Shown here: positions 1-64,000 of the stretch, in pieces
Layout: each line of letters begins with the position of its first letter
How positions within the stretch are numbered: the first letter of the stretch is position 1
Assembly: GCA_963762115.1 (NCBI GenBank)
Contig: CAVXJH010000006.1
Coordinates: 521,662-585,661 of the forward strand
DNA length: 64,000 bases
Reading direction: 5' to 3'
From: Candidatus Babeliales bacterium
GTDB lineage: Bacteria > Babelota > Babeliae > Babelales > JANWKD01
Made by a program: the position numbers and the translations under genes
The notes under the pieces: model-generated
Told to the model about the DNA's origin: nothing
Database searches by the model: none
Seen by the model: the letters and a program-made list of their open reading frames with translations, nothing else

Positions 1-627
1 TTTGCCACCCTTGCGATAGATTAATCCGCCAACATCAAACTGATAATAGACCGTTGCCTGAATAAGATTTTCTTTGATGAAAAGATGCGGTTCTTTTTGC
101 TTTGTTTGTATTTTTTTATCATGGAGTGTTAGCAACGGTTCGCTGTCGTTATAACTAATCCAGAATTTTGAAGGAACTCGTGCTCCTAAATAATGGTAGG
201 TGATCATACTCTCATTAATATCGTGCGCAATTTCTATTTTTCTTGCATGATCTTTTATTGTTTCTTTTTTTTGATTATCCAAATACGTTACTTGAATGGC
301 GGAATCTTTTTTTGGCACAGCAATGGTTTTTGGGGCAGCATTTTTGTGTTCCACAGGAACGTTAAAATAGTCATTTGCCTTTTTTACTTCATTTTTTACA
401 ATGCTCACTTGAGTTTCTTGTTTGGAATTGGCAAGACTATTTTTTTGATTAATTTTTTGGGGTGATTGCTGAGTTTTTTGTATTAGCTTTGGAGAAACTA
501 TTTTTTTGGGTTTTTTTATTTCTTCTGAAAGCTCAATAAGTTCTTTAGCTTTTTTTGCGCAAAGAGTAAAAGTGCAACATGTTAATGCGACTATAATGAT
601 ATAAATTCTGCTACATTTTTTTTTCAT
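1..627 (-). CDS. Partial (runs off window start) signal-peptide protein, Lys-rich, unknown function
   Basis: Manual translation from ATG at 627: MKKKCSRIYIIIVALTCCTFTLCAKK..., open to position 1; absent from the ORF track because it has no stop in the window. Confidence 0.7.
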   Translation of the reverse strand, partial: MKKKCSRIYIIIVALTCCTFTLCAKKAKELIELSEEIKKPKKIVSPKLIQKTQQSPQKINQKNSLANSKQETQVSIVKNEVKKANDYFNVPVEHKNAAPKTIAVPKKDSAIQVTYLDNQKKETIKDHARKIEIAHDINESMITYHYLGARVPSKFWISYNDSEPLLTLHDKKIQTKQKEPHLFIKENLIQATVYYQFDVGGLIYRKGGK

Positions 628-705
628 GATAAATCCTGCTTGTTTGAATGGTGTTAAGATGTTGTTAGGATATCAAAAAATGGAAATAGTGCACAATGGC
701 CTTGG

Positions 706-1122
706 TTATTTCCAAAAAGAGTTATAAAACCAAGGTGCAGCAAAGGCGCCGAAAAGAAAGAATTTGATAAAAGGGTGTGCGTCATACCTTTCACTTATTA
801 TTTTTTTTTGTATAAAGCCTTCTACTTCCTTTCCATCAACTTCAAGATCATGTTTTTCTTTGGTTCTGTAGGTATGATAGAACAAAGGAATTATTGGTTT
901 TAGGTATTGAACAAAAGATTTGGTAAAAGTTACATTAGGATGTTTTTTGCTCTGTAGTTTGGTGATTTGTGAATGAATTATGCGCGTATATTGTGCTATT
1001 TCATATTGATTGCGTAATGGTTTTGTTGTATCCATGCCAAATAACTCTGTATTTGTGCTTAATAGAAAAAGGTTGAAAACAAGAAGTGATTTTGAAAATA
1101 TATTTATTGATAAGACTTTCAT
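706..1122 (-). CDS. Small exported protein with C-terminal hydrophobic tail (tandem paralogue 1)
   Basis: Signal peptide ...TELFG|MD; C-terminus GAFAAPWFYNSFWK shared with 1132..1551. Confidence 0.75.
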   Translation of the reverse strand: MKVLSINIFSKSLLVFNLFLLSTNTELFGMDTTKPLRNQYEIAQYTRIIHSQITKLQSKKHPNVTFTKSFVQYLKPIIPLFYHTYRTKEKHDLEVDGKEVEGFIQKKIISERYDAHPFIKFFLFGAFAAPWFYNSFWK

Positions 1123-1131
1123 GAGTTAATT

Positions 1132-1551
1132 TTATTTCCAAAAGCAATTATAAAGCCAGGGAGCTGCAAAGGCACCAATCAGAAAAGTTTGTGTGAAAGA
1201 ATTTTGCGCAAGATCATATCCTGTGAACACTAATTTTTTTTGTTTATAAGAAGTTGCATGGCCCATATTATTTAACTCAGCTTTTTCTTTTGTTTTATAA
1301 ATATGTTTGAACCAAGGAATATTCATAAATTTCATTTTTTTTGTGTATTGTCTGAAATATAATGTAATGTTTAGTTGAGGGTTTTTTTTGCTGGTGGTAT
1401 TTACTTCAGATAAATAATTTGAAGTTTTATATCCAGTCTTATAACACTGTTCATTTAATGGTTTGGTGCTATTCATACCATGCAGCTTTGAAGCGTGATT
1501 TATAAGAAAAAGAAAGCTTAAGATGAAAAATGATTTTGAAAATATATTCAT
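1132..1551 (-). CDS. Small exported protein with C-terminal hydrophobic tail (tandem paralogue 2)
   Basis: MNIFSKSF...KLHG|MN; C-terminus GAFAAPWLYNCFWK. Confidence 0.75.
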   Translation of the reverse strand: MNIFSKSFFILSFLFLINHASKLHGMNSTKPLNEQCYKTGYKTSNYLSEVNTTSKKNPQLNITLYFRQYTKKMKFMNIPWFKHIYKTKEKAELNNMGHATSYKQKKLVFTGYDLAQNSFTQTFLIGAFAAPWLYNCFWK

Positions 1552-1574
1552 TTTGCGTGTCCCTAAATTAAAAA

Positions 1575-1991
1575 TTATTTTTTTCTAAACCAATTAAAAT
1601 AATAACCTACGCCGATAATTGAACAGGCAAAAGCAGTTCCTAAAAGTGCTTTAGTTTTTTTGCGAAGTCCAAAATTATGATCTTTTCGCTCGTAATATAA
1701 AATGTGTAGGGTTTTTTCATCAAGAGTTGTTTCTCTGACAAAAGATTCTTGTGCCCATGTTAGACCAAAAATGTTCCACCGATTTTTTTCGCATTTTACT
1801 TGGCCATGATTGTGTACTGTAGGCCTTGTTATAATTTTCATTCTAAAATCTGTATATTGAGGATCAAATTCTTGGTGTTTTGGGCTTTTGATTATTTCTT
1901 TATTATTTTTTTGCATGCCAAATAATGATGAACTTGTATTTGCAAGAATAAGAAAGCTGAGTATAAAAAGTGTTTTTGAAACTATATTCAT
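1575..1991 (-). CDS. Small exported protein with C-terminal TM helix (tandem paralogue 3)
   Basis: MNIVSKTLFILSFL...SLFG|MQ; upstream region nearly identical to that of 1132..1551. Confidence 0.75.
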   Translation of the reverse strand: MNIVSKTLFILSFLILANTSSSLFGMQKNNKEIIKSPKHQEFDPQYTDFRMKIITRPTVHNHGQVKCEKNRWNIFGLTWAQESFVRETTLDEKTLHILYYERKDHNFGLRKKTKALLGTAFACSIIGVGYYFNWFRKK

Positions 1992-2164
1992 TTTGTGTGT
2001 CTCTAAATTAAAAAATTATTTTCTATAAGATGAAAGTAGTGAGGTGTTGAATGCTATACCAGCACAACCAATAATAAATTTTCTAATTGAATTTTTAAGC
2101 GCAATAAACTCCATATAATAAATACTATATTTACTATAAAGTATTACGTTTTAATGCATTTTTG

Positions 2165-2632
2165 TCAAAAAGTTATAATTAAAGGAACTCGGGTCACAGG
2201 CTTCAGGGGATCATGAGTATAATAAATAATGGCGCAGTAAAGAGCTAAAAATAATGATGAAGTTATCACGTGGCCTTGCCAGGTTAGTGTTGTTTTGGGT
2301 GCTTCTTTGAAATCAACATTAACTTTTGGTGTGAAGTTTTGACCTTGCATGGTATTAATAACAGTGCATAAATTAAGGGCTGCTTGGGTTTCTTCGTTTG
2401 CACCAATAGCATCTAGAATGTAATGAGAAATTGCTTTATCAGTGATCAAAAAAGGAATGCCAAAAAGATAATCTTTAGTAAGATGGTGTTCAATGGAATG
2501 TTGAGGTGTTTTTTCTTCAAGATAAGATTCTGTTGTAGAGCTTGTGAGCGAGGGAATTGCGTTTAGAGTAAGCTGGTTACCTAGGAAGAATGCAAAAACA
2601 GCTGTCGAGAGAGAAATATTAAAATAATTCAT
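2165..2632 (-). CDS. Exported/membrane hypothetical protein
   Basis: N-terminal signal peptide and C-terminal hydrophobic helix. Confidence 0.6.
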   Translation of the reverse strand: MNYFNISLSTAVFAFFLGNQLTLNAIPSLTSSTTESYLEEKTPQHSIEHHLTKDYLFGIPFLITDKAISHYILDAIGANEETQAALNLCTVINTMQGQNFTPKVNVDFKEAPKTTLTWQGHVITSSLFLALYCAIIYYTHDPLKPVTRVPLIITF

Positions 2633-2646
2633 GGTTTTTCCTATTT

Positions 2647-3360
2647 TTATTGCAATGTGCAGCCGCGATCATGCCAACCGAGTTTTTTTGCAGAATAAGT
2701 TTCTGTATCTTTCGCGCCATGATCATAGAGAATTGTTACTATTTGATCATGGTCATTTTCCTGCGCCCACTGCAAGGGGGTTTTATTGCGAGAGCGCATA
2801 TCTATATTTGCGCCACGATCAAGGAGAAATGCTGTAAGATCAGATTGTTCTGTAGTTGATCTAATTGTGTGTATGAGTGGAGTAATGTTTTTGATTAGTC
2901 TTGTGGTTCCTCTTGCATTAATATTAGCACCTAACGATAAAAGAGCGGTAATACACATTTTTTTATCATGAAGAAATTGGTTTGTGTATCGTGGTAGGTG
3001 GATTAAGGCATCATTAATATTATTATGGGCATCATGGGTGATTATCCAGCACAAATTTTGAAGATCATCTGGATTATTATAAAAATACTCTTTTATAGCT
3101 TGAGGAACGCAGAGATCAAAGGCTTGGTGAAAAGCGTTTTCTTCAAAGGTTTGATGGTGATGAGCTTGATGTAATGCTTTTAATGGCTCTTTAATGTCAG
3201 AAGGAATAAATTCCAATAAGGTTATGTTAACATTATTTTTTGCTGCAGCTACAAAGCAGGTTGTAAATAGACTTTTTGGTTGAAAGAGATCATCATTGCC
3301 GGCGTTTAAAATGGTACAAAAAATTAAATTGAATAAAAAGAATAGTTTAATGTTTTGCAT
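2647..3360 (-). CDS. Secreted ankyrin-repeat protein with SOCS/BC-box-like motif and C-terminal CaaX (CTLQ)
   Basis: LLSLGANINA, TPLIH, LLDRGANID, TPLQWA ankyrin motifs; PKSLFTTCFVAA..IPSDIKEPL; ends GCTLQ. Confidence 0.8.
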   Translation of the reverse strand: MQNIKLFFLFNLIFCTILNAGNDDLFQPKSLFTTCFVAAAKNNVNITLLEFIPSDIKEPLKALHQAHHHQTFEENAFHQAFDLCVPQAIKEYFYNNPDDLQNLCWIITHDAHNNINDALIHLPRYTNQFLHDKKMCITALLSLGANINARGTTRLIKNITPLIHTIRSTTEQSDLTAFLLDRGANIDMRSRNKTPLQWAQENDHDQIVTILYDHGAKDTETYSAKKLGWHDRGCTLQ

Positions 3361-3388
3361 TAGGAATTATGTCCTGTTTTTTATTATA

Positions 3389-4270
3389 TTATTGCAAGGT
3401 GCAAGCGGCTGCAATGTGATAACGCATTTGTCCTGATTCATGATCTAAATCAAAATCATCTAAATCTTGTTTAACGGGAATGTAAATAGCGCCATGTTCA
3501 CGCAAGAGGTTTGCTATTGTTTGATCTGGCCATTTTTTTGCCAATGTGTAAGCGTTGTAACCGTCAGAAGTCTTTTCGTCAACGCGTGCTTTGTTTTTAA
3601 GAAGTAGTTCTACGCAAGATGTTCGTTTGTATATGGTTGCTGTTATTAACGGTGTCGTAAATCGAATGCGCGTATCAACTGAGCCATAATAATTGATGTT
3701 GGCACCTAAGCTTAATAAAATGGAGTAAAGGACTTTACGCTTTTTATAAGGATTACGACGACCTAATGTAATAAGACCTTTATTGATATTCATATCACAG
3801 TAATTTGCTAAGATAAAATCAAGATCTGCAAAAAGATCTTCATAATCTAAAAGAACATTATTGTCAATCTGGATATCAAATAAGTGTAATTCAGAGCGTC
3901 TTTGTGAGTTTCTTTCATTGATAGTATATACTTTTTCTTGTAATCCTTTTGGAGCGCAGAAATTAAAGGCAATATGAAGATCTTCTTCTAGTGGAAAATT
4001 TTCGTGATGAATATTGTTGAATGCAGATGCAGCTTGCTTTACTTCTTGTGGTAATCTTTCAGATGAGTAATCTTTTTGTGGAAGTGCCGATAAACAAAGT
4101 TGTTTGAGTGTTGGCGTAATAATTAATCGTGAATCTAAGGGTTTATTTTCTTTAGGTGTTTTATTATTAACAACTTTAGGCCCAAAGTCTCCTGGAAATA
4201 CTAATGTTTCCACTAAAAAGCATAGGGTGATTAGGCATATTTTAAATAAAAAAATCTTAGTTGCTTTCAT
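3389..4270 (-). CDS. Secreted ankyrin-repeat protein with SOCS/BC-box-like motif and C-terminal CaaX (CTLQ)
   Basis: Start taken at MKATKIF; LLSLGANIN, TPLITA, LLLKNKARVD; PTLKQLCLSAL..LPQEVKQ; ends ACTLQ; paralogue of 2647..3360. Confidence 0.8.
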   Translation of the reverse strand: MKATKIFLFKICLITLCFLVETLVFPGDFGPKVVNNKTPKENKPLDSRLIITPTLKQLCLSALPQKDYSSERLPQEVKQAASAFNNIHHENFPLEEDLHIAFNFCAPKGLQEKVYTINERNSQRRSELHLFDIQIDNNVLLDYEDLFADLDFILANYCDMNINKGLITLGRRNPYKKRKVLYSILLSLGANINYYGSVDTRIRFTTPLITATIYKRTSCVELLLKNKARVDEKTSDGYNAYTLAKKWPDQTIANLLREHGAIYIPVKQDLDDFDLDHESGQMRYHIAAACTLQ

Positions 4271-6092
4271 GTTCAGATCTTCTATTAACAAGTTCTTTTG
4301 TTTTAAAAATTAATAACGATATTGCCGCAGGTGTCATGCCCGGAATAAGTGTTGCTTGTGCAATGGTGGTTGGTTTATGTTTTATTAATTTTTGTTTTAA
4401 TTCGGTAGAAAGTCCTGGCATGGCGGTGAAATCAAGATTTGCCGGTAAAAGCATTGCCTGATATTGTTTTGTTTTTTCAACTTCTTTTTCTTCTCGTTTG
4501 AGATACGGCTCATAGCGAATGTCAGCCCACACTGTTTGCAGGGTGCGTTCAGGTAAGGTGCCACCAGTAAGCTCAATTAATTTATTTTTATGTTCTTCTT
4601 GATTACCGAGCAATTGTAATATGCTGCAATCATTTTTTCCTAAGCGTAGTTGTGCAATGGTGTCATGTACCAATTGTTTCTCTTGTTTGATTGCTGCATA
4701 GAGCTCTTGATTAATCAAGCCAAGATTATAGCTCATATCGGCAAGTCGTGAAAACACGTTATCTTGCCTTAAGGTGAGTCGACGTTCAGCGCGAGAGGTG
4801 AACATGCGATAAGGTTCGTCAACGCCTAAACTTACTAAATCATCGATCATCACACCGATATATCCTTGCGTGCGATCAAGAATGAATGGAGACTGATTAT
4901 GCGCTTTGAGATGTGCATTAATGCCGGCCATGATTCCTTGACCTGCAGCTTCTTCATAGCCGGTGGTACCATTTATTTGACCAGCCAAAAATAAACCAGG
5001 AACTTTTTTGGTTTCTAGTGAGTGGTGCAATTGATCTGGTGAAACATAATCATATTCAACAGCATAACCAGGACGAACAATAACTGCTTTTTCAAAGCCA
5101 ACAATTGACTGAACATATTGTATTTGTACTTCAAGAGGAAGAGATGTTGAAATGCCATTAGGGTAGATTTCTTCGCTTGAAGCACTTTCAGGTTCAACAA
5201 AAACATGATGAGAAGTTTTTTCTGGAAAACGAGCAATTTTATCTTCAATCGATGGGCAATAACGAGGGCCAACACCTTTAATGTTGCCGCTATACATTGC
5301 CGAAAGATGAAGATTCTTGCGTATTATTTCATGAGTGGTTGCATTGGTGTAAGCAATATAACAATCGCGTGTATTTTTAACTTCATGGGGATGAAATTCA
5401 AATAAGTGATCAAGATTGTCAGCTTGTTGAAATTCTAATTTTGAAAAATCAATACTTGAACGGAGTAAGCGTGGTGGCGTTCCCGTTTTAAGACGACCAA
5501 CTTTTAGACCTAACGATGCAAGAAATTCTGAAAGGTGAGGCACTGCTTCATCGCCTTGGCGACCTGCTGAATAATTATGTTTTCCAATATGAATAAGACC
5601 ATTAAGAAAGGTGCCTGTTGTTAAAATTACACAAGGTGCGGCATATTCCATACCTTCTCGCGTAACAACGCCGCGCACTTCACCTTGTTCATTGGTGAGT
5701 AATCGTTCAACCATGCCGGTCATTAACGTTAAATTTTCAGTTTTTTCTAAAATTTCTTTACTGAGCTTATTATAAGCATGTTTATCAATTTGTAGGCGAA
5801 GTCCTTGGACTGCCGGACCCTTTTTTGTGTTAAGCATGCGCGCTTGTAAATATGTTTGTGTGCACAATTTTGGCATAAGGCCGCCAAGAGCACTAATTTC
5901 AAAAACGATATGCCCTTTGCCAACACCGCCAATGGCAGGGTTGCAGGGCATGTAACCAATTTTATCGAGATTTAAGGTGATCATTAATGTTCTTGAACCC
6001 ATGCGCGCAGCTGCATATGCCGCTTCGATTCCTGCATGGCCACCACCAACGACAATAACATCAAAGTCGTATGAATTTTTTCTTTGTATCAT
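4257..6092 (-). CDS. mnmG: tRNA uridine-5-carboxymethylaminomethyl modification enzyme MnmG (GidA)
   Basis: VVGGGHAGIEAA, CNPAIGG, GPRYCPSIEDK, AGQINGTTGYEEAAGQG, EPYRMFTSRAE. Confidence 0.98.
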   Translation of the reverse strand: MIQRKNSYDFDVIVVGGGHAGIEAAYAAARMGSRTLMITLNLDKIGYMPCNPAIGGVGKGHIVFEISALGGLMPKLCTQTYLQARMLNTKKGPAVQGLRLQIDKHAYNKLSKEILEKTENLTLMTGMVERLLTNEQGEVRGVVTREGMEYAAPCVILTTGTFLNGLIHIGKHNYSAGRQGDEAVPHLSEFLASLGLKVGRLKTGTPPRLLRSSIDFSKLEFQQADNLDHLFEFHPHEVKNTRDCYIAYTNATTHEIIRKNLHLSAMYSGNIKGVGPRYCPSIEDKIARFPEKTSHHVFVEPESASSEEIYPNGISTSLPLEVQIQYVQSIVGFEKAVIVRPGYAVEYDYVSPDQLHHSLETKKVPGLFLAGQINGTTGYEEAAGQGIMAGINAHLKAHNQSPFILDRTQGYIGVMIDDLVSLGVDEPYRMFTSRAERRLTLRQDNVFSRLADMSYNLGLINQELYAAIKQEKQLVHDTIAQLRLGKNDCSILQLLGNQEEHKNKLIELTGGTLPERTLQTVWADIRYEPYLKREEKEVEKTKQYQAMLLPANLDFTAMPGLSTELKQKLIKHKPTTIAQATLIPGMTPAAISLLIFKTKELVNRRSEHESN

Positions 6093-6114
6093 AATGTATT
6101 TTTTTTGTTAAAAA

Positions 6115-6142
6115 GTCCCTAGGAAAATAAGATCCTAGGGAC
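6115..6142 (-). terminator. Hairpin, probable intrinsic terminator downstream of 6264..6671
   Basis: gtccctagga...tcctagggac stem followed by a U-run on the minus strand. Confidence 0.55.
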
Positions 6143-6263
6143 AATTCTATCGAAACCTATGATAGATAGCAACCACTTGATGTAATATCAATAGATGCAA
6201 GAACGGGGTTTTTCTCCATTTCCCCTAATCCTTCATAGGATGTTTTTCAAGATAAAAAGACTT

Positions 6264-6671
6264 TTAATTTTTTTTGAAGTCTTCTTTCATACGTTTATTG
6301 ATACCATTCATTAATGTCGAAATAGTAATGTTTTTTGGTAACAACTCGTAATAGTTTCTGAGAGCAGCGCCAGCTGAAAGTGCGTTGGTAGCTTTACGTG
6401 CTGAATGAAGTGCATTTAAGAATCCATCAACAGTAAGATTTGGGTGATTTTGTGCAAAATATTGAATAAGATACGCTCTATTTGCTTTCACCTGTTGAAT
6501 CATAGCATCAATAAATTGAACATAGGTGCGAGTATCATTAAAGTTGGTGATGCAGGTGACAAGTTCTGAAATAATAGCTTCTTCGGGATTCTGTGCTTTT
6601 GAAGGTGTGCAAAAAATAAGTGAAGCCGCGATTAAGGTTGAATACATGATTTTCGTTGTAGTAGATTTCAC
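6264..6671 (-). CDS. Exported hypothetical protein
   Basis: Signal peptide ending SKA; helical body. Confidence 0.65.
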   Translation of the reverse strand: MKSTTTKIMYSTLIAASLIFCTPSKAQNPEEAIISELVTCITNFNDTRTYVQFIDAMIQQVKANRAYLIQYFAQNHPNLTVDGFLNALHSARKATNALSAGAALRNYYELLPKNITISTLMNGINKRMKEDFKKN

Positions 6672-6885
6672 GATTATTTCCTTTCAAGGTGATTGGAGGT
6701 ATTTTCTAGGTTAGATTCAATTTTAGTACATCTTCAGTTTAAACTGCTGACTGATATTGTCAAAAGGGGGTTTATTTTGTTGATTAAATCGACTGATTAG
6801 GTATTCTTGATGAATGTTGTTGCTAAGAGCCTTTATTCTCTAGGCTTTTTTCTTTATTGTGAGTTTATTCGAGGTAATTTTTTGC

Positions 6886-7947
6886 ATGTTATATCATTTA
6901 GCGCTCCATTTAAAACATACTTTTTCCTGGTTAAATGTAATCCATTACGTGAGTTTTCGAGCAATGGCAGCATTGCTTACTTCGCTCTTTGTGTCGTTTC
7001 TATTTGGTAATTATTTTATAGAAAAGTCAAAAATATTTTTCAGATCAACGGTGCGCGAGTATACGCCAGAAAGTCATAAAATCAAAAATAATATGCCAAC
7101 TATGGGCGGGGTTTTTATTTTGGCAACGGTGTTAATCAATAGCTTGTTGTGGTGTAATTTATGGCATGGCGAAGTTTTTATTCTCTTGTTGTGTTTGCTC
7201 GGTTTTGGCAGCATAGGTTTTTTTGATGATTTATATAAAATTTATCATAAAAAAGGATTGACCGCTTGGCATAAATTTTTTTTGCAATTGAGTGTTGCTT
7301 TTTTTATTGGTGTATTGTTGGTTGTTCATGGCATTGATTTGAGCATTAGCTTTCCCTTTTTGAAAAATATTCACCCTCACCTTGGTTTGTTTTTTATTCC
7401 CTGGGTCATGTTGGTTATAGTTGGATGCAGTAATGCTGTTAACTTAACCGATGGTTTGGATGGATTGGCTTTGAGTTCTTTGATTCCAAATTTCGCTTTA
7501 TATAGTTTGATTGCCTATATTGCAGGTCATTATACTTTGGCGACTTACTTGCAGATTCCTTTTGCCGGTAGTTCTGAGATCACCGTTGTGGGAACAACAT
7601 TGGTGGGAGCTTGTCTAGGATTTTTGTGGTATAACACGTACCCAGCACAAATTTTTATGGGCGATGTTGGTTCATTAGCTTTGGGAAGTGGGTTGGCTTT
7701 GATGGCAATTATTGCCAAACAAGAGTTATTGTTGTTGATTTCTGGCGGTTTGTTTGTTGTTGAAGCACTATCGGTTATTTTGCAAGTTTTATCATTTAAA
7801 TTGCTTGGCAAGCGCATTTTTAAAATGGCACCCATACATCATCATTTTGAATTACTTGGTTGGCAAGAATCAAAAATTACCGTTCGTTTTGCCATTATTT
7901 CGTTGATTCTTTGCTTATTGGCATTGATGACCTTGAAAATGCGATAA
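6886..7947 (+). CDS. mraY: Phospho-N-acetylmuramoyl-pentapeptide transferase
   Basis: PTMGG, SNAVNLTDGLDGLA, PAQIFMGDVGSLALG, MAPIHHHFE; start at MLYHL after GAGG. Confidence 0.98.
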   Translation: MLYHLALHLKHTFSWLNVIHYVSFRAMAALLTSLFVSFLFGNYFIEKSKIFFRSTVREYTPESHKIKNNMPTMGGVFILATVLINSLLWCNLWHGEVFILLLCLLGFGSIGFFDDLYKIYHKKGLTAWHKFFLQLSVAFFIGVLLVVHGIDLSISFPFLKNIHPHLGLFFIPWVMLVIVGCSNAVNLTDGLDGLALSSLIPNFALYSLIAYIAGHYTLATYLQIPFAGSSEITVVGTTLVGACLGFLWYNTYPAQIFMGDVGSLALGSGLALMAIIAKQELLLLISGGLFVVEALSVILQVLSFKLLGKRIFKMAPIHHHFELLGWQESKITVRFAIISLILCLLALMTLKMR

Positions 7948-7958
7948 ACAATACAAGT

Positions 7959-8414
7959 TTATTTGATACTCATTTTTCCTGATAACAATCTAATGCTATA
8001 ATTTTTTGCTTTTTGCATGTCTTCTTTTGCGATGGTTATTGCTTCCAGGGGAGAATATGTTTTTGTGCCAGGGTCTTCTGTTGGAAATGATATTTGGATT
8101 GAATTTTTATAAGAACCATCTTTGGCTATACATTGTTTATCGGCATCAACAACCCCAATAAACTCTGCAGGTGATAGTGTTTTGTTGGGTTCAAGTTTAA
8201 GTGTTAGCGCATAGCCTTGAGTTAGGCATTCATCTTTTTCTTTTTTCAGGGTTATTTTGCTGCAATCAGGTGTATAATTAATGGTGATGAGTGCTGGCAC
8301 ATTAGTCGTATTATTAATTTTGCTTGAAAGCCATTTAGGTGTCGTTGTTGCGCAATGTGTTAGATTTCCGGTCATTAGGCAGCTGATAACACTAAAAAAT
8401 AATATTTTTTTCAT
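7959..8414 (-). CDS. Exported hypothetical protein
   Basis: MKKILFFSVIS signal peptide; AGGGG RBS. Confidence 0.65.
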   Translation of the reverse strand: MKKILFFSVISCLMTGNLTHCATTTPKWLSSKINNTTNVPALITINYTPDCSKITLKKEKDECLTQGYALTLKLEPNKTLSPAEFIGVVDADKQCIAKDGSYKNSIQISFPTEDPGTKTYSPLEAITIAKEDMQKAKNYSIRLLSGKMSIK

Positions 8415-8523
8415 AGTTTTTCCCCTTTATGTATCTGTCTTTATTATATTGTAACAATAGAGCATATTGAAATGCAATATTGTTTTCATATTGAATTTAT
8501 TATAGGGAAGCTATAGAGAGTTT

Positions 8524-8892
8524 TTAGTGATTTTGCCGGATGGTGTTAACTATTTGTGTTGTTACTCTTTTAATTTCTTGAAAAGAAAATCGGTGTACAA
8601 GAAGATTGGTTGCGCAGCCACCAGCAAGAGCAATTAGGGTTGTTAGTAGATTTGTTCCAGGAGTGTTTTTCTTATGATGGCTAAAATTATAAACAATGAC
8701 GGCAGCAACCAAAGTGCCACTGATAAATCCGGCAGTACTTTTTAATGCAGTCGTTTTCCAAGATTCTCGGGTAGTTTTTTGATCTATTTCTTCGTCAATA
8801 CAGGTTAACTGCAGCGGTGCAGAAGTAGCCAAGAGTAAGAAAAATATAAAAAAGAGAGATTTTCTTCTATAAAACACAGTGTAACCTTCCAT
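8524..8892 (-). CDS. Small membrane protein
   Basis: Signal-like N-terminus plus two hydrophobic helices. Confidence 0.55.
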   Translation of the reverse strand: MEGYTVFYRRKSLFFIFFLLLATSAPLQLTCIDEEIDQKTTRESWKTTALKSTAGFISGTLVAAVIVYNFSHHKKNTPGTNLLTTLIALAGGCATNLLVHRFSFQEIKRVTTQIVNTIRQNH

Positions 8893-9081
8893 TACTGAGT
8901 GTATAAGTAGTTAGGAGTATAGCATAAAATTAAAAATATTAATATTGTAAAAAATACTAATATTGTTAATTTTAAATAAGTATGCAATAATTTATTAGTA
9001 ATTTATCTTCTTGCTTATTACGTAACTTTTAGCATTATTTCTATTATAATATTGTTTTAATTTTTCAGGATTATCTTTTTC

Positions 9082-10392
9082 ATGAATTCTTTATCTAAAT
9101 TGTTGAGTTGGTTATTTTCCTTATTAATTGTCTGTCCGCTTTATTCTATGGAGAATAATCCAGGACAGTTGCCATTGGCATCGATATATTTGCTGCTTAA
9201 TACGGCAGATCCTGGGGAAAACTACAAAATTTTTGATGCAGATGAGCATTATGTTGTATTTGATTCATTTATTGGCATCTTGCTTGGCAAGAAGAAAACG
9301 GCCAACAATGCTCTTTTTATTTCATATGGATTAAGTGCTTGCTTAAAAAAGGAATATGAAAAGTCTATTAACTATTTTAAGTCATTAGATATTAAAGATC
9401 CTCTTGAGCAAGTGGCTATTCAGCCTGTTGAAACATCAACCTTTCATATTGCTGGTAGAAAAAGAAATGAACTTATCATTGAAAAGAAACTATTACCATT
9501 TACGGCTATTACTGAAACAAGTGGTGGTTTGGTGAGTAGAACAAATACAATGAAAACGGTTTTTTTGAAAAATTCAAATGATGAAGCCTTATCTCATTCA
9601 ATACCTATTACAAATGATACTTATGAGGCGTATGTTTTAGGCAGAAATTCTAACCTTGGCATCGAAAAAGAATGTATTGATCGATTTAAAATTCTTTTGG
9701 CGCTTGCTCAGGGTTGGCAATGGCATGATACAAAAAAGGGTCTTTATTGTTTAATTCAAAATGGGAATGATGCATTTTTGCCAATTAACCAATTTGAACA
9801 TGTTGATAATCCTTTTGTTCAAGAAAATAAAAATGATACTAATGAATGGATTGAATCACTTGATGATATTTTTCCTATGCAGCATAACTATCGCTATGCG
9901 TATTATTTTAATGCTCATGGTTCGCCTGATGGTTCAGAAGCTGGTGAATTGCATTATGTACTCAGCATGCCGGAAACAAAGATCAGTGAGTTTTTTGCTT
10001 ATCTTAACAGGCAACCGAATCTTGATCTTGTTATTATTGAATCATGTTTTGTCGATGGTGAAAAAGTATTAAATCTTGTTCGGCAATATCAACAAATAGA
10101 TACTTTCAATTTTGCGATTCTTTCTGCAACAAGCAAAACAGCGGAAGCTGTTTCATCACCGTCAATAGAGTTACAGCGATATTATCCGCAATGGTTAAAA
10201 ATATTTGATTGTAATGAAAAGATGCTAACATGCGATACATCACTTCGTGTGCGCATTGGAAAGTGTCATAAAAAAATTATTGAGAATCCGCAAGGAATTT
10301 CAGCAATGCAATTGTTCAGTAAAAAAAATAAACAGTTGGGGCATAAACAGAAACCGTTACTTCTTTTGTCAGGATCTTCTCAGCAAATATAA
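9082..10392 (+). CDS. Secreted protein with possible clan CD (caspase/clostripain-like) His-Cys peptidase domain
   Basis: Signal ...PLYS|ME; YYFNAHG and LVIIESCF motifs about 43 aa apart. Confidence 0.55.
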   Translation: MNSLSKLLSWLFSLLIVCPLYSMENNPGQLPLASIYLLLNTADPGENYKIFDADEHYVVFDSFIGILLGKKKTANNALFISYGLSACLKKEYEKSINYFKSLDIKDPLEQVAIQPVETSTFHIAGRKRNELIIEKKLLPFTAITETSGGLVSRTNTMKTVFLKNSNDEALSHSIPITNDTYEAYVLGRNSNLGIEKECIDRFKILLALAQGWQWHDTKKGLYCLIQNGNDAFLPINQFEHVDNPFVQENKNDTNEWIESLDDIFPMQHNYRYAYYFNAHGSPDGSEAGELHYVLSMPETKISEFFAYLNRQPNLDLVIIESCFVDGEKVLNLVRQYQQIDTFNFAILSATSKTAEAVSSPSIELQRYYPQWLKIFDCNEKMLTCDTSLRVRIGKCHKKIIENPQGISAMQLFSKKNKQLGHKQKPLLLLSGSSQQI

Positions 10393-10515
10393 TATGGTAA
10401 TTTTGATTAGAAATTTAAAAAAAATGAGAGCGCAGTAAGCTTGTGTTGTTTATGAAAAAATAGTAGCATTCTCAGGAAATCATTATTTTAATTAAAAATA
10501 AAGGAGACTTGATAC

Positions 10516-11055
10516 ATGAAATTTAAATTATTTCATATTTTTTCTTTGGCATTATGCGCTGTTTCTTATGCATATTCAATGGAGAATTTCGAAGAATTAA
10601 CTGATCCAGAAAAACTTGTTTCTGAAATTAACCAAGTGCTCAATGCGGGTGGAACAACACAAAGAAATTATGGTTGTTGCGGCGAAAAAAATTTGAAAAT
10701 CGCCGCGGCTCTTTATGCTCGTTATTATATTATTGGTCAACAAGATGCTGCTTGTTGTTATGATACTGGAACGAAAGATTGTCTAAAAAGATGGGTACAA
10801 AAACAACCTTTTCATAGCTTTATAAATCGTCATATTCCTCCTACAGAACTTAATCAAATTTTTCAAGAACAATGTGCATGGGTTGAACAACAAACAGAAA
10901 AAAATGATATACAGCATTCACTGGGTTGGGTAGGACGCTTTAGTTGGGATTCTTTTGGGGATACACCTAGAGCAATAAAAATTCCAAAAGAACAGTGGAA
11001 AGAAAAACGTACAGCAGCTTTAGTAGAATTAAAAAGAGAATTTACTAAAGAATAA
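10516..11055 (+). CDS. Secreted Cys-containing hypothetical protein
   Basis: AAGGAG RBS; signal ...YAYS|ME. Confidence 0.75.
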   Translation: MKFKLFHIFSLALCAVSYAYSMENFEELTDPEKLVSEINQVLNAGGTTQRNYGCCGEKNLKIAAALYARYYIIGQQDAACCYDTGTKDCLKRWVQKQPFHSFINRHIPPTELNQIFQEQCAWVEQQTEKNDIQHSLGWVGRFSWDSFGDTPRAIKIPKEQWKEKRTAALVELKREFTKE

Positions 11056-11082
11056 AAATATATAAAATACGTTGATTTTTTT

Positions 11083-11108
11083 GAGGGGATTTAATTCCCC
11101 TCTTTTTT
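11083..11108. terminator. Intrinsic terminator between convergent genes
   Basis: gagggga-tttaat-tcccctc followed by tttttt. Confidence 0.7.
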
Positions 11109-11141
11109 ATTCATGTAGCGTATGCGCATATAAGCGATATA

Positions 11142-11876
11142 TCAACAAAACAATCTTAAATAGTCTTGCTGTGTTTCTTTTACCATCCTGGCAATTAATT
11201 CAATAAAATCTTGATCATTCACATGAGCTTTTTCTAATGCTTTTAAATAATCAGAGCGAAGGATTGGGGGAATAATGGTAATGGTGTAGCCGGCTTGCAA
11301 AAGAGCTAAATTCATCAGTAATCGTGCAACGCGGCCATTGCCATCAACAAAGGGATGTATAAAAACAAATTTTTTATGAACAAGGGCTGCAAATTCAACA
11401 GGATGAACGTTATTGCGAAGCTCATCAAGCTCATTAATGAGATCGTGCATGAGATTCGGAATTTCTTCCGGTGACGGTAATGCAAATTTTGAACCGGTTA
11501 AAAATACTTTTACTTTTCGATAGGTTCCGGCATTGTGCTCATCGATTCTGAAATAAAAGAGATGGTGTAATTTTTTGATAATTTCTTCAGTAATATCTTT
11601 GGTTTGAATGTTTTGTAGTAAGCAATCATAGGCATTAGAATGTCCTACTGCTTCAAAGTGATCTTGTAATCGTTTTCCGCCAATAGTTATTCCTTCTTCT
11701 AGGACAACTTTTGTTTCAGTTTCGGTTAACGAATTGCCTTCAAGAGCATTGCTGGTGTAGGTAAGACCTATGCGATAATATTCTTTTATTTGTTGAAGGG
11801 TGAATGAATCAAATAATTTATTTTGATTATTGATTATATTTTTTAAAGTATCAATTTGATTAAGGAGATTATTCAT
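11142..11876 (-). CDS. Fic-domain protein (AMPylase family) with N-terminal autoinhibitory helix
   Basis: HPFVDGNGRVAR canonical motif; TSNALEGN inhibitory motif; start placed at MNNLLNQ (the ORF-track extension runs into a palindromic repeat). Confidence 0.92.
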   Translation of the reverse strand: MNNLLNQIDTLKNIINNQNKLFDSFTLQQIKEYYRIGLTYTSNALEGNSLTETETKVVLEEGITIGGKRLQDHFEAVGHSNAYDCLLQNIQTKDITEEIIKKLHHLFYFRIDEHNAGTYRKVKVFLTGSKFALPSPEEIPNLMHDLINELDELRNNVHPVEFAALVHKKFVFIHPFVDGNGRVARLLMNLALLQAGYTITIIPPILRSDYLKALEKAHVNDQDFIELIARMVKETQQDYLRLFC

Positions 11877-11957
11877 ATGAAACCATTTTGTGATTAATGA
11901 AATTTGATATAAAGTGTGAATTTGATGCATATAATAAACAATTTTGAAAGTAATTAA

Positions 11958-12160
11958 AATAATCAGAATTGTCATTGCGAGGAGCATTGCGACGCGGCAA
12001 CCCAGCTTATAAAATTCTATTTATTTCTTCATATAAAATGGATTAAAAAATATTTATTAATTCAATAATTTTTAGCTTTTTTAAGGGTTTCATTTATTAG
12101 AACATTATAATCTGGGTTCCCACGGCACAACGTGCCTCGGAATGACAATTCTGATTATAT
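11958..12160. repeat. REP/RPE-like palindromic element (inverted arms GTCATT...CCAG / CTGG...AATGAC)
   Basis: aatcagaattgtcatt at 11961 is the reverse complement of aatgacaattctgatt at 12141; related copies at ~61717 and ~63659. Confidence 0.75.
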
Positions 12161-12201
12161 TGTTTCTCTCGATATCAATAATACTGCATACAGAGTTACA
12201 A

Positions 12202-13509
12202 TTACTTTGTACTTTGAATTTTTTTATTAGTATAAGCATACATGCAAAGGCCAAAAGCAAGAATACAACTAAAAATGGCGAATGCTGTTATGCCATTAAG
12301 ATAAAAGTTACGAATACAAGAAATAACAAAAAGCATGCAGCTGCCTAGTGCAGCATAAACAATCCATGGTTGAATGATGGTGTTATTATTCTTTTTATTA
12401 TAAACAAGGAGACCGATAATACTTAACAAATAAGCAATTGAGCAACCAAGAACACTTATTTGTTGTAAAACTACAACAGTGCCTTGCGTGATGGCCAAAT
12501 AAAAGAGGCAAAATAATGCTTCAATCAAAACGCATAATGTTGGAATGTAATGTGTGTTCAATTTTTGTAAATAATTGGCAAAAAAGGTGTGGTTGTTTTT
12601 TGCCAATGCATATAAGTTCCAATGATTGCTCAATAAAATGCCATAACTGCCGCCCAGTGATGCACAAGCCAAAGCGATGTAAAGAAGAGAGATCAAATGA
12701 GTTGTAAGTGCTGGGTTGTTTGGCGCTAAAACTTGAAAGAGTGCTGGAAATATACCCATGAAATCTGTTTGTTGGAGTAAATTTTCACCTGCGGTAATAA
12801 AAAAGAGAAACTGATAAATAATGGTTACGGTGACGACGATGGCATAAGAAATAAAAAGCACTCGCGGACCATTTACTTTTGCATTTTCTAAAGAACCACT
12901 TAATGAGCAACAGGCTTCAAATCCTGCAAAGGCAAAAAGCACTAAAGGAATGGTGGTAGGAATACCACTTAACAATAATGTTGAGTTTGCTATTGACCAA
13001 TGCGAATAAAGATATAAGCAACTGCATATGGCAAAGAGGATGGGTGTTATTTTAAAAACAATAAATGCATACATAATATTTTTGCCAGCTTTCATGTGCC
13101 ACAGATTAAGCAAGGTGAATAGGCAAATAATAATCCCATCAAGAACAAAAGGACTTAGGGTGATTGATGGTAATAATGAAATAAAAAGTGTTGAAAAAAT
13201 ATGGATGAGGAGTGCCGCAGAGGCAAGTTTCCCGGTAAAATATGCCCATGCGCTAAAAAAACCTGAGAGTGGATTTATTGTTTGGGTTGCATAAGCATAA
13301 AATCCGCCGTCGGGAAAATAATGGAGTAATCGTGCCATAGATAGTATGAGAGGCAATAAGATTATGGCAACAATAAAATAACTTAAAAATCCAAAAAATC
13401 CTGACAATTTTGCCAGTGAAATTGTATTAACAAAAATACCAGCACCAAACATAACATTTAAATTTATGAGAATTGCAGACCAAAAAGAGAGTTTGTGATG
13501 GTGTGACAT
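12202..13509 (-). CDS. APC-family amino acid permease
   Basis: FGAGIF in TM1, GGFYAY, FAFAGFE in TM6; about 12 hydrophobic segments. Confidence 0.9.
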   Translation of the reverse strand: MSHHHKLSFWSAILINLNVMFGAGIFVNTISLAKLSGFFGFLSYFIVAIILLPLILSMARLLHYFPDGGFYAYATQTINPLSGFFSAWAYFTGKLASAALLIHIFSTLFISLLPSITLSPFVLDGIIICLFTLLNLWHMKAGKNIMYAFIVFKITPILFAICSCLYLYSHWSIANSTLLLSGIPTTIPLVLFAFAGFEACCSLSGSLENAKVNGPRVLFISYAIVVTVTIIYQFLFFITAGENLLQQTDFMGIFPALFQVLAPNNPALTTHLISLLYIALACASLGGSYGILLSNHWNLYALAKNNHTFFANYLQKLNTHYIPTLCVLIEALFCLFYLAITQGTVVVLQQISVLGCSIAYLLSIIGLLVYNKKNNNTIIQPWIVYAALGSCMLFVISCIRNFYLNGITAFAIFSCILAFGLCMYAYTNKKIQSTK

Positions 13510-13546
13510 AATCTTTGTGCCTTAAGTTATCTATTTTTTGTGTGAT

Positions 13547-14290
13547 TTATGCATGCCATGCAAGGTAGAGTGCAATTGATCCTGCGATAGCAGCATTTAA
13601 ACTTTCAACATTTCCTGGCATTTCTAACGTGAGTTTGTGGTCACATTGTTGTAAAATATCTTCAGGAATTCCGTGCGCTTCATTGCCTATAACAAATAGT
13701 GTATCAGAAAAATCAATTTCACTCGATTTTTTCCCCTCTTGTACTACTAAAGCGCACAAGGATAATCTTTTTTTCATGGTCAATAGTTCTTGCCAAGAAA
13801 GTTGAAAAATAGTAACCAATCCGATGCTGCCCGCGCAAGCTTGTATAACTTTTGGATGCCACGGATCAACACCTTCAACAAAAACCACTGTTTTTTTCCC
13901 CATGGCTGCGCAGGTTCTGATTAACGTGCCAGCATTTCCGGGGTCACTTAGCTGATAAAGAACGATTCCTTCTGAAAGCGTAGTGTTATCTGGTTGTGGT
14001 GGTATTGAAAAAACACCAAGTATGCCGCTTGGTGCGTGACTGAGACTTATTTTTTTCATCACCTCATCAGAGACTTCAGTGATATATTCATCAGCACATA
14101 ATGAAACTGCTTTTGGCAGCATGGTGTATGTTGCGTAAAGCATGATTGGTTTTATGCCAGATTCTAAAAGTGTTGAACAAACACGAGTTCCTTCGGCAAT
14201 AAAGCGATTTTGTTCGTATCTGTTTTTTGCTTTTTCTAAAGCGGCAACGGCTTTAATCTCAGGATTTTGCAGTGAAATAATTTTTTTCAT
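13547..14290 (-). CDS. TrmH/SpoU-family RNA 2'-O-methyltransferase
   Basis: DPGNAGTLIRT, IGNEAHG, ESLNAAIA. Confidence 0.93.
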   Translation of the reverse strand: MKKIISLQNPEIKAVAALEKAKNRYEQNRFIAEGTRVCSTLLESGIKPIMLYATYTMLPKAVSLCADEYITEVSDEVMKKISLSHAPSGILGVFSIPPQPDNTTLSEGIVLYQLSDPGNAGTLIRTCAAMGKKTVVFVEGVDPWHPKVIQACAGSIGLVTIFQLSWQELLTMKKRLSLCALVVQEGKKSSEIDFSDTLFVIGNEAHGIPEDILQQCDHKLTLEMPGNVESLNAAIAGSIALYLAWHA

Positions 14291-14296
14291 TATGAG

Positions 14297-14506
14297 TTAA
14301 TTACCGAAATGTAAATTATCTTGACGACGCATATCATCTTTACCTGGTGTTCGAGGTAGTTGTGCATTTTTTTGTCTGTTATTAGCTTGTTCTTTTTTTT
14401 CGCTGGTGAATGGTGATTTTTTCGGTTCTTTGTTTTCTTGGTTCATAGCATTAAGTGTATGGTTTGCCAAAAATAAACCTAAACAAAATAATAGTGTTTT
14501 ATTCAT
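14297..14506 (-). CDS. Small secreted hypothetical protein
   Basis: GGGGAG RBS; signal ...TLNA|MN. Confidence 0.6.
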   Translation of the reverse strand: MNKTLLFCLGLFLANHTLNAMNQENKEPKKSPFTSEKKEQANNRQKNAQLPRTPGKDDMRRQDNLHFGN

Positions 14507-14566
14507 AGGATCTCCCCTTTGATTGTTTCTTTATATGAGATTAACTATAGCAAAAAATTGTCTTTT

Positions 14567-15697
14567 TTATAGCTCATCTAATAAAATTTTCATTCTATAA
14601 TTTGTCATTAATGTAATCATAAAATGGAGATTATGTATTGTGGCAAGAGAATAACCCGTTAGCTCATGAGCTTTATAAAGATGATGTAAATAAGCGAGCG
14701 AATGATTTTTGCATACAAAACAAGTACAATTTGGGTCAATAGGGCCAAAATTGTTTTTATTAGCGCTATGGGTGATTTTTAAATTTCCTTGAGAAGTGAA
14801 TAATAAACCATGACGAGCGCAGCGCGTTGGATGTGAGCTATCAAAGGTATCAATACCCAGCGTCACGGCTTGATCTAAAGAAAGAAGATCGCCAATGCCC
14901 AGTAAATGATTTGGTTTCTCTTCAGGTAATAATGGCATAAGAGTTTTAAGCATAATGATCATTTCATCACGATTTTTACCCAAGCTGCCGCCAATTGCAT
15001 GACCATCAAAAGGTAAAGTTGCCAAATATTCACAACTTTTTTTGCGCAACTCAGGATCAATGCCACCATGAATGACAGAATACATTGCCTGTTTGTTAGG
15101 GTTTTTTAAGTGATGTTCAAGAGAGCGTTTTTCCCAACGATGGGTGCGATCTAATGATTTTTTTAACACTTGTTGATCAATATGATAGGGTGGCAATTCA
15201 TCAAGAGGAATAATAATATCAGCACCAAGATCTTTTTGTGCATCAATTGATGATTCAGGGGTGAGCAATAAGGGGCTGCCATCACGGTATGAACGGAATA
15301 AAACGCCATCTTCAGAAATTTTTAGCACAGAGCCATCTTGTTTCTTGCTGCCACGACTTTTTAATTCATCATGCACGGTGCCATAGGCCAAACTAAACAC
15401 TTGGAAACCGCCAGAATCGGTGATAATGGGTGATTTTCGTTGCATAAAAGTATGCAGTCCGCCGGCATCTTTAATTATTTTAGTGCCCGGTTGAACCATT
15501 AAATGATAGGTATTACAAAACATGAGCTGTAATCCAAGTTGATCAATCATAGTGCTATCAAGGGCTTTAAGGCTGGCATTGGTGCCAACAGCAACAAAAT
15601 TTGGTGTGTCTATAATGCCATGGGGCGTGTGAATTCTACCCACACGGGCGCGAGATTTTTTTGATTGATGTATGAGTTCAAAGTTAAAATAATTCAT
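14567..15697 (-). CDS. tgt: tRNA-guanine transglycosylase (Chlamydia-like subtype)
   Basis: TDSGGFQVFSL, CNTYHL, DTFDSSHPTR, CTCFVC..H zinc site. Confidence 0.97.
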   Translation of the reverse strand: MNYFNFELIHQSKKSRARVGRIHTPHGIIDTPNFVAVGTNASLKALDSTMIDQLGLQLMFCNTYHLMVQPGTKIIKDAGGLHTFMQRKSPIITDSGGFQVFSLAYGTVHDELKSRGSKKQDGSVLKISEDGVLFRSYRDGSPLLLTPESSIDAQKDLGADIIIPLDELPPYHIDQQVLKKSLDRTHRWEKRSLEHHLKNPNKQAMYSVIHGGIDPELRKKSCEYLATLPFDGHAIGGSLGKNRDEMIIMLKTLMPLLPEEKPNHLLGIGDLLSLDQAVTLGIDTFDSSHPTRCARHGLLFTSQGNLKITHSANKNNFGPIDPNCTCFVCKNHSLAYLHHLYKAHELTGYSLATIHNLHFMITLMTNYRMKILLDEL

Positions 15698-16368
15698 GAA
15701 GGTAAAGCCTGCGTTGAAGAAATAATTTTTTTAGAAAACCACAAAAAAGGTGTTGCCATACTCAAAACGACTATTTTAATCAAATAGCTCAGAACAATAA
15801 TATGAAAAATATGTTCAACTGAGCCATAAAGACCCAAAAAGCTAAAAAGAATAGTATCAAGTAATTGGCAAATTGCTACCGAACAGAAATTGCGCAGCAA
15901 CAGCAAATGAGGAATACGCTGTTGCAAAAAAGCATAAAGTGCTGTTTCAAGGTGTTGTACAATAATATACGTAGTGAAAGAAGCAAGCATAATGCGGGGA
16001 ATAATACCAAATATCGCCGTATAATGTTCATGGGTCATGTCATAGATGCTTGGGGTATAGAGCAGGTGAAATTGAGAAAGAATGGTGCATGTCATGCCGG
16101 CACCAAAACTTAACCAAATTGCCTTTTTAGTTATAGATCTGCCGAAGTATTCTTGCAAGAGATTGAGCCCTAGGCTGGCGCCTATGCTTAAACTATCAGT
16201 TGCGGTAACATGCAAGCCAAAAAGCACGATCTGTTTTGAAACAAAGATGTTTGCCAAGATGCAGATGAGGCATATAAAGCTTATAAGCGCTTCTTTGCCT
16301 AGGCGTAGTGCACCCAAAGCGGTAATGGCGATAAAACAGGTTTGTAATAAAAAAATTTGTTCATTCAT
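15694..16368 (-). CDS. yhhQ: Queuosine precursor transporter (YhhQ/VUT family)
   Basis: ANIFVSKQI, LQEYFGR, PRIMLAS, QLLDTILF; overlaps the tgt start (ATGA). Confidence 0.9.
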   Translation of the reverse strand: MNEQIFLLQTCFIAITALGALRLGKEALISFICLICILANIFVSKQIVLFGLHVTATDSLSIGASLGLNLLQEYFGRSITKKAIWLSFGAGMTCTILSQFHLLYTPSIYDMTHEHYTAIFGIIPRIMLASFTTYIIVQHLETALYAFLQQRIPHLLLLRNFCSVAICQLLDTILFSFLGLYGSVEHIFHIIVLSYLIKIVVLSMATPFLWFSKKIISSTQALPS

Positions 16369-16443
16369 AGTAATAAAAAATTGGTAATAAAAACTATATT
16401 CTTATTACTATTATAAACTATGCCCTTAAAATCGCTAGTTTTT

Positions 16444-17661
16444 TTAACTTAATGCATACCAGAGCTGCGTGAGTCTTTGGTGAAGTCCCTGCAACGCTTT
16501 TTGCAAATCCTCTCTTTGTTCAGGGGTTTCTTTTTTTTGTTCCCTTGTGGGTTCTTCTGTCTGTTGGGGGACAGGTTGATTTTTTTCACGTTCTTTTCTT
16601 GTTTTTTCTAGTTTTTCTTTTTCTTCTCTTATGCGAGCTTGCGATTTTAATCGTTCGGCTTCTCGTTGCTCTTGTTCAAGTTTTTGTTGTTGTTTTTGTT
16701 GTTCCTCAAACTTTTTTCCGATGGATGTTGTTGTTTTTGAGGGGAGTATTTTTTTTTCTGGGGCTTGTTCTTGGGATTCTTTTGTTTCCCATTTTTTACT
16801 ATACTCTAATCCTAAATCTCTATATTTTTTGGCTAATTGTTTATCGATTGGATAAGCTTCTGAAGCGATATTTTGAATTAAGTTAAGAGTTTTTGTTAAA
16901 ATTGGCTTATCAATAATAGTAAATACTTCAATCGCTTTAAGTAATCTATTTAATAACTCTATCTTTTTTTCCATATCATTTGTTTCATAAGCTTCATTAA
17001 GTGTTTTGTTTAACCACTTTTTTTGTTTTTTTGTAGTAATTTGTTTACTTAATGTATCTCTTTGCGTTTTGTCTTTATAATCAAAATTGGTAAAAAATTC
17101 ATTGGCCAGATTGAGCACGTTGTGTGCTTCATCCAATAAATCGTTATCAAGATATTGGTTAGTGATGTTGTATATTACATCTAAAAATTTTTTTTTTATT
17201 TCATCAGAAGGCGTGTATTGCGTTAAGCTTATGAGTACGCTGATCAAAGTTCCTATTTTTTCTTCATATGTTTGTGATTCGTTAATACCGTTAAGTATTT
17301 CATTTAACTTTTTTTCTATTTCTTCAGGAGGAATTGTTTCAATTTTAACCGAGCCAAAGGTGTCATATTGTTGTCTTTTTTGTTCATCACTTAATGTTTC
17401 ATAAGCGTCCGTAATTTCTTTGAATTTTTCTACGGCTTCTTCAGGATTGTCACCTTTGTATGTATCAGGATGCCATTGCCGTGCTAATCTGTAATATGCT
17501 TTTTTTATTTCTGCAGTTGTTGCATTTTTATTAACGTTTAAGGTTTTATAATATCCTTTGCTATCATTTGCTTCAAATTCTTTTTCTTCCATGCCAATAA
17601 GGCTAACATGTTGTGTTAATAACAAAAAAATAAGATAAAAAAATGATATTTCTGATTTCAT
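16444..17661 (-). CDS. Secreted J-domain (DnaJ-like) protein with coiled-coil tail
   Basis: Signal ...[36 protein letters not shown]. Confidence 0.88.
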
Positions 17662-17768
17662 GCCAAGCTCCTTTATTAGAATTTTTTTGATTATAATCAA
17701 GGAGTCTAAAGAATAGCAACCCTTCGCGTTTATTACGTAATTTTATGAAATTAAGCAATAAGGGATAT

Positions 17769-17810
17769 AAAAAAAAGAGTATCGAATGTACTTAGTATTC
17801 GATACTCTTT
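17769..17810 (-). terminator. Intrinsic terminator after 17839..18060
   Basis: aaagagtatcgaat...attcgatactcttt stem; U-run on the minus strand. Confidence 0.7.
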
Positions 17811-17838
17811 AAATATTGAATTTTAATAGGAATAACTA

Positions 17839-18060
17839 TTATTTTTCTTTTATGAGATCGTTCGCATTGGGTTTATTTACTATTGGCTTACTTGGATAAT
17901 GTGAGCCATTTCTTGCGTGGTAGCCGAACATTTTTTCAGCGTCTTTTTCAAATTTTCTCGCTATGTAGTAATTATTATTAATTTTATTTTCCCCTTTTTC
18001 CATTGCCATACAATTTCCAATTGAGAAAATAATAGCTGCAGCATATAGATATTTTTGCAT
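17839..18060 (-). CDS. Small secreted hypothetical protein
   Basis: Signal ...NCMA|ME; AGGGA RBS; followed by a terminator. Confidence 0.65.
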   Translation of the reverse strand: MQKYLYAAAIIFSIGNCMAMEKGENKINNNYYIARKFEKDAEKMFGYHARNGSHYPSKPIVNKPNANDLIKEK

Positions 18061-18153
18061 GAAAATTCCCTATAAAGATACGTCTAGAAACAAATAAATT
18101 ATTTTTTAGTTATTATAAATAATATTGTTAAAATTGCTATTTTTTTATTTCTC

Positions 18154-18295
18154 TTATTTGAGGAGGGGATATTTTTTAAATCCGATGAGGCGGCATTCAG
18201 GTTGTGGTGTGATCTTGAAAGTATCATGTACTAATTGTTGCATTGTTTTTGCGACTGCAATAATATCAGCGCTCGTTGCTTGATTAGCAATAATA
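18154..18295 (-). pseudogene. murB: Duplicated 3' end of murB
   Basis: Aligns to 19861..20008 including the stop codon; 6-nt deletion; mostly synonymous differences. Confidence 0.9.
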
Positions 18296-18361
18296 CATAG
18301 TAATAAAAAACTTTGCTCTTATTACTATTATAAACTATGCCCTTAAAATCGCTTGTTATTC

Positions 18362-27169: not shown

Positions 27170-29503
27170 ATGAAACTTTCACTTGCTTGGATTTTTGATC
27201 ACCTTAAAACATCATGGAAAGAGCATGATATTCCTGCATTGATGCATCGATTTAATACTACAACTGCCGAAATCGACTCTTTTATTCATCTTAACATTGA
27301 TACCAATACTTTAACGTTAGCACAGGTGATGAAAATATCACCCGAATCAATTACGCTTTTTAGTGCTGAACATCAAAAGGAATATACGCTACTATGCAGA
27401 AATGATGCTCAAATTGGGCAATTTTTTTTGTTGATGCAGCAAGATGGTCAATGGCATTGGGCATCAGAAAAAGATTTAGGAGGATCAAAAGAAACATTTT
27501 TACCGTCTTTGTTTGTTGATGAAAAAAATCAGGCAGGGGGGTGGAAAAACTCTTTTGAAAAAGAAGATTATGTATTAACAGTAGATAACATCGCGTTAAC
27601 TCATCGGCCGGATATGTGGAGTCATCGAGGTTTTGCGCGAGAAATGGGAGCTATCCTTGGCATTGAACTTGTTCCAGAACAAGAATTGATTCTTGAAGTG
27701 CCTATTAAAAAAGCAGATAAAGAGATTAATGATCAAGGTTTTGGTGTTGCCTTAGATGTTCCTTCAGATTTCTGTAGCCGTTTTGCCGCTATGCATATTG
27801 CTCAAATTCAGAATCAATCATCTTCATTGGCACTAGCGCATCGTTTAATGCGCGTTGATAGTCGACCAATCACGAGCATTGTAGATGCGACTAATTATGT
27901 CATGCTTGATATGGGACAACCTTTACATGCATTTGATGCAAAAAAAATTACAACACAAAAATTAATCGTAAAACAATCACAAGCGGGAAACACGTTAACG
28001 TTACTTGATGGTCAAGAAATAACGTTTACCGGTGGTGATATTGTCATAACTGATGGCAAAAAACCAGTTGCTCTTGCAGGTATCATGGGTGGACAAGAAA
28101 CTGCTGTGCAAGATGAGACCATTTCACTCTATGTCGAAGCAGCATCATTTGTTGCGAGTAAGATTAGAAAAGCAACAACGCATTATAAAATTCGTACAGA
28201 AGCTTCAACCCGCTTTGAAAAAAGTTTGGATCCACAGCAAAATGTTCCTGGGTTATTGCGTTTTTTGAAAATAATTTCCCAAGCTGGGCTTTCTTTTACG
28301 CTGCCAAAGGCAATTTTGTCATTGGGTGCTGACGTAAAACTTCATACCATTACTGTTACTCATGATTTTATTGAGCGTATGCTTGGCGTTACGCTTGCCG
28401 TTGATTTTGTGGTAAAAACATTAACAGCGTTATCATTTAACGTTGATAAAACAGAAAATAAAGGCATGGTAGAATATTCTATTGAAGTGCCGACGTTTAG
28501 AGGCACCAAAGACGTGCTCATGTCACAAGATATTGTTGAAGAGGTGGGGCGTTATTTTGGTTTTGATAACATACCACATGTGCTACCCGCACTGCCTATG
28601 AGGCCTTCTGATTTAACGCGGTTTGATCGCATGAATAGAGTAAAAAACTATTGCGCGTATGCAGCACATGCTCATGAAGTGCGAAATTATGCTGTTTATG
28701 ATGAAGAATTTTTAAAAATACTTGCGTGGGCTCCTACAAAGAGCGTTGCCATAAAAAATCCTATTTCAACCAATATGTATCGATTAGTGACAAGTTTAGT
28801 GCCCCATTTAATTAAAAATGTGCACGTAAATGCCACGCATAAAGATTCCTATAGTTTTTTTGAAGTTAATAAAATATGGCATAGAGAAGAATTGCCAAAA
28901 GTTTCTGTCAAAGAGCAAACTGCTTTAGCGGGAATATTTTTTGACGCTACTACTGAAATAAATTTTTATCAAAAAAAAGAAATTTTATCAGAATTATTCC
29001 GCTCATTAGGAATGGATGTTACTTGGCAAAAAGCGCAGTCCGTTGAGCCTTGGTTTCACCCCTATCAAACTGCTGAATTATTTTTGAATCAACAATCAAT
29101 CGGCTTTGCCGGAATCGCTAATCCAACAATGTTGCAAACCGTTGTACCGGGATCAGCATTTATTTTTGAACTGAATGGTGACATACTTTTTGATGTACAC
29201 ATGCCGCAACAGATTGCTAAACCGTTGCCAAAATATCAAGATTCATGGCGAGATATTAGCATGCTGGTTCCTTTATCAGTTACCGTGCAGCAATTAAAAG
29301 AGCTTATTATGAAGGCATCGCCAGCAATTGTTTCTGTTGTCTTAATTGATTTTTTTCAAAAAGATGAATGGCATGATGTGCGCTCGGTGACCATGCGCTT
29401 TTATGTACGCAATGAAGAAAGAACATTAGTAAGTGAAGAAGTTGATGCGGTTAATGATGCTGTCGTAGAGCGTTTGAAAACCTTAGGGGCAACAATTCGA
29501 TGA
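27170..29503 (+). CDS. pheT: Phenylalanine-tRNA ligase beta subunit
   Basis: THRPDMWSHRGFARE, VDATNYVMLDMGQPLHAFD, LAGIMGG, DIVEEVGRYFG, C-terminal RDIS..GATIR. Confidence 0.97.
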   Translation: MKLSLAWIFDHLKTSWKEHDIPALMHRFNTTTAEIDSFIHLNIDTNTLTLAQVMKISPESITLFSAEHQKEYTLLCRNDAQIGQFFLLMQQDGQWHWASEKDLGGSKETFLPSLFVDEKNQAGGWKNSFEKEDYVLTVDNIALTHRPDMWSHRGFAREMGAILGIELVPEQELILEVPIKKADKEINDQGFGVALDVPSDFCSRFAAMHIAQIQNQSSSLALAHRLMRVDSRPITSIVDATNYVMLDMGQPLHAFDAKKITTQKLIVKQSQAGNTLTLLDGQEITFTGGDIVITDGKKPVALAGIMGGQETAVQDETISLYVEAASFVASKIRKATTHYKIRTEASTRFEKSLDPQQNVPGLLRFLKIISQAGLSFTLPKAILSLGADVKLHTITVTHDFIERMLGVTLAVDFVVKTLTALSFNVDKTENKGMVEYSIEVPTFRGTKDVLMSQDIVEEVGRYFGFDNIPHVLPALPMRPSDLTRFDRMNRVKNYCAYAAHAHEVRNYAVYDEEFLKILAWAPTKSVAIKNPISTNMYRLVTSLVPHLIKNVHVNATHKDSYSFFEVNKIWHREELPKVSVKEQTALAGIFFDATTEINFYQKKEILSELFRSLGMDVTWQKAQSVEPWFHPYQTAELFLNQQSIGFAGIANPTMLQTVVPGSAFIFELNGDILFDVHMPQQIAKPLPKYQDSWRDISMLVPLSVTVQQLKELIMKASPAIVSVVLIDFFQKDEWHDVRSVTMRFYVRNEERTLVSEEVDAVNDAVVERLKTLGATIR

Positions 29504-29961
29504 ATGCTCAACGATTTTTACCATGGTATGGCGTGTTATTTATCATCATTGTTGGCCTTGATCAGTTGACTAAATATAGCATGCTCATGTCAGCCACAAC
29601 CTATAAAATCACTTCCTTTCTTAGTTTACAAGTGCAATTGAATCGTGGCATATCATGGGGCATGTTTCACTCAGAAAATGATCTTTTTTTCTTTTTTATT
29701 ACTTTTTTGATTTGTTGTTTTATTGGTGGTTTTTTGCATCACACGTTTATGCGCTATCAAGAAGGGTTAGTTATATTTCCTGAAGTTGCGGTGATTGCCG
29801 GTGCATGCTCAAATCTTTTTGATCGTTTTTTTCATGCAGGGGTTGTTGATTTTATCTTTTTTTCATGGCGGCATTGGTCATTCCCTTTATTTAATGTTGC
29901 TGATGTGGCAATTGTTCTTGGTATTTTTTTTATTTTACTTGAAGGATTGCGAGAGCAATGA
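29500..29961 (+). CDS. lspA: Lipoprotein signal peptidase II
   Basis: LDQLTK, NRGISWG, SNLFDR, VVDFI, FNVADVAI. Confidence 0.95.
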   Translation: MNAQRFLPWYGVLFIIIVGLDQLTKYSMLMSATTYKITSFLSLQVQLNRGISWGMFHSENDLFFFFITFLICCFIGGFLHHTFMRYQEGLVIFPEVAVIAGACSNLFDRFFHAGVVDFIFFSWRHWSFPLFNVADVAIVLGIFFILLEGLREQ

Positions 29962-30428
29962 GTAGTTCATTTTTGAAAAATTGTGCAACATTAGGGTATA
30001 TTGGTTATCTTCCTGCTCCAGGCACTGTTGCATCTTTGGTTACGGTTCCTCTTGCGTTCTTACTGCATCAGTATATTCCTTCATGGTATTTAGCGACAAT
30101 AATTATTAGTTATTGCATAGGCCATGTCATTGTTAATAATGTTCTTGGACTCTTTAATGAAGCTGATCCTTCGCAAATAGTTATTGATGAACTGGTTGGT
30201 TGTCTTATTGCATTATATGCGTTGCCATTTTCATGGCCAGTTTGGTTGCTCGCTTTTGTGTTATTTCGCTTTTTTGATATTTATAAGTTTGGCCTTGTGG
30301 CTTGGTCAGAAAAATTACCTGGTGCCACGGGCATTATGGTAGATGATGTTATTGCGGGCGTGTTAAGTAACCTTTGTGTGCGCTTAGTGCTTATGGTTTT
30401 TAGTGGTGTTTTGTATGGCTCTCTATAA
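29958..30428 (+). CDS. pgpA: Phosphatidylglycerophosphatase A
   Basis: PAPGTVAS, DPSQIVIDELVG, FRFFDIYK, GIMVDDVIAG. Confidence 0.95.
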   Translation: MSSSFLKNCATLGYIGYLPAPGTVASLVTVPLAFLLHQYIPSWYLATIIISYCIGHVIVNNVLGLFNEADPSQIVIDELVGCLIALYALPFSWPVWLLAFVLFRFFDIYKFGLVAWSEKLPGATGIMVDDVIAGVLSNLCVRLVLMVFSGVLYGSL

Positions 30429-31080
30429 TTTTTTTGCGAATTTCGCTCAACTGACAAAAAATTTTTTCGTTCCCTCTTTTTGTGTGCATTGCAAAAATTG
30501 GTTAGAACAACCAACCATTTTATGCGTTTCGTGTCGTGCGCTTATTCATCCTATAGTTTCTGCTCGCCTTGAAGTGAATGCTGCAACTACTATGACGGTG
30601 TTTGCTGCCAGCAAATATCAAGATCCACTTAAATCGATTATTTTGGCAAAAGGGCGATTCGATTGTTTGGCAAGCAAATATATGGGACAACTTCTTTGGG
30701 AATTGACGCCAGTGAGCCATGCATCATTTGATTATATTATCCCTATTCCTTTACATTGGCGGCGCTTTGCCTATCGTGGGTATAATCAAGCAACCATGAT
30801 GGCGCATGAACTTGCCAAAAAAAGCAAGCAGCCCATGATTGAATTGATACGGCGAAAACAATACACCGTTTTTCAATCGGTGCTAACCACATCAGAGCGA
30901 AAAGATAATGTTAAAAACGCATTTGTTTTGCAGCAAGGTGATTTATCTGAGTATACGGGTAAACATTTTCTTCTTGTTGATGATCTTATGACAACCGGTG
31001 CAACGCTTAAAGCTGCTGCACAGTGTTTGTTGCCACTCAAGCCCGCTTCAATCACGGCTGTTGTTCTGTGTCGGACATAA
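30415..31080 (+). CDS. comF: ComF-family competence protein (Zn finger + PRTase)
   Basis: CVHC..CVSC, PIPLHWRR..RGYNQA, LLVDDLMTTGATL. Confidence 0.92.
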   Translation: MALYNFFANFAQLTKNFFVPSFCVHCKNWLEQPTILCVSCRALIHPIVSARLEVNAATTMTVFAASKYQDPLKSIILAKGRFDCLASKYMGQLLWELTPVSHASFDYIIPIPLHWRRFAYRGYNQATMMAHELAKKSKQPMIELIRRKQYTVFQSVLTTSERKDNVKNAFVLQQGDLSEYTGKHFLLVDDLMTTGATLKAAAQCLLPLKPASITAVVLCRT

Positions 31081-31116
31081 CGATTTATTGTTACATTTTT
31101 TGAAGGGGAAAATAAT

Positions 31117-32172
31117 ATGAAGAACGTATTTTGTCGTATTTCTTTTTACCTATTTATTTGTTCATTTTCAACTATACATGCAATGGAAAAATGGTCTCTG
31201 GATAATGATGATGCTTCAAGCAAGACAAGCGAAGCGGTGCGTTTATTGCATGGTGAAAAAAAGCATAACAAGAATGTTATTTGTATCGAACAAATGCATC
31301 AAGAAAAAAAAATTCAAAAAGAGCTTAAGCGAAATATTAGAGCATTGCCAACAGAATTACAGTGCCATATTTTTTATGATTTGGATGATTTGACAATGCC
31401 TACACTTTGTAGGCTTGCGCATGATATGCGACTTTCTCCTGAATCGATTAAGAAAGTTGAATGTGCACATCATCGTTATATTAATGATAAAAGTATAATA
31501 ATTGATAGATTGGGAACGGTGAATGAGCGATTTCGAGCATATGGGGGACTAATACAAGAGATTATTGGTTTTATGAAACCGCCGCATGGTGAAGTTGCTT
31601 ATAAAAATTTTGGGAAGACTTGGTCTGATGTGCGTGCTCTTAATGATTGTTTGAATGGGCAATACCTAGTAGATATTGCACCATTAAAAAATACGTTACG
31701 TGCTTTTGTTGAACGGACTCGTACACAAGTTGAATGCTTTTATTCTGAGCCGGATTGCACGGATGAGTTTATTAGGAGTTATTTAGTGACAAGGCATGGG
31801 CTTATAGATTTTTTTGGATATCGATTCAACATAAAAGTTAATCGTTTTCATAATGTAATTCGATTTCTCACGATGCCAAAATATATTGTTTCTTTTGGCT
31901 TAACAGGTAGTGCGATGTGGTTAACCGGTGATATTTTTGAATGTTGTGGCCCTTGGGTGTCTGCGGGATCAATAGTATCCCTTGGGATCAGTGGCATTTT
32001 AGGTGTACTTTTGGCATTTAATGATGATTGTGATTATTTGGAGGGAAAATCAAAACTTCAACGGTTATTATGTTCGAATGATTTTGATCGCGCAAAAATA
32101 AGAAAAGCATTTTCAAAAGCACATAAGAGAATAGCAAGAATTCAATCTATTCCCTCAGATGAAAATGTTTAG
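31117..32172 (+). CDS. Secreted F-box-like protein with C-terminal TM hairpin
   Basis: Signal ...TIHA|ME; IRALPTELQCHIFYDLD; two hydrophobic helices near the C-terminus. Confidence 0.65.
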   Translation: MKNVFCRISFYLFICSFSTIHAMEKWSLDNDDASSKTSEAVRLLHGEKKHNKNVICIEQMHQEKKIQKELKRNIRALPTELQCHIFYDLDDLTMPTLCRLAHDMRLSPESIKKVECAHHRYINDKSIIIDRLGTVNERFRAYGGLIQEIIGFMKPPHGEVAYKNFGKTWSDVRALNDCLNGQYLVDIAPLKNTLRAFVERTRTQVECFYSEPDCTDEFIRSYLVTRHGLIDFFGYRFNIKVNRFHNVIRFLTMPKYIVSFGLTGSAMWLTGDIFECCGPWVSAGSIVSLGISGILGVLLAFNDDCDYLEGKSKLQRLLCSNDFDRAKIRKAFSKAHKRIARIQSIPSDENV

Positions 32173-32216
32173 TTTCATTTGAGGGAATTTTGCCGTTGTT
32201 TTGTGTCGCACATGAA

Positions 32217-32780
32217 TTATGCATTGGCGATTTGTTTGAACGAATAAGCGCCAAGATTTGCAGCAGTTAAAATACACGCAACATTAAGTAACGTCTGAAC
32301 ACTCCACAACTTATATTCATATTCATGTCGTTTTAAATTAGGATCAAAATAAGGTACTGAGCCTAAGACACTATTTTGATGCATAACGAGAGAAAGTGCG
32401 GTTGCAATTGTTGCACAGATTATTGGAAGAGGAAAATCTAATTGTGCGTTGCAGCATGCAGCAAGTAAACCCAAAATAAATCCATCAATGCATTGGCTTG
32501 CAAAAATGCGAATACCTAATGATCCTTCAATTTCTATATATTTATCGAAACTTTTAATGGCAGCTTCGGTATAAAACGTTGTACGAGACGGAATCATGCC
32601 TTGACCAGGAAAGCTCTTTTCTCTGCCAACTTTCATAGCATATCTATTTTTGGAGAGTTCATCAGCTGCTATGCGTTGCTGTTCTGCACCTTCTTTTAAT
32701 TTGAATACACTTTCTAGGAAAAATGCATTGGTAAAAAAAGTAGTTGTCATTAAAGCTAAGAAAATAGTTTTTTTTATCAT
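32217..32780 (-). CDS. Membrane hypothetical protein
   Basis: Signal peptide plus three hydrophobic segments. Confidence 0.65.
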   Translation of the reverse strand: MIKKTIFLALMTTTFFTNAFFLESVFKLKEGAEQQRIAADELSKNRYAMKVGREKSFPGQGMIPSRTTFYTEAAIKSFDKYIEIEGSLGIRIFASQCIDGFILGLLAACCNAQLDFPLPIICATIATALSLVMHQNSVLGSVPYFDPNLKRHEYEYKLWSVQTLLNVACILTAANLGAYSFKQIANA

Positions 32781-32783
32781 TAT

Positions 32784-33955
32784 CTATCCTAAAGAGTTTT
32801 CTTTTTGTGGTTGTTGTATATTTTGTTGCGCTAATGTTAAGGTTTTTTGTGCCTTTTTAATATTGCTTTTCAGTTCATGCAGATTTGTATATCTGCTTGC
32901 GCATAAGGTTTGGTCAATAGATGGATGTGTTAAGCGATGAGCTATTAATGGTGGGCACAGCTTCCAGAAACGTATACAACATGATGAACATTGTTTTGAA
33001 TGAATCAATTGATTAGTAACTTTTTTTTCAGGGCAATTAAAGCATATATTTGTTGAGTAGCAGATTGCCGGATAGCCAATGCAAAATAAATAACTTCCAA
33101 TAGTTCCTAGTATGATTGCTGGATTTGGTGATAGAACGGCAATGCATAAGCACATTGACCCAACGCAGCATGATTGACAACTAGGGCCATATCTGAAGCA
33201 GACATTGCACATATCTCCAGCGTTATCACATATATTGATGCGAGACTTAATTCTTTGTTGAATTACTTCCAAAAATTGTTTTCTAAGATTGTAATATGAT
33301 GCACCATCTTTTGCATTATCATATATATTTTTAGCGTTTGCGGCATAGGTGACAACAGCAGCGTTAAAGGTAGTTTTATCGATACTATATTGTTTTGTTA
33401 AATTATTTATTTTTTGTAAATCTGAATAAAGATGATTGCCGGCTGGTTTATTTTTAAAAGATCCAAATGTAATAGCCGCAGTAAAAAGTTGTTGTGTGTT
33501 TTTGGGGTTGGATTACTTTCGTATTGCTGTATCATAAAGCGGGTATGTAAACCTTTTAGTTGTTTATACGCTTTGCATCGGCTTTTATTACTTATATAGG
33601 GTAATCGTGCAAAATATGCTAAAGAATGACTTTCAAGAAAAGTAATAATGTGTTCTTGTGCCAGAGTTGGCAGTGTCAGGAATTGTAGTATTAATTCTTT
33701 AGTTTCCTTAGAAACATCTTGTTCTTGTGTATATAAATTACGTTTATTCGTTTTAGGCAATAGACTTTCTTTTTCTCTTGTATCATTTTCGATTGTATAT
33801 TCTTCTTGAGTAAGAGCATGGCAAAGGCCTTGAGCAAAAGGGTTTGTTGGTCGTTGGTAAGTATCGAGTGACCATGCTTCCATGCATGATAGGTAATTTG
33901 AAATTGATGATAGAATAAAAAATGCAATAAACATTGTGTTACGTATTATTTTCAC
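32784..33955 (-). pseudogene. Frameshifted secreted F-box-like protein with Cys-rich TM C-terminus
   Basis: The frame of 32784..33272 stays open up to ~33510, overlapping the end of 33407..33955; signal ...YLSC|ME; FLTLPTLAQEHIITFL. Confidence 0.65.
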
Positions 33956-34200
33956 TATCCCTCTTATGGCATGAGCGTGATTGAGTGCTTATAACAACAA
34001 GTTTACAGTATAGTGATACCATTGAGAATGTCATTTGTTTTATTATTATTCCATGTTTGATAAAAAAAAATTTTTTGTACTCAATAGAGCTGAAACTAAC
34101 AGAATATAAAAGAAAAAACATAAAGTTTTTCATTATTTACTTTTATCATAGATCGCATTAGAATTGCTGAAATTAACTATTCCATTAAAAAAAGGCGGCA

Positions 34201-36885
34201 ATGAAAAAAGCATCAATAATGTTATCCGTTTTCTTATTTTTTATTTCTTACAACATCAAATCTGAACTTTTTTTGCAGATAAATCCTGAATTTTTGGATA
34301 GTTTTTATTTTAAAAATCAGGAAGCGAAAAATCATTTAAAGCATATTGTTAATCATCGAAGTGCGCAAGAAACAGAGAGTTATTTGAAAAGTTTACCTTT
34401 AGAAACACAAGAGATGCTATATGATACTATGCAAACAAGTGTAGATGAAAAGGGCAATACGCTATTTCATTTACTTGGAGATAAGAAGATAGTTGAAAAA
34501 TTTTTATTTTTGAAACCAGATGTAAATAAGAAAAATAAATTAGGCATTACGCCATTAATGATGTTTATAGCTTTGAAAAATAGAGAAGGTGCAAAAATAT
34601 TACTTGAAAAAGCTAATAATGTAGATGTGAATTCACGAGATAATAATGGTTGCAATGCATATCATGTGGCTTTTTTTTGCGATGGTTGTGAAATTATTAA
34701 AAGTCTGTTAGAGAAAGGGCTTGATATTAATTATGTTGATAAATGGGGTAACACACCTTTAGTTATGGCTATCGATATTGGCAACATTGAAATTGTACAA
34801 TTACTTGTTAATTGGCATGTAGATGTCAATAAACCTGCCGAAAGGTATTTTAATTTCGACAAAGAAGATGCTCATTTAAAATTTTCTGATAAAGAATATT
34901 TACCGCCATTGATTCTTGCAATAAACCGTTATAACCCTGAAATAGTCAAAATTTTAATAGAGGCAGGGGCTGATACAAATATAATCATACGAGAAAATTT
35001 TAATCCACTTATAATCGCCATTAATTTTGCTTCTAATATTGAAATTATTCAACTACTTCTTAAGGGGGGTGCTAATAGTAATCAAAAAAGTCATGGAATG
35101 ACAGTTTTGATGCATTTAATTCCTATTGATCGCAATAAAAAGGAAAAGCGTAGCATTACTCAATTATTGTTGGATAATGGCGCATGTATACATGAGGTTA
35201 CGCAAGAGAGTAATGATAGTATCTTCTCATTTTTGGGTTTAAAATTTATAGATAAAAATATCCCTAACATGGAAAATCATTTAAAGGCAACAAACATATC
35301 AGCACTTATGTGTGCTGCACTATACGGTGACAAAGCTATGGTAAAAACGTTACTTAAGGCGGGTGCTCAGGTGAATGCGGTAACCTCACAAGGTATGACA
35401 CCGCTTATGTTTGCTGTTATTTCTGGAGAATTAAAATGTGTGCAACTACTGATTAGTGCTGGTGCAGATCTTCATGCTCAAGATGTTTTTGGGATGAGTG
35501 CATATCAGCTTGCGATAATAACTAACAATCCGTACATCGTTTATGCATTTCATTTAAGTTTTGAAGTAGAAAATTATCAAAAAGATGCAATAGAAAAAAA
35601 TGACAATCAAGGAATTGTGAATGCTGTTGAAAATCATTCTACGACACCAGATATTTTATTAGATAACATTATTTGCGGAAAAATTTCTGAAAAAGATTTT
35701 AATAATGAATCACTCGATAGCTCATTGGAAGATGTATCATATCAAAAAGAAGATCGCAAAATTTCTTTATGGCAGGGATTTCCTCAAAAAGAAGATGAAA
35801 AGAAAAATACTGTTTCTCCTTATATCGATGATGCATTGTTAGAAGATATTTTGAAAAAAGTTCCACCACAACAAGATTCGTTTGAGATGCGAAATATAGA
35901 ATTATGCACTAGAAACAATAGGGATCGTTATGATGAAGATTTTAATAATGAATTATTAGCTCATTGTCCTGAAAAGTTGCGCTCTATAGTTGAGGAATTA
36001 AAAAATAGAGATCTCTTTGATAATGATTTATATCATGGCATTATTCCTCATCACCTGTTGCTTGTTGGGCCACCCGGAGTCGGTAAAAGCTCATTGGCAA
36101 AAGCAATAGCAGAGATTTGTCATATATCATATGCTTTTATTAAAGCACCACTTTTAGCTAATGAATATACGAATTCAGGACCAAGCAATTTAAGCAGAAT
36201 TTTTGATCCAATTTTTAAAAGCGATGAGCCATGTATTGTTATAATAGATGAATTGCAAACACTTATTCAAAAAAAAGATAGAAATAGTCTTGATACAAGC
36301 TGCGCTGAAGCCTTATGGATTTTACTTGATGAATGTAAAACAAAAAATAATATTTTGATTATAGCAACGGCAAATGAAATTGATGTGTTGCCTGAACAGT
36401 TACGCAGTCGTTTATCAAAAAGTGTCCATCAAATAGCTTTGCCAAAATTATCAGCTCGAGAGCGAATAATTGCTTATTATGTTTCAAAGGTTCCGGTGAA
36501 CATATCATTAAAAATCACTGAAAATGATATAAAACACTATGCAAAAAAGACGTGCGATTTTTCAATTCGTGATTTGGAGGATATGATCGAAGTCGCAGTT
36601 TCAAACGCATATTTTAAACGATGTAAACAACAAATACATCATAAAGTTTTAGATAAAAATGATTTGGAACAAGCATATCAACATATAAAACAACAAAAGA
36701 ATTCAGGGTTTTTGCCTGAATGGTGCAAAGATGTTAAAAATTATATTATACCTGCCATTGCAGTGCCTATGGGTATTGCAGCCGTGCAATTGGCTGTACA
36801 ATGCTATATTTCTTATACATCACATCAAATTTCTTATGCGCAAGCGGAAGCTCATCATCAGGATTTTTTAGCGTTAAGGAAATAA
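34201..36885 (+). CDS. Secreted ankyrin-repeat + AAA+ ATPase protein with C-terminal hydrophobic helix
   Basis: Many TPL..A ankyrin repeats; GPPGVGKS, IIDELQ, IATAN, LPEQLRSR. Confidence 0.9.
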   Translation: MKKASIMLSVFLFFISYNIKSELFLQINPEFLDSFYFKNQEAKNHLKHIVNHRSAQETESYLKSLPLETQEMLYDTMQTSVDEKGNTLFHLLGDKKIVEKFLFLKPDVNKKNKLGITPLMMFIALKNREGAKILLEKANNVDVNSRDNNGCNAYHVAFFCDGCEIIKSLLEKGLDINYVDKWGNTPLVMAIDIGNIEIVQLLVNWHVDVNKPAERYFNFDKEDAHLKFSDKEYLPPLILAINRYNPEIVKILIEAGADTNIIIRENFNPLIIAINFASNIEIIQLLLKGGANSNQKSHGMTVLMHLIPIDRNKKEKRSITQLLLDNGACIHEVTQESNDSIFSFLGLKFIDKNIPNMENHLKATNISALMCAALYGDKAMVKTLLKAGAQVNAVTSQGMTPLMFAVISGELKCVQLLISAGADLHAQDVFGMSAYQLAIITNNPYIVYAFHLSFEVENYQKDAIEKNDNQGIVNAVENHSTTPDILLDNIICGKISEKDFNNESLDSSLEDVSYQKEDRKISLWQGFPQKEDEKKNTVSPYIDDALLEDILKKVPPQQDSFEMRNIELCTRNNRDRYDEDFNNELLAHCPEKLRSIVEELKNRDLFDNDLYHGIIPHHLLLVGPPGVGKSSLAKAIAEICHISYAFIKAPLLANEYTNSGPSNLSRIFDPIFKSDEPCIVIIDELQTLIQKKDRNSLDTSCAEALWILLDECKTKNNILIIATANEIDVLPEQLRSRLSKSVHQIALPKLSARERIIAYYVSKVPVNISLKITENDIKHYAKKTCDFSIRDLEDMIEVAVSNAYFKRCKQQIHHKVLDKNDLEQAYQHIKQQKNSGFLPEWCKDVKNYIIPAIAVPMGIAAVQLAVQCYISYTSHQISYAQAEAHHQDFLALRK

Positions 36886-36913
36886 TTATTGTTGTGGATA
36901 GTTTAATGCATTG

Positions 36914-37321
36914 TTATTTTTTTATATCAGTGATAATTTTAGCGACTAATGCCCAATTTAGTAAGCCAAATAACAATGATGCAACTCCTGCACTTCCAAT
37001 AATTGATCCTATGATTGTTCGACCTTTTTGCTGTTTTCTGTGCCATTCTTCACTTCTTTCTTGTTCTAATGCGCGAGCAATTCTACTTAAAGGAACTAAT
37101 GGAATATCATAAGCTTGTGCAATCCCCTCAACAATGAGCCCTATGCCAATAGCACTGGAAATTAGCCCAATAAAAAAATATATCGGCATTAAACTTTCTA
37201 TATCAGAAGAATTTAGATTTTTTGATGTAGCATGAGAATGGCTATTTGCTGCATTTATATTGGCAATGAAAAAAGAAAATATACAGGTTAGTAAAATAAT
37301 ATGCTTGAAGATAAAAGACAT
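36914..37321 (-). CDS. Membrane hypothetical protein
   Basis: Signal plus two Gly-rich TM helices. Confidence 0.65.
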   Translation of the reverse strand: MSFIFKHIILLTCIFSFFIANINAANSHSHATSKNLNSSDIESLMPIYFFIGLISSAIGIGLIVEGIAQAYDIPLVPLSRIARALEQERSEEWHRKQQKGRTIIGSIIGSAGVASLLFGLLNWALVAKIITDIKK

Positions 37322-37442
37322 TTTTCCCTTATTGTTTTTTGTGTGTTAATAATTAAATGCATTGTTGACTGTTTTTTGGTTGATGACATCTAATCGCCAA
37401 TTTTCATAGTTATTCTCTTTAAAATTAAAAATTATTTAAAAA

Positions 37443-37997
37443 TTAATAAGATAGTAGCAGAGGGAAAATTTTGCTAATTAATATTGCATAACCAAATTCA
37501 ATTACAAAGAAACGAATTGTATTTAACATCCAAAAAAAACTAGCGGTATATCTAATAATTAGGTTCAGTATTTGAGATTCGGGAGGGTAAGATAGGTATA
37601 CCTTTTCTAATACTTCTAGATCAGTGGAACTCGGAAAAGCATGCATCCCACTAGAAAAACCAATCCAAGCCATAATAATAAAAAGCAGTTGCACGCCTTC
37701 TGGTTGTTCAAGGTGATCATCAAACCAACTCATAGGAAGACATGAGGGTAGAGTAAAAATTGCGCACACTAATGTGTTAATAATAAACGGGGCGATCGTA
37801 ATCAGATATTGTTCAATAACATTTGTTGTTGGCTCATACTCAACGTACCCAGATACTTTATTTGAGGGAAGAAAATATTTAACTTTATATACAGTTAATC
37901 CAAATTTATCGCAAAAGAGTCTGTGGGCTATTTCATGGATGATAACACCGGGAAAAGTAATTATTGTTATGAGTATAGTAGGAATAATAATTATCAT
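37443..37997 (-). CDS. Membrane zinc-metalloprotease-like protein (HExxH)
   Basis: PGVIIHEIAH, IAPF, AFPSSTD; several TM segments. Confidence 0.75.
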   Translation of the reverse strand: MIIIIPTILITIITFPGVIIHEIAHRLFCDKFGLTVYKVKYFLPSNKVSGYVEYEPTTNVIEQYLITIAPFIINTLVCAIFTLPSCLPMSWFDDHLEQPEGVQLLFIIMAWIGFSSGMHAFPSSTDLEVLEKVYLSYPPESQILNLIIRYTASFFWMLNTIRFFVIEFGYAILISKIFPLLLSY

Positions 37998-37999
37998 GG

Positions 38000-38404
38000 T
38001 TATTTTCTCATGAAATAAGGTTTAAGTTCTTTTGGCATATGGGTAGTTACAATGTCCAAATCAGTATCATTCAGCTTTAATTTAATTTCTTCGAGTATAT
38101 TTAATGCTTTATGAGTTTTATTAAGCGCAAAATAGGTCTGAACTGCGTGGACTTTTGCAATTTTTGAGTTTTTTAGAGAGGACAAGATATATTTATATCC
38201 ATTAAGTGCTTCGTGATAATTGCCCCAGATGAAATTTTGTTGTGCGACTTTTAGAACACGATTTAATTCATAATATTTTGGAAAAAAGAATGCCAAAAAA
38301 TACAACAATCCTAAAAATGAGCCAAGTGCTATTACTCTGAAGGTAATCGGATACGAATGGGGTGGTATTGCACTCAATGTTTCATTGTTTTCTACTTCAA
38401 ACAT
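38000..38404 (-). CDS. Membrane-anchored TPR-like protein
   Basis: One TM helix then GNYHEALNGY / HKALNILEE helical repeats. Confidence 0.55.
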   Translation of the reverse strand: MFEVENNETLSAIPPHSYPITFRVIALGSFLGLLYFLAFFFPKYYELNRVLKVAQQNFIWGNYHEALNGYKYILSSLKNSKIAKVHAVQTYFALNKTHKALNILEEIKLKLNDTDLDIVTTHMPKELKPYFMRK

Positions 38405-38468
38405 ACTCTTCTTTCAAATTATTGTTCATAGCCCCTTATATGTATACTTTATGAGTTTTCTAAAATAT

Positions 38469-38998
38469 TTAATGTTTTGATAGTTCAAGTTGTTCTTTAA
38501 CCAAAAAATTTCTAAATCGTTGAATAATATGCGCTAAATTTTCTGCAATAGAATGGTTATTGAAATTATATTCATCATCAGAAGCAGGAGGCATATAAAT
38601 TAAGAACTCATTCATTTCGCTAGGATGATCAAAGTCCCAATATACACTTTCAATTGCATCTATAAGTTCTCTATTACTATAATTTTTATCAAGTAAGGAT
38701 TGTAATTTTATAAAACGCCATTTTTTTTTTCAATGTTCCACTCTTTAGAATTTTCTTCTATTTTTATATTTAATTCTTCCAATAATTTTTCTAATTTATC
38801 ATTGATTTCAAAATCATCTTTTAATCCATATGCTAATTCTATGATATTAATATTATCTAATTTATAATGTTCAGATAAATATTGAGATGCAAAATCTTCT
38901 ATGAATTTACTGTTAATTAAATTTAATTTTCTTCCTATGTATATCGTTTTCCAAGAAATAGAAATATTATTTTTTTTAAAATCATTTAGCTGAATCAT
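38469..38998 (-). pseudogene. DUF2247-like immunity protein, frameshifted in a 10-nt homopolymer
   Basis: ATG overlaps the toxin stop; adding one A at 38721-38730 gives EKKKWRFIKL...IESVYWDFDHPSEMNEFLIYMPP...SKH*. Confidence 0.75.
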
Positions 38999-41900
38999 TT
39001 TTTTCCTGGCCAAATATTAGGTTTTCCTGTTATGATTCCATCTTTAATGAATAATCTATGAACAACGCCTTTTGAAGGATCGGGATGCACAATCCATTCA
39101 AAAATACCTTTTTCACCATTTAATGATCCTTCTATTTGATATAAAATTTTTCTTACTGTTTCTTTGTCATATAGATCGAATTTTTGAGCATATTCAACAT
39201 AATTATCAATTATATCACTAAATTTATGATAAGAATCTAATTTTAATGCTTTGCCACTTCTAATATTTTTAGTGACTTCATTATCAATAATTCGTAAGAC
39301 ATTATTTTCAGTATCAAGTGTATGTGATAAATCTTTTGAGAAAGCTTCATTACTATAATTTTTAGATTTTTGAGCTTGTCCCTCATTCATAGATTGTAAT
39401 AATGCAGAAGTTCCTTGAATGGCAGTTGTACCAAATGGTGTTGATCCAATAATCTCTCCAACGCCTTGGACGACTCCAGCAGCCTCTGTTGCCAATTCTT
39501 GTATTAAAGCAATATTCTGAGGTACAGCAAGCATATTTCCACCAGACATACTCGGCGGTATAAATTCTCCCATAGAAATTATGCAGTCGCCCATTACTCG
39601 GCTAATTAATTTAGCGCCACTGCCTAAGGCTTTATTTGCAGCGAGGTCAACAAGTAATTTTGCAACAAATTCTTTTTTATGTTCAATGGGTAGTTCTTTC
39701 CAATTTTTAGAAAATGCATGAACTGCTTCATTATATTTTTTGCTAAACTCAAATGCTTCTTTTTGCGTTGCTCCAAAAGCACTTATATTGTTTTTGCTAT
39801 AATCAACGACACAAGAACAGAGAAAATGCCCTAATTCTCCAAAGTCTTTAGCAGCATTCAATAAATAATTTCCTGGATGAGTTATTGTTTCATGCGCATA
39901 ATCGCCAATTTCTTTTAATGGCAAATCGGTAAAAACAATTTTAAAACAGTCCTTTATAACTTCTTCTACATTTTCTGCTAAGGTTAACTGCGTATCTCGA
40001 TTTAGTTTTATTGTTTCAATTTCGCGTAACGCGGATTCTTGTGATGATGCTAAATATTCATGAATAATTTCATTTTTCAATTCACCATTATCAGAATTCC
40101 ATAATTTGTCATTCTCCAGTAATTCTCTCATTAATGAGCGTTCATAAATCATGTTTAAATCAGGTTTTTGCTCAGGAGATGTCTGGAATTTTTGCATTTC
40201 ATGAGAACTGTAAGATTCGGTTTTACCCGTATGCAACAATTCTAAACTCTGTCTGAAGAAGGGAAGATCTTCTTGTGATTTGGTGCGACACATTTCGGGT
40301 CGATTTAATACATCCAATTCACGGACTATTTCTGCAATAGTTCTATTCAATGGTACTTGTGATGTTGCTGAATGATCTAATGATTCGAATTCTTTATTTA
40401 ATTTTAGTAATAGCGTTTGTAATTGATCTATGCGTTTTTCTGACCCACCTTCTTGTTTTAATCTATTGATTTCATTTGATAGATTAGTGCGAGCAGCAAG
40501 AGTTCGACGAGATATGTTTTCTTTTGCAACAAGATCTTCTGATAAAGAGAAATTGTTATTTTGTAAAATTGTTTTCTCATTTTCTGTAGGTTTTATATTT
40601 TGAGGAATTGCGTTAGAATTTGCAGTAGATTCTGATCTTCGTACTATTGGACCACTTAAGGTTTGCAGTCGATGAGCAATCCTTTTACTTGCCTCAGTTA
40701 TTTTGCATAGATCTTCAAATGTATTCACTTCATGAAATTGTTTATCTATGGCGAGTAGATCAGACTGATTATCCTTGATAAACTTTCGTGGGGCATTTTT
40801 GTTTTGTAGATTGTTGGTTGTATCTACTAAATTGAGCACAGTCTTCATTACATTATCTTGAGCTCTGAGTTGCATTTGATTTGGTTGATCTAAAATTAAG
40901 CTACCGCATTGAAGAATTGTTGTATTTTTTTTGCCTTCTAATGCATCGACTATTGCTGAGGCTAATCCTAAATGTAGCTCTTTATTCAAACCTTCAGTGG
41001 AACAAGCTTTTGCGATGTAGCCAACGGCATTACGGTGTGCCTGTAACATATGTAATGGTTCTTGTGAAGCAAGTACAGCAACTTTAAGTAAGAGCACACG
41101 TTCTTTAAGATGTTCTGGTTGGATAATTGATGAGGGTATAATGATATCTTTGAATATACATTCATCAAAATTATAAAGGCGAGGTAATCCTCGTTGATCA
41201 AAAAGTGGTTTGATAGCTTCATAATATTTGGGGTCATTTTGTTTTTCTGTTAAGACAGAAATAAAATGATCTATAACTTTCATAGGTTGCTGTGAAGCCG
41301 CATAAGGAGCTACTTCATGCAATAAATCCATAATTTCCAGATTTGCAGAGATATTTAATGGTTGCAAAATATGCTTTGTACAATATTCTGTAGAAAGCTC
41401 TGCATAAAGTTTGCTTATAATGAGATAATCATCTTCTGGTGAAGATGAATTGTACATGACATGATCTTTGTAGCAATCAACTATATATTTTGCTGCTTCT
41501 AATTGATGATCCTCGAATAAGTGGACTACATTTCTTAATTCTTGATTTTGAATATTTTCCAATACTCGTTGTCGCATTTCAAGTGGATTAGAAGGATAAA
41601 GATCCGATTTTTTATGCAGTTCTTGCTTCATCCAAAATGCATTCTCTTCATTGCAAATTCTTTGAAAACAAGGTCGATTTTCTTTTTTAAAGTTTTCAAT
41701 TACCTGCTTATATGCATTAGGCATCTCTTTTTTTAAATAATTTGTTATGGTACGAGCTATTTGATAATGATCTTCGGCGCTTAAGGAAGCTTTTAATGAA
41801 CCATCGGGCTTGCATAAAATATAGGTCGATTGATTAATAGCATTTTGAAGATGTACGTTTCTTTGTGTTAAATCTTGAGTTATTCCTGGCACAGAAAAGG

Positions 41901-42276
41901 TAAGATTGGTGAGTGCGAGTGTAGATCGTGTTGATTGAGTTTGAGCTGCTTTACTGAGTGCATTTGCATAATTTACGACCTGAGCATGTATTTTAAGAGT
42001 TTCAGCAAATTGTTTTTGTTGTTCAGCTGAAAACGTATGTGTTTGAGCTGGTAATGCTGCATAGGGAGTGTTTGTGCGATGGCGGAGTTGATCGTATGAA
42101 GCTTCGCGCATCATAAAATCATTAAGTGAATTACTTAATGATGAAGTATTATTAGTGTTATAGCTAAAATTGCTATTTATTGTTATAAGGCTTCTTCTAT
42201 CTTGATCTTCCATGCATTGTGAGTTTTGGAAAATATGAAGAGTAAAGAATAAATTTATAAAAAATAATTTTTTCAT
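38995..42276 (-). CDS. Large secreted polymorphic-toxin-like protein with C-terminal toxin domain
   Basis: Signal ...NSQC|ME; Gly/Ala-rich pre-toxin segment; tip RSGKALKLDSYHKFSDIIDNY..LYQIEGSLNGEKGIFEWIV..HRLFI..G.P. Confidence 0.8.
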   Translation of the reverse strand: MKKLFFINLFFTLHIFQNSQCMEDQDRRSLITINSNFSYNTNNTSSLSNSLNDFMMREASYDQLRHRTNTPYAALPAQTHTFSAEQQKQFAETLKIHAQVVNYANALSKAAQTQSTRSTLALTNLTFSVPGITQDLTQRNVHLQNAINQSTYILCKPDGSLKASLSAEDHYQIARTITNYLKKEMPNAYKQVIENFKKENRPCFQRICNEENAFWMKQELHKKSDLYPSNPLEMRQRVLENIQNQELRNVVHLFEDHQLEAAKYIVDCYKDHVMYNSSSPEDDYLIISKLYAELSTEYCTKHILQPLNISANLEIMDLLHEVAPYAASQQPMKVIDHFISVLTEKQNDPKYYEAIKPLFDQRGLPRLYNFDECIFKDIIIPSSIIQPEHLKERVLLLKVAVLASQEPLHMLQAHRNAVGYIAKACSTEGLNKELHLGLASAIVDALEGKKNTTILQCGSLILDQPNQMQLRAQDNVMKTVLNLVDTTNNLQNKNAPRKFIKDNQSDLLAIDKQFHEVNTFEDLCKITEASKRIAHRLQTLSGPIVRRSESTANSNAIPQNIKPTENEKTILQNNNFSLSEDLVAKENISRRTLAARTNLSNEINRLKQEGGSEKRIDQLQTLLLKLNKEFESLDHSATSQVPLNRTIAEIVRELDVLNRPEMCRTKSQEDLPFFRQSLELLHTGKTESYSSHEMQKFQTSPEQKPDLNMIYERSLMRELLENDKLWNSDNGELKNEIIHEYLASSQESALREIETIKLNRDTQLTLAENVEEVIKDCFKIVFTDLPLKEIGDYAHETITHPGNYLLNAAKDFGELGHFLCSCVVDYSKNNISAFGATQKEAFEFSKKYNEAVHAFSKNWKELPIEHKKEFVAKLLVDLAANKALGSGAKLISRVMGDCIISMGEFIPPSMSGGNMLAVPQNIALIQELATEAAGVVQGVGEIIGSTPFGTTAIQGTSALLQSMNEGQAQKSKNYSNEAFSKDLSHTLDTENNVLRIIDNEVTKNIRSGKALKLDSYHKFSDIIDNYVEYAQKFDLYDKETVRKILYQIEGSLNGEKGIFEWIVHPDPSKGVVHRLFIKDGIITGKPNIWPGKK

Positions 42277-43886
42277 CACACCCATTTAAATGGCCAAGAT
42301 ATAATGTTATAAGCTTTCTCGCAAATATCAGATCGGTTTTCTATAATAGGATAGGCTAATTTTGCTCCATAAGAGATGCATCCTATAATAAAAGCTGCAT
42401 TAGGATTTATGTCTTTTAAAATAGTTGATACTCCTATTCCAGCATCGCAAGCCATTTGTACGTGAGAGTTTCTCATTTGCTCATTATGAAAATCACTTGA
42501 TTGTTGTTTACTTTCATTATGTAATTGATTGGTTTGTGCTAAGCTTTGTCCTTGCAGTATTTTTGCCTGATCTAACCCTTCAGTATGAAACTTTTGTGCT
42601 TGAGCAAGACTTGCAAGATGAAATTCTTTTGCCTGTGCTATCGATTCTCGATGAAATGAGGCATTTTGAGCAAGGCTTGCAAGGTGCATTTCTTGTTGTG
42701 CTTTTGCTGCCTGTATTTGCATGCAATAATTAAATCCAAGAGTTATTACAAGAGGGATGCTGATTTGTAATGCTGGCATAATCGCGGGTTTAATAAATTC
42801 ATACGTTTTTGTTTGCCAGGATTCATGAATGCCGTTATTATTTTTTATATAATCCATGGCTTGTAATAATTCTTTTTTTGTTAATTGTAATGTAACATTT
42901 TGATCTTGATTGCCTGCTTTTTTGATATCGATACTTTCTATTATTTCTTCGAACATTCTATCAAAATCACGTGCTGCAAAGCCATTTGTTTTTTTTGCCA
43001 GGTAATTGATATCACGCTGTGTTAATGAAATTGTTATTAAGCAGCTAATTTTTGCAATATGGTAGTTAATATTGCTTATTCGATCATAGAAATCTGGTAA
43101 TGTAATTTTATAACATCTGTTAGAAAGACGTTGTCTTAGTTGTTTGGGTAATCCATTTAATTCATTTGCAGTGCCGATAAATAAAATATTTTTTGTTTCT
43201 GTAATTTCATCTAATAGTTGCCAGAGAACGCTTGCTGCATTATTATCATTTTTGTTTTGATCATGTTTTATGATTTTTTGCATTTCATCTAAAATAATAA
43301 CATGAGGATCATTTAAATCTTGTATTCTATTAAAAGTATCATTAAGTTTACTTTCTGCTGAATTTTGATATTGATTGCCAAGTGTTGTAGCTTTTATGAT
43401 GGTGTATTTTAATTTACAATATTGTGAAATTGCAATTGCTAAAGTAGTTTTTCCAACACCTGGAGGTCCTACAAGAGTAATGAAAGGTGGTTTGTCATAG
43501 CGTTCTCTTTGATATAAATCTGATTTAGAAGCGACTCTTGCTTTTACTGTTTCTATAAAAAATTGTAATTTTTCAGGAGAATCATCAATATATTTTTGTA
43601 TTCTTTCCTCGTCAAATTTTGTGTTTCTTTGGCGAATAGAACCTGCCATTTGTTGGGCAGTGAAATCATCTTTAGTATTTAAGTTAAAGTATTGATAGGC
43701 ATTATCGACTGGAGGGATTTCTTTTTCTGTTTGATCATCATTTTGTGTATGAGGAGGAAGCAATCTTGATGGTTTTTCTTTAGTCTGCTTTTGTTTAGGT
43801 ATGGGGAATCGTTGATCTTCTTCCATTGCATGTGCAATAAAAAAACTTAAAAATATACTTACTATTAAAAATGATTTGTGCTGCAT
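42276..43886 (-). CDS. Secreted AAA+ ATPase with TM helix and 11-residue repeats
   Basis: Signal ...IAHA|ME; GPPGVGKTT, IILDEMQ, IGTAN, LPKQLRQR. Confidence 0.88.
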   Translation of the reverse strand: MQHKSFLIVSIFLSFFIAHAMEEDQRFPIPKQKQTKEKPSRLLPPHTQNDDQTEKEIPPVDNAYQYFNLNTKDDFTAQQMAGSIRQRNTKFDEERIQKYIDDSPEKLQFFIETVKARVASKSDLYQRERYDKPPFITLVGPPGVGKTTLAIAISQYCKLKYTIIKATTLGNQYQNSAESKLNDTFNRIQDLNDPHVIILDEMQKIIKHDQNKNDNNAASVLWQLLDEITETKNILFIGTANELNGLPKQLRQRLSNRCYKITLPDFYDRISNINYHIAKISCLITISLTQRDINYLAKKTNGFAARDFDRMFEEIIESIDIKKAGNQDQNVTLQLTKKELLQAMDYIKNNNGIHESWQTKTYEFIKPAIMPALQISIPLVITLGFNYCMQIQAAKAQQEMHLASLAQNASFHRESIAQAKEFHLASLAQAQKFHTEGLDQAKILQGQSLAQTNQLHNESKQQSSDFHNEQMRNSHVQMACDAGIGVSTILKDINPNAAFIIGCISYGAKLAYPIIENRSDICEKAYNIISWPFKWV

Positions 43887-44066
43887 TACAAAGCTCCTTG
43901 CGTCATTAACTTAAGATGATAAATTGATACAAGGCTATCGTCTTTTTGATAAAAGTAAATGTGGTTTGATTTTGTAAGGTGCTTTTGCAAGAACCTCTAT
44001 TCTGTGATAGTATACCGTAAAAAAAGGTACACATTTTAGTAACCCCTTCAATACAAGGAAAACATA

Positions 44067-45122
44067 ATGCAAAAACAACAATATTCATTATTAATGGTAG
44101 CGCTTGCTTCATTAGTTATACTGCCACAATGCGAATGGCTTGAATCAAAAAAATCTGCTGAACCTACGAGTACAACCGGTGTTGAAACTCAAGCAACTGC
44201 AGGATCAAAAGCAGTAGCACCTACAATAGGAACTGGTAAAGGCATTGATGGTGAAGTGCTTATAACGATGTATGATGCAAAAGTGCCAAAAGCAAGTATT
44301 AATGACTTTAAAGAATATATTGATGAGTTCTTAGAAGCACAACCACAATATAAACAAGTTTTTGAAATGATGCCTGGCGCAGAAGAACAAATTTTTGATG
44401 GTTTAAAGAATGAACTAGTTCTTGCTGAATGGGTTGAGAAGAACGGCATTAATAAAAAGCCTGAATATTTAAAAGATGAAGAAAAAATTAAAAAATTTGG
44501 CCGTCGCAGCTTGAATGTGAAATATTTCCAAGAAGCGTATCCGGTGAAAGTTACTGATTCTGAAGTCAAAAAATATTATGACGAAAATAAGAACAGTATT
44601 CCTCAGTTGATGCTCGCTCCGGGTGGTGTTGCTGCACAAGGCGTGATGTTTGATACTAAAGCTGCAGCACAAGCTTTCTATGATAAGGTAAAAGACGTTA
44701 AGACAAATTTTGAAAGTGTTGCAAAAGAATCAACCCTAAGCGTGAAAGATTTTGGCGAAGTTAACAATCAAAGTTTCAATGTTGATGGCGTGATTCGTAA
44801 AAAATTGCTTGATGCTAAGAAGTTTCCTGTCGTTGAATTAGTTGAAATCAATGATAAATCATTTGCCGTGGTTAAAGCAACCGGTAAAAAAGAACCAAAT
44901 TATGTACCATTTGAAGATGTAAAATCTGGTATTGAAAATATGCTAAAACAACAAAAAATTGCTGAAGCATTAAACAAAGAGCTTGATAAACTCGCACAAG
45001 AATATAAAGTTGTTGTAAACAAAGATTATTTTGAGCGCAAGAAAAAAGCTAAAAATCCAGAAGCAGCAATGCAATCAGAAGAAGTGCCAGCTACTAAAGC
45101 TGCACCAATGAGATCAATGTAA
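44067..45122 (+). CDS. PrsA/SurA-like parvulin-type chaperone (possible lipoprotein)
   Basis: Signal with Cys; KVTDSEVKKYYDENK, FESVAKE, PFEDVKSGIENML. Confidence 0.75.
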   Translation: MQKQQYSLLMVALASLVILPQCEWLESKKSAEPTSTTGVETQATAGSKAVAPTIGTGKGIDGEVLITMYDAKVPKASINDFKEYIDEFLEAQPQYKQVFEMMPGAEEQIFDGLKNELVLAEWVEKNGINKKPEYLKDEEKIKKFGRRSLNVKYFQEAYPVKVTDSEVKKYYDENKNSIPQLMLAPGGVAAQGVMFDTKAAAQAFYDKVKDVKTNFESVAKESTLSVKDFGEVNNQSFNVDGVIRKKLLDAKKFPVVELVEINDKSFAVVKATGKKEPNYVPFEDVKSGIENMLKQQKIAEALNKELDKLAQEYKVVVNKDYFERKKKAKNPEAAMQSEEVPATKAAPMRSM

Positions 45123-45140
45123 ACAAAATAGTTATTATTG

Positions 45141-45176
45141 ACATAAAGGGGAATTACTCGTAATTCCCCTTTATGT
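45141..45176 (+). terminator. Intrinsic terminator after 44067..45122
   Basis: acataaaggggaatta-ctcg-taattcccctttatgt perfect stem. Confidence 0.75.
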
Positions 45177-45196
45177 TTTAAAAGACTGGAAGATCA

Positions 45197-46168
45197 ATGA
45201 ATCGAGCTATGAAAACTACCTTTTTCTCATTATTTAGTATGTTAGTTCTTTTTTTTGGTATAAAGGAACTTTCAGCAACAATTAAAGAATCAAATGAGCT
45301 TCCGACTGATGTGCCTACTCAAGAAATGATGGTAGAACAATCTGTTGAAGATAATGATCGTTTCTTGATCAATGAAGTTGCCGTTGTTGTTGATGGACCT
45401 GAGCGTAGATTTTATGTAACCACTCTTGATTTAGAAACCCCAAGCTTTGATGGGAGAATTCCGTCGCTTGATGATATCGTTGATGAAGAATTGATATATC
45501 AAGATGCTCTTAAGCATAAAATTCCTATTACTGAATATGCTCAAAAACATATTCAAAGTATCAAAAAACAGCATAAGCTCTCAGATGAAGCTTTTACTAA
45601 AATTTGCGCGAACGCAGGGTTAGATCAAGCTTCTGCATTAGAAAAATTTGAAAAAATGGGTGCTGGAAACACCATGGTGCAACATAAAGCAGATAGTTTT
45701 GTAGCTGAACATGAAGTAAAAGAATATTATGAGGCAAATCCAATTAGTAAACCCGCTAAATATCAATTGCAAGTTGGCTTTGTTCCTTTTGATAGAAATA
45801 AAAGCGTAGATCAACAAAAGAGCGAATTAGAAAAAACATTGCGTTCCAATCCGGAAGCAATTCATTGGAATGAGCCGTTTTGGCTTAAAGAAGTTGATAT
45901 TGCTGAAGATAAAATGTACGTAACTAAAATGTCGGTTGGTGATATTTCAACGCCGCAGGCAACTGATGGTGGTTTTGAAGTTCTTCGCTTAAAAGATAAA
46001 AAAGATGCTTATGTTGTTCCGCTGGAAAAACGTTATGGTGAAATTGTTCACACATTGCGCATGCCAAAATTGCAGGAAACTGTTGAACAATATAAAAAGA
46101 CTTTGCGTGAATCCAGCTCAATTGTTGATATTAGAAAGCCGCAGGAAGCACGTCATATTTGTGATTAA
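45197..46168 (+). CDS. SurA-like periplasmic chaperone/PPIase
   Basis: INEVAVVVDG, VDEELIYQDA, VKEYYEAN, MSVGDISTP..GGFEVLRL. Confidence 0.7.
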   Translation: MNRAMKTTFFSLFSMLVLFFGIKELSATIKESNELPTDVPTQEMMVEQSVEDNDRFLINEVAVVVDGPERRFYVTTLDLETPSFDGRIPSLDDIVDEELIYQDALKHKIPITEYAQKHIQSIKKQHKLSDEAFTKICANAGLDQASALEKFEKMGAGNTMVQHKADSFVAEHEVKEYYEANPISKPAKYQLQVGFVPFDRNKSVDQQKSELEKTLRSNPEAIHWNEPFWLKEVDIAEDKMYVTKMSVGDISTPQATDGGFEVLRLKDKKDAYVVPLEKRYGEIVHTLRMPKLQETVEQYKKTLRESSSIVDIRKPQEARHICD

Positions 46169-47364
46169 TTATTACCGAATACCTTTATTGCCATTCCATG
46201 TAAATCTTTTAATGCAATGTTGTTATTAAGAGTGCGTTGCATTAATGAGGAACTTTTCAATGCAGGATTTATTTTTTCGGCCTTTTTTTTCTTACATGAT
46301 GCACTATATTCCTGTCTTTTTTGAATGCTTGCTTGAGTTAAATCTTGATTAAAGTAATGCATTCCTAATTGTAATGTTAATGGTATAGCGATCAGAATGG
46401 TATGTTCAATGTAGGGCTTTATGGTTTTATATGTTGTTTTGTACCATGGTTTAAATCTTTTATCGGTATATGTTATAAAAGTAATTGCTTGTTCAAAATC
46501 ATATAGTGTCGGTGTAATTGTTGGTTTGTAATAAGTACACCGTTCAGAAGCATTATAATTCCCTTGTATTACCATTTCTTCTAAATCGTGTGGCGTAAAA
46601 TTTTTAGTTATTTTTCCTAATATGTTGACTTCACATGGGGTTAGGCACGGTGAATGCAAAGCAAGATGATAATTAATAATCTTTTCTCTTTTTTTTTGAT
46701 TGGGCAGGGAAATGGCGTGAGCATTGTATATATGCTTTCTAATCTGCTCGGGTAAATTTTTTCGTTCATTGGCGGTGGCAATAATCAAAAAATTTTTTTT
46801 CTTTTTAAATGTATCTAAAAAACTCGATAAATAATCTGCATCGTAATCTTCGTTAATCATTTGTAAACCATCTAAAATAATTACTTTCGGTTCTTTATTT
46901 TCTTTCAAGGGGCCAAGAATATTTATAAGATCACTTTGACCTGAATGATTATATTGATGTACTAATGCTGGGAATGAGACAAAGGTATAGCGCAATCCAC
47001 ATTTTAAGGCGATTGCTTTTGCCAACGAGGTTTTTCCTGCTCCAGAAGGGCCAACTAAGAGATGCATATTAGACAAAAATGGTATTGCTTGCAATAAATT
47101 ATTAGGTTCGATTCTTTTGGTGATAATTCGGATAATTTTTTGAATTTCTTTTGGACTCTCCTCAATAAGTTCATCAATTAACTTTTCATCTAATTGCTCT
47201 TCTTCTGAGCAATATTTTTCTTGATCTTCCATGCAGTAAATAATATTAGTAGTTAATGATGAAAAAAGAAGCATTATGAAAAAATATTTTTTCCATAGAT
47301 TACTTTGAGGTAAAAATTGTCCTGAGATAAATTTTATTTGGAAAAAATATGATTGAAGCTGCAT
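46165..47364 (-). CDS. Secreted AAA+ ATPase paralogue with degenerate Walker B
   Basis: ...IIYC|ME; GPSGAGKT; VIILDGLQ (Glu missing); IATAN; C-terminal hydrophobic helix. Confidence 0.8.
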   Translation of the reverse strand: MQLQSYFFQIKFISGQFLPQSNLWKKYFFIMLLFSSLTTNIIYCMEDQEKYCSEEEQLDEKLIDELIEESPKEIQKIIRIITKRIEPNNLLQAIPFLSNMHLLVGPSGAGKTSLAKAIALKCGLRYTFVSFPALVHQYNHSGQSDLINILGPLKENKEPKVIILDGLQMINEDYDADYLSSFLDTFKKKKNFLIIATANERKNLPEQIRKHIYNAHAISLPNQKKREKIINYHLALHSPCLTPCEVNILGKITKNFTPHDLEEMVIQGNYNASERCTYYKPTITPTLYDFEQAITFITYTDKRFKPWYKTTYKTIKPYIEHTILIAIPLTLQLGMHYFNQDLTQASIQKRQEYSASCKKKKAEKINPALKSSSLMQRTLNNNIALKDLHGMAIKVFGNN

Positions 47365-47689
47365 TATTAAACCTTGTTGTTTAAAGATACGAGAGAAATA
47401 TAAATTGCAGCAATTTTAGTCTGGTTCTAAGTAAAAGTAAACAAGAAATGGTGATATAAAAAAGTTTGTACAAATCAAGCGCTATGGTTGATATTAGAGA
47501 ATCATAGAGGGTAAGCAATTTTTTCGCCATCTTATTATTTCTTCCTGAAAGAAATTGATGATTGACGGTAAAGAATTTTTTCTGTTTGATGTAGGAATGG
47601 CATATTTGGAAGGCTTTTGTCAAAATGGTTAAAATAAGCCATAATTAAAGGGAATATAAGAGGTTATTCTTTTTTTGTGGGGTTATAAA

Positions 47690-48334
47690 ATGAAAAAACT
47701 ATGTATTTGCTTAAATGAATTAGAAGTAAAAGTCTTTGTAGGTATTTTATTATTACTAGGTTTTCCTTACTTGTTATTTTGGCTCAATAAAGATCTTAAT
47801 TATTCTAGTTCTGATTATGCTAATATTTTAACGTCAGCAGCTACTTTACTAACTGCTGTTTATGCCACTTTTTTACTCGTGCCGAATTACTTTAAGCAAA
47901 AGAGAGCTGAAAATTTAACTGAAGCTGCTAAAGAAGTATTGAGCATTTTGACAGAAACTGAAGTAGAGATAAAAAAACTTTTCTTACTTAAAGATGAAAC
48001 TATAAAAAGTTTTTACAATGATTATGCAAAAGAGCATATTAAAGTTCAATTTAAACTATCTTTTTTGCTCAACAAATTACGAAATGGTTTATTGTTAGTA
48101 AGAAAAAAAGTTGATTTAGTAAAAAATGAAAAAATACCCAACTTTGTAGAATTAGTTGCAAGTTTAGAACAGGTATTGAGTCAAAGGCCTACAAGTTATC
48201 CAGCTTCTTTTATAACAATAAATTTTCTTAGTGAATGTGGTCTTTTAAACACAGGTAAAGATTCACTTGATCTCGGTAAGCTCAAAGATCTCAGAGAGGT
48301 ATTGTTATCAATTTATGAGTTAGACGAGCAATGA
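47690..48334 (+). CDS. Two-TM membrane protein, first gene of nuclease-helicase island
   Basis: Two N-terminal TM helices; stop overlaps the helicase start (ATGA). Confidence 0.7.
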   Translation: MKKLCICLNELEVKVFVGILLLLGFPYLLFWLNKDLNYSSSDYANILTSAATLLTAVYATFLLVPNYFKQKRAENLTEAAKEVLSILTETEVEIKKLFLLKDETIKSFYNDYAKEHIKVQFKLSFLLNKLRNGLLLVRKKVDLVKNEKIPNFVELVASLEQVLSQRPTSYPASFITINFLSECGLLNTGKDSLDLGKLKDLREVLLSIYELDEQ

Positions 48335-51120
48335 AAAAATCAAATTTTAATCAAATAATTGAACATTTTTCATCTTTCGCTCCTGAAGTAAAAGGAAGAA
48401 AATTTGAAGTGCTTTGCAAGTGGTTTTTAGAAAATGATTTTACTTATTCAGAACAAATCAAAAAAGTTTGGCTTTGGCAGGAGTGGCCTGGTAACTGGGG
48501 CAGGGATAAGGGCATTGACCTTGTCGCAGAAACTTATAGCGGTGAATTATGGGCAATACAAGCAAAAGCTTATGATGAAAGTTATTACATAACAAAAGAA
48601 GACATCGATACATTTTTAAGTGAGTCTTCTCGTAAGGATTTTTCATTTCGTCTTTTAATTTCAACGACAAATAATATTGGCCCGAATTCTCGTGAAGTAC
48701 TCCTTGCTCAAGAAAAACGGGTTGGTCTTTGTCTTCGTGATAATTTAGAATTGTCTGATCTTGATTGGTCATTAATTCTAAAAAATTCAGGTGAAAAATT
48801 TAAACAAGATCCAAAAATCCCACGTAAACATCAAGAAGCTGCAATTAATGCCGTTATGAAGGGCTTTGAACAATCTTCTTATGGTCAGATTTATATGGCT
48901 TGCGGTACAGGGAAAAGTTTGATTGGTTTATGGTTAGCTGCAAAATTAAATGCCAAAAATATTCTTGTACTAGTCCCTTCTATTTCTTTAGTAGCTCAAT
49001 TATATAAAGAATGGTCGAGTAATGCTGGTGATTTTACTTTTGATCCTATTTTTGTGTGCTCAGATCCTACTGTAAGTAAAGCTAATGATGATTGTATGTC
49101 ATTTGATTCTATTGATCTTGGCTTTCCGGTTACCACTAATGTTGATGAAATTTTAACTCAATATTTTCGAAACACTTCTCGGTCAAAAATTATTTTTGCA
49201 ACGTATCATTCTTCTCCAATTATTGCTCAAGCATGTTCGCAAGAATTTTCTTTTGGTTTTGATCTTGCCATTGCTGATGAAGCCCATCGATGTGCTGGTG
49301 CTACAACGAGCGATTTGGCAACAATCGTGGATAAATCTGCTATTAGAACGAAGCATAAATTATTCATGACGGCGACGCCAAAAATATTTTCAAATCATGT
49401 TAAACAAAAGACACAAGAAATTGCTTATGAAATTGTTTCGATGGATGATGAAGAAAAATTTGGCCCAATATTTTATAAATTACCGTTTTCTGATGCCATA
49501 AAAAAAGGACTTTTGAGTGATTATCAAGTGCTTATTTCAGTTATGGATAATGCAACATATAGGGGATATGCAGAACGGGGACGGTTTGTGTCTTTTGAAA
49601 ATCATGAAATCGATGCTCGCACATTAGCGAGTCAACTTCTCATTGCAAAAGCTATAAAAAAATTTGATCTAAAAAAAGTCATTAGTTTTCATAGTCGTAC
49701 AAAGGCTGCAAAAGATTTTATTAAGACATTGCCAAAAGCATTACCATTATTACTTGAATCAGAAAAGCCTGTTATTGCATACCAAGCGATACTTTTTGGT
49801 GATATGCCACAATCAGAACGGCATAAAATTTTAAAGCAACTTGATGAAACATCTGATGGTGCAGCTTTAGTTGCTAATGTTAAATGCCTTTCTGAAGGAG
49901 TTGATGTTCCTTCTCTTGATGGTATTGTATTTGTTGAACCAAAAGGTTCTGAAATAGATATTATACAAGCAGTAGGTAGAGCAATCAGAAAATCTTCAGA
50001 CAAAACATTGGGAACTATCATTATTCCCTTGTTTGTTGATGGTATGTTAGATGAAAATCTTGCATTGGATCAATCTTGCTTTAGATCAATTGGAAAAGTA
50101 CTCAGGTCTCTTAGAGCACATGATGATATAATTGCAAAAGAGCTCGATAGCATACGTTTGGAATTAGGAAAAAAAGTTTATACAAGACCATCCAGGTCAA
50201 GTAAAATTTTTTTTGACATATCCATTGAACTTAGTAGTGACTTTAGCGAAACTTTAAAACTTAAGATTTTAGAAAATATTGTTGAACAATGTTCTTCTGA
50301 ATGGAATTATCAGTTTGAGTTACTTAGGGAATTTTATCGATTAAATAATAGATGGCCAGCTCAACACGAAGAGTTTCCTATTGAGAATAAGCTTGGCATG
50401 TGGTGTAGTTATCAGCGAACACTCTATAAGAAAAAATTTCTAAGAAATGAACAAATAAAAGTCTTAGATTCAATTGGGTTTGTTTGGGATTTATTAAGTG
50501 CTGTTTGGGAAGAAAATTTTTTATTATTAAATAGCTTTAAAAAAGTCAATGGTCATTGTAATGTTCCTGCAATATATTTTGAAAATCAAACACTTGCTAC
50601 ATGGGTATCTGTGCAACGCAGAGCATTTAAAAAGGGATTATTATCTCTAATGCAGTTAGAAAAGTTAAATTCGATTGGGTTTGTTTGGGACATATTAAGT
50701 GCTGTTTGGGAAGAAAATTTCTTATTATTGAATAGCTTTAAAGAAGCAAACGGGCATTGTAATGTTCCTGCAAGATATCTTGAAAATCAAATTTTGGCTA
50801 CATGGATTTGTACACAACGTTATGATTACAAGAAACATAGAATGTCTCAAGATCGTATTAACAAGCTTAATTCTATCGGATTTATTTGGGACTTGATTGA
50901 TAAGAGTTGGGAAAATAGTTTTTTCAAATTATGTAAATTCAAGGAAATCAACGGGCATTGCAATGTGCCAAAACGATATGCTAATGATCCTTCATTGGCT
51001 AGATGGGTAATGACGCAGCGAAAATCATATAAGGATGGAAAGTTATCTGAAAAGCGTATTAAAAAATTGAATGAAATATGTTTTCAATGGTATCAAAAAC
51101 GAGGAATCTCTAATATTTAG
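48331..51120 (+). CDS. Mrr-like nuclease + SF2 (ResIII/DEAH) helicase + four helicase-associated (HA) repeats
   Basis: GIDLVAE..WAIQAK; MACGTGKS; ADEAHR; MTATP; EGVDVP; QAVGRAIR; four W...GHCNVP..LA.W...QR..GF.W units (201-bp period at 50470/50671). Confidence 0.9.
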   Translation: MKKSNFNQIIEHFSSFAPEVKGRKFEVLCKWFLENDFTYSEQIKKVWLWQEWPGNWGRDKGIDLVAETYSGELWAIQAKAYDESYYITKEDIDTFLSESSRKDFSFRLLISTTNNIGPNSREVLLAQEKRVGLCLRDNLELSDLDWSLILKNSGEKFKQDPKIPRKHQEAAINAVMKGFEQSSYGQIYMACGTGKSLIGLWLAAKLNAKNILVLVPSISLVAQLYKEWSSNAGDFTFDPIFVCSDPTVSKANDDCMSFDSIDLGFPVTTNVDEILTQYFRNTSRSKIIFATYHSSPIIAQACSQEFSFGFDLAIADEAHRCAGATTSDLATIVDKSAIRTKHKLFMTATPKIFSNHVKQKTQEIAYEIVSMDDEEKFGPIFYKLPFSDAIKKGLLSDYQVLISVMDNATYRGYAERGRFVSFENHEIDARTLASQLLIAKAIKKFDLKKVISFHSRTKAAKDFIKTLPKALPLLLESEKPVIAYQAILFGDMPQSERHKILKQLDETSDGAALVANVKCLSEGVDVPSLDGIVFVEPKGSEIDIIQAVGRAIRKSSDKTLGTIIIPLFVDGMLDENLALDQSCFRSIGKVLRSLRAHDDIIAKELDSIRLELGKKVYTRPSRSSKIFFDISIELSSDFSETLKLKILENIVEQCSSEWNYQFELLREFYRLNNRWPAQHEEFPIENKLGMWCSYQRTLYKKKFLRNEQIKVLDSIGFVWDLLSAVWEENFLLLNSFKKVNGHCNVPAIYFENQTLATWVSVQRRAFKKGLLSLMQLEKLNSIGFVWDILSAVWEENFLLLNSFKEANGHCNVPARYLENQILATWICTQRYDYKKHRMSQDRINKLNSIGFIWDLIDKSWENSFFKLCKFKEINGHCNVPKRYANDPSLARWVMTQRKSYKDGKLSEKRIKKLNEICFQWYQKRGISNI

Positions 51121-51147
51121 TTCTTGGTGTTTAAATAAAGGCGTTGA

Positions 51148-52230
51148 ATGGATAATGCAAAGACTAAGGAATATTTTTTTGATGGGGCTTCATATCAACC
51201 AACAATTATTGGGGAAGTTGATGAATTAATCGAAAAAATAGAATTATTAAAAACAAAATTTCCTTATGTCGCAAAGTTTTTTTTAATAATTTTAGAGAAA
51301 AATTTATCTAAAAATTTTTCATTAGAAGATTGGTTAATTGTTACGCCTTATATGCTTGTATGGCAAGAAAATAATGAAAAATTAAGTTGGTTTGAAAGGC
51401 TTTTTACCGAGTTTGCCGATATTTATGAGGAAGAGTGGGATAAATGGGTTCATGAAATTGTTCAAAAAGATAGTACGACACATGCGATTTACGATCGTAT
51501 TTATAGTTATCTATTACATTTATATGCAGCGATATATTTAGTTAGACAAGGTTTTACAAATATTCAATTTCCTCCTCATTCCCAAGAAAAAGGTGTTGAT
51601 ATTGTAGCTTTTTTTAATGAACAAACTTTTGCTATAGAATGTAAATTTGTAAAAACTTCTAAAAAATTTGATTCTTTTTTTTGGAGAGCAAACCGTGCTT
51701 TTAGGGATTGTACTTTAGGTAATGATTTTTATGAATTTACTAAGCACTTATTAATTAGCAAAAATTTTATATTTCCTCCTGGAGAAGAAATAAGAAGTCT
51801 TTCTCCTTTGCATTGTACTGCTATTAAATTTTTAATTAAAGAAGTTTATAAAGATCCTTTTGCGCAACATAATATGTCTTTTAAAGATGAGGATGAACAA
51901 ATTTTAACCTATAAATATAGTCCATCATTACCTGTGGCATCTCTTGATTTTGAACAAGAATATGCTGATAAAAAAGCATTATACCTTTTTGACATCATTT
52001 TATCTGCTACTTTAGATAAAGCGGTAAAGCAGCTTAATGATTTGAAATATAGCAATCATAGAAAAATTATTTTTTTAGGTATTCAATTAGATGAATTGTT
52101 TTTGATTGATTGGACTTATCCATCAATAGAAGAAAGAAAATTATTAGCTAAATTAAAAATGCATTATAAGCATAATATAAAAATAATATTTAGCGAAGAT
52201 GTAGGTTTTTCTATGGCTAGATATCTTTAA
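51148..52230 (+). CDS. Putative PD-(D/E)xK nuclease
   Basis: KGVDIVAFFNEQTFAIECK motif; KAVKQL helix. Confidence 0.6.
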   Translation: MDNAKTKEYFFDGASYQPTIIGEVDELIEKIELLKTKFPYVAKFFLIILEKNLSKNFSLEDWLIVTPYMLVWQENNEKLSWFERLFTEFADIYEEEWDKWVHEIVQKDSTTHAIYDRIYSYLLHLYAAIYLVRQGFTNIQFPPHSQEKGVDIVAFFNEQTFAIECKFVKTSKKFDSFFWRANRAFRDCTLGNDFYEFTKHLLISKNFIFPPGEEIRSLSPLHCTAIKFLIKEVYKDPFAQHNMSFKDEDEQILTYKYSPSLPVASLDFEQEYADKKALYLFDIILSATLDKAVKQLNDLKYSNHRKIIFLGIQLDELFLIDWTYPSIEERKLLAKLKMHYKHNIKIIFSEDVGFSMARYL

Positions 52231-52242
52231 AAAGCGAATTAG

Positions 52243-52278
52243 GCCTTCGGCAGAGTAGGGTGAAGCCCGCCGGAGGCA
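52243..52278. terminator. GC-rich hairpin between convergent units
   Basis: gccttcggc...gccggaggc followed by a T-run. Confidence 0.55.
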
Positions 52279-52283
52279 TTTTT

Positions 52284-52479
52284 TTAACACATCTCTTCAC
52301 ATTTCTCATTCAATGCTTCTTGCTGCAATTGCATAGCCTTTTCAAGGAGCCGCTCTTTATCTGCTTTTAAATCATTTTTGCCATCAAGGTAGGTTGAAAC
52401 GATTGTCTTTAAGTCCATAGAAATGTTCATGATTGTTCGCTTTTCACGCGTTTCAGTGACATGAATGAGTGTAATGCTG
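52284..52479 (-). pseudogene. sbcD: Duplicated 3' end of sbcD (196 nt)
   Basis: Collinear with 54438..54633, stop codon in the same position; ends EALNEKCEEMC* vs EALNEDLEETS*. Confidence 0.92.
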
Positions 52480-52536
52480 TCAATTCATACATTACGTATG
52501 TTAAAGCCGCAAGAAGCAAGGCATGTTGGTGATTAA
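52480..52536 (+). pseudogene. Duplicated 3' end of the SurA-like gene
   Basis: KPQEARHVGD* vs KPQEARHICD* at 46136..46168. Confidence 0.8.
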
Positions 52537-54305
52537 TTACTGCCAAATACTTGTATCGCCGTTCCTGATTCTATTTGTGGAATAGCAAGTGCTTTTTCAA
52601 TATTTTTAATTGATATTTGTTCAATTTCATTGTTGGCAAAAATATGCGGTGGTTGATGATTTTTTGTTATAAAGTCTATGAACTCTGAACGTTGTTGTTT
52701 TTTTCGTTGCATTGCAAAAATTTTCAATGCTAATTGAGTTCGTTTCATAGCAGCTTGTGTTCTAGAGTATTGGAAAATATTCTTATTAATTTGATTATCT
52801 GTTCCGGCTAGAATTTCTTCTGTTAGGTTTCTTTGATGTGTTATGCTTAGAAGGCGCTTGAACCTATGAGAGAAAAATTCAGGATCTATTAGATTTTTTT
52901 TGTAATATTTCTCAATTTTTGTAAGGGTTATAGATATCGTTTTTGGATCATTATACCCTTTATCTTGTAAATGAGTTTCATCTAGAAAATTACTATCAAA
53001 AGGTTTATTGTTATTTAATTGTGGTTTAATATGATTCTTAATGAAATATTTCGCAGCTTTTTTTGGATCAATATTTTTTTGAATTAGAGATTGTATTATT
53101 TCTTGCTGATCAGGAGAAAATGTTGTTAAAATAGGATCTTTAGTTAATTCGATTAGACGACCTGTTTTCCAATTTTTTGTTGCATTATCTTTTGTTGCAT
53201 TATCTAATGATAATTTAAATAGTATTTGATCTGCATTAATGTTTTCTTTTCTTGAAAAAGTATTTTTTGGTTCGGTTGTAGCGTCCCATTCTCTTAGCCA
53301 ATCCTTAATAAGTTCTGAGTGTGAAGAAGAAAGTTTCTTAATTAATTTTTCTAATTCTGAGATAGTGCCGCTTGCTCTTTTTTCTTCAAGATCTTTTTTT
53401 ACAACATCTTTACAAATACTAACGAGGCTTTGAAGTCCATAAGGAATCTCTTTAAGTGTTTTAAGCTCTCTTTTCTCTTCTTCTGAAAATAGAGTTCCTT
53501 TGTATTTTCTTGATTTATTCTGTGGATGTGAAGGGTCTCCTTTTAAGGCTCGAAAACAAAATATGTCATGAGGGGTGATAGTTCCTGCTTTTATTAACAA
53601 TCTTAGTTGCAACTTAACTTCATCAATATAAAATTGTAAAAATTCATTTTTTATTGTTTCATCGTTGTTGCAACGGAAAAACTCACCATCTCTTTTTGGT
53701 GCAGTTGGAATTTCTTGATTTTGAACAATTGGATCAAAGATCTTAGCAATATGTTCAGGTTTTTTTTTTAAGAGGAATGCAACATTGTCACTTATTAAAA
53801 TCTTTAGGATCTTTATTAAACCATTGCCATTACCAGGATAGTTACTTTCTTTCGCAGAGTTACGCATATTAACTTCTTGCTCATTTATAAATACGATTTG
53901 TTCAATGACTAAGCGATGAATTTCATCAATCATCTCTTGATCGTAACCTTGAGATTCTAATGACTCTTTTTCTAGTATAGCTTCAAAATTGCCACAATTA
54001 CCTATGAGACTCGGCATATTTAGTTCATAAAATGCATTCGCAATTTTTTGATCGATTTCTTTTTTAAGTCTTTTTTGTTCTTGAGGATCAAATGTTGCTA
54101 ATCGCGCATCAGTTTTTAGCTGTTGCAGTTTGCTTTTATCAAAAAAATACCAGTCATGTCTTGAAGCAGCTTTTAATGATTCCTCAAATTCTTTTTGGTC
54201 TTGTGATTTTTGACTTGAACTTTCCTGTTCAAATGTATGTTCTTCTTCCATGCCATAGAGCATTAAAGGCATTAAAAAAAGTAAAACGAGTAATTTTTTA
54301 TTCAT
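52533..54305 (-). CDS. Secreted helical protein with internal BC-box-like motif
   Basis: Signal ...MLYG|ME; LQSLVSICKDVV; C-terminus GTAIQVFGSN resembles GMAIKVFGNN of 46165..47364. Confidence 0.75.
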   Translation of the reverse strand: MNKKLLVLLFLMPLMLYGMEEEHTFEQESSSQKSQDQKEFEESLKAASRHDWYFFDKSKLQQLKTDARLATFDPQEQKRLKKEIDQKIANAFYELNMPSLIGNCGNFEAILEKESLESQGYDQEMIDEIHRLVIEQIVFINEQEVNMRNSAKESNYPGNGNGLIKILKILISDNVAFLLKKKPEHIAKIFDPIVQNQEIPTAPKRDGEFFRCNNDETIKNEFLQFYIDEVKLQLRLLIKAGTITPHDIFCFRALKGDPSHPQNKSRKYKGTLFSEEEKRELKTLKEIPYGLQSLVSICKDVVKKDLEEKRASGTISELEKLIKKLSSSHSELIKDWLREWDATTEPKNTFSRKENINADQILFKLSLDNATKDNATKNWKTGRLIELTKDPILTTFSPDQQEIIQSLIQKNIDPKKAAKYFIKNHIKPQLNNNKPFDSNFLDETHLQDKGYNDPKTISITLTKIEKYYKKNLIDPEFFSHRFKRLLSITHQRNLTEEILAGTDNQINKNIFQYSRTQAAMKRTQLALKIFAMQRKKQQRSEFIDFITKNHQPPHIFANNEIEQISIKNIEKALAIPQIESGTAIQVFGSN

Positions 54306-54437
54306 ATTGTAACTTTTATTTTATTAATTATTTAATCTATTTAAAGCTAAGTTTCATAATAGAATATAAAGCAAAAAATAAAACTATTCAAGGCGCAAGG
54401 GCTTTTAAGGGTGAAAATAGACAAAAAAAGGGGGCTA

Positions 54438-55682
54438 TTAAGAAGTTTCTTCCAGATCTTCATTTAAGGCTTCTTGCTGCAATTGCATAGCCTTTTCAAG
54501 GAGCCGCTCTTTATCTGCTTTTAAATCATTTTTGCCATCAAGATAGGTTGAAACGATTGTCTTTAAGTCCATAGAAATGTTCATGATTGTTCGCTTTTCA
54601 CGCGTTTCAGGAACATGAATGGGAGTAATGCTGACTAAGTGCATAGCCGATGAGCATGCTTGTAAAATAGCCTGCAAATTTACGGTATCTTTTTTGTGCA
54701 AGGGAACGTGATATAGAATTTTTACAACCGCATTATCAATATGATGTTTTTTGATTTCATTAAGCAGCTGAGTGGTTTGATCGCTCTCTTCTTTGAGTTT
54801 TACTTCGATTTGAATAAAGGGCCGTGTGGGTGTTTTGATGAATTCATGATGGGTTGTTCCTTTTTTTTCAATGGTGACCGAGCAAAAACCTTTTTCTTCT
54901 TTTCGTTCGCCAAAATCAATGCGTTCTGGTGAACCGGAATAGACAATTGCCGGATAGCCGTTTGGATTTAAGTTTTGATAACGATGTAAATGACCAAGGC
55001 CAACATAATCAAAGGGTTGTATGGCTAATTGTGAAGGTAACAATACAGGATCATTACCATAAATTGCCCGTTTTTCAGAGCCGGAAAAAATACCGGAGCT
55101 CACGGTGAGATGGCCAGCAAGAACGGCAGGAATTGAATGATCAAGCTGATTGGCAAAATGTTGCACAATTGAACTGACCGATGCTGCAATATGTTCTGTC
55201 AATACGGTAGCAGATTTATAAGCATGCATTGCAGAAATGGCAATATTAGAACGACTGGGCCATGGAATGCCGACAATTTGCACAGGACCACTTTTTGTTT
55301 CCAAGGTTATGGCAGCAGGCTTTGCCATAACATGAAATCCATGCAGGGGTAGATCGCTGAACAGATCTAGCGTGTTTGCTTTGCCAAAACTAAGAGGGTT
55401 ATCGTGATTGCCAACAATGATAACGAGCGGTATGTTAGCTTGTTGCAGGCGTAAAAAACATTTAAGGAGTAGCCGTTGTTGTGTTGGCGTTGGATTAATT
55501 GTTTTATAGGCATCACCAGAAAAAAGAAAAAAATCTACCTTTTCCTTGAGTGCATAATCGATACAAAAATCCAAAGCTTTTTGAAAATCTAACAGTCGTG
55601 TGTGAATGCCGGTTGCGGGATCAATTTTGCCATAGTTCTCCATGCCAAAATGAATATCGGCTGTGTGTATAAATCGTATCAT
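54438..55682 (-). CDS. sbcD: SbcD/Mre11-family nuclease subunit
   Basis: HTADIHFG, SGDAY, VGNHD, YVGLGHLH, YSGSPERIDFGE. Confidence 0.95.
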   Translation of the reverse strand: MIRFIHTADIHFGMENYGKIDPATGIHTRLLDFQKALDFCIDYALKEKVDFFLFSGDAYKTINPTPTQQRLLLKCFLRLQQANIPLVIIVGNHDNPLSFGKANTLDLFSDLPLHGFHVMAKPAAITLETKSGPVQIVGIPWPSRSNIAISAMHAYKSATVLTEHIAASVSSIVQHFANQLDHSIPAVLAGHLTVSSGIFSGSEKRAIYGNDPVLLPSQLAIQPFDYVGLGHLHRYQNLNPNGYPAIVYSGSPERIDFGERKEEKGFCSVTIEKKGTTHHEFIKTPTRPFIQIEVKLKEESDQTTQLLNEIKKHHIDNAVVKILYHVPLHKKDTVNLQAILQACSSAMHLVSITPIHVPETREKRTIMNISMDLKTIVSTYLDGKNDLKADKERLLEKAMQLQQEALNEDLEETS

Positions 55683-57145
55683 GTTCCTTCAGTGATGCTT
55701 GAGGTATCATTTGTTTTTAAGGCAGCGATAAAAGGTATTTCTTTTGTTGCTGTATTTTCATCTGCTAATTTTTCTTTGAGCTTTTGCGCGTATCCCTCTT
55801 TGTTAACTTGGAGTGGACGTGCAATTGCTAATGCGCCTTGAGGCACATTTTTGGTAATGACAGATCCTGCGGCTGTATAACTATTTTTCTCAATAGTTAA
55901 CGGTGCAACCAAGGTATTGTTACTACCAATAAAACAATTATCATTAATAAAGGTTGTGTGTTTTTTGACACCGTCATAGTTGCAAGTAATGGTGCCAGCA
56001 CCGATGTTCACGTTGGTGCCAACTTCGCTATCTCCAAGATAAGCAAGATGCTTTGCTTTTGAGTGTGCACCAATTTTGCTGTTCTTAACATGAACAAAAT
56101 TACCAATGAGAGAATGATCGTTAAGAATGCTCTTTTTTTCAATGTGGGCAAAAGGGCCAACAGCACAGTGTTCACCAAGTGTTGAATCATTGATAATGGA
56201 ATGAGAATATACCGTTGTGTTATCAGCAATATATGAATTGTTGATAATTGAAAAGCTTTCAATAATGCAATTGGATCCTACTTGAGCGTTGTTAATGATA
56301 TGTACGCCATTACCAATATAAGAACCTTGTCCAATAGTGACATTAATATCAATATGAACATTTTGCGCTGCATAAAAGCGAACACCTTGACTCATATATT
56401 TGGAAATTAATTCTGAGCGTTTGATTTGTTCAACGGTCCATAATTCTTTGAAATCGTTCACACCGCGAATGGCATCAAAAGATACTTTGCTTGTTTTAAC
56501 AACTTCTTCTTTATCACTGGCGATTTTAATTAAATCGGTCAGATAAAATTCATGAGTCAGCTTGCTTGCTTCAAGGTCGTGGATGCTTGCTTTAAGAAAT
56601 TCTTTTTTAATAATATAAATGCCTGCATTCACACAACAATGTTCATGGGTGTCGCCGTGAAATTCTTTAGGTTCAATAATGCGATACATATGATCTTCTT
56701 GTATAACGCGTCCATAACCGGTAATTGAAGGATCGGCGTTATGGGCGGTAACAAAGGTAATGCTTGCATTGCTGTCATAATGTTTTTGAATTAATTGTTC
56801 AATAATGTCGGCAGTTATGAGTGGCATATCGCCATTCAAAATGAGGAGATTGTCACTATGCCATGTTTCTTGGGTGCATAATAACGCGTGTCCTGTGCCT
56901 TTTTGTTCTTCTTGTACAACGAAATTAATGGTGTTGCCATGTTTTTTGGTGATACATTCTTTTACGGTGTTTCCTTCGTAGCCAATGAGTACGGTGGTTG
57001 GAATTGCCAACTGTTCAAGGAGTGTTGTTGCATAAAGAACCATTTCTTGGCCACAAATTTTTTCAACTAATTTTGTTTTACCTGTTTTGAAGCGTGTTGA
57101 ACGGCCGCCAGCTAAAAGTATCGCTTGTAGGCTCTTTTCTAGCAT
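55679..57145 (-). CDS. glmU: Bifunctional GlmU
   Basis: LAGGRSTR, QEEQKGTGHA, NGDMPL, EFYLTD, HLAYLGD, GAGTITCNYDG. Confidence 0.96.
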   Translation of the reverse strand: MLEKSLQAILLAGGRSTRFKTGKTKLVEKICGQEMVLYATTLLEQLAIPTTVLIGYEGNTVKECITKKHGNTINFVVQEEQKGTGHALLCTQETWHSDNLLILNGDMPLITADIIEQLIQKHYDSNASITFVTAHNADPSITGYGRVIQEDHMYRIIEPKEFHGDTHEHCCVNAGIYIIKKEFLKASIHDLEASKLTHEFYLTDLIKIASDKEEVVKTSKVSFDAIRGVNDFKELWTVEQIKRSELISKYMSQGVRFYAAQNVHIDINVTIGQGSYIGNGVHIINNAQVGSNCIIESFSIINNSYIADNTTVYSHSIINDSTLGEHCAVGPFAHIEKKSILNDHSLIGNFVHVKNSKIGAHSKAKHLAYLGDSEVGTNVNIGAGTITCNYDGVKKHTTFINDNCFIGSNNTLVAPLTIEKNSYTAAGSVITKNVPQGALAIARPLQVNKEGYAQKLKEKLADENTATKEIPFIAALKTNDTSSITEGT

Positions 57146-57351
57146 GAAATCTCCTTTATCGAGTAATTGTTTTGACAGAAGTAGCTTAGACGAGCCTAAG
57201 GCGTATTGTCAATTATGTTTAGAAAAACTTCTCAAAAAAACAGAATCCTTTATTATTAGATAAACTTAGAGAAGTATAATAATTTGCGTGTAAAAAAAAA
57301 GTATCGATCATGTTGATTGCAAGGGTTATTAGTTAGTAAATGTTAGTTAAC

Positions 57352-57442
57352 GGAGAGATGGCTGAGTGGTCTAAAGCGGCCGCCTCGAAAGCGGTTATTC
57401 CATGCATAATGGAATCGGGGGTTCGAATCCCCCTCTCCTCCA
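57352..57442 (+). tRNA. tRNA-Ser (anticodon CGA), long variable arm
   Basis: GGAGAGATGGCTGAGTGGTCTAAAGC; anticodon arm GCCGC-CTCGAAA-GCGGT; GGGGG-TTCGAAT-CCCCC; the 3' acceptor strand has one extra C. Confidence 0.92.
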
Positions 57443-57684
57443 GCTTTCGCTAAAGCTTCAGCTGGCGGGCCATTTTTTTAAATGAGTGATTGAAAGATAT
57501 AAATAGAAAAATGAAAGCGAAAGCTGTCCGCCGAAGCTCCTAAAGGAGCGTAGGAGGACATATACGCCTGGCACGGCCATGAATAGGAATTTAGAAATGT
57601 TAATTAATAAACGAAGACTGTCCGGTATAGCTTGTTTTAGCGAAGCAGTTGATATTCTATAAGTGAAAAGCGACGACGGACATA
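57443..57684. repeat. Cluster of REP-like GC-rich palindromic units
   Basis: Two ctgtcc...agc..gc...ggacata units (~57514, ~57609) and two ctggc..ggccat units. Confidence 0.55.
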
Positions 57685-57771
57685 ACGTTGGCAGCAGATT
57701 TTTTTGAAATTTGAAAATAAGGTAGCAGCGTATTTGAAGCTGTCATAACATCAAGAGGCAAGGTTTTTTGT

Positions 57772-64000: not shown

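Follow-up and report, generated by a model that had tools for sequence, protein, structure and literature searches.

Two neighbouring genes of a Babeliales genome encode ankyrin proteins that begin with a BC-type motif and end in a CaaX box, and they raise the question of whether a bacterium can supply its host with substrate receptors for Elongin BC-cullin ubiquitin ligases. Mimicry of F-box and BTB cullin adaptors is known from bacteria, and mimicry of BC boxes from viruses. The window analysed here is the whole stretch of 64,000 nucleotides, and the two genes were found at its beginning, directly behind mnmG. The features of the locus were as follows.

4257..6092, minus strand: mnmG (gidA), by Pfam GIDA; a conserved neighbour on the upstream side that anchors the synteny, outside the system
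3389..4270, minus strand: gene 1 (P0002, 293 aa), with leader, BC box, Cul2-like box, helical region, ankyrin repeats and CaaX box
4199..4270, minus strand: hydrophobic N-terminal leader of gene 1, Sec-signal-like by the hydrophobicity rule (about aa 1-24, boundary approximate)
4082..4111, minus strand: BC box TLKQLCLSAL of gene 1 (aa 54-63), by the consensus of PMC3355856
4028..4054, minus strand: Cul2-box-like segment LPQEVKQAA of gene 1 (aa 73-81), 9 residues past the BC box
3467..3802, minus strand: ankyrin repeats of gene 1 (about aa 157-268), by fold search and Pfam
3392..3403, minus strand: CaaX box CTLQ of gene 1, from the sequence
2647..3360, minus strand: gene 2 (P0001, 237 aa), with the architecture of gene 1 and a shorter middle
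3301..3360, minus strand: hydrophobic N-terminal leader of gene 2, Sec-signal-like by the hydrophobicity rule (about aa 1-20, boundary approximate)
3244..3273, minus strand: BC box SLFTTCFVAA of gene 2 (aa 30-39)
3181..3207, minus strand: Cul2-box-like segment IPSDIKEPL of gene 2 (aa 52-60), 12 residues past the BC box
2710..2955, minus strand: ankyrin repeats of gene 2 (aa 136-217), by Pfam Ank_2 (E 5.8e-9)
2650..2661, minus strand: CaaX box CTLQ of gene 2, from the sequence

The initial annotation had described two diverged paralogues ending in CTLQ*, and both open reading frames were confirmed. P0001 and P0002 were 29% identical over 196 columns (E 1e-13); they were separated by 28 nt, and the start of P0002 fell within the last codons of mnmG. 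Each protein contained ankyrin repeats, as had been claimed, about three in number. The Ank_2 match of P0001 was above the Pfam cut-off, and that of P0002 (E 2.5e-5, 25.2 bits) was below the cut-off of 27.3 bits; the predicted model of P0002 resembled ankyrin folds over about residues 157-268, with a best Z of 14.9, an rmsd of 1.6 A and 96 aligned residues. The proposed Sec signal was found as a hydrophobic leader on both proteins, Sec-signal-like by an ad hoc hydrophobicity rule. The first 'a' position of CTLQ was occupied by Thr, which is not aliphatic. Promoter and terminator scans stayed at the chance level (20 vs 24 and 4 vs 4, respectively), and no RNA run was present among the sequencing runs listed for the region. 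Short contigs of one soil run matched parts of the region with no differences, none of them spanning it, and this run may be the source.

Of the 28 proteins returned by a profile search, 21 were general ankyrin proteins and five were full-family homologues; the other two were the queries themselves. A family of nine was compiled from the queries, the five homologues, the syntenic orthologue in G001 (the sole genome of the same genus that was compared) and the second gene on the metagenome contig L018; the nine members showed 25-57% identity to P0002. The scans of genome contigs and of metagenomes gave one locus each. Orthologues of gene 1 adjoined mnmG in both G001 and L018, and L018 contained orthologues of both genes in tandem after mnmG. 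A search of 1.8 billion representatives was dominated by long ankyrin proteins, and among its best 150 matches only the four known members aligned over the full length; the ESM Atlas did not contain the query sequences. The BC-box consensus (S,T,P)LxxxC/S/Axxx-hydrophobic was found in all nine members, which bears out the BC-box-like motifs SLFTTCFVAA (P0001) and TLKQLCLSAL (P0002) noted earlier. Its Leu and Cys (Leu55 and Cys59 in P0002) were invariant in 9/9 members and belonged to just 13 invariant columns. In eukaryotic VHL-box (CRL2) receptors, the Cul2-box consensus lies 8-23 residues past the BC box (PMC3355856, in excerpt). Both window proteins agreed with this consensus and spacing (gaps of 12 and 9 residues), and the segments IPSDIKEPL and LPQEVKQ, reported as cullin-box-like and lying ahead of the ankyrin repeats, were recovered as Cul2-box-like segments. 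In the whole family, the consensus was found 9-12 residues past the BC box in six of the nine members under the strict form and in seven when Cys was permitted at the first position; two members failed it. The Cul5 signature LPxP (LP-hydrophobic-P) was present in none of the nine.

The leader, the BC box and the LPxEL segment were found to form a front module that extends beyond these nine proteins. The published pattern of BC box plus Cul2 box occurred in the N-terminal part of 6 of the 533 leader-bearing ORFs, a count that would include both query genes, against 0.46 in shuffled sequences (maximum 3 in 100 shuffles). The same pattern was found in 0/832 downstream windows and in 2/531 leaderless ORFs. 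A looser pattern, devised after the queries had been seen, was present behind the leader in 15/533 ORFs vs 2.5 in shuffles (maximum 7). The first module profile, built from 15 segments (12 from this genome, G000, and three from G001), matched 16 places in G000, nine in G001 and a total of 14 of the 201 Babeliales genomes; all 44 matches were in stop-free frames. Twenty-five held-out matches lay outside G000, and of the 22 inspected every one lay 17-59 residues past the first Met; 21 of them sat behind a hydrophobic leader, as judged by eye. The second profile, built from 28 segments and run against 261 Babeliales genomes, gave 85 matches, all stop-free, in 32 genomes, which belonged to 7 of 21 families. 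Of the 18 newly matched genomes 16 were inspected; 14 of their best matches lay no more than 70 residues from the start, and 13 agreed with the BC-box pattern. The [ST]LxxxC helix was the most conserved feature of the module, with its Leu invariant in 28/28 segments; the Pro-containing second box was retained in most of the segments, behind a spacer of highly variable length. The cargo downstream of the module was ankyrin, WD40-like or of no recognised kind. The module was combined with a CaaX box in three of the 16 proteins of G000, both queries included, and in 4 of the 33 inspected matches elsewhere whose ends were visible (G153, G032, G258 and G260). By sequence, this genome encodes at least 16 proteins with the front module, P0001 and P0002 among them, and the module makes up a family that extends across the genome and the order and is larger than the initial annotation reported.

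The boxes had been described as SOCS boxes, and this identity was rejected. Pfam SOCS_box (PF07525) did not match either protein at E up to 1 or the 12 isolated segments at E up to 5, where a eukaryotic ASB control (P0029) scored 3.2e-7, and Pfam VHL matched neither the proteins nor the segments; the SOCS_box cut-off was exceeded in none of the 201 Babeliales genomes, and LPxP is lacking throughout the family of nine. To judge from its motifs, the box is VHL-box-like rather than a SOCS box. Since the second box agrees with the Cul2 consensus and is without LPxP, the earlier proposal of Cul2/Cul5 adaptors retains its Cul2 part, with the strict form in 6/9 members, and its Cul5 part is left unsupported. 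The Pfam F-box families also gave no match in either protein at E up to 1, a search that degenerate F-boxes can escape. When the module profile was compared with PDB sequences, no significant BC-box protein was found among six rows; the best match was a Rev1 chain (E 0.023), over the LPxEL half only, and the BC-box half aligned with the N-terminus of Rad7 (E 3.2). A profile-profile comparison with the eukaryotic ASB SOCS box placed BC box on BC box with a probability of 0.2, and three SOCS-like controls, scored locally with the profile, gave values close to zero. As far as sequence libraries go, the module is not demonstrably an Elongin C-binding box.

The predicted fold gave a further comparison. 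Residues 48-97 of P0002, modelled with the 28-row alignment, formed two helices (pLDDT 75.6, pTM 0.47). In a Foldseek search of 350,542 chains, no match had an E under 0.001, and the first rank was taken by a chain from a KLHDC3-EloB/C entry (E 1.3, prob 0.57, rmsd 1.5 A, 33 columns). Of the 30 Foldseek matches listed, 14 came from entries titled as KLHDC3, FEM1B, FEM1C, VHL, SOCS1 or SOCS2 complexes; among the 12 listed matches with an rmsd up to 3.3 A, 11 came from Elongin-BC receptor entries and one had an uninformative title. These chain identities were taken from entry title and length, without aligned ranges. In a VIA-align search of 48,161 chains, the first rank was APPBP2 residues 8-62 (Z 4.1, rmsd 2.6, 48 aligned) and the third was ZYG11B residues 10-78 (Z 3.7, rmsd 3.4, 49 aligned), followed by SOCS1 residues 168-211 at rank 8 and ASB9 residues 254-294 at rank 28. 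We take these ranges to be the box regions of the four proteins. The top Z values were tied with those of many helix-turn-helix proteins, and the structure scores were at noise level. No entry with F-box or Skp1 in its title was found among the 30 Foldseek and 50 VIA-align matches listed, a listing in which that family could still have been missed. The modelled shape of the module weakly resembles the boxes of Elongin-BC receptors, and on the combined evidence we predict that the module probably binds Elongin C.

The C-terminal end was examined in the family and across the genome. The Cys at position -4 was retained in 8/9 family members, despite unalignable tails that differed in length and sequence, and the ends were CTLQ (three times), CILQ, CTIQ, CVLQ, CSIQ and CTLY, with X = Q in seven of the eight. 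The member without this Cys, P0005, had a hydrophobic and then basic tail like the tails of small neighbouring genes, so that its end still resembles a membrane anchor. In a simple set of 1359 ORFs of the genome, 45 had Cys at -4, and each of the remaining nine positions of the last ten had it in 15-31 ORFs. The CaaX pattern ended 26/1359 ORFs; over 59 control offsets it averaged 2.5 and reached 11 at most. A leader, by the hydrophobicity rule, was carried by 18 of these 26 ORFs vs 538 of the 1359 ORFs overall. Among 29 ends of the form C-x-[VILFM]-X, the X residue was S in 11 and Q in eight, and L or I in none, where S and Q together terminate 15% and L and I together 14% of all ORFs in the genome. 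S and Q are X residues of farnesyltransferase, and L and I those of geranylgeranyltransferase (PMC13524398, in excerpt). The skew towards S and Q, with L and I absent, therefore fits farnesyltransferase, and CTLQ in both proteins agrees with the farnesyltransferase substrate rule (Cys at -4; X = S, M, A or Q). No match to prenyltransferase families was found in this 95% complete genome, and the earlier claim that a host-type CaaX box is retained holds. Samples of 330-400 kb from five other Babeliales genomes contained CaaX ends in 2/303, 0/359, 2/323, 2/368 and 3/338 ORFs, with 0.4-0.7 expected. The excess is weak or absent there; an order-wide CaaX excess was rejected on these samples, and the excess is lineage-specific. 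The pattern of ends supports selection on a host-type CaaX box, and prenylation of the two proteins by the host is predicted as very probable.

The genome (1.53 Mb, about 34% G+C) encodes ATP/ADP translocases and two secretins. The marker families of type III (FHIPEP), type IVA (VirB4) and type VI (sheath) systems gave no match in it. Nine Skp1_POZ-like matches were found, one of which has an LxxxCxxxV stretch after the POZ-like domain. In viral contigs, a first motif scan for Elongin C found none and a second found one. All cultured Babelota infect protists (PMC12172432, in excerpt). In the relative Chromulinavorax, a signal peptide is present in 44% of genes and in 78% of ankyrin genes, and replication takes place in the host cytoplasm, where the mitochondrion wraps the bacterium (PMC6561590, in excerpt); the vacuolar anchoring proposed in the initial annotation is unsupported beside this cytoplasmic replication.

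Other readings of the front module were weighed against the binding of Elongin C. If LPxEL were the degenerate start of an F-box or a UBM-like element, the module would bind Skp1 or ubiquitin, and the proteins, anchored by the CaaX box, would be ubiquitin binders or ordinary SCF adaptors of the AnkB kind. The Rev1 match to the LPxEL half points this way, as do a REV1 UBM2 chain at rank 18 of the VIA-align search, the Skp1_POZ-like proteins of the genome and the Cul2-box pattern itself, hydrophobic-P-xx-hydrophobic-xxx-hydrophobic, which is also the poxvirus F-box consensus (PMC6232478, in excerpt). However, the conservation is strongest upstream of this element, in the [ST]LxxxC helix. We know of no F-box or UBM with such a helix, and the absence of Pfam F-box matches in both proteins and of F-box or Skp1 titles among the listed fold matches also makes binding to Skp1 or ubiquitin unlikely. 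It is equally unlikely that Elongin C is bound without a Cul2 ligase being formed, with the module serving another cullin or acting as a decoy that holds Elongin BC at the membrane. Conservation is lower in the cullin-box half, which fails in two of the nine, than in the BC box, and the spacer varies widely; in addition, the BC-box half aligns with Rad7, and Rad7-Elc1-Cul3 is an E3 in yeast (PMC4832922, in excerpt). Against this, most of the 28 segments retain the second box with its Pro, and differing repeat domains come after it, a pattern expected of substrate receptors; a decoy would need no varied cargo.

A less probable reading still is that the proteins do not act on host machinery, the helices being a structural cap or a bacterial export or chaperone signal and the proteins remaining periplasmic or on the bacterial surface. 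Sec signals deliver proteins to the periplasm, the three marker families of injection systems had no match, the module always lies directly behind the leader, a position that would suit a secretion signal, and the sequence searches gave no significant eukaryotic match. But among the roughly 533 ORFs with a leader only 16 have the module, an excess of CaaX ends biased to S and Q would be useless without a host prenyltransferase, and both fold searches indicate Elongin-BC receptors at the box residues.

We consider it rather likely that the ankyrin proteins are exported to a protist host, farnesylated there and used as membrane-tethered substrate receptors of Elongin BC-cullin ligases, since the combination of an N-terminal BC-type motif with a C-terminal farnesylation-type motif suggests export, a host lipid anchor and use of Elongin BC-cullin. 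From the motifs and from their conservation, enrichment, position and distribution, we infer the following biochemical course. The leader would direct Sec export, and a type II-like secretin or vesicles might then carry the protein onward, which is the weakest step. The host farnesyltransferase would act on the Cys at -4, a residue kept within a recognisable motif, and would tether the protein at a membrane facing the cytosol. The BC-box helix, for which consensus, conservation and a weak fold likeness speak, would dock onto Elongin C, and the LPxE helix would touch the cullin, most likely a Cul2-like one. The ankyrin repeats would then select a host substrate for ubiquitination at the membrane.

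The architecture was compared with known systems. AnkB of Legionella pneumophila (LegAU13/Lpg2144) similarly carries a cullin-adaptor motif in its N-terminal part, about three ankyrin repeats and, at the C-terminus, a CaaX box, which is host-farnesylated in AnkB (PMC2916131 and PMC7830128, in excerpt). However, the F-box of AnkB binds Skp1-Cul1 and AnkB reaches the vacuole via Dot/Icm, whereas the present proteins contain a BC box, a Cul2-like box and a Sec-type leader. The AnkB precedent put forward earlier thus holds as an analogy of architecture and way of working, and the present proteins belong neither to the AnkB family nor to that of the poxvirus ANK/BC proteins. The orthopoxvirus ANK/BC proteins, such as ectromelia 010, also combine ankyrin repeats with a BC box, which recruits Cul2 there; their BC box is C-terminal with no cullin box after it, whereas here it lies in the N-terminal part, ahead of a Pro-containing box, and for these viral proteins a leader and a CaaX box are not described in the source (PMC6232478, in excerpt). 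The receptors VHL, ZYG11B, APPBP2, KLHDC3 and FEM1B/C share the order of BC box and Cul2 box at the same spacing, and VHL-box receptors occupied the top rows of the fold searches, APPBP2 and ZYG11B matching at their own N-termini. They differ in being host proteins without a bacterial leader and without a significant sequence match, and binding is demonstrated for them but predicted here. Eukaryotic ASB proteins (ankyrin repeats plus SOCS box, CRL5) resemble the present ones in having ankyrin repeats and a BC box, but the ASB box is C-terminal, contains the LPxP Cul5 box and is positive for Pfam SOCS_box (P0029), whereas here the box is N-terminal, without LPxP and negative.

Expanded families in which a cullin-adaptor motif is fused to varied repeat domains have been described in other parasites of protists, namely the F-box and BTB-box effectors of Parachlamydiaceae (PMC4209131, in excerpt) and, in Babela massiliensis, proteins of the F-box, RING and DUB types (PMC4378268, in excerpt). 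The terms SOCS, Elongin, BC-box and VHL were absent from the main text of PMC4209131; SOCS was absent from the main texts of PMC4776705, PMC6561590 and PMC4378268, and 'prenyl' from that of PMC4378268; SOCS, Elongin and BC-box were absent from the main texts of PMC7830128, PMC11696984 and PMC8003559. A paper on Listeria InlC (PMC6918085) contains the SOCS, Elongin and BC-box terms. In the literature searched, neither a bacterial BC-box or SOCS-box effector nor a CaaX protein in Babelota was reported, and the supplementary gene tables of Babelota papers may bear on both statements.

Overall, the feature is real and its first interpretation is partly supported; it is likely a new bacterial variation on cullin-adaptor mimicry. 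The balance of evidence leans slightly towards a class of Sec-exported VHL-box effectors that evolved in Babeliales, with up to about 16 in one genome, and that hijacks host Elongin BC-cullin ligases, the first in bacteria according to the literature searched; a recurring subset would add a host farnesyl anchor, or a tail anchor instead, and so aim the ligase at the membrane. Because the motif escapes Pfam, similar effectors may be overlooked elsewhere. If the proposal is true, these proteins would supply the missing class of cullin adaptor, the BC-box receptor, for bacteria, and many orphan secreted proteins would obtain their first testable function in a phylum without an assigned effector mechanism. 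As prenylation and Elongin C binding are confined to the host cytosol, they would also provide a simple reporter for the delivery of Sec-exported proteins by Babelota, which have no recognised injection system.

CaaX ends, the farnesylation-type motif with Cys at -4, were found genome-wide in 26 ORFs on contigs C3, C5, C6 and C7 of the Candidatus Babeliales genome, and eight of them ended in CIIS. By our own hydrophobicity rule, 18 of the 26 were leader-bearing. A few of these ends are chance occurrences (one ribosomal-protein-like ORF, one fragment ORF). One more CaaX ORF lay in the window:

window 60946-61680, further CaaX ORF

The family homologue P0005 contained, in place of the CaaX box, a hydrophobic/aromatic-basic tail of the type found in small leader-bearing proteins, which were encoded in runs in the window and in L018, a metagenome contig with both family genes in tandem:

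window 706-1122, 1132-1551 and 1575-1991, minus strand, three genes
L018 4469-6039, four genes

The C-termini of both runs consisted of a hydrophobic stretch followed by an aromatic-basic tip, resembling eukaryotic tail anchors. The tail of P0005 may be a real swap or else an assembly join. The window also contained a Fic-domain protein (11142-11987, minus strand; Pfam Fic E 1.2e-22).

Genes of the BC module (leader, predicted BC box and Cul2-like box) were present on contig C6:

G000:C6:198832-211191, three BC-module genes immediately adjoining both secretin genes
G000:C6:63690-65339, leader, F-box-like stretch (by eye) and ankyrin repeats, adjoining a BC-module gene

Two of the three secretin-adjoining genes contained Pfam ankyrin repeats; the F-box-like stretch had no Pfam F-box match. 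The BC-module profile matched eight times in the Babeliales genome G215, where the match at locus L203 carried the module C-terminally, the usual SOCS-box position.

On the giant-virus metagenome contig L183, an Elongin C gene was found between two ORFs:

L183 548-1048, Elongin C (E 8.6e-45 to solved Elongin C)
L183 2-505 and 1180-1752, flanking ORFs, ends SOCS-box-like by eye

Nine Skp1_POZ-like matches were found in the Candidatus Babeliales genome, including two leader-bearing proteins:

G000:C3:33816-34391, ends CTTS
G000:C3:380015-381307, WD40 repeats, ends CAIS

These two proteins may be self-contained cullin adaptors.

Follow-up and report, generated by a model that had tools for sequence, protein, structure and literature searches.

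Three AAA+ ATPase genes, whose products were thought to carry signal peptides, lie on a 64,000 nucleotide stretch of a Candidatus Babeliales genome (the window), which raises the question what such an ATPase might do beyond the bacterial cytoplasm. An initial annotation proposed membrane-anchored rings with an Msp1- or p97-like role, extracting host proteins or pulling effectors across a vacuole membrane. The genes, designated A1, A2 and A3, and the cassette next to A2 are listed in Table 1.

Table 1. Features of the AAA-toxin locus, with positions counted from the first letter of the window
Feature	Position	Strand	Description
AAA copy A1	34201..36885	+	ankyrin repeats behind a signal-like N-terminus, then an intact AAA, the hydrophobic helix and a short tail
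AAA copy A2	42276..43886	-	opens the toxin cassette; single AAA behind a signal-like N-terminus
Residues 397-476 of A2, a repeat of 11 residues (hendecad)	42459..42698	-	long helices in the model
AAA copy A3	46165..47364	-	predicted inactive: lacks Walker B Glu and arginine finger
Predicted polymorphic toxin, 1096 aa	38995..42285	-	signal-like N-terminus, mostly helical body, exchangeable C-terminal tip
Toxin tip	38995..39354	-	matches Bacillus plasmid proteins and the end of a CdiA-type protein
DUF2247 = Imm38 immunity gene	38469..38998	-	ATGA overlap with the toxin stop

Domain organisation of the AAA proteins

A domain scan confirmed one AAA domain (PF00004) above the cut-off in each gene, with E values of 5.6e-25 (A1), 3.5e-26 (A2) and 1e-16 (A3), and ankyrin repeats in A1 as annotated. 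The other two copies are 33-36% identical to A1. The three genes belong to a genuine family, which has five rather than three members in this genome. The assignment to Dependentiae/Babeliales is likewise supported. The motif W-x7-I-x-P is invariant behind the AAA module of all three copies, whereas the preceding aromatic residue (Y/F) of the motif given in the initial annotation is Thr in A3. The hydrophobic helix after the AAA domain is also common to the three, with best 19-residue Kyte-Doolittle (KD) means of 1.94 (A1), 1.67 (A2) and a weak 1.07 (A3), but the supposedly Gln/His-rich tail is found in A1 and A2 only (Q+H fractions of 0.23 and 0.15, compared to 0.06 in A3).

In A2, an AAA domain with six of six catalytic positions intact (approximately residues 93-351) is followed by the hydrophobic helix (approximately 366-384), an 11-residue His/Gln repeat and a second hydrophobic segment. 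At period 11 the tail shows 24 identities, at any other period within 3-15 at most 7. As noticed before, A3 carries ILDGLQ without the Walker B Glu; it has also exchanged the arginine finger for His and lost about 10 residues of the loop behind Walker B. Judged by these residues, A3 is probably catalytically dead.

The top Foldseek matches were p97, FtsH and spastin, in agreement with the assigned classical AAA clade, and A2-type proteins form a clade of their own (SH-aLRT 98 in a quick tree). The domain scan of A1-A3 found no peptidase family; in the A2 model, helices trail the AAA domain instead. For the AAA protein of a relative, the protein atlas returned only unnamed AAA clusters, and L037 and L038 gave no match to the ATAD3-specific family. 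Anti-phage AAA proteins (IetA/IteA, TRIP13) were rejected as relatives (IteA: 34.5 bits at a cut-off of 510), and PADLOC yielded only generic AAA matches and none for the toxin or immunity gene described below.

A predicted toxin-immunity pair downstream of A2

The 3' end of A2 overlaps by 10 bp the start of the gene for a 1096-aa protein, which together with the adjoining Imm38 is predicted to constitute a polymorphic toxin with its immunity gene. The body of the toxin is a member of a Babeliales family, and searches of Pfam, NCBIfam and PADLOC with the whole protein matched no family. Modelling of its structure, from 6 sequences, gave low confidence (mean pLDDT 51), and a Foldseek search returned nothing at E 0.001. 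The tip, for which neither a Pfam family nor a solved relative was found, shares 60% identity with Bacillus plasmid proteins and 35% with the end of a haemagglutinin-repeat (CdiA-type) protein from Duffyella; DUF2247 follows the tip homologue in both records inspected. The Imm38 frame breaks in a stretch of ten A (38721-38730), which may be either a real frameshift or an assembly error; contigs from two DNA runs did not reach this gene.

Across Babeliales we observed the features of polymorphic toxins, namely a constant region with exchangeable C-terminal tips, an immunity gene that follows immediately, and tip/immunity modules standing alone as orphans. The shared body carries EndoU, Ntox21, Cytotoxic (colicin E3-like) or DUF4258 tips, the genes following toxins include DUF2247, DUF6980 and CdiI_ImmP, and orphan tips occur at three loci (L014, L040, L043). 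At the same site of a same-genus genome (L006), a related body is joined to a different tip. Of 230 Babeliales genomes, 105 contain the toxin-immunity family, the largest number of matches in one genome being 13; this points to rivalry among intracellular parasites inside protists. In the literature searched, neither the AAA-toxin cassette nor its toxin-immunity family is described.

Linkage of AAA and toxin genes in Babeliales

The dominant signal of the locus is a conserved AAA-toxin-immunity operon, which the initial annotation had not seen. The next gene downstream on the same strand is a toxin for 41 of 66 genes of the AAA clade (24 without, 1 at an edge), either directly (32) or with one AAA paralogue or small ORF in between (9), compared to none of 39 other Babeliales AAA genes (37 without, 2 at an edge). 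The linked cases are spread over four families; the second batch alone (L039-L078), chosen by AAA score, contained 27 linked genes among 44. Order and strand are fixed, and the spacing consists mostly of gaps below 100 bp or overlaps. These counts exclude L002-L004 (an rRNA locus and two irrelevant matches) and L018, which overlaps L017; L022 was scored as unlinked, its toxin being divergent from a sister-clade AAA gene, and three AAA fragments without Walker A were counted among the other AAA genes and omitted from the tree. Searching genome contigs with A2 gave two Brachyspira matches, which are irrelevant.

Similarities of AAA proteins and toxins are correlated over 32 pairs (Spearman 0.44, reached by 0 of 5000 permutations, with related genomes not being independent), and this co-divergence holds also across two paralogous cassettes carried by both G000 and G001. 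Adjacency alone would also yield co-divergence. The closest homologues of A2 and those of its toxin are located on contigs of the same two sizes, 26704 and 41819. The N-terminal domains of linked toxins fall into three classes, between which no homology was found.

In the reverse direction, an AAA gene lies directly upstream of only 6 of the 37 assessable toxins found independently with a toxin profile (three contig-edge toxins left out), mainly long ones, so that most loci deliver the toxin without a neighbouring AAA. The proportion was 4 of 8 for profile-found toxins with the N-terminal domain typical of AAA-linked toxins versus 2 of 29 for those without.

A1 is convergent with the cassette end at 2.1 kb from the toxin. 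A3 has no toxin downstream, and its sister is an intact toxin-linked AAA of a same-genus genome. Eleven of the 24 unlinked clade members, A1 and A3 included, have a toxin gene within 6 kb, compared to 5 of 39 other AAA genes. That two of the three genes first annotated, A1 and A3, are without a downstream toxin counts against the operon model proposed below. The G022 AAA at the A3 site belongs to a different subclade, which makes it less likely that this site is an ancient conserved one.

Signal-like N-termini and conservation of the motor

Signal peptides were called by a strict in-house rule; a looser rule was discarded since 5 of 10 cytoplasmic controls passed. Of the 66 clade members, 53 satisfy the strict rule, compared to 1 of 10 cytoplasmic controls and 2.1% of windows from protein interiors. 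A3 fails because of a long n-region. As the rule is also satisfied by 346 of the 748 ORFs in this genome that reach 250 aa, the presence of a signal peptide is in itself nothing special in this bacterium. The N-terminal hydrophobic run of the clade has a median of 15 residues versus 21 in the FtsH of this genome, and the n-region is basic in 57 of 64 N-termini. They look like signal peptides, which may be cleaved, rather than the uncleaved anchors which, according to the initial annotation, would leave the ATPase in the cytoplasm.

Of 65 clade members, 56 retain all six catalytic positions, as do 35 of the 41 toxin-linked ones, at a mean column identity of only about 20% in a 32-sequence family alignment. 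The 6 linked AAA proteins with lost catalytic residues, 4 of them in family f6, still keep their toxin; a fifth f6 member also lacks the Walker B Glu. The usual pore loop 1 consensus of classical AAA proteins is aromatic-hydrophobic-Gly. Inspection of this loop, as suggested initially, showed that Tyr or Phe is kept in 55 of 65 clade members (31 of 41 linked ones), but the following residues deviate, with K/R/Q in the second and N, or more broadly N/H/D, in the third position. A helix behind the AAA domain with a KD mean of 1.2 or above is present in 24 of 41 linked and 15 of 24 unlinked members and missing in one subclade. Linked and unlinked members could not be told apart by the length of the tail (p 0.35).

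Proposed function and alternatives

We propose, with a probability of roughly 0.45, that A2 is the first gene of a Babeliales AAA-toxin-immunity operon and encodes a co-exported, membrane-anchored ring motor which unfolds the long toxin or threads it across a membrane with host-derived ATP, and that A1 (ankyrin-fused) and A3 (predicted inactive) are paralogues derived from such cassettes. A2 and the toxin would both be exported via Sec. A2, modelled as a monomer, would assemble into a hexamer anchored by the helix behind the AAA domain, and the ring would thread its presumable substrate, the long polymorphic toxin, toward the anchoring membrane. The membrane crossed may be the producer's envelope or that of the target, and competing bacteria, namely co-infecting kin, would be the targets. 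Classical AAA rings release their substrate at the C-terminal face. As the helix is located on this exit side, the ring would push toward its membrane and not pull, which argues against an Msp1-like extractor. With the toxin operon dominating and the helix so placed, extraction of host proteins finds no support as the main role of the family. The movement of effectors across a membrane, also suggested initially, comes near to the threading proposed here, and in A1 the ankyrins may still serve as the suggested substrate adaptor.

The genome is diderm, with Omp85 genes and three ATP/ADP translocase genes, which suggests that host ATP would cross the producer's periplasm; the former restriction of ATP to host cytosol or vacuole surface was therefore too narrow. 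Searches of the genome, which is 95% complete, detected two secretins and neither T4SS or T6SS markers nor VipB, and no tail sheath or baseplate genes occurred among the window neighbours scanned. To our knowledge, polymorphic toxins with nothing but a Sec signal have no known entry route into their target, and the known AAA partners of toxins remain cytoplasmic; an ATPase that is predicted to be exported and shares an operon with such toxins offers a concrete candidate for the target-entry step. Doubtful is a self-contained, Sec-exported injection device of two proteins, in which the AAA ring would use its C-terminal helix and its coiled coil of 11-residue period to lodge in a foreign membrane, spend host-cell ATP and thread a nuclease toxin into a co-infecting rival or host organelle. 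If true, this would be a toxin delivery route working only inside an ATP-rich host.

It is unlikely, though a serious alternative, that the AAA protein acts mainly as a non-catalytic, MafA-like partner of the toxin (surface anchor, chaperone or vesicle-sorting adaptor) for which ATP hydrolysis is dispensable: the catalytic positions are preserved in most linked members despite the low column identity. The dead f6 copies retaining their toxin would nevertheless fit such a role, as would the outer membrane vesicles shed by a relative (PMC6561590, accessible part) and the majority of toxin loci, which are without AAA and parallel class 2 mafB loci without mafA (PMC4287609, accessible part). Improbable, and most plausible for A1, is a function as host-directed effectors which unfold or extract host proteins at vacuole or organelle membranes, toxin adjacency then reflecting clustering of secreted genes in variable islands. 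Fixed order and strand, short gaps or overlaps and co-divergence argue against it, as do the C-terminal anchor, which points in the wrong direction for extraction, and the complete lack of linkage in the order's 39 other AAA genes, many of whose products likewise start with a hydrophobic segment. On the other hand, the ankyrin-AAA fusion recurs in an ortholog of A1 (P0077), in G001 an A1-type AAA precedes a free-standing ankyrin gene that shares 27% identity with the A1 repeats, and 13 of the 24 clade members without a downstream toxin have none within 6 kb of the DNA examined. Signal-peptide AAA-Ulp1 peptidase fusions of Babela massiliensis have, moreover, been proposed to act in the amoeba (PMC4378268, accessible part).

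We regard as quite improbable that the AAA protein remains in the inner membrane of the producer, the motor facing the periplasm, where it would clear or recycle toxin or form an uptake route into the cytoplasm. FtsH is such a route for nuclease colicins. A signal with a stop-transfer helix would give this topology by default, the diderm cell imports ATP and two periplasmic-type PPIase genes adjoin the window; yet the helix is only moderately hydrophobic and missing in part of the clade, and re-import of its own nuclease would merely load the immunity protein.

Comparison with known systems

The A2-type proteins share fold, Walker A and B, sensor-1 Asn and arginine finger with p97/CDC48, FtsH, spastin/Vps4 and Msp1, but differ from these classical AAA proteins by a single AAA domain without protease or N-domain and by a C-terminal anchor. 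In p97/CDC48, an N-domain precedes two AAA domains, and A2 scored 51.6 bits against NCBIfam CDC48 (cut-off 802), with A3 likewise far below cut-offs. FtsH, of a separate clade, bears behind its AAA domain an M41 protease, which is absent here. Msp1/ATAD1 has an uncleaved N-terminal membrane anchor and no C-terminal one, whereas A2-type proteins combine a short signal-like N-terminal run with a second hydrophobic helix after the AAA domain.

An AAA+ ATPase is also a signature neighbour of polymorphic toxins in T6SS (ClpV) and PVC (CDC48-like AAA) loci (PMC3482391, accessible part). There the ATPase serves a phage-tail apparatus, whereas here both ATPase and toxin have signal-like N-termini. The AAA-Ulp1 proteins of B. 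massiliensis resemble the present family as expanded signal-bearing AAA domains of the same phylum with some inactivated members; they differ by their peptidase domain, and a toxin-immunity link is unstated in the accessible part of PMC4378268.

The MafA-MafB-MafI system of Neisseria likewise comprises an accessory gene, a signal-peptide toxin with lineage-specific body and variable tip, an immunity gene and orphan tip/immunity modules (PMC4287609, PMC3482391, accessible parts). It differs in that MafA is a lipoprotein, while the accessory protein here is an AAA ATPase with a C-terminal helix, in that a Pfam scan found no DUF1020 in the Babeliales toxin, and in that the Babeliales bacterium is an obligate intracellular parasite of protists. 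In both systems the accessory gene is present at some loci only, and MafB is still secreted after deletion of mafA (PMC4287609, accessible part).

The AAA genes and their family

All three AAA genes of the initial annotation were present (A1 to A3, table), and two further paralogues, both on another contig (C3) of the 1.53 Mb source genome, extend the proposed family of three; a Candidatus Babeliales homologue was also found in a same-order relative.

AAA genes and associated features (unprefixed coordinates, window; L, fetched loci, L001 being the C3 locus; G000, source genome)
Feature	Location	Strand	Description
A1	34201-36885	+	ankyrins + AAA
A2	42276-43886	-	AAA copy
A3	46165-47364	-	AAA copy
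Toxin	38995-42285	-	predicted polymorphic toxin, 1096 aa
Imm38	38469-38998	-	DUF2247
PPIase pair	44067-46168		two adjacent PPIC-type genes between A2 and A3
Nuclease-helicase	48331-51120		929 aa, restriction nuclease + helicase, four helicase-associated (HA) repeats; right after A3
Small proteins	32217-32780; L001:12713-13291		187-192 aa, signal-bearing; beside A1-type gene
C3 paralogue start	L001:7272-7361		no ATG at likely start; in-frame ATT behind AGGAG
FtsH-like protein	G000:C3:371527-374169		880 aa, tandem AAA modules before protease-like region
Multi-Walker protein	L030:3723-7307		1194 aa, signal-bearing, four Walker A motifs
Coiled-coil + AAA	L037:5971-7539; L038:8351-9898

Walker A, Walker B, sensor-1 and the arginine finger are all kept in A1 and A2. 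The loss of the Walker B glutamate initially described for A3 was confirmed (glycine), and its arginine finger is replaced by histidine; A3 looks like a decaying leftover and could conceivably be a regulatory subunit instead. The predicted model of A2 (mean pLDDT 79) consists of an AAA domain, modelled with confidence, and long helices after it, and it matched structures of p97, FtsH and spastin. The suggested phylogeny separated the family as its own clade from FtsH and CDC48 (98 SH-aLRT; quick tree, 76 rows, no bootstrap). In a second tree (FastTree, 106 rows, no bootstrap) this clade comprised 66 rows, and in both trees the toxin-linked AAA of a same-genus genome (G001) was the sister of A3.

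PPIC-type PPIase pairs also flank AAA genes of the clade in G001 and another genome (G022), and unannotated ORFs adjoin the nuclease-helicase gene. Frames similar in length to the FtsH-like protein, with two matches each, occur in several relatives, and the profile search returned proteins as long as 2350 aa, in which as many as seven AAA stretches were matched. Further Babeliales AAA classes with hydrophobic N-termini (L021, L023, L027-L029, L031-L034) are FtsH-related, with or without a protease-like region, and none is followed by a toxin gene. The coiled-coil + AAA proteins matched only generic AAA families in Pfam; their layout resembles that of mitochondrial ATAD3.

A predicted toxin and an immunity gene beside A2

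A2 overlaps the start of the toxin gene by 10 bp, and the toxin stop overlaps the gene of DUF2247, which is the immunity family Imm38 (PMC3482391, table; PMC11566119). The last 120 residues of the toxin matched 11 plasmid records; in the two examined, they correspond to the end of a 957-aa Bacillus protein and of a Duffyella haemagglutinin-repeat protein, each with DUF2247 encoded next. Named matches of the toxin body belong to Dependentiae or Babeliales, with one exception labelled merely 'bacterium'. The C3 locus has the same gene order: its toxin, with a related body (31% identity) and another tip, is split over two ORFs that lack the middle, and it also has a TPR-like gene and an intact DUF2247 gene. 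A run of ten A interrupts the window Imm38 frame, and the C3 protein (64% identity over 92 residues) could stand in for it.

Linkage of AAA and toxin genes

Loci were chosen by AAA score, 34 from matches of a five-sequence profile and 40 from a 32-sequence profile, and toxins were defined from 20 seeds, each having a recognised tip or an immunity gene next to it, followed by BLAST extension. The neighbourhood survey proposed initially revealed a recurrent order: a toxin gene lies next downstream of 41 of the 66 clade AAA genes (24 without, one at an edge) and of 0/39 other AAA genes. Among the tips are EndoU, Ntox21, Cytotoxic and DUF4258, and a large number of tips belong to no Pfam family. 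Similarities of AAA and toxin body correlated over 32 pairs (rho 0.44; 0/5000 permutations), also across paralogous cassettes within one genome, and nearest neighbours agreed in 16/29, values inflated by relatedness and simple adjacency. Family f19 (L013, L014, L043, L047, L070, L074) carries a tandem pair of AAA paralogues ahead of the toxin gene. The first has a His/Gln coil but hardly any hydrophobic helix or none, and the second has the helix and a short tail; the pair could form a heteromeric ring.

Conversely, the conserved domain that precedes the toxin tip, used as a profile, matched 105/230 genomes of the order, and 40 new matches were hand-picked down 150 listed of 261. An AAA gene lay directly upstream of 6/37 assessable toxins. 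Linked toxins were longer (median 972 versus 695 aa, p 0.014), and of the toxins carrying an N-terminal domain derived from AAA-linked members 4/8 were linked, versus 2/29 of those lacking it; two more of the eight carriers have a family-profile AAA match converging within about 2 kb. The AAA is therefore an accessory of a subset of mostly long toxins, which limits the claim, and the association itself is well supported. The AAA-free toxins (L081-L120) are numerous, span 450-1400 aa, are mostly followed by a small gene and bear very diverse tips, with up to 13 matches per genome.

Predicted export

Signal-like N-termini, scored by a strict hand rule with Kyte-Doolittle values, were found in 53/66 clade members, 1/10 cytoplasmic controls and 87/4209 internal windows. 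In A2, A3 and the toxin the segment ends in small residue-Met-Glu, a motif present in 142 ORFs that have a hydrophobic core, compared with 5 that lack one and 16 that show it at a control position. The segment opened by the ATT of the C3 paralogue closely resembles that of A2. Export of the AAA proteins is thus likely from sequence, and given the basic n-region they would lie outside the cytoplasm even if uncleaved. Export is not special in itself, since 346/748 larger ORFs of the source genome are signal-like, near the 44% reported for Chromulinavorax (PMC6561590).

Possible function

Catalytic residues are intact in 35/41 linked and 21/24 unlinked members, and the majority are thus probably active ATPases. 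The C-terminus of a classical AAA ring emerges on the exit face, the side on which FtsH carries its protease. A C-terminal helix there would direct threaded substrate towards the membrane, opposite to the action of Msp1, and on this geometry the Msp1-like extraction proposed initially is not supported. The initial restriction of ATP to the host is too strict: ATP could come from the host cytosol or from the periplasm of an ATP importer, the source genome having three TLC translocase genes, besides two Omp85 and two secretins; VirB10 and VipB were not found in it.

With intact catalytic residues, a putative exit-face helix and ATP potentially within reach, we favour the hypothesis that the AAA is exported together with the toxin and works on it as a motor (probability about 0.45). 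However, catalytically dead copies are still linked to toxins, the helix is missing in part of the clade and many toxins have no AAA, all of which feeds the rather unlikely alternative that the AAA is a non-catalytic, MafA-like anchor for the toxin. Action on the host, as initially annotated, appears similarly doubtful and best suits A1: the ankyrin-AAA fusion recurs, and in G001 ankyrin and AAA are two adjacent genes instead. The small proteins beside A1-type genes are 30% identical and have no Pfam family.

Comparison with known systems

In its trafficking table, PMC3482391 assigns AAA+ genes as signature neighbours to T6SS and PVC only, and lists none for Sec-dependent toxins. Exported AAA domains have a precedent in the AAA-Ulp1 fusions of Babela (PMC4378268); additional files of that paper list expanded families, among which these genes may be. 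In the literature on Dependentiae, Babeliales, Babela, TM6 and Vermiphilus, mostly outside subscription journals, no description of an AAA-toxin system was found. We regard the cassette as a genuine and conserved variant, apparently not described before, of the Sec-dependent polymorphic toxin systems; its AAA-toxin-immunity layout is that of mafA-mafB-mafI (PMC4287609) with an ATPase replacing the lipoprotein.

Follow-up and report, generated by a model that had tools for sequence, protein, structure and literature searches.

Bacteria of the phylum Babelota almost certainly encode a polymorphic toxin-immunity system, in which a signal-peptide toxin built on unnamed helical domains ends in a swappable tip, and a gene for a signal-peptide AAA+ ATPase is found at a good share of its loci. 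This AAA link is real but not obligatory, fixed in gene order or one-to-one. The locus described here lies in a 64,000-nucleotide stretch (the window) of contig CAVXJH010000006.1, from a genome (G000) that is 95% complete and belongs to the Babelota (Dependentiae), which live inside protists; the first-pass annotation had attributed the DNA to an intracellular bacterium. The AAA, toxin, immunity, TPR-like and zincin genes are all on the minus strand (Table 1), and the overlaps that this annotation had read between the first three are indeed present: TGATG at 42278-42274 combines the AAA stop TGA with the toxin ATG, and ATGA at 38998-38995 combines the toxin stop TGA with the ATG of the immunity gene. 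The promoter-like motif and ribosome site upstream of the AAA gene are kept in four of the five aligned loci of family f1. GC content is 0.19-0.28 in the tip and immunity gene and 0.33-0.34 in the body, and the AAA-toxin-immunity arrangement is seen again at independent loci, two observations which argue that it is more than chance. The TPR-membrane and HExxH-protease genes noticed earlier do follow on the same strand but are not core parts of the system; among the toxin loci examined, the TPR-like gene has a homologue at the syntenic L009 alone, and the zincin has homologues at L009 and L040 alone.

Table 1. Features of the toxin locus and related AAA genes, in window coordinates.
Feature	Position	Strand	Remarks
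Promoter-like site ahead of AAA gene	43932..43959	-	TTTACT, 16 nt, TAGCCT; putative function
Ribosome site of AAA gene	43898-43894	-	AGGAG
Signal-peptide AAA+ ATPase	42276..43886	-	536 aa; PF00004, E 3.5e-26
Polymorphic toxin	38995..42276	-	1093 aa (1096 from an upstream ATG)
Body domain A	40897..42039	-	residues about 80-460; unnamed; all-helical, pLDDT mostly >90
Pre-toxin domain C	39577..40569	-	residues about 570-900; unnamed; long helices
Toxin tip	38995..39324	-	residues about 985-1093; fits Ntox19
Imm38 (DUF2247) immunity gene	38469..38998	-	split into two frames; break in A10 run 38730-38721
TPR-like gene	38000..38404	-	134 aa; PF14559, E 9e-4
Putative zincin DUF3267 gene	37443..37997	-	184 aa; PF11667, E 6e-6
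Second AAA paralogue	46165..47364	-	399 aa; Walker B altered to ILDG
Ankyrin-repeat/AAA fusion	34201..36885	+	894 aa; same AAA group as 42276-43886

The toxin runs from a signal peptide through body domain A, pre-toxin domain C and a Gly/Ala-rich linker to the Ntox19-like tip. It matched nothing in Pfam (E<=0.5) or NCBIfam, and the profiles of these collections detected no Rhs/YD repeats, haemagglutinin repeats, LXG, PAAR or MuF region in it, just as had been read from the sequence. Whole-protein Foldseek against PDB and BFVD gave no match at E<=0.001, PDB sequence searches with the tip and with domain A named no fold, and in the Atlas search the tip matched only unnamed clusters and domain A none. 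The earlier proposal of an undescribed toxin class is supported as to the body, domains A and C both being unnamed.

Ntox19 domains are described as having D, H, E and an HxxF motif, with Imm38 or Imm40 encoded downstream, and as being carried also by Rhs proteins (PMC3482391). The tip matches with D1014, H1017, D1024, E1060 and H1073-R-x-F1076, of which D1014, H1017, E1060 and H1073-R-x-F1076 are kept in 10-11 of the 11 rows of the tip alignment; this assignment is by the published motif D, H, DxxxR, E, HxxF and not by profile score. The likeness extends to the neighbouring gene, which is Imm38 in the window and with the same tip at L010 and L040, and Imm40 at L076. The window copy departs from the published Ntox19-Imm38 pair in reading ExxxK for DxxxR, in its new body and in its split adjacent Imm38. 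In line with the resemblance to Rhs/CdiA-type tips noted earlier, the tip is 60% identical to that of a Gorillibacterium Rhs protein. By motif it fits a predicted RNase of the Ntox19 type; on the question of a BECR fold, the model shows a helix with an antiparallel sheet, and whole-protein Foldseek gave no match, as stated above.

Matches to the domain A profile were found in 55 of the 261 genomes of the phylum. An iterated profile of domain C collected 41 proteins, comprising a subset of this family and toxins without domain A, and exceeded 50 bits in 7 of 20 AAA-anchored loci chosen for lacking a domain A match. The first reading, of a polymorphic toxin whose variable tips are matched by cognate immunity genes, is supported by the family as a whole: grouping 94 proteins by tip gave 30 clusters, of which 14 have two or more members, and the clusters of downstream genes track those of the tips. 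EndoU, Ntox35 or Ntox21 was matched by 13 of 59 tips, and Imm38, Imm40, CdiI_N or CdiI_ImmP by 6 of 56 downstream genes. Behind 55 of 64 toxins a same-strand gene (median 136 aa) starts within 30 nt of the stop, and the gene downstream of the toxin likely encodes its antidote, judging by sequence. Tip Y is paired with a TPR-type gene at L001 and L012, and L009 bears a third tip with a third downstream gene. Orphan immunity or tip cassettes occur at L001 (Imm38), L011, L012, L041, L044 and L066.

We found no description of this toxin family in the literature. Word-index homology searches returned only 3-4 proteins, and a GTDB-wide pattern scan yielded four Babelota-type loci and two weak generic AAA matches, both scans lacking the sensitivity to show that the family is confined to the phylum. 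Taken at its most cautious, the family would represent a widespread antibacterial arsenal in a tiny-genome, strictly intracellular phylum, implying bacterial competition inside shared protist hosts, and it yields two unnamed toxin body domains together with dozens of new tip-immunity pairs. We give little chance to the reading that the protist host, or its mitochondrion, is what the toxins attack and that the immunity genes protect the producer only during synthesis. Nuclease tips could cut any RNA or DNA, and Chromulinavorax is described as replicating wrapped in a host mitochondrion, degrading the host nucleus and releasing vesicles (PMC6561590); however, endosymbiont toxins directed at hosts are, according to the published survey, generally without immunity genes (PMC3482391), while the arrays of orphan immunity genes (L001, L011, L012, L044, L066) and the rapid swapping of tips suggest conflict among related bacteria.

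The AAA protein has the features of a classic-clade AAA+ unfoldase: Walker A (140-147), an aromatic pore loop (Y173), Walker B (198-201), sensor-1 (T239/N241), an arginine finger (R253) and a fold that resembles p97/spastin/FtsH in structure comparison. These motor motifs are intact, and their conservation was compared across 21 relatives; the best scores came from CDC48/CdvC/PAN models and were far under the cut-off. Beyond the motor lie a hydrophobic helix (367-385), Q/H-rich 11-residue repeats (about 393-475; 24 matches at lag 11 and 21 at lag 22, against 2-11 at other lags) and a second hydrophobic stretch (497-515), and the model shows a single helix over 353-470. The repeat stalk is short or missing in several relatives. 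Co-folding of AAA residues 70-470 with toxin residues 570-965 gave a score of 0.02, which we count neither for nor against an interaction.

Of 20 held-out toxin windows, 12 contained an AAA scoring at least 90 bits, against none of 20 control windows from the same genomes; conversely, 11 of the 20 AAA-anchored loci hold a toxin, compared with 0 of 20 controls, and 5 have neither toxin nor immunity gene. The association reappears in several families and beside different toxin bodies, and in the source genome all five AAAs of the group lie within about 5 kb of two toxin loci. The AAAs are a family, predicted to be exported, with a statistically clear toxin link, and they are probably tied to the toxins in function. 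The partnership proposed at first reading is non-random, but the AAA is neither dedicated to its toxin nor a constant upstream gene. Counting single ORFs, 21 of 41 held-out toxins have an AAA of at least 90 bits within 5 kb, and the 20 without one speak against the link. The third toxin of the source genome (C3:575897-580177) has no AAA nearby; G108, with at least three toxins, gave no detected AAA of the subfamily, its small contigs were also negative, and in G108, G120 and G121, which have several toxins, the best AAA-profile matches were weak (E about 1e-35).

Gene order is equally loose. Over all loci, no single arrangement is commoner than an AAA immediately ahead of the toxin, and the stop of the one often overlaps the start of the other. 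Among the 21 linked held-out toxins the AAA abuts upstream on the same strand in only 4, lies on the opposite strand in 9 and downstream of the immunity gene in 6; three further held-out toxins have a truncated or lower-scoring AAA directly upstream. Partners have also been swapped between loci, which led us to reject one-to-one co-evolution: in G110, the AAA ahead of the orthologous toxin has as its sister the paralogue at 46165-47364, not 42276-43886. These relations come from a quick tree used only for well-supported sister pairs, which does not establish the toxin-linked AAAs as a single clade.

Such interchangeable partners would suit an AAA that serves reception or defence. It would form a ring facing the periplasm, fixed by helix 367-385 in the inner membrane of its own cell, and would extract, unfold or import incoming or self-made toxin for broad immunity, quality control or kin-restricted uptake. 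The signal peptide and one hydrophobic helix suit a type I membrane topology, six AAAs lie downstream of the immunity gene as noted, and some adjoin immunity-like genes that have no toxin next to them (L144, L152). Nevertheless we think this improbable, given the prevailing AAA-before-toxin order, the specific cytoplasmic immunity gene already present with each toxin, and the doubtful supply of ATP in the periplasm. We see a similarly small chance that the AAAs work on their own as secreted effectors, perhaps remodelling host membranes in the manner of p97, and share effector islands, promoters and recombination hot spots with the toxins without acting on them. The ankyrin-AAA fusion, tandem AAA arrays without toxins (L140), the variable order and strand, an ME-type signal common to a third of the secretome and whole genomes with toxins and no AAA all speak for it; yet toxin windows and control windows both contain ankyrin genes (14 loci and 5 controls), whereas the AAAs distinguish the two and follow the toxins across bodies and families.

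Signal-like N-termini were found in 49 of 59 toxins, 60 of 75 AAAs and 1 of 58 downstream genes, by a crude rule that 52% of all ORFs of the source genome (683/1315) also pass. The ME motif, noted earlier in the Sec signal of the toxin, was discarded as a system-specific signal; it occurs genome-wide, in 192 of 590 signal-like ORFs and 32 of 725 others. The markers searched for covered T5SSb, T6SS, eCIS, T3SS and T4SS: PAAR, sheath, FHIPEP and VirB4 had no match in the source genome and ShlB only a sub-threshold one. The absence of a recognised delivery system thus stands for these types, but signal peptides and two secretins offer a default Sec/T2SS-like exit, and Sec plus secretin is the likely export route of the toxin.

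Our best explanation, which we hold with moderate confidence, is a toxin system in which the AAA unfolds the toxin and helps to thread it into a rival bacterium within the same host cell. Such a system would comprise a signal-peptide toxin with a helical body, a swappable predicted-RNase tip, a downstream antidote and a co-exported AAA+ motor. Toxin and AAA would pass the inner membrane through Sec and exit by the secretin route of the remaining secretome; the immunity proteins would remain in the cytoplasm, which suggests that the tips act in bacterial cytoplasm. Classic-clade AAA motors move substrate towards their C-terminal face. The ring might assemble where host ATP is present, with its C-terminal hydrophobic helix and 11-residue-repeat stalk as a membrane anchor, and pull the toxin through towards that membrane; any AAA paralogue may serve, and some toxins may manage without one. 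That the AAA acts on the delivery side by threading is, taken alone, a tentative proposal. Still more doubtful is a wholly new route, in which a Sec-exported AAA+ ring running on host ATP docks on the target membrane by way of its hydrophobic helix and 11-residue-repeat stalk and threads polymorphic nuclease toxins into rivals within the same protist, as a two-gene PTEX-like injector without phage-tail or two-partner machinery. If the AAA does perform delivery, it would be a new way of moving a folded enzyme into a target cell. Exported or membrane-anchored AAA+ rings that unfold protein or move it across a membrane with ATP outside the producer's cytosol are found in HSP101/PTEX of Plasmodium, Bcs1 and Msp1; these are eukaryotic, and the likeness is one of mechanism by analogy only.

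A close bacterial parallel is MafB/MafI/MafA of Neisseria, described as a signal-peptide-dependent polymorphic toxin followed immediately by its immunity gene, with tips of the EndoU and Ntox19/Ntox35/Ntox21 types and an upstream accessory gene, cognate or shared (PMC4287609, PMC7738311). The Babelota toxin, in contrast, is without DUF1020 (no Pfam match, E<=0.5), its body measures 700-1600 aa with two unnamed helical domains, and its accessory upstream gene is not mafA but one for a putatively exported AAA+ ATPase. T2SS/Sec-dependent toxins and APD1/APD2 of Amoebophilus share a lineage-specific constant N-terminus after the signal peptide, a polymorphic C-terminus and life inside protists (PMC3482391). 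For that class no signature neighbour gene is listed, and the APD effectors are lipoproteins with the host as their predicted target (PMC3482391). In Babelota, by contrast, toxins are enriched for AAA nearby, and immunity genes and orphans are the rule. AAA+ ATPases are also encoded alongside toxin genes as ClpV (T6SS) and the CDC48-like AAA of PVC/eCIS, which are cytoplasmic and serve a phage-tail machine (PMC3482391); the Babelota AAA instead combines a signal peptide with a membrane/coiled tail, in a genome without sheath or PAAR match. Unlike Rhs, CdiA, LXG, MuF and T6SS/eCIS effectors, the toxin has none of their domains, nor were TpsB, sheath, PAAR, T3SS or T4SS found in the genome.

The gene after the toxin had been called DUF2247-like, and both of its pieces exceed the 25-bit cut-off of PF10004, the first matching positions 2-80 (34.5 bits) and the second 84-157 (48.9 bits). 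General long-read error was rejected as the cause of the two breaks considered, as a comparison of 177 orthologue pairs, obtained with 315 G110 queries (440 kb), showed only one that is frameshifted in the source genome. Both breaks are thus probably real, but A9-A10 runs are rare and a sequencing error may still have arisen there. An intact orphan Imm38 at the second toxin locus of the genome (L001:12153-12680) is 62% identical to the split copy and likely covers for it in this strain.

The AAA+ ATPase, toxin and DUF2247 genes of the window were proposed in the first-pass annotation to overlap by TGATG and ATGA, and the sequence bore this out exactly. No match to the 1093-aa toxin was obtained in Pfam or NCBIfam scans, and both frames of the DUF2247 gene score above the Pfam cut-off. 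The tip end is AT-richer, with a GC content of 0.19-0.28 for tip and immunity gene vs 0.33-0.34 for the toxin body. The relatives carry the source names Ca. Dependentiae or Babeliales.

Features of the window (G000:C6:521662-585661) and of related loci (L numbers)
Feature	Position	Strand	Remark
AAA+ ATPase, 536 aa	43886-42276	minus	
Toxin, 1093 aa	42276-38995	minus	
DUF2247 (Imm38) gene	38998-38469	minus	two frames, break in A10 run at 38730-38721
Ankyrin-AAA fusion	34201-36885		signal-like start
Presumed PrsA/PpiC-like pair	44067-46168; L009:4787-6903		
Presumed restriction/helicase-like genes	48331-51120; L039:2865-5072; L012:5313-8765		large
Second toxin locus of G000	L001:7362-11422		ATT start, split toxin
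Third toxin-immunity pair of G000	C3:575897-580526		toxin 1427 aa; 115-aa gene behind
Zincin homologue	L040:4841-5416		
Tandem secreted genes	L009:14634-19899		five, 345-390 aa
Domain A in other settings	L062:7899-9239; L046:4768-6225; L071:7824-12668; L045:5929-10320		alone, duplicated, or C-terminal in a 1615-aa protein
Orphan immunity arrays	L012:2554-4067; L044:11050-13474; L066		at least 3 genes each
~180-aa signal-peptide family	L035:4312-4860; L036:5478-6026; L038:1655-2768; L049; L060; L066		

Two Rhs-type proteins, one with Gorillibacterium as its source name, have ends that share 50-60% identity with the window tip, as do other carriers; D1014, H1017, D1024, E1060 and H1073-R-x-F1076 are conserved in an alignment of eleven tips. 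According to the available text of PMC3482391, DUF2247 is the same as Imm38 and forms a pair with Ntox19; Ntox19 itself is described there by the motif D, H, DxxxR, E, HxxF, has Imm38 and Imm40 as partners and is predicted to adopt a BECR RNase fold. The window tip is thus probably Ntox19, an assignment made from motif and partner and not from a profile score. A divergent tip at locus L076 is followed by Imm40, and in a different family a homologue of the window zincin follows a further pair of Ntox19-like tip and Imm38.

The second toxin locus of the source genome G000 (L001, on C3) contains an AAA, a homologous toxin whose tip differs from that of the window, a 238-aa TPR-type gene, an orphan Imm38, a 192-aa gene and another AAA. 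Its Imm38 is intact and 62% identical to that of the window. The toxin ORF is split in an A8 run and the AAA starts with ATT behind a good ribosome site, giving the locus a partly decayed or phase-variable look; promoter and signal region of the two AAAs share 80% DNA identity. In G110, of the same genus, a third tip, with a 103-aa gene, stands at the end of L009, the syntenic copy of the window locus, and the copy of the second locus (L010) has the window-type tip followed by Imm38, while L012 (G109) joins the tip of the second locus to the TPR-type gene; tips and downstream genes therefore travel together between loci. The third toxin of G000 has a tip 53% like P0027, matches neither domain A nor domain C, and has no AAA nearby.

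A profile of the bodies of family f1 matched in 21/261 phylum genomes and, in a set of 1.84 billion proteins, matched 46 representatives. The domain A profile (21 rows) reached 55/261 genomes, 8/21 families and 36/145 genera; merging gave 96 loci, 25 for building and 71 held out, of which 40, picked by rank and contig size, were studied. In most, a protein of 690-1600 aa begins with a signal-like sequence and a short gene follows immediately; L062, L069 and L071 are exceptions without a recognisable tip. The next same-strand ORF (median 136 aa) lies within 400 nt in 63/64 cases and within 30 nt in 55/64. Pfam names 13/59 tips (EndoU in 11, one of these just under cut-off, plus one Ntox35 and one Ntox21) and 6/56 downstream genes (Imm38, Imm40, CdiI_N and three CdiI_ImmP). 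Grouping 94 proteins by their C-terminal 125 residues gave 30 clusters, 14 with at least two members, and the downstream genes cluster in step with them. Domain C precedes the tip in 41 proteins and also occurs in toxins lacking domain A, so the body is modular too. In the window toxin model (65 rows), domain A is all-helical and confident (about residues 80-460), domain C is helical, and a low-confidence Gly/Ala-rich linker leads to an alpha+beta tip; structural searches with this model found no match. At rank 34, a 156-aa 'ankyrin' protein of Bodo saltans virus aligned over 90 columns (probability 1.00, E 0.12); Ntox19 fused to ankyrins is described for mimivirus (PMC3482391, available text). 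Domain A also occurs in other settings (see table). Orphan immunity arrays contain CdiI_N at L012 and L044 and seven related genes at L066.

Using an AAA profile made from training loci only, a match of at least 90 bits was found in 12/20 held-out toxin windows vs 0/20 same-size controls from the same genomes, and at least 30 bits in 13/20 vs 2/20, with controls at hand-picked round-number positions and kin among the loci non-independent; all held-out windows gave 21/40 at 90 bits. Conversely, 20 strong AAA loci without a domain A match had a toxin, by tip or domain C, in 11 (one, L135, duplicates L053) vs 0/20 controls; four more lay next to immunity-like genes, an orphan tip or a large gene of no recognised kind, and five had none of these. 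The dedicated AAA partner envisaged at first was not upheld: 20/41 held-out toxin ORFs have no AAA of at least 90 bits within 5 kb, three of them having a truncated or 67-73-bit AAA directly upstream. For the other 21 the AAA abuts upstream (4), lies further upstream (2) or downstream (6), or is divergent (6) or convergent (3). Linkage is 16/20 for domain-C toxins vs 21/44 for others, training loci included; G108, G120 and G121 hold several toxins each and no strong AAA match (five candidates per genome scored in one of the scans). In a quick tree, the AAA preceding the orthologous G110 toxin groups as sister with the window AAA at 46165-47364 (support 100) rather than with the one at 42276-43886. 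The link of the Babelota toxin family to an exported AAA+ ATPase is thus real but loose, and the AAA may be an exchangeable, non-essential accessory.

The AAA starts with a signal-like peptide, and its motor motifs are intact: Walker A and B, sensor-1, the arginine finger and an aromatic pore loop (Y173) are all conserved in 21 relatives; its model resembles p97, spastin and FtsH, and it scores far below cut-off for every named NCBIfam family. Its C-terminus runs from a hydrophobic helix through a Q/H-rich helix of 11-residue repeats to a second hydrophobic stretch, a tail that is reduced or absent in several relatives. In 4/5 f1 loci a promoter-like motif stands ahead of the AAA gene. By one crude rule, signal-like N-termini occur in 60/75 AAAs, 49/59 toxins and 683/1315 genome ORFs; the cognate-type immunity genes lack signal peptides (1/58 downstream genes). 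The ME motif is a general export signature, marking 192/590 signal-like ORFs, and its reading as a locus-specific signal was rejected. G000 has two secretins; scans for PAAR, sheath, FHIPEP and VirB4 gave no match, and ShlB was matched only below threshold. According to the accessible texts, all seven TM6 genomes encode parts of a type II secretion system, gspD being present twice (PMC4776705), and signal peptides occur on 44% of genes, with putative outer-membrane vesicles also reported (PMC6561590).

Toxin and AAA would thus leave by Sec plus secretin, with the bacterial cytoplasm as the likely target. We favour a role of the AAA in delivery because the most frequent layout places the AAA before the toxin, with stop and start coupled, both proteins carry export signals and the host cell offers ATP, and a C-terminally anchored motor would draw substrate towards the membrane, the direction of pulling being that of FtsH, p97 and the proteasome. 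That an exported ring on host ATP threads toxins into rival bacteria is a tentative reading; these features would also suit a ring that sits in the inner membrane of the toxin-bearing cell itself and acts on incoming toxin, and an independent effector is a less likely reading. PTEX, Bcs1 and Msp1 offer analogies. In the accessible literature, MafB/MafA is the closest described system.

The polymorphic-toxin family of Babelota is real and phylum-wide, and apparently undescribed. Among the main texts of largely open-access papers, none joined 'Dependentiae' and 'polymorphic toxin', although the supplements of PMC3482391 may list a Babela protein; the main texts of the TM6 and Chromulinavorax papers (PMC4776705, PMC6561590), as available, contain neither 'toxin' nor 'AAA', and in further searches none of the matches listed described this family or an exported AAA that takes part in delivering toxins.

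Around the loci, the pair of exported chaperones that we take to be PrsA/PpiC-like borders the locus in G000 and again in G110, and the presumed restriction/helicase-like genes close to toxin loci suggest conflict islands. One window gene combines ankyrin repeats with an AAA that belongs to the toxin-linked group, and four of the five related tandem secreted genes of L009 cluster with ankyrin-like genes. The two ends of G108:C1 (L011, L042) carry the same tip-immunity stretch in opposite orientation, one copy with an altered tip end, either a duplication or an assembly artefact. Finally, a ~180-aa signal-peptide family without Pfam match is a candidate third component: its members lie between AAA and toxin or beside toxins at 6 loci, and the control windows have none.

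Follow-up and report, generated by a model that had tools for sequence, protein, structure and literature searches.

Sequential (C-terminal) displacement arrays have been described at rhs loci and at the T6SS effector-immunity loci of V. cholerae (PMC2935791, PMC5361080). According to the available text of these papers, a new module behind a conserved anchor brings its own anchor end, and the old end is displaced downstream together with the gene next to it; other strains are the source of the modules, integrases take no part, and spread is by ordinary recombination. Displacement arrays have been documented at toxin loci, and the recombination route by which they are explained is seldom obtained in laboratory experiments.

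The arrangement described here resembles these arrays in its anatomy, and in the origin and mode of spread that we propose for it. It was found in the genome of an uncultured Babeliales (Dependentiae) bacterium, the relatives of which parasitise single-celled eukaryotes. The relic of the anchor's 3' end that lies downstream of added modules, by which such arrays are recognised, was observed here as 24 orphan ends behind 18 genes. This displacement signature behind mostly housekeeping genes is frequent enough for a statistical test. What is new here is the genome-wide census together with the selection test, while the underlying mechanism is not new.

Anatomy of the surA-sbcD stack

Two units are joined head to tail between a surA-like gene and sbcD, and stubs of both neighbouring genes are fused at the seam. 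The relevant features of the window, i.e. the whole stretch of 64,000 nucleotides that was analysed, are the following:

18154-18360, minus strand: second stack in the window, consisting of an orphan 3' end of murB (about 18154-18295) that is joined to a right-flank copy (18285-18360)
30403-31080, plus strand: comF-family gene (TIGR00201 E 2e-28, below the curated cut-off)
45197-46168, plus strand: surA-like parvulin PPIase, left anchor, full copy (Pfam Rotamase_2 E 1.9e-7)
46047-46168, plus strand: source segment of the surA 3' end; the orphan corresponds to 46047-46063 plus 46135-46168, and the 69 nt between are absent from it
46165-47364, minus strand: slot gene 1, AAA+ ATPase of 399 aa (Pfam AAA E 1e-16), signal-peptide-like N-terminus
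47675-48334, plus strand: cargo gene 1, predicted membrane protein of 219 aa, 28.6% GC
48331-51120, plus strand: cargo gene 2, candidate defence gene of 929 aa (Pfam Mrr_cat_2, ResIII, Helicase_C, HA)
51148-52230, plus strand: cargo gene 3, 360 aa, 26.8% GC
52284-52479, minus strand: orphan 3' end of sbcD (196 nt) that retains the stop and in its centre is nearly identical to the full sbcD
52471-52483, no strand: junction sbcD'/surA', seam at 52479/52480 (+/-3 nt)
52480-52536, plus strand: orphan 3' end of surA, from which 69 nt are deleted internally
52533-54305, minus strand: slot gene 2, 590-aa orphan protein, signal-peptide-like N-terminus
54438-55682, minus strand: sbcD, right anchor, full copy (TIGR00619 above cut-off), present in 40 of 41 genomes

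A sequence-only reading of this DNA had proposed that a unit of surA 3' end, slot gene and sbcD 3' end occurs twice with a junction at 52479/52480, and these repeats were indeed confirmed in the sequence. The stop of slot gene 1 overlaps the surA stop. From the first unit, the sequence-only reading left out a cargo of about 4.6 kb with three plus-strand genes (47675-52230). As it had also stated, no integrase was found inside the slot or nearby. The two slot proteins share only their last 10 aa, with 7 of 10 identical (BLASTP E 0.13), again in agreement with that reading, and this C-terminal motif is absent from every other ORF of the genome. The reciprocal best match of slot gene 1 in G001, a genome consisting of a single contig, sits on the other side of prsA. 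The product of slot gene 1 may be exported, and the label 'effector' for the slot genes is a prediction from their signal-peptide-like N-termini. A homologue search with slot gene 2 returned only the gene itself; with the slot gene of G001 it has a short stretch of 84-90 aa in common (36-38%). Slot gene 2 is probably the resident allele.

The cargo of the first unit is a candidate for a defence-like function, judging from the domains of cargo gene 2, which combines an Mrr-type nuclease, an SF2 helicase and four HA domains. Its N-terminal part matches the PADLOC model REase_MTase_IIG (E 8e-133), and no methyltransferase domain was seen in it. No Pfam, PADLOC or NCBIfam family was found for cargo gene 1. 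Cargo gene 3 has one homologue at 60%, and a search of 260 other Babeliales genomes gave weak matches in 5 of them; it contains what we take by eye to be a PD-(D/E)xK-like motif, and a structure model made without an alignment was uninformative (pLDDT 35).

The orphan sbcD end (52284-52479) aligns with the end of the full copy (54438-54633) over 196 nt with 17 differences, no indel and the same stop, which bears out the earlier description. All six synonymous changes listed there are present, but seven non-synonymous codons had been omitted: the codon table holds 7 synonymous and 7 non-synonymous codons out of 66, and two of the changes fall on prolines that are conserved among relatives. The differences are concentrated at both ends, and the 142-nt centre carries one change (0 of 100,000 shuffles). 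Four changes lie within the seam-proximal 24 nt, and the centre therefore needs conversion under any model. In the surA stub, KPQEARH is retained through CAG/CAA and CGT/AGG, as had been noticed, but the stub is longer than claimed and has lost 69 nt between imperfect 13-nt repeats. The stub is taken to start at 46047 and to carry the deletion, and a start at 46118 was rejected. The extra upstream piece, HTLRM (52484-52500, corresponding to 46047-46063), matches in 14 of 17 nt, and 3 of its 3 changes are synonymous (shuffle p 0.0004). The seam lies beside an imperfect 8/10-nt match of the parent genes surA and sbcD, 2 nt out of register.

Among 100 related sbcD loci examined, surA adjoins sbcD in 62. 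Of these loci, which sample species and genera and not strains, 32 are empty (gap of at most 200 nt) and 30 hold other DNA, for the most part genes that are unrelated and have signal-peptide-like starts. At the closest locus, L073 (about 83% at the nucleotide level), the slot is empty with a 7-nt gap. A donor with the AAA gene and the cargo between surA and sbcD was not found among the 100 sbcD loci and 261 genomes, and a surA query against the genome contigs gave no match. The surA-sbcD region may well represent two alleles of a variable slot placed head to tail. Short or inverted self-matches were seen at the same slot in L019, L026, L068, L080 and L090.

Orphan 3' ends in the genome and their divergence

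The self-comparison for duplicated 3' ends that had been suggested by the sequence-only reading was carried out with 1217 ORFs of at least 120 aa, keeping only genes with at most one paralogue. It gave 26 raw matches of the 3'-end, downstream type, from which a repeat protein and a weak antisense match were removed. The remaining 24 orphans, 26-200 nt in length, lie behind 18 genes of one 1.5-Mb genome, and 16 of the 18 hosts have a Pfam family (e.g. priA, aspS, murB, rodA, tamB, truA and gpsA). A mid-gene control yielded 2 matches, both from one repeat-protein region and neither of them credible. Upstream matches of 5' ends numbered 12, mostly repeats or paralogue starts, and about 3-4 look like true 5' stubs. 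At 6 of 7 aligned junctions, the right-flank copy abuts the orphan with an overlap of 1-13 nt or a 4-nt gap; the overlaps are mostly imperfect, as compared to the microhomology of 3-10 bp in homology-facilitated illegitimate recombination (HFIR). These junctions include a second double-gene seam, gpsA'/PASTA'. The junction sequences differ among hosts, as judged by inspection and by BLAST of the 200 nt upstream of each orphan.

The second slot that had been noted in the window is real: the murB stub has 5 synonymous and 1 non-synonymous changes, and the stack lies between two paralogous J-domain genes (16444-17700 and 18362-19828). Genes inside stacks have an orthologue in G001 in 7 of 30 cases, versus 760 of 1258 elsewhere (p 8e-5), and 24 of the 30 are signal-peptide-like, versus 641 of 1258 elsewhere, by a crude ad hoc rule that is no trained predictor. 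In 5 of the 15 hosts that have an orthologue in G001, the gene that follows the last orphan stands directly next to the host there, and this is nearly so in 3 more. tamB goes against this polarity, since the unit next to tamB is the one common to G001. Two tamB orphans have the same seam, yet they are 6 synonymous and 1 non-synonymous codons apart.

Over 548 codons, the pooled orphans show 93.5 synonymous versus 68.5 non-synonymous changes, a dN/dS of 0.156. A first estimate of 0.30 was discarded in favour of ungapped segments because the looser alignment had extended into unrelated flanks. The null of decay after duplication was rejected with p-values from 2e-9 (kappa 1) to 9e-3 (kappa 16), the dN/dS remained at 0.12-0.18 when any one host was left out, and with one orphan per host the p-value was 0.002 at kappa 4. 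Host by host, only 12 of 18 lie above the kappa-4 null (sign test p 0.12). One of the 18 runs against the trend with 1 synonymous versus 15 non-synonymous changes. G001 has 8 such orphans with a dN/dS of 0.12, one of them with 22 synonymous and 3 non-synonymous changes. The pooled dN/dS of 0.16 is too low for simple decay after duplication, and the synonymous excess therefore indicates that the stubs derive from working alleles. It tells of the input from working alleles, not of the order of events. The sequence-only reading had called the duplicated ends former working alleles. This is supported by the pooled orphans, which bear on the origin of the modules in other strains, but not by the surA-sbcD slot alone, where about 7 of 16 changes in the sbcD stub are synonymous and the excess is not significant (p 0.28-0.57).

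Origin of the stacks

The anatomy of the locus, the variability of the slot, the 24 orphan ends and their synonymous excess are direct observations. To explain them, we consider that foreign DNA was joined homologously at surA and non-homologously at the resident surA tail, and was so added beside the resident, with a probability of roughly 0.5. DNA from a foreign strain, possibly taken up by natural transformation, would have recombined homologously on the surA side, and its far end, inside sbcD, would have been joined without homology to the resident surA tail. The newcomer would thus have been added, not swapped in. The left unit (AAA gene, cargo and sbcD stub) would then be the newcomer, and the 590-aa gene the resident. 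In favour of this model, run X2, which is about 93-97% identical, carries slot gene 2 (590 aa) at 90-97% identity and also an sbcD end, and the letters downstream of that end are those that follow the full copy; X2 has no cover over slot gene 1 and the cargo, to which we give no weight as evidence. The event appears to be old, the ends and the surA stub being about 17-20% diverged; the centre of the sbcD stub would later have been rewritten by gene conversion, and the surA stub would have lost its 69 nt. Presumably, a stack escapes RecA loop-out only if its repeats are short and diverged, and this would account for the stub sizes. An existing seam could be re-used by ordinary unequal recombination to add further units, as at tamB, and the outcome would be a slow, enzyme-unspecific accumulation of exported accessory proteins behind housekeeping genes. 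In experiments, HFIR usually deletes recipient DNA according to the available text of PMC3240628, and this counts against a one-sided join.

Domains of ComEC, DprA, RecA, Ku and the LigD primase-polymerase, and two ATP-ligase domains, are encoded in the genome. The host is a candidate for natural transformability by its ComEC, DprA, ComF-family and RecA genes. The comF gene pointed out earlier is present, but says little alone, and ComEC, DprA and RecA are the better support for competence. The broader proposal of the sequence-only reading, a general recombination-driven accumulation, gains support from the number of orphans, from the empty slot of L073 and from the purifying-type divergence of the pooled orphans. 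More tentatively, additive transformation might build an arsenal of exported proteins, with competence importing alleles from co-infecting strains, RecA anchoring them and Ku/LigD sealing the join.

Two other routes to the same structure are possible, although we hold each to be rather improbable. If both ends of a donor fragment lay in the flanking genes, the fragment could be circularised, for example by Ku/LigD, and one crossover would then yield L-X-R'/L'-Y-R. In the available text of the respective papers, E. coli given a linear one-sided substrate yielded 60 clones, of which 56 had duplications of 109-950 bp attributed to circularisation and a single crossover (PMC3240628), and rhs tip displacement is modelled with a circular intermediate (PMC2935791). 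The Ku and LigD domains and the joining of right-flank copy and host-gene stub at 6 of 7 aligned seams fit this view. However, both fragment ends would have to lie within about 250 nt of the slot edges, so that little homology is left for the crossover, and transforming DNA enters the cell single-stranded. Moreover, downstream 3' matches are not confined to the samples of the Ku-positive G037 (3), G014 (1) and G003 (1), since G009 and G038, in which a search for Ku gave nothing, have one candidate match apiece in 200 kb; this comparison of 3 Ku-positive versus 2 Ku-negative samples, with 200-260 kb per genome, gave no contrast and is underpowered. Alternatively, the slot could first have been duplicated in tandem within the genome, and a foreign allele could then have replaced one copy by a double crossover within the full gene and within the short flank copy. 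This sequence of events also gives working-allele divergence, and it explains the mosaic sbcD stub with its near-identical centre as well as the paralogous genes in several stacks (murB, maf, aspS and nhaC); in pneumococci, transformation gives rise to small duplications that lack flanking repeats, according to the available text of PMC3784515. Yet this route starts from a fresh identical duplication, which is unstable, and two infrequent events would be required every time, at about 16 loci. Besides, the stub centre needs conversion anyway, and slot genes 1 and 2 are non-homologous beyond 10 aa.

An assembly chimera, made from two strains with one cassette each, is a very improbable explanation of the stack. 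The genome is a metagenome-assembled one with 3.1% contamination, the seam is 11.5 kb from the contig end, where an mreB-like gene is frameshifted, and no read or contig in runs X1 and X2 bridges 52479/52480; the joint of the full surA to slot gene 2 is likewise absent from both runs. However, an X1 contig that begins 2 nt right of the seam equals 52482-52632 with 0 differences, and on it the surA stub with its deletion continues into slot gene 2; a working surA without its conserved C-terminal segment is unlikely. Pieces of slot gene 1 and of the helicase were likewise found in X1 with 0 differences, and X1 may be the sample from which the genome came. The orphans bear stops and decay, and the single contig of G001 has the same scars. 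Equally improbable are site-specific elements that integrated at the 3' ends of genes, restored each gene with an end of their own and subsequently lost the integrase, an explanation that would cover att-site duplication and tandem accretion. Integrative elements typically have orphan 3' ends downstream of the insert, and one seam was re-used at tamB. Against this stand the 18 unrelated target genes, the absence of a common junction motif among them, the duplication of both flanks and the position of the genome's two tyrosine and two serine recombinases on contigs C3 and C5, not on the contig of the slot.

Comparison with known systems

If additive transformation as proposed above is correct, any housekeeping gene tail could seed a self-extending array, and this would be a general, integrase-free way of gaining genes, with scars that are countable and datable in any genome. 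With stubs from working alleles behind 18 genes, the accumulation of strain-specific genes without mobile elements becomes testable by a simple scan, and substantial DNA exchange between strains of obligate intracellular Babeliales is implied. In the open-access literature searched, no description of such stacks was found, either genome-wide or in this phylum.

The following comparisons refer to the available text of the cited papers. Like the minimal mobile elements of Neisseria, the slots have variable content between conserved flanks, no mobility genes and competence genes in the genome, but those elements are exchanged by replacement (PMC3787668), whereas here both alleles are retained next to each other, and stubs of the flanks mark the seam. 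HFIR likewise combines one homologous with one non-homologous join at short or no microhomology; it generally deletes recipient DNA, whereas the seams here duplicate the flanks and the resident gene is kept, and flank duplication in that work came from the circular route (PMC3240628). In S. pneumoniae merodiploids, transformation also makes tandem duplications with novel junctions, but these are mostly large repeat-mediated self copies, while different genes and stubs of diverged alleles are found here (PMC3784515). Unlike integrase islands, the slot has no integrase, and the sites have no core sequence in common. The rhs and T6SS arrays differ from the present stacks in that their anchors are toxin cores and not 18 unrelated, mostly housekeeping genes such as the surA-like gene, sbcD, aspS, murB and tamB. 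The cargo here is neither fused to the anchor nor a toxin-immunity pair, and both flanks are often duplicated at one seam, genome-wide.

Stacked units between surA and sbcD

The MAG that holds the window comprises 1.53 Mb in 7 contigs (95% complete, 3.1% contamination). Its slot between a surA-like gene and sbcD contains detached 3' end copies (stubs) of both flanking genes, which meet at a seam at 52479/52480:

45197-46168, +, surA-like gene
46165-47364, -, AAA gene
47675-52230, +, three-gene cassette (membrane protein, Mrr-helicase-4xHA protein, 360-aa protein)
52284-52479, -, sbcD stub
52480-52536, +, surA stub
52533-54305, -, 590-aa gene
54438-55682, -, sbcD

The scar left here by recombination is real, and it illustrates well a habit seen throughout the genome. 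The duplicated ends described in the sequence-only reading were confirmed. The sbcD stub matches the full gene over 196 nt with the stop kept and zero indels; of its changed codons, 7 are synonymous and 7 non-synonymous. The 17 nucleotide differences are concentrated towards the two ends, and the 142-nt centre contains a single change (0 of 100,000 shuffles). Since two changes near the seam strike prolines conserved in the closest relative, L073, and in the related genome G001, the stub is read as decayed there. The surA stub is likewise present with its KPQEARH motif, but was drawn too short: an upstream HTLRM piece (14 of 17 nt matching, three changes, all synonymous, p 0.0004) also belongs to it and has been brought next to KPQEARH by the loss of 69 nt between two imperfect repeats.

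The stubs and slot genes of the proposed layout stood, but the 4.6-kb cassette had been left out. This cargo is AT-rich (27-33% GC), its Mrr-helicase-4xHA protein comes without a methyltransferase, and the 360-aa protein is a possible nuclease; two of the three genes had no PADLOC family. The cassette is a candidate defence system. The AAA and 590-aa genes are alike only over 10 C-terminal residues, so that, judging from sequence, one of them probably kept its tail and had the rest of the gene exchanged; the 'effector' role of the slot proteins is a prediction. The reciprocal best match of the AAA gene in G001 lies on the opposite flank of the prsA-surA pair (L001:9144-10532), and the window position matching that site holds a different AAA paralogue (42276-43886). 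AAA genes thus seem to move between neighbouring slots.

No contig bridging the seam was found in sequencing runs X1 and X2. X1, possibly the source sample, contains a 151-nt record identical to 52482-52632, which takes in the surA stub with its deletion and the terminal part of the 590-aa gene, as well as identical pieces of both units. X2, from a relative (about 93-97%), contains the 590-aa gene, and its sbcD end is followed by the same letters as the full sbcD copy. The G001 slot gene at the same position has a short stretch in common with the 590-aa gene. We infer that the resident is probably the 590-aa gene, and the newcomer the left unit, from AAA gene to sbcD stub.

A surA gene is also present at 62 of 100 sbcD loci (a few near-duplicates). 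The gap is at most 200 nt in 32 of these, including L073 (7 nt), and in 30 it is filled with other DNA, in most cases unrelated genes whose starts resemble signal peptides. At L072 (11233-19087), the slot consists of five paralogous genes, predicted to be exported, and a decayed sbcD stub follows the first of them. According to PMC6561590, a cultured Babeliales/Dependentiae member is a protist parasite in which 44% of the proteins carry signal peptides.

Elsewhere in the window, 22029-26065 holds two paralogues in tandem (74-98% nt) at a distance of 2.1 kb, and a stop near 24610 breaks the second. An imperfect inverted repeat with 93-nt arms and related short copies (11956-12161, 24029-24070, 61755-61831) looks like a dispersed palindromic repeat. 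Close to the contig end, an mreB-like gene (59079-60087) is spread over several frames, which probably reflects sequencing errors. Of 468 conserved G001 genes, 10 correspond to a short ORF in this genome. The 1096-aa protein at 38708-42285 begins with a signal-peptide-like stretch and matches no Pfam family, its G001 counterpart has a different end, and a small overlapping ORF follows; we take this layout to resemble a polymorphic toxin with its immunity gene.

Orphan 3' ends across the genome

For 1217 ORFs, 120-nt pieces from the start, middle and end were compared with the genome up to 20 kb away; genes with more than one paralogue were excluded, as were matches inside same-strand ORFs. This yielded 26 downstream and 5 upstream 3' matches, 12 upstream 5' matches and 2 mid-gene matches, the latter from one repeat region. 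Removal of two doubtful 3' matches left 24 downstream orphans, distributed over 18 genes and about 16 loci, which bears out the suggestion that stacking is general. Pfam families were assigned to 16 of the 18 hosts, including priA, rsmG, maf, gpsA, truA, tamB, aspS, murB, rodA and a Na+/H+ antiporter. There are two priA-like genes (C1:6344-8317 and C6:291701-293680); two orphan ends accompany the former, which lies on a 10-kb contig and may be part of the contamination.

A copy of the right flank adjoins the orphan in 6 of 7 aligned seams, so that the added unit is flank-content-flank. A second double-gene seam, gpsA'/PASTA' (C3:561773-561919, L185), lies between two ankyrin-repeat genes, of which G001 has only the second. 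Among 15 hosts with an orthologue, the gene following the last orphan is the host's direct neighbour in G001 for 5 and nearly so for 3; tamB is opposite, and the remainder show no clear direction. G001 orthologues exist for 7 of 30 genes inside stacks versus 760 of 1258 elsewhere. G001 itself has 8 matches in 1.34 Mb, and five further sampled genomes have 1-3 per 200-260 kb (raw counts, hosts unchecked).

Pooled over 548 codons, the orphans show 93.5 synonymous and 68.5 non-synonymous changes (dN/dS 0.156). The synonymous share is 58%, against 34-48%, depending on transition bias, expected if the stub decays neutrally while the full gene changes only synonymously (p 2e-9 to 9e-3). This holds with any host dropped and with one orphan per host. 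The hosts are heterogeneous: 12 of 18 exceed the kappa-4 null (p 0.12) and one is plainly neutral. The view that stubs are former working alleles is thus supported for the pooled orphans, but the excess is not significant for the surA-sbcD slot alone.

The tamB gene (C6:76729-81446, L188) has three orphan ends with 14.5 synonymous and 1.5 non-synonymous changes. Two of them share a 30-nt upstream seam and differ almost only synonymously, indicating that seams are re-used and stubs rewritten by working alleles; the selection test therefore points to DNA coming in from other strains but does not give the order of events. The tamB units contain a nucleotidyltransferase/HEPN-type pair, a 219-aa gene and an 862-aa gene that is most similar, within G001, to the surA-sbcD slot gene. 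At G001:C1:121966-122085, the orphan end of an 895-aa gene, presumably secA from its C-terminal motif, differs over 69 codons by 22 synonymous and 3 non-synonymous changes, which points to a rather divergent partner.

Possible routes and known systems

All viable models combine a homologous join with a non-homologous one. We favour, with a probability of roughly one half, a route in which a long homologous anchor would pair at one side and the far end would be joined to the resident gene's tail, because strand exchange should stall at the edge of heterology, where the stubs begin. Circularisation of the donor with a single crossover has produced duplications experimentally (PMC3240628) and is the model put forward for rhs (PMC2935791); we consider it rather improbable here, and give no better odds to duplication followed by replacement. 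An integrase is unlikely, because the targets are unrelated, a shared core is absent and the recombinases are located elsewhere in the genome.

Besides ComEC, DprA, a ComF-family gene and RecA, the genome encodes end-joining candidates scattered over 1.5 Mb:

C3:255590-256405, Ku
C3:216786-217553, LigD primase-polymerase domain
C3:76282-76884 and C6:1705-2262, two ATP-dependent ligase domains

Ku was detected in 12 of 41 genomes searched. As 3' matches also occur in two genomes without Ku, NHEJ is only a candidate participant.

Listings and abstracts of the open-access literature yielded no genome-wide account of such stacking. The stacks work like the displacement arrays of rhs and the V. cholerae T6SS (PMC2935791, PMC5361080), but their anchors are housekeeping genes rather than toxin cores. 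The slots acted on resemble Neisseria minimal mobile elements (PMC3787668), where content is replaced and not added, and homology-facilitated illegitimate recombination generally leads to deletion instead of duplication. The stack is outside each compared class on one defining point.
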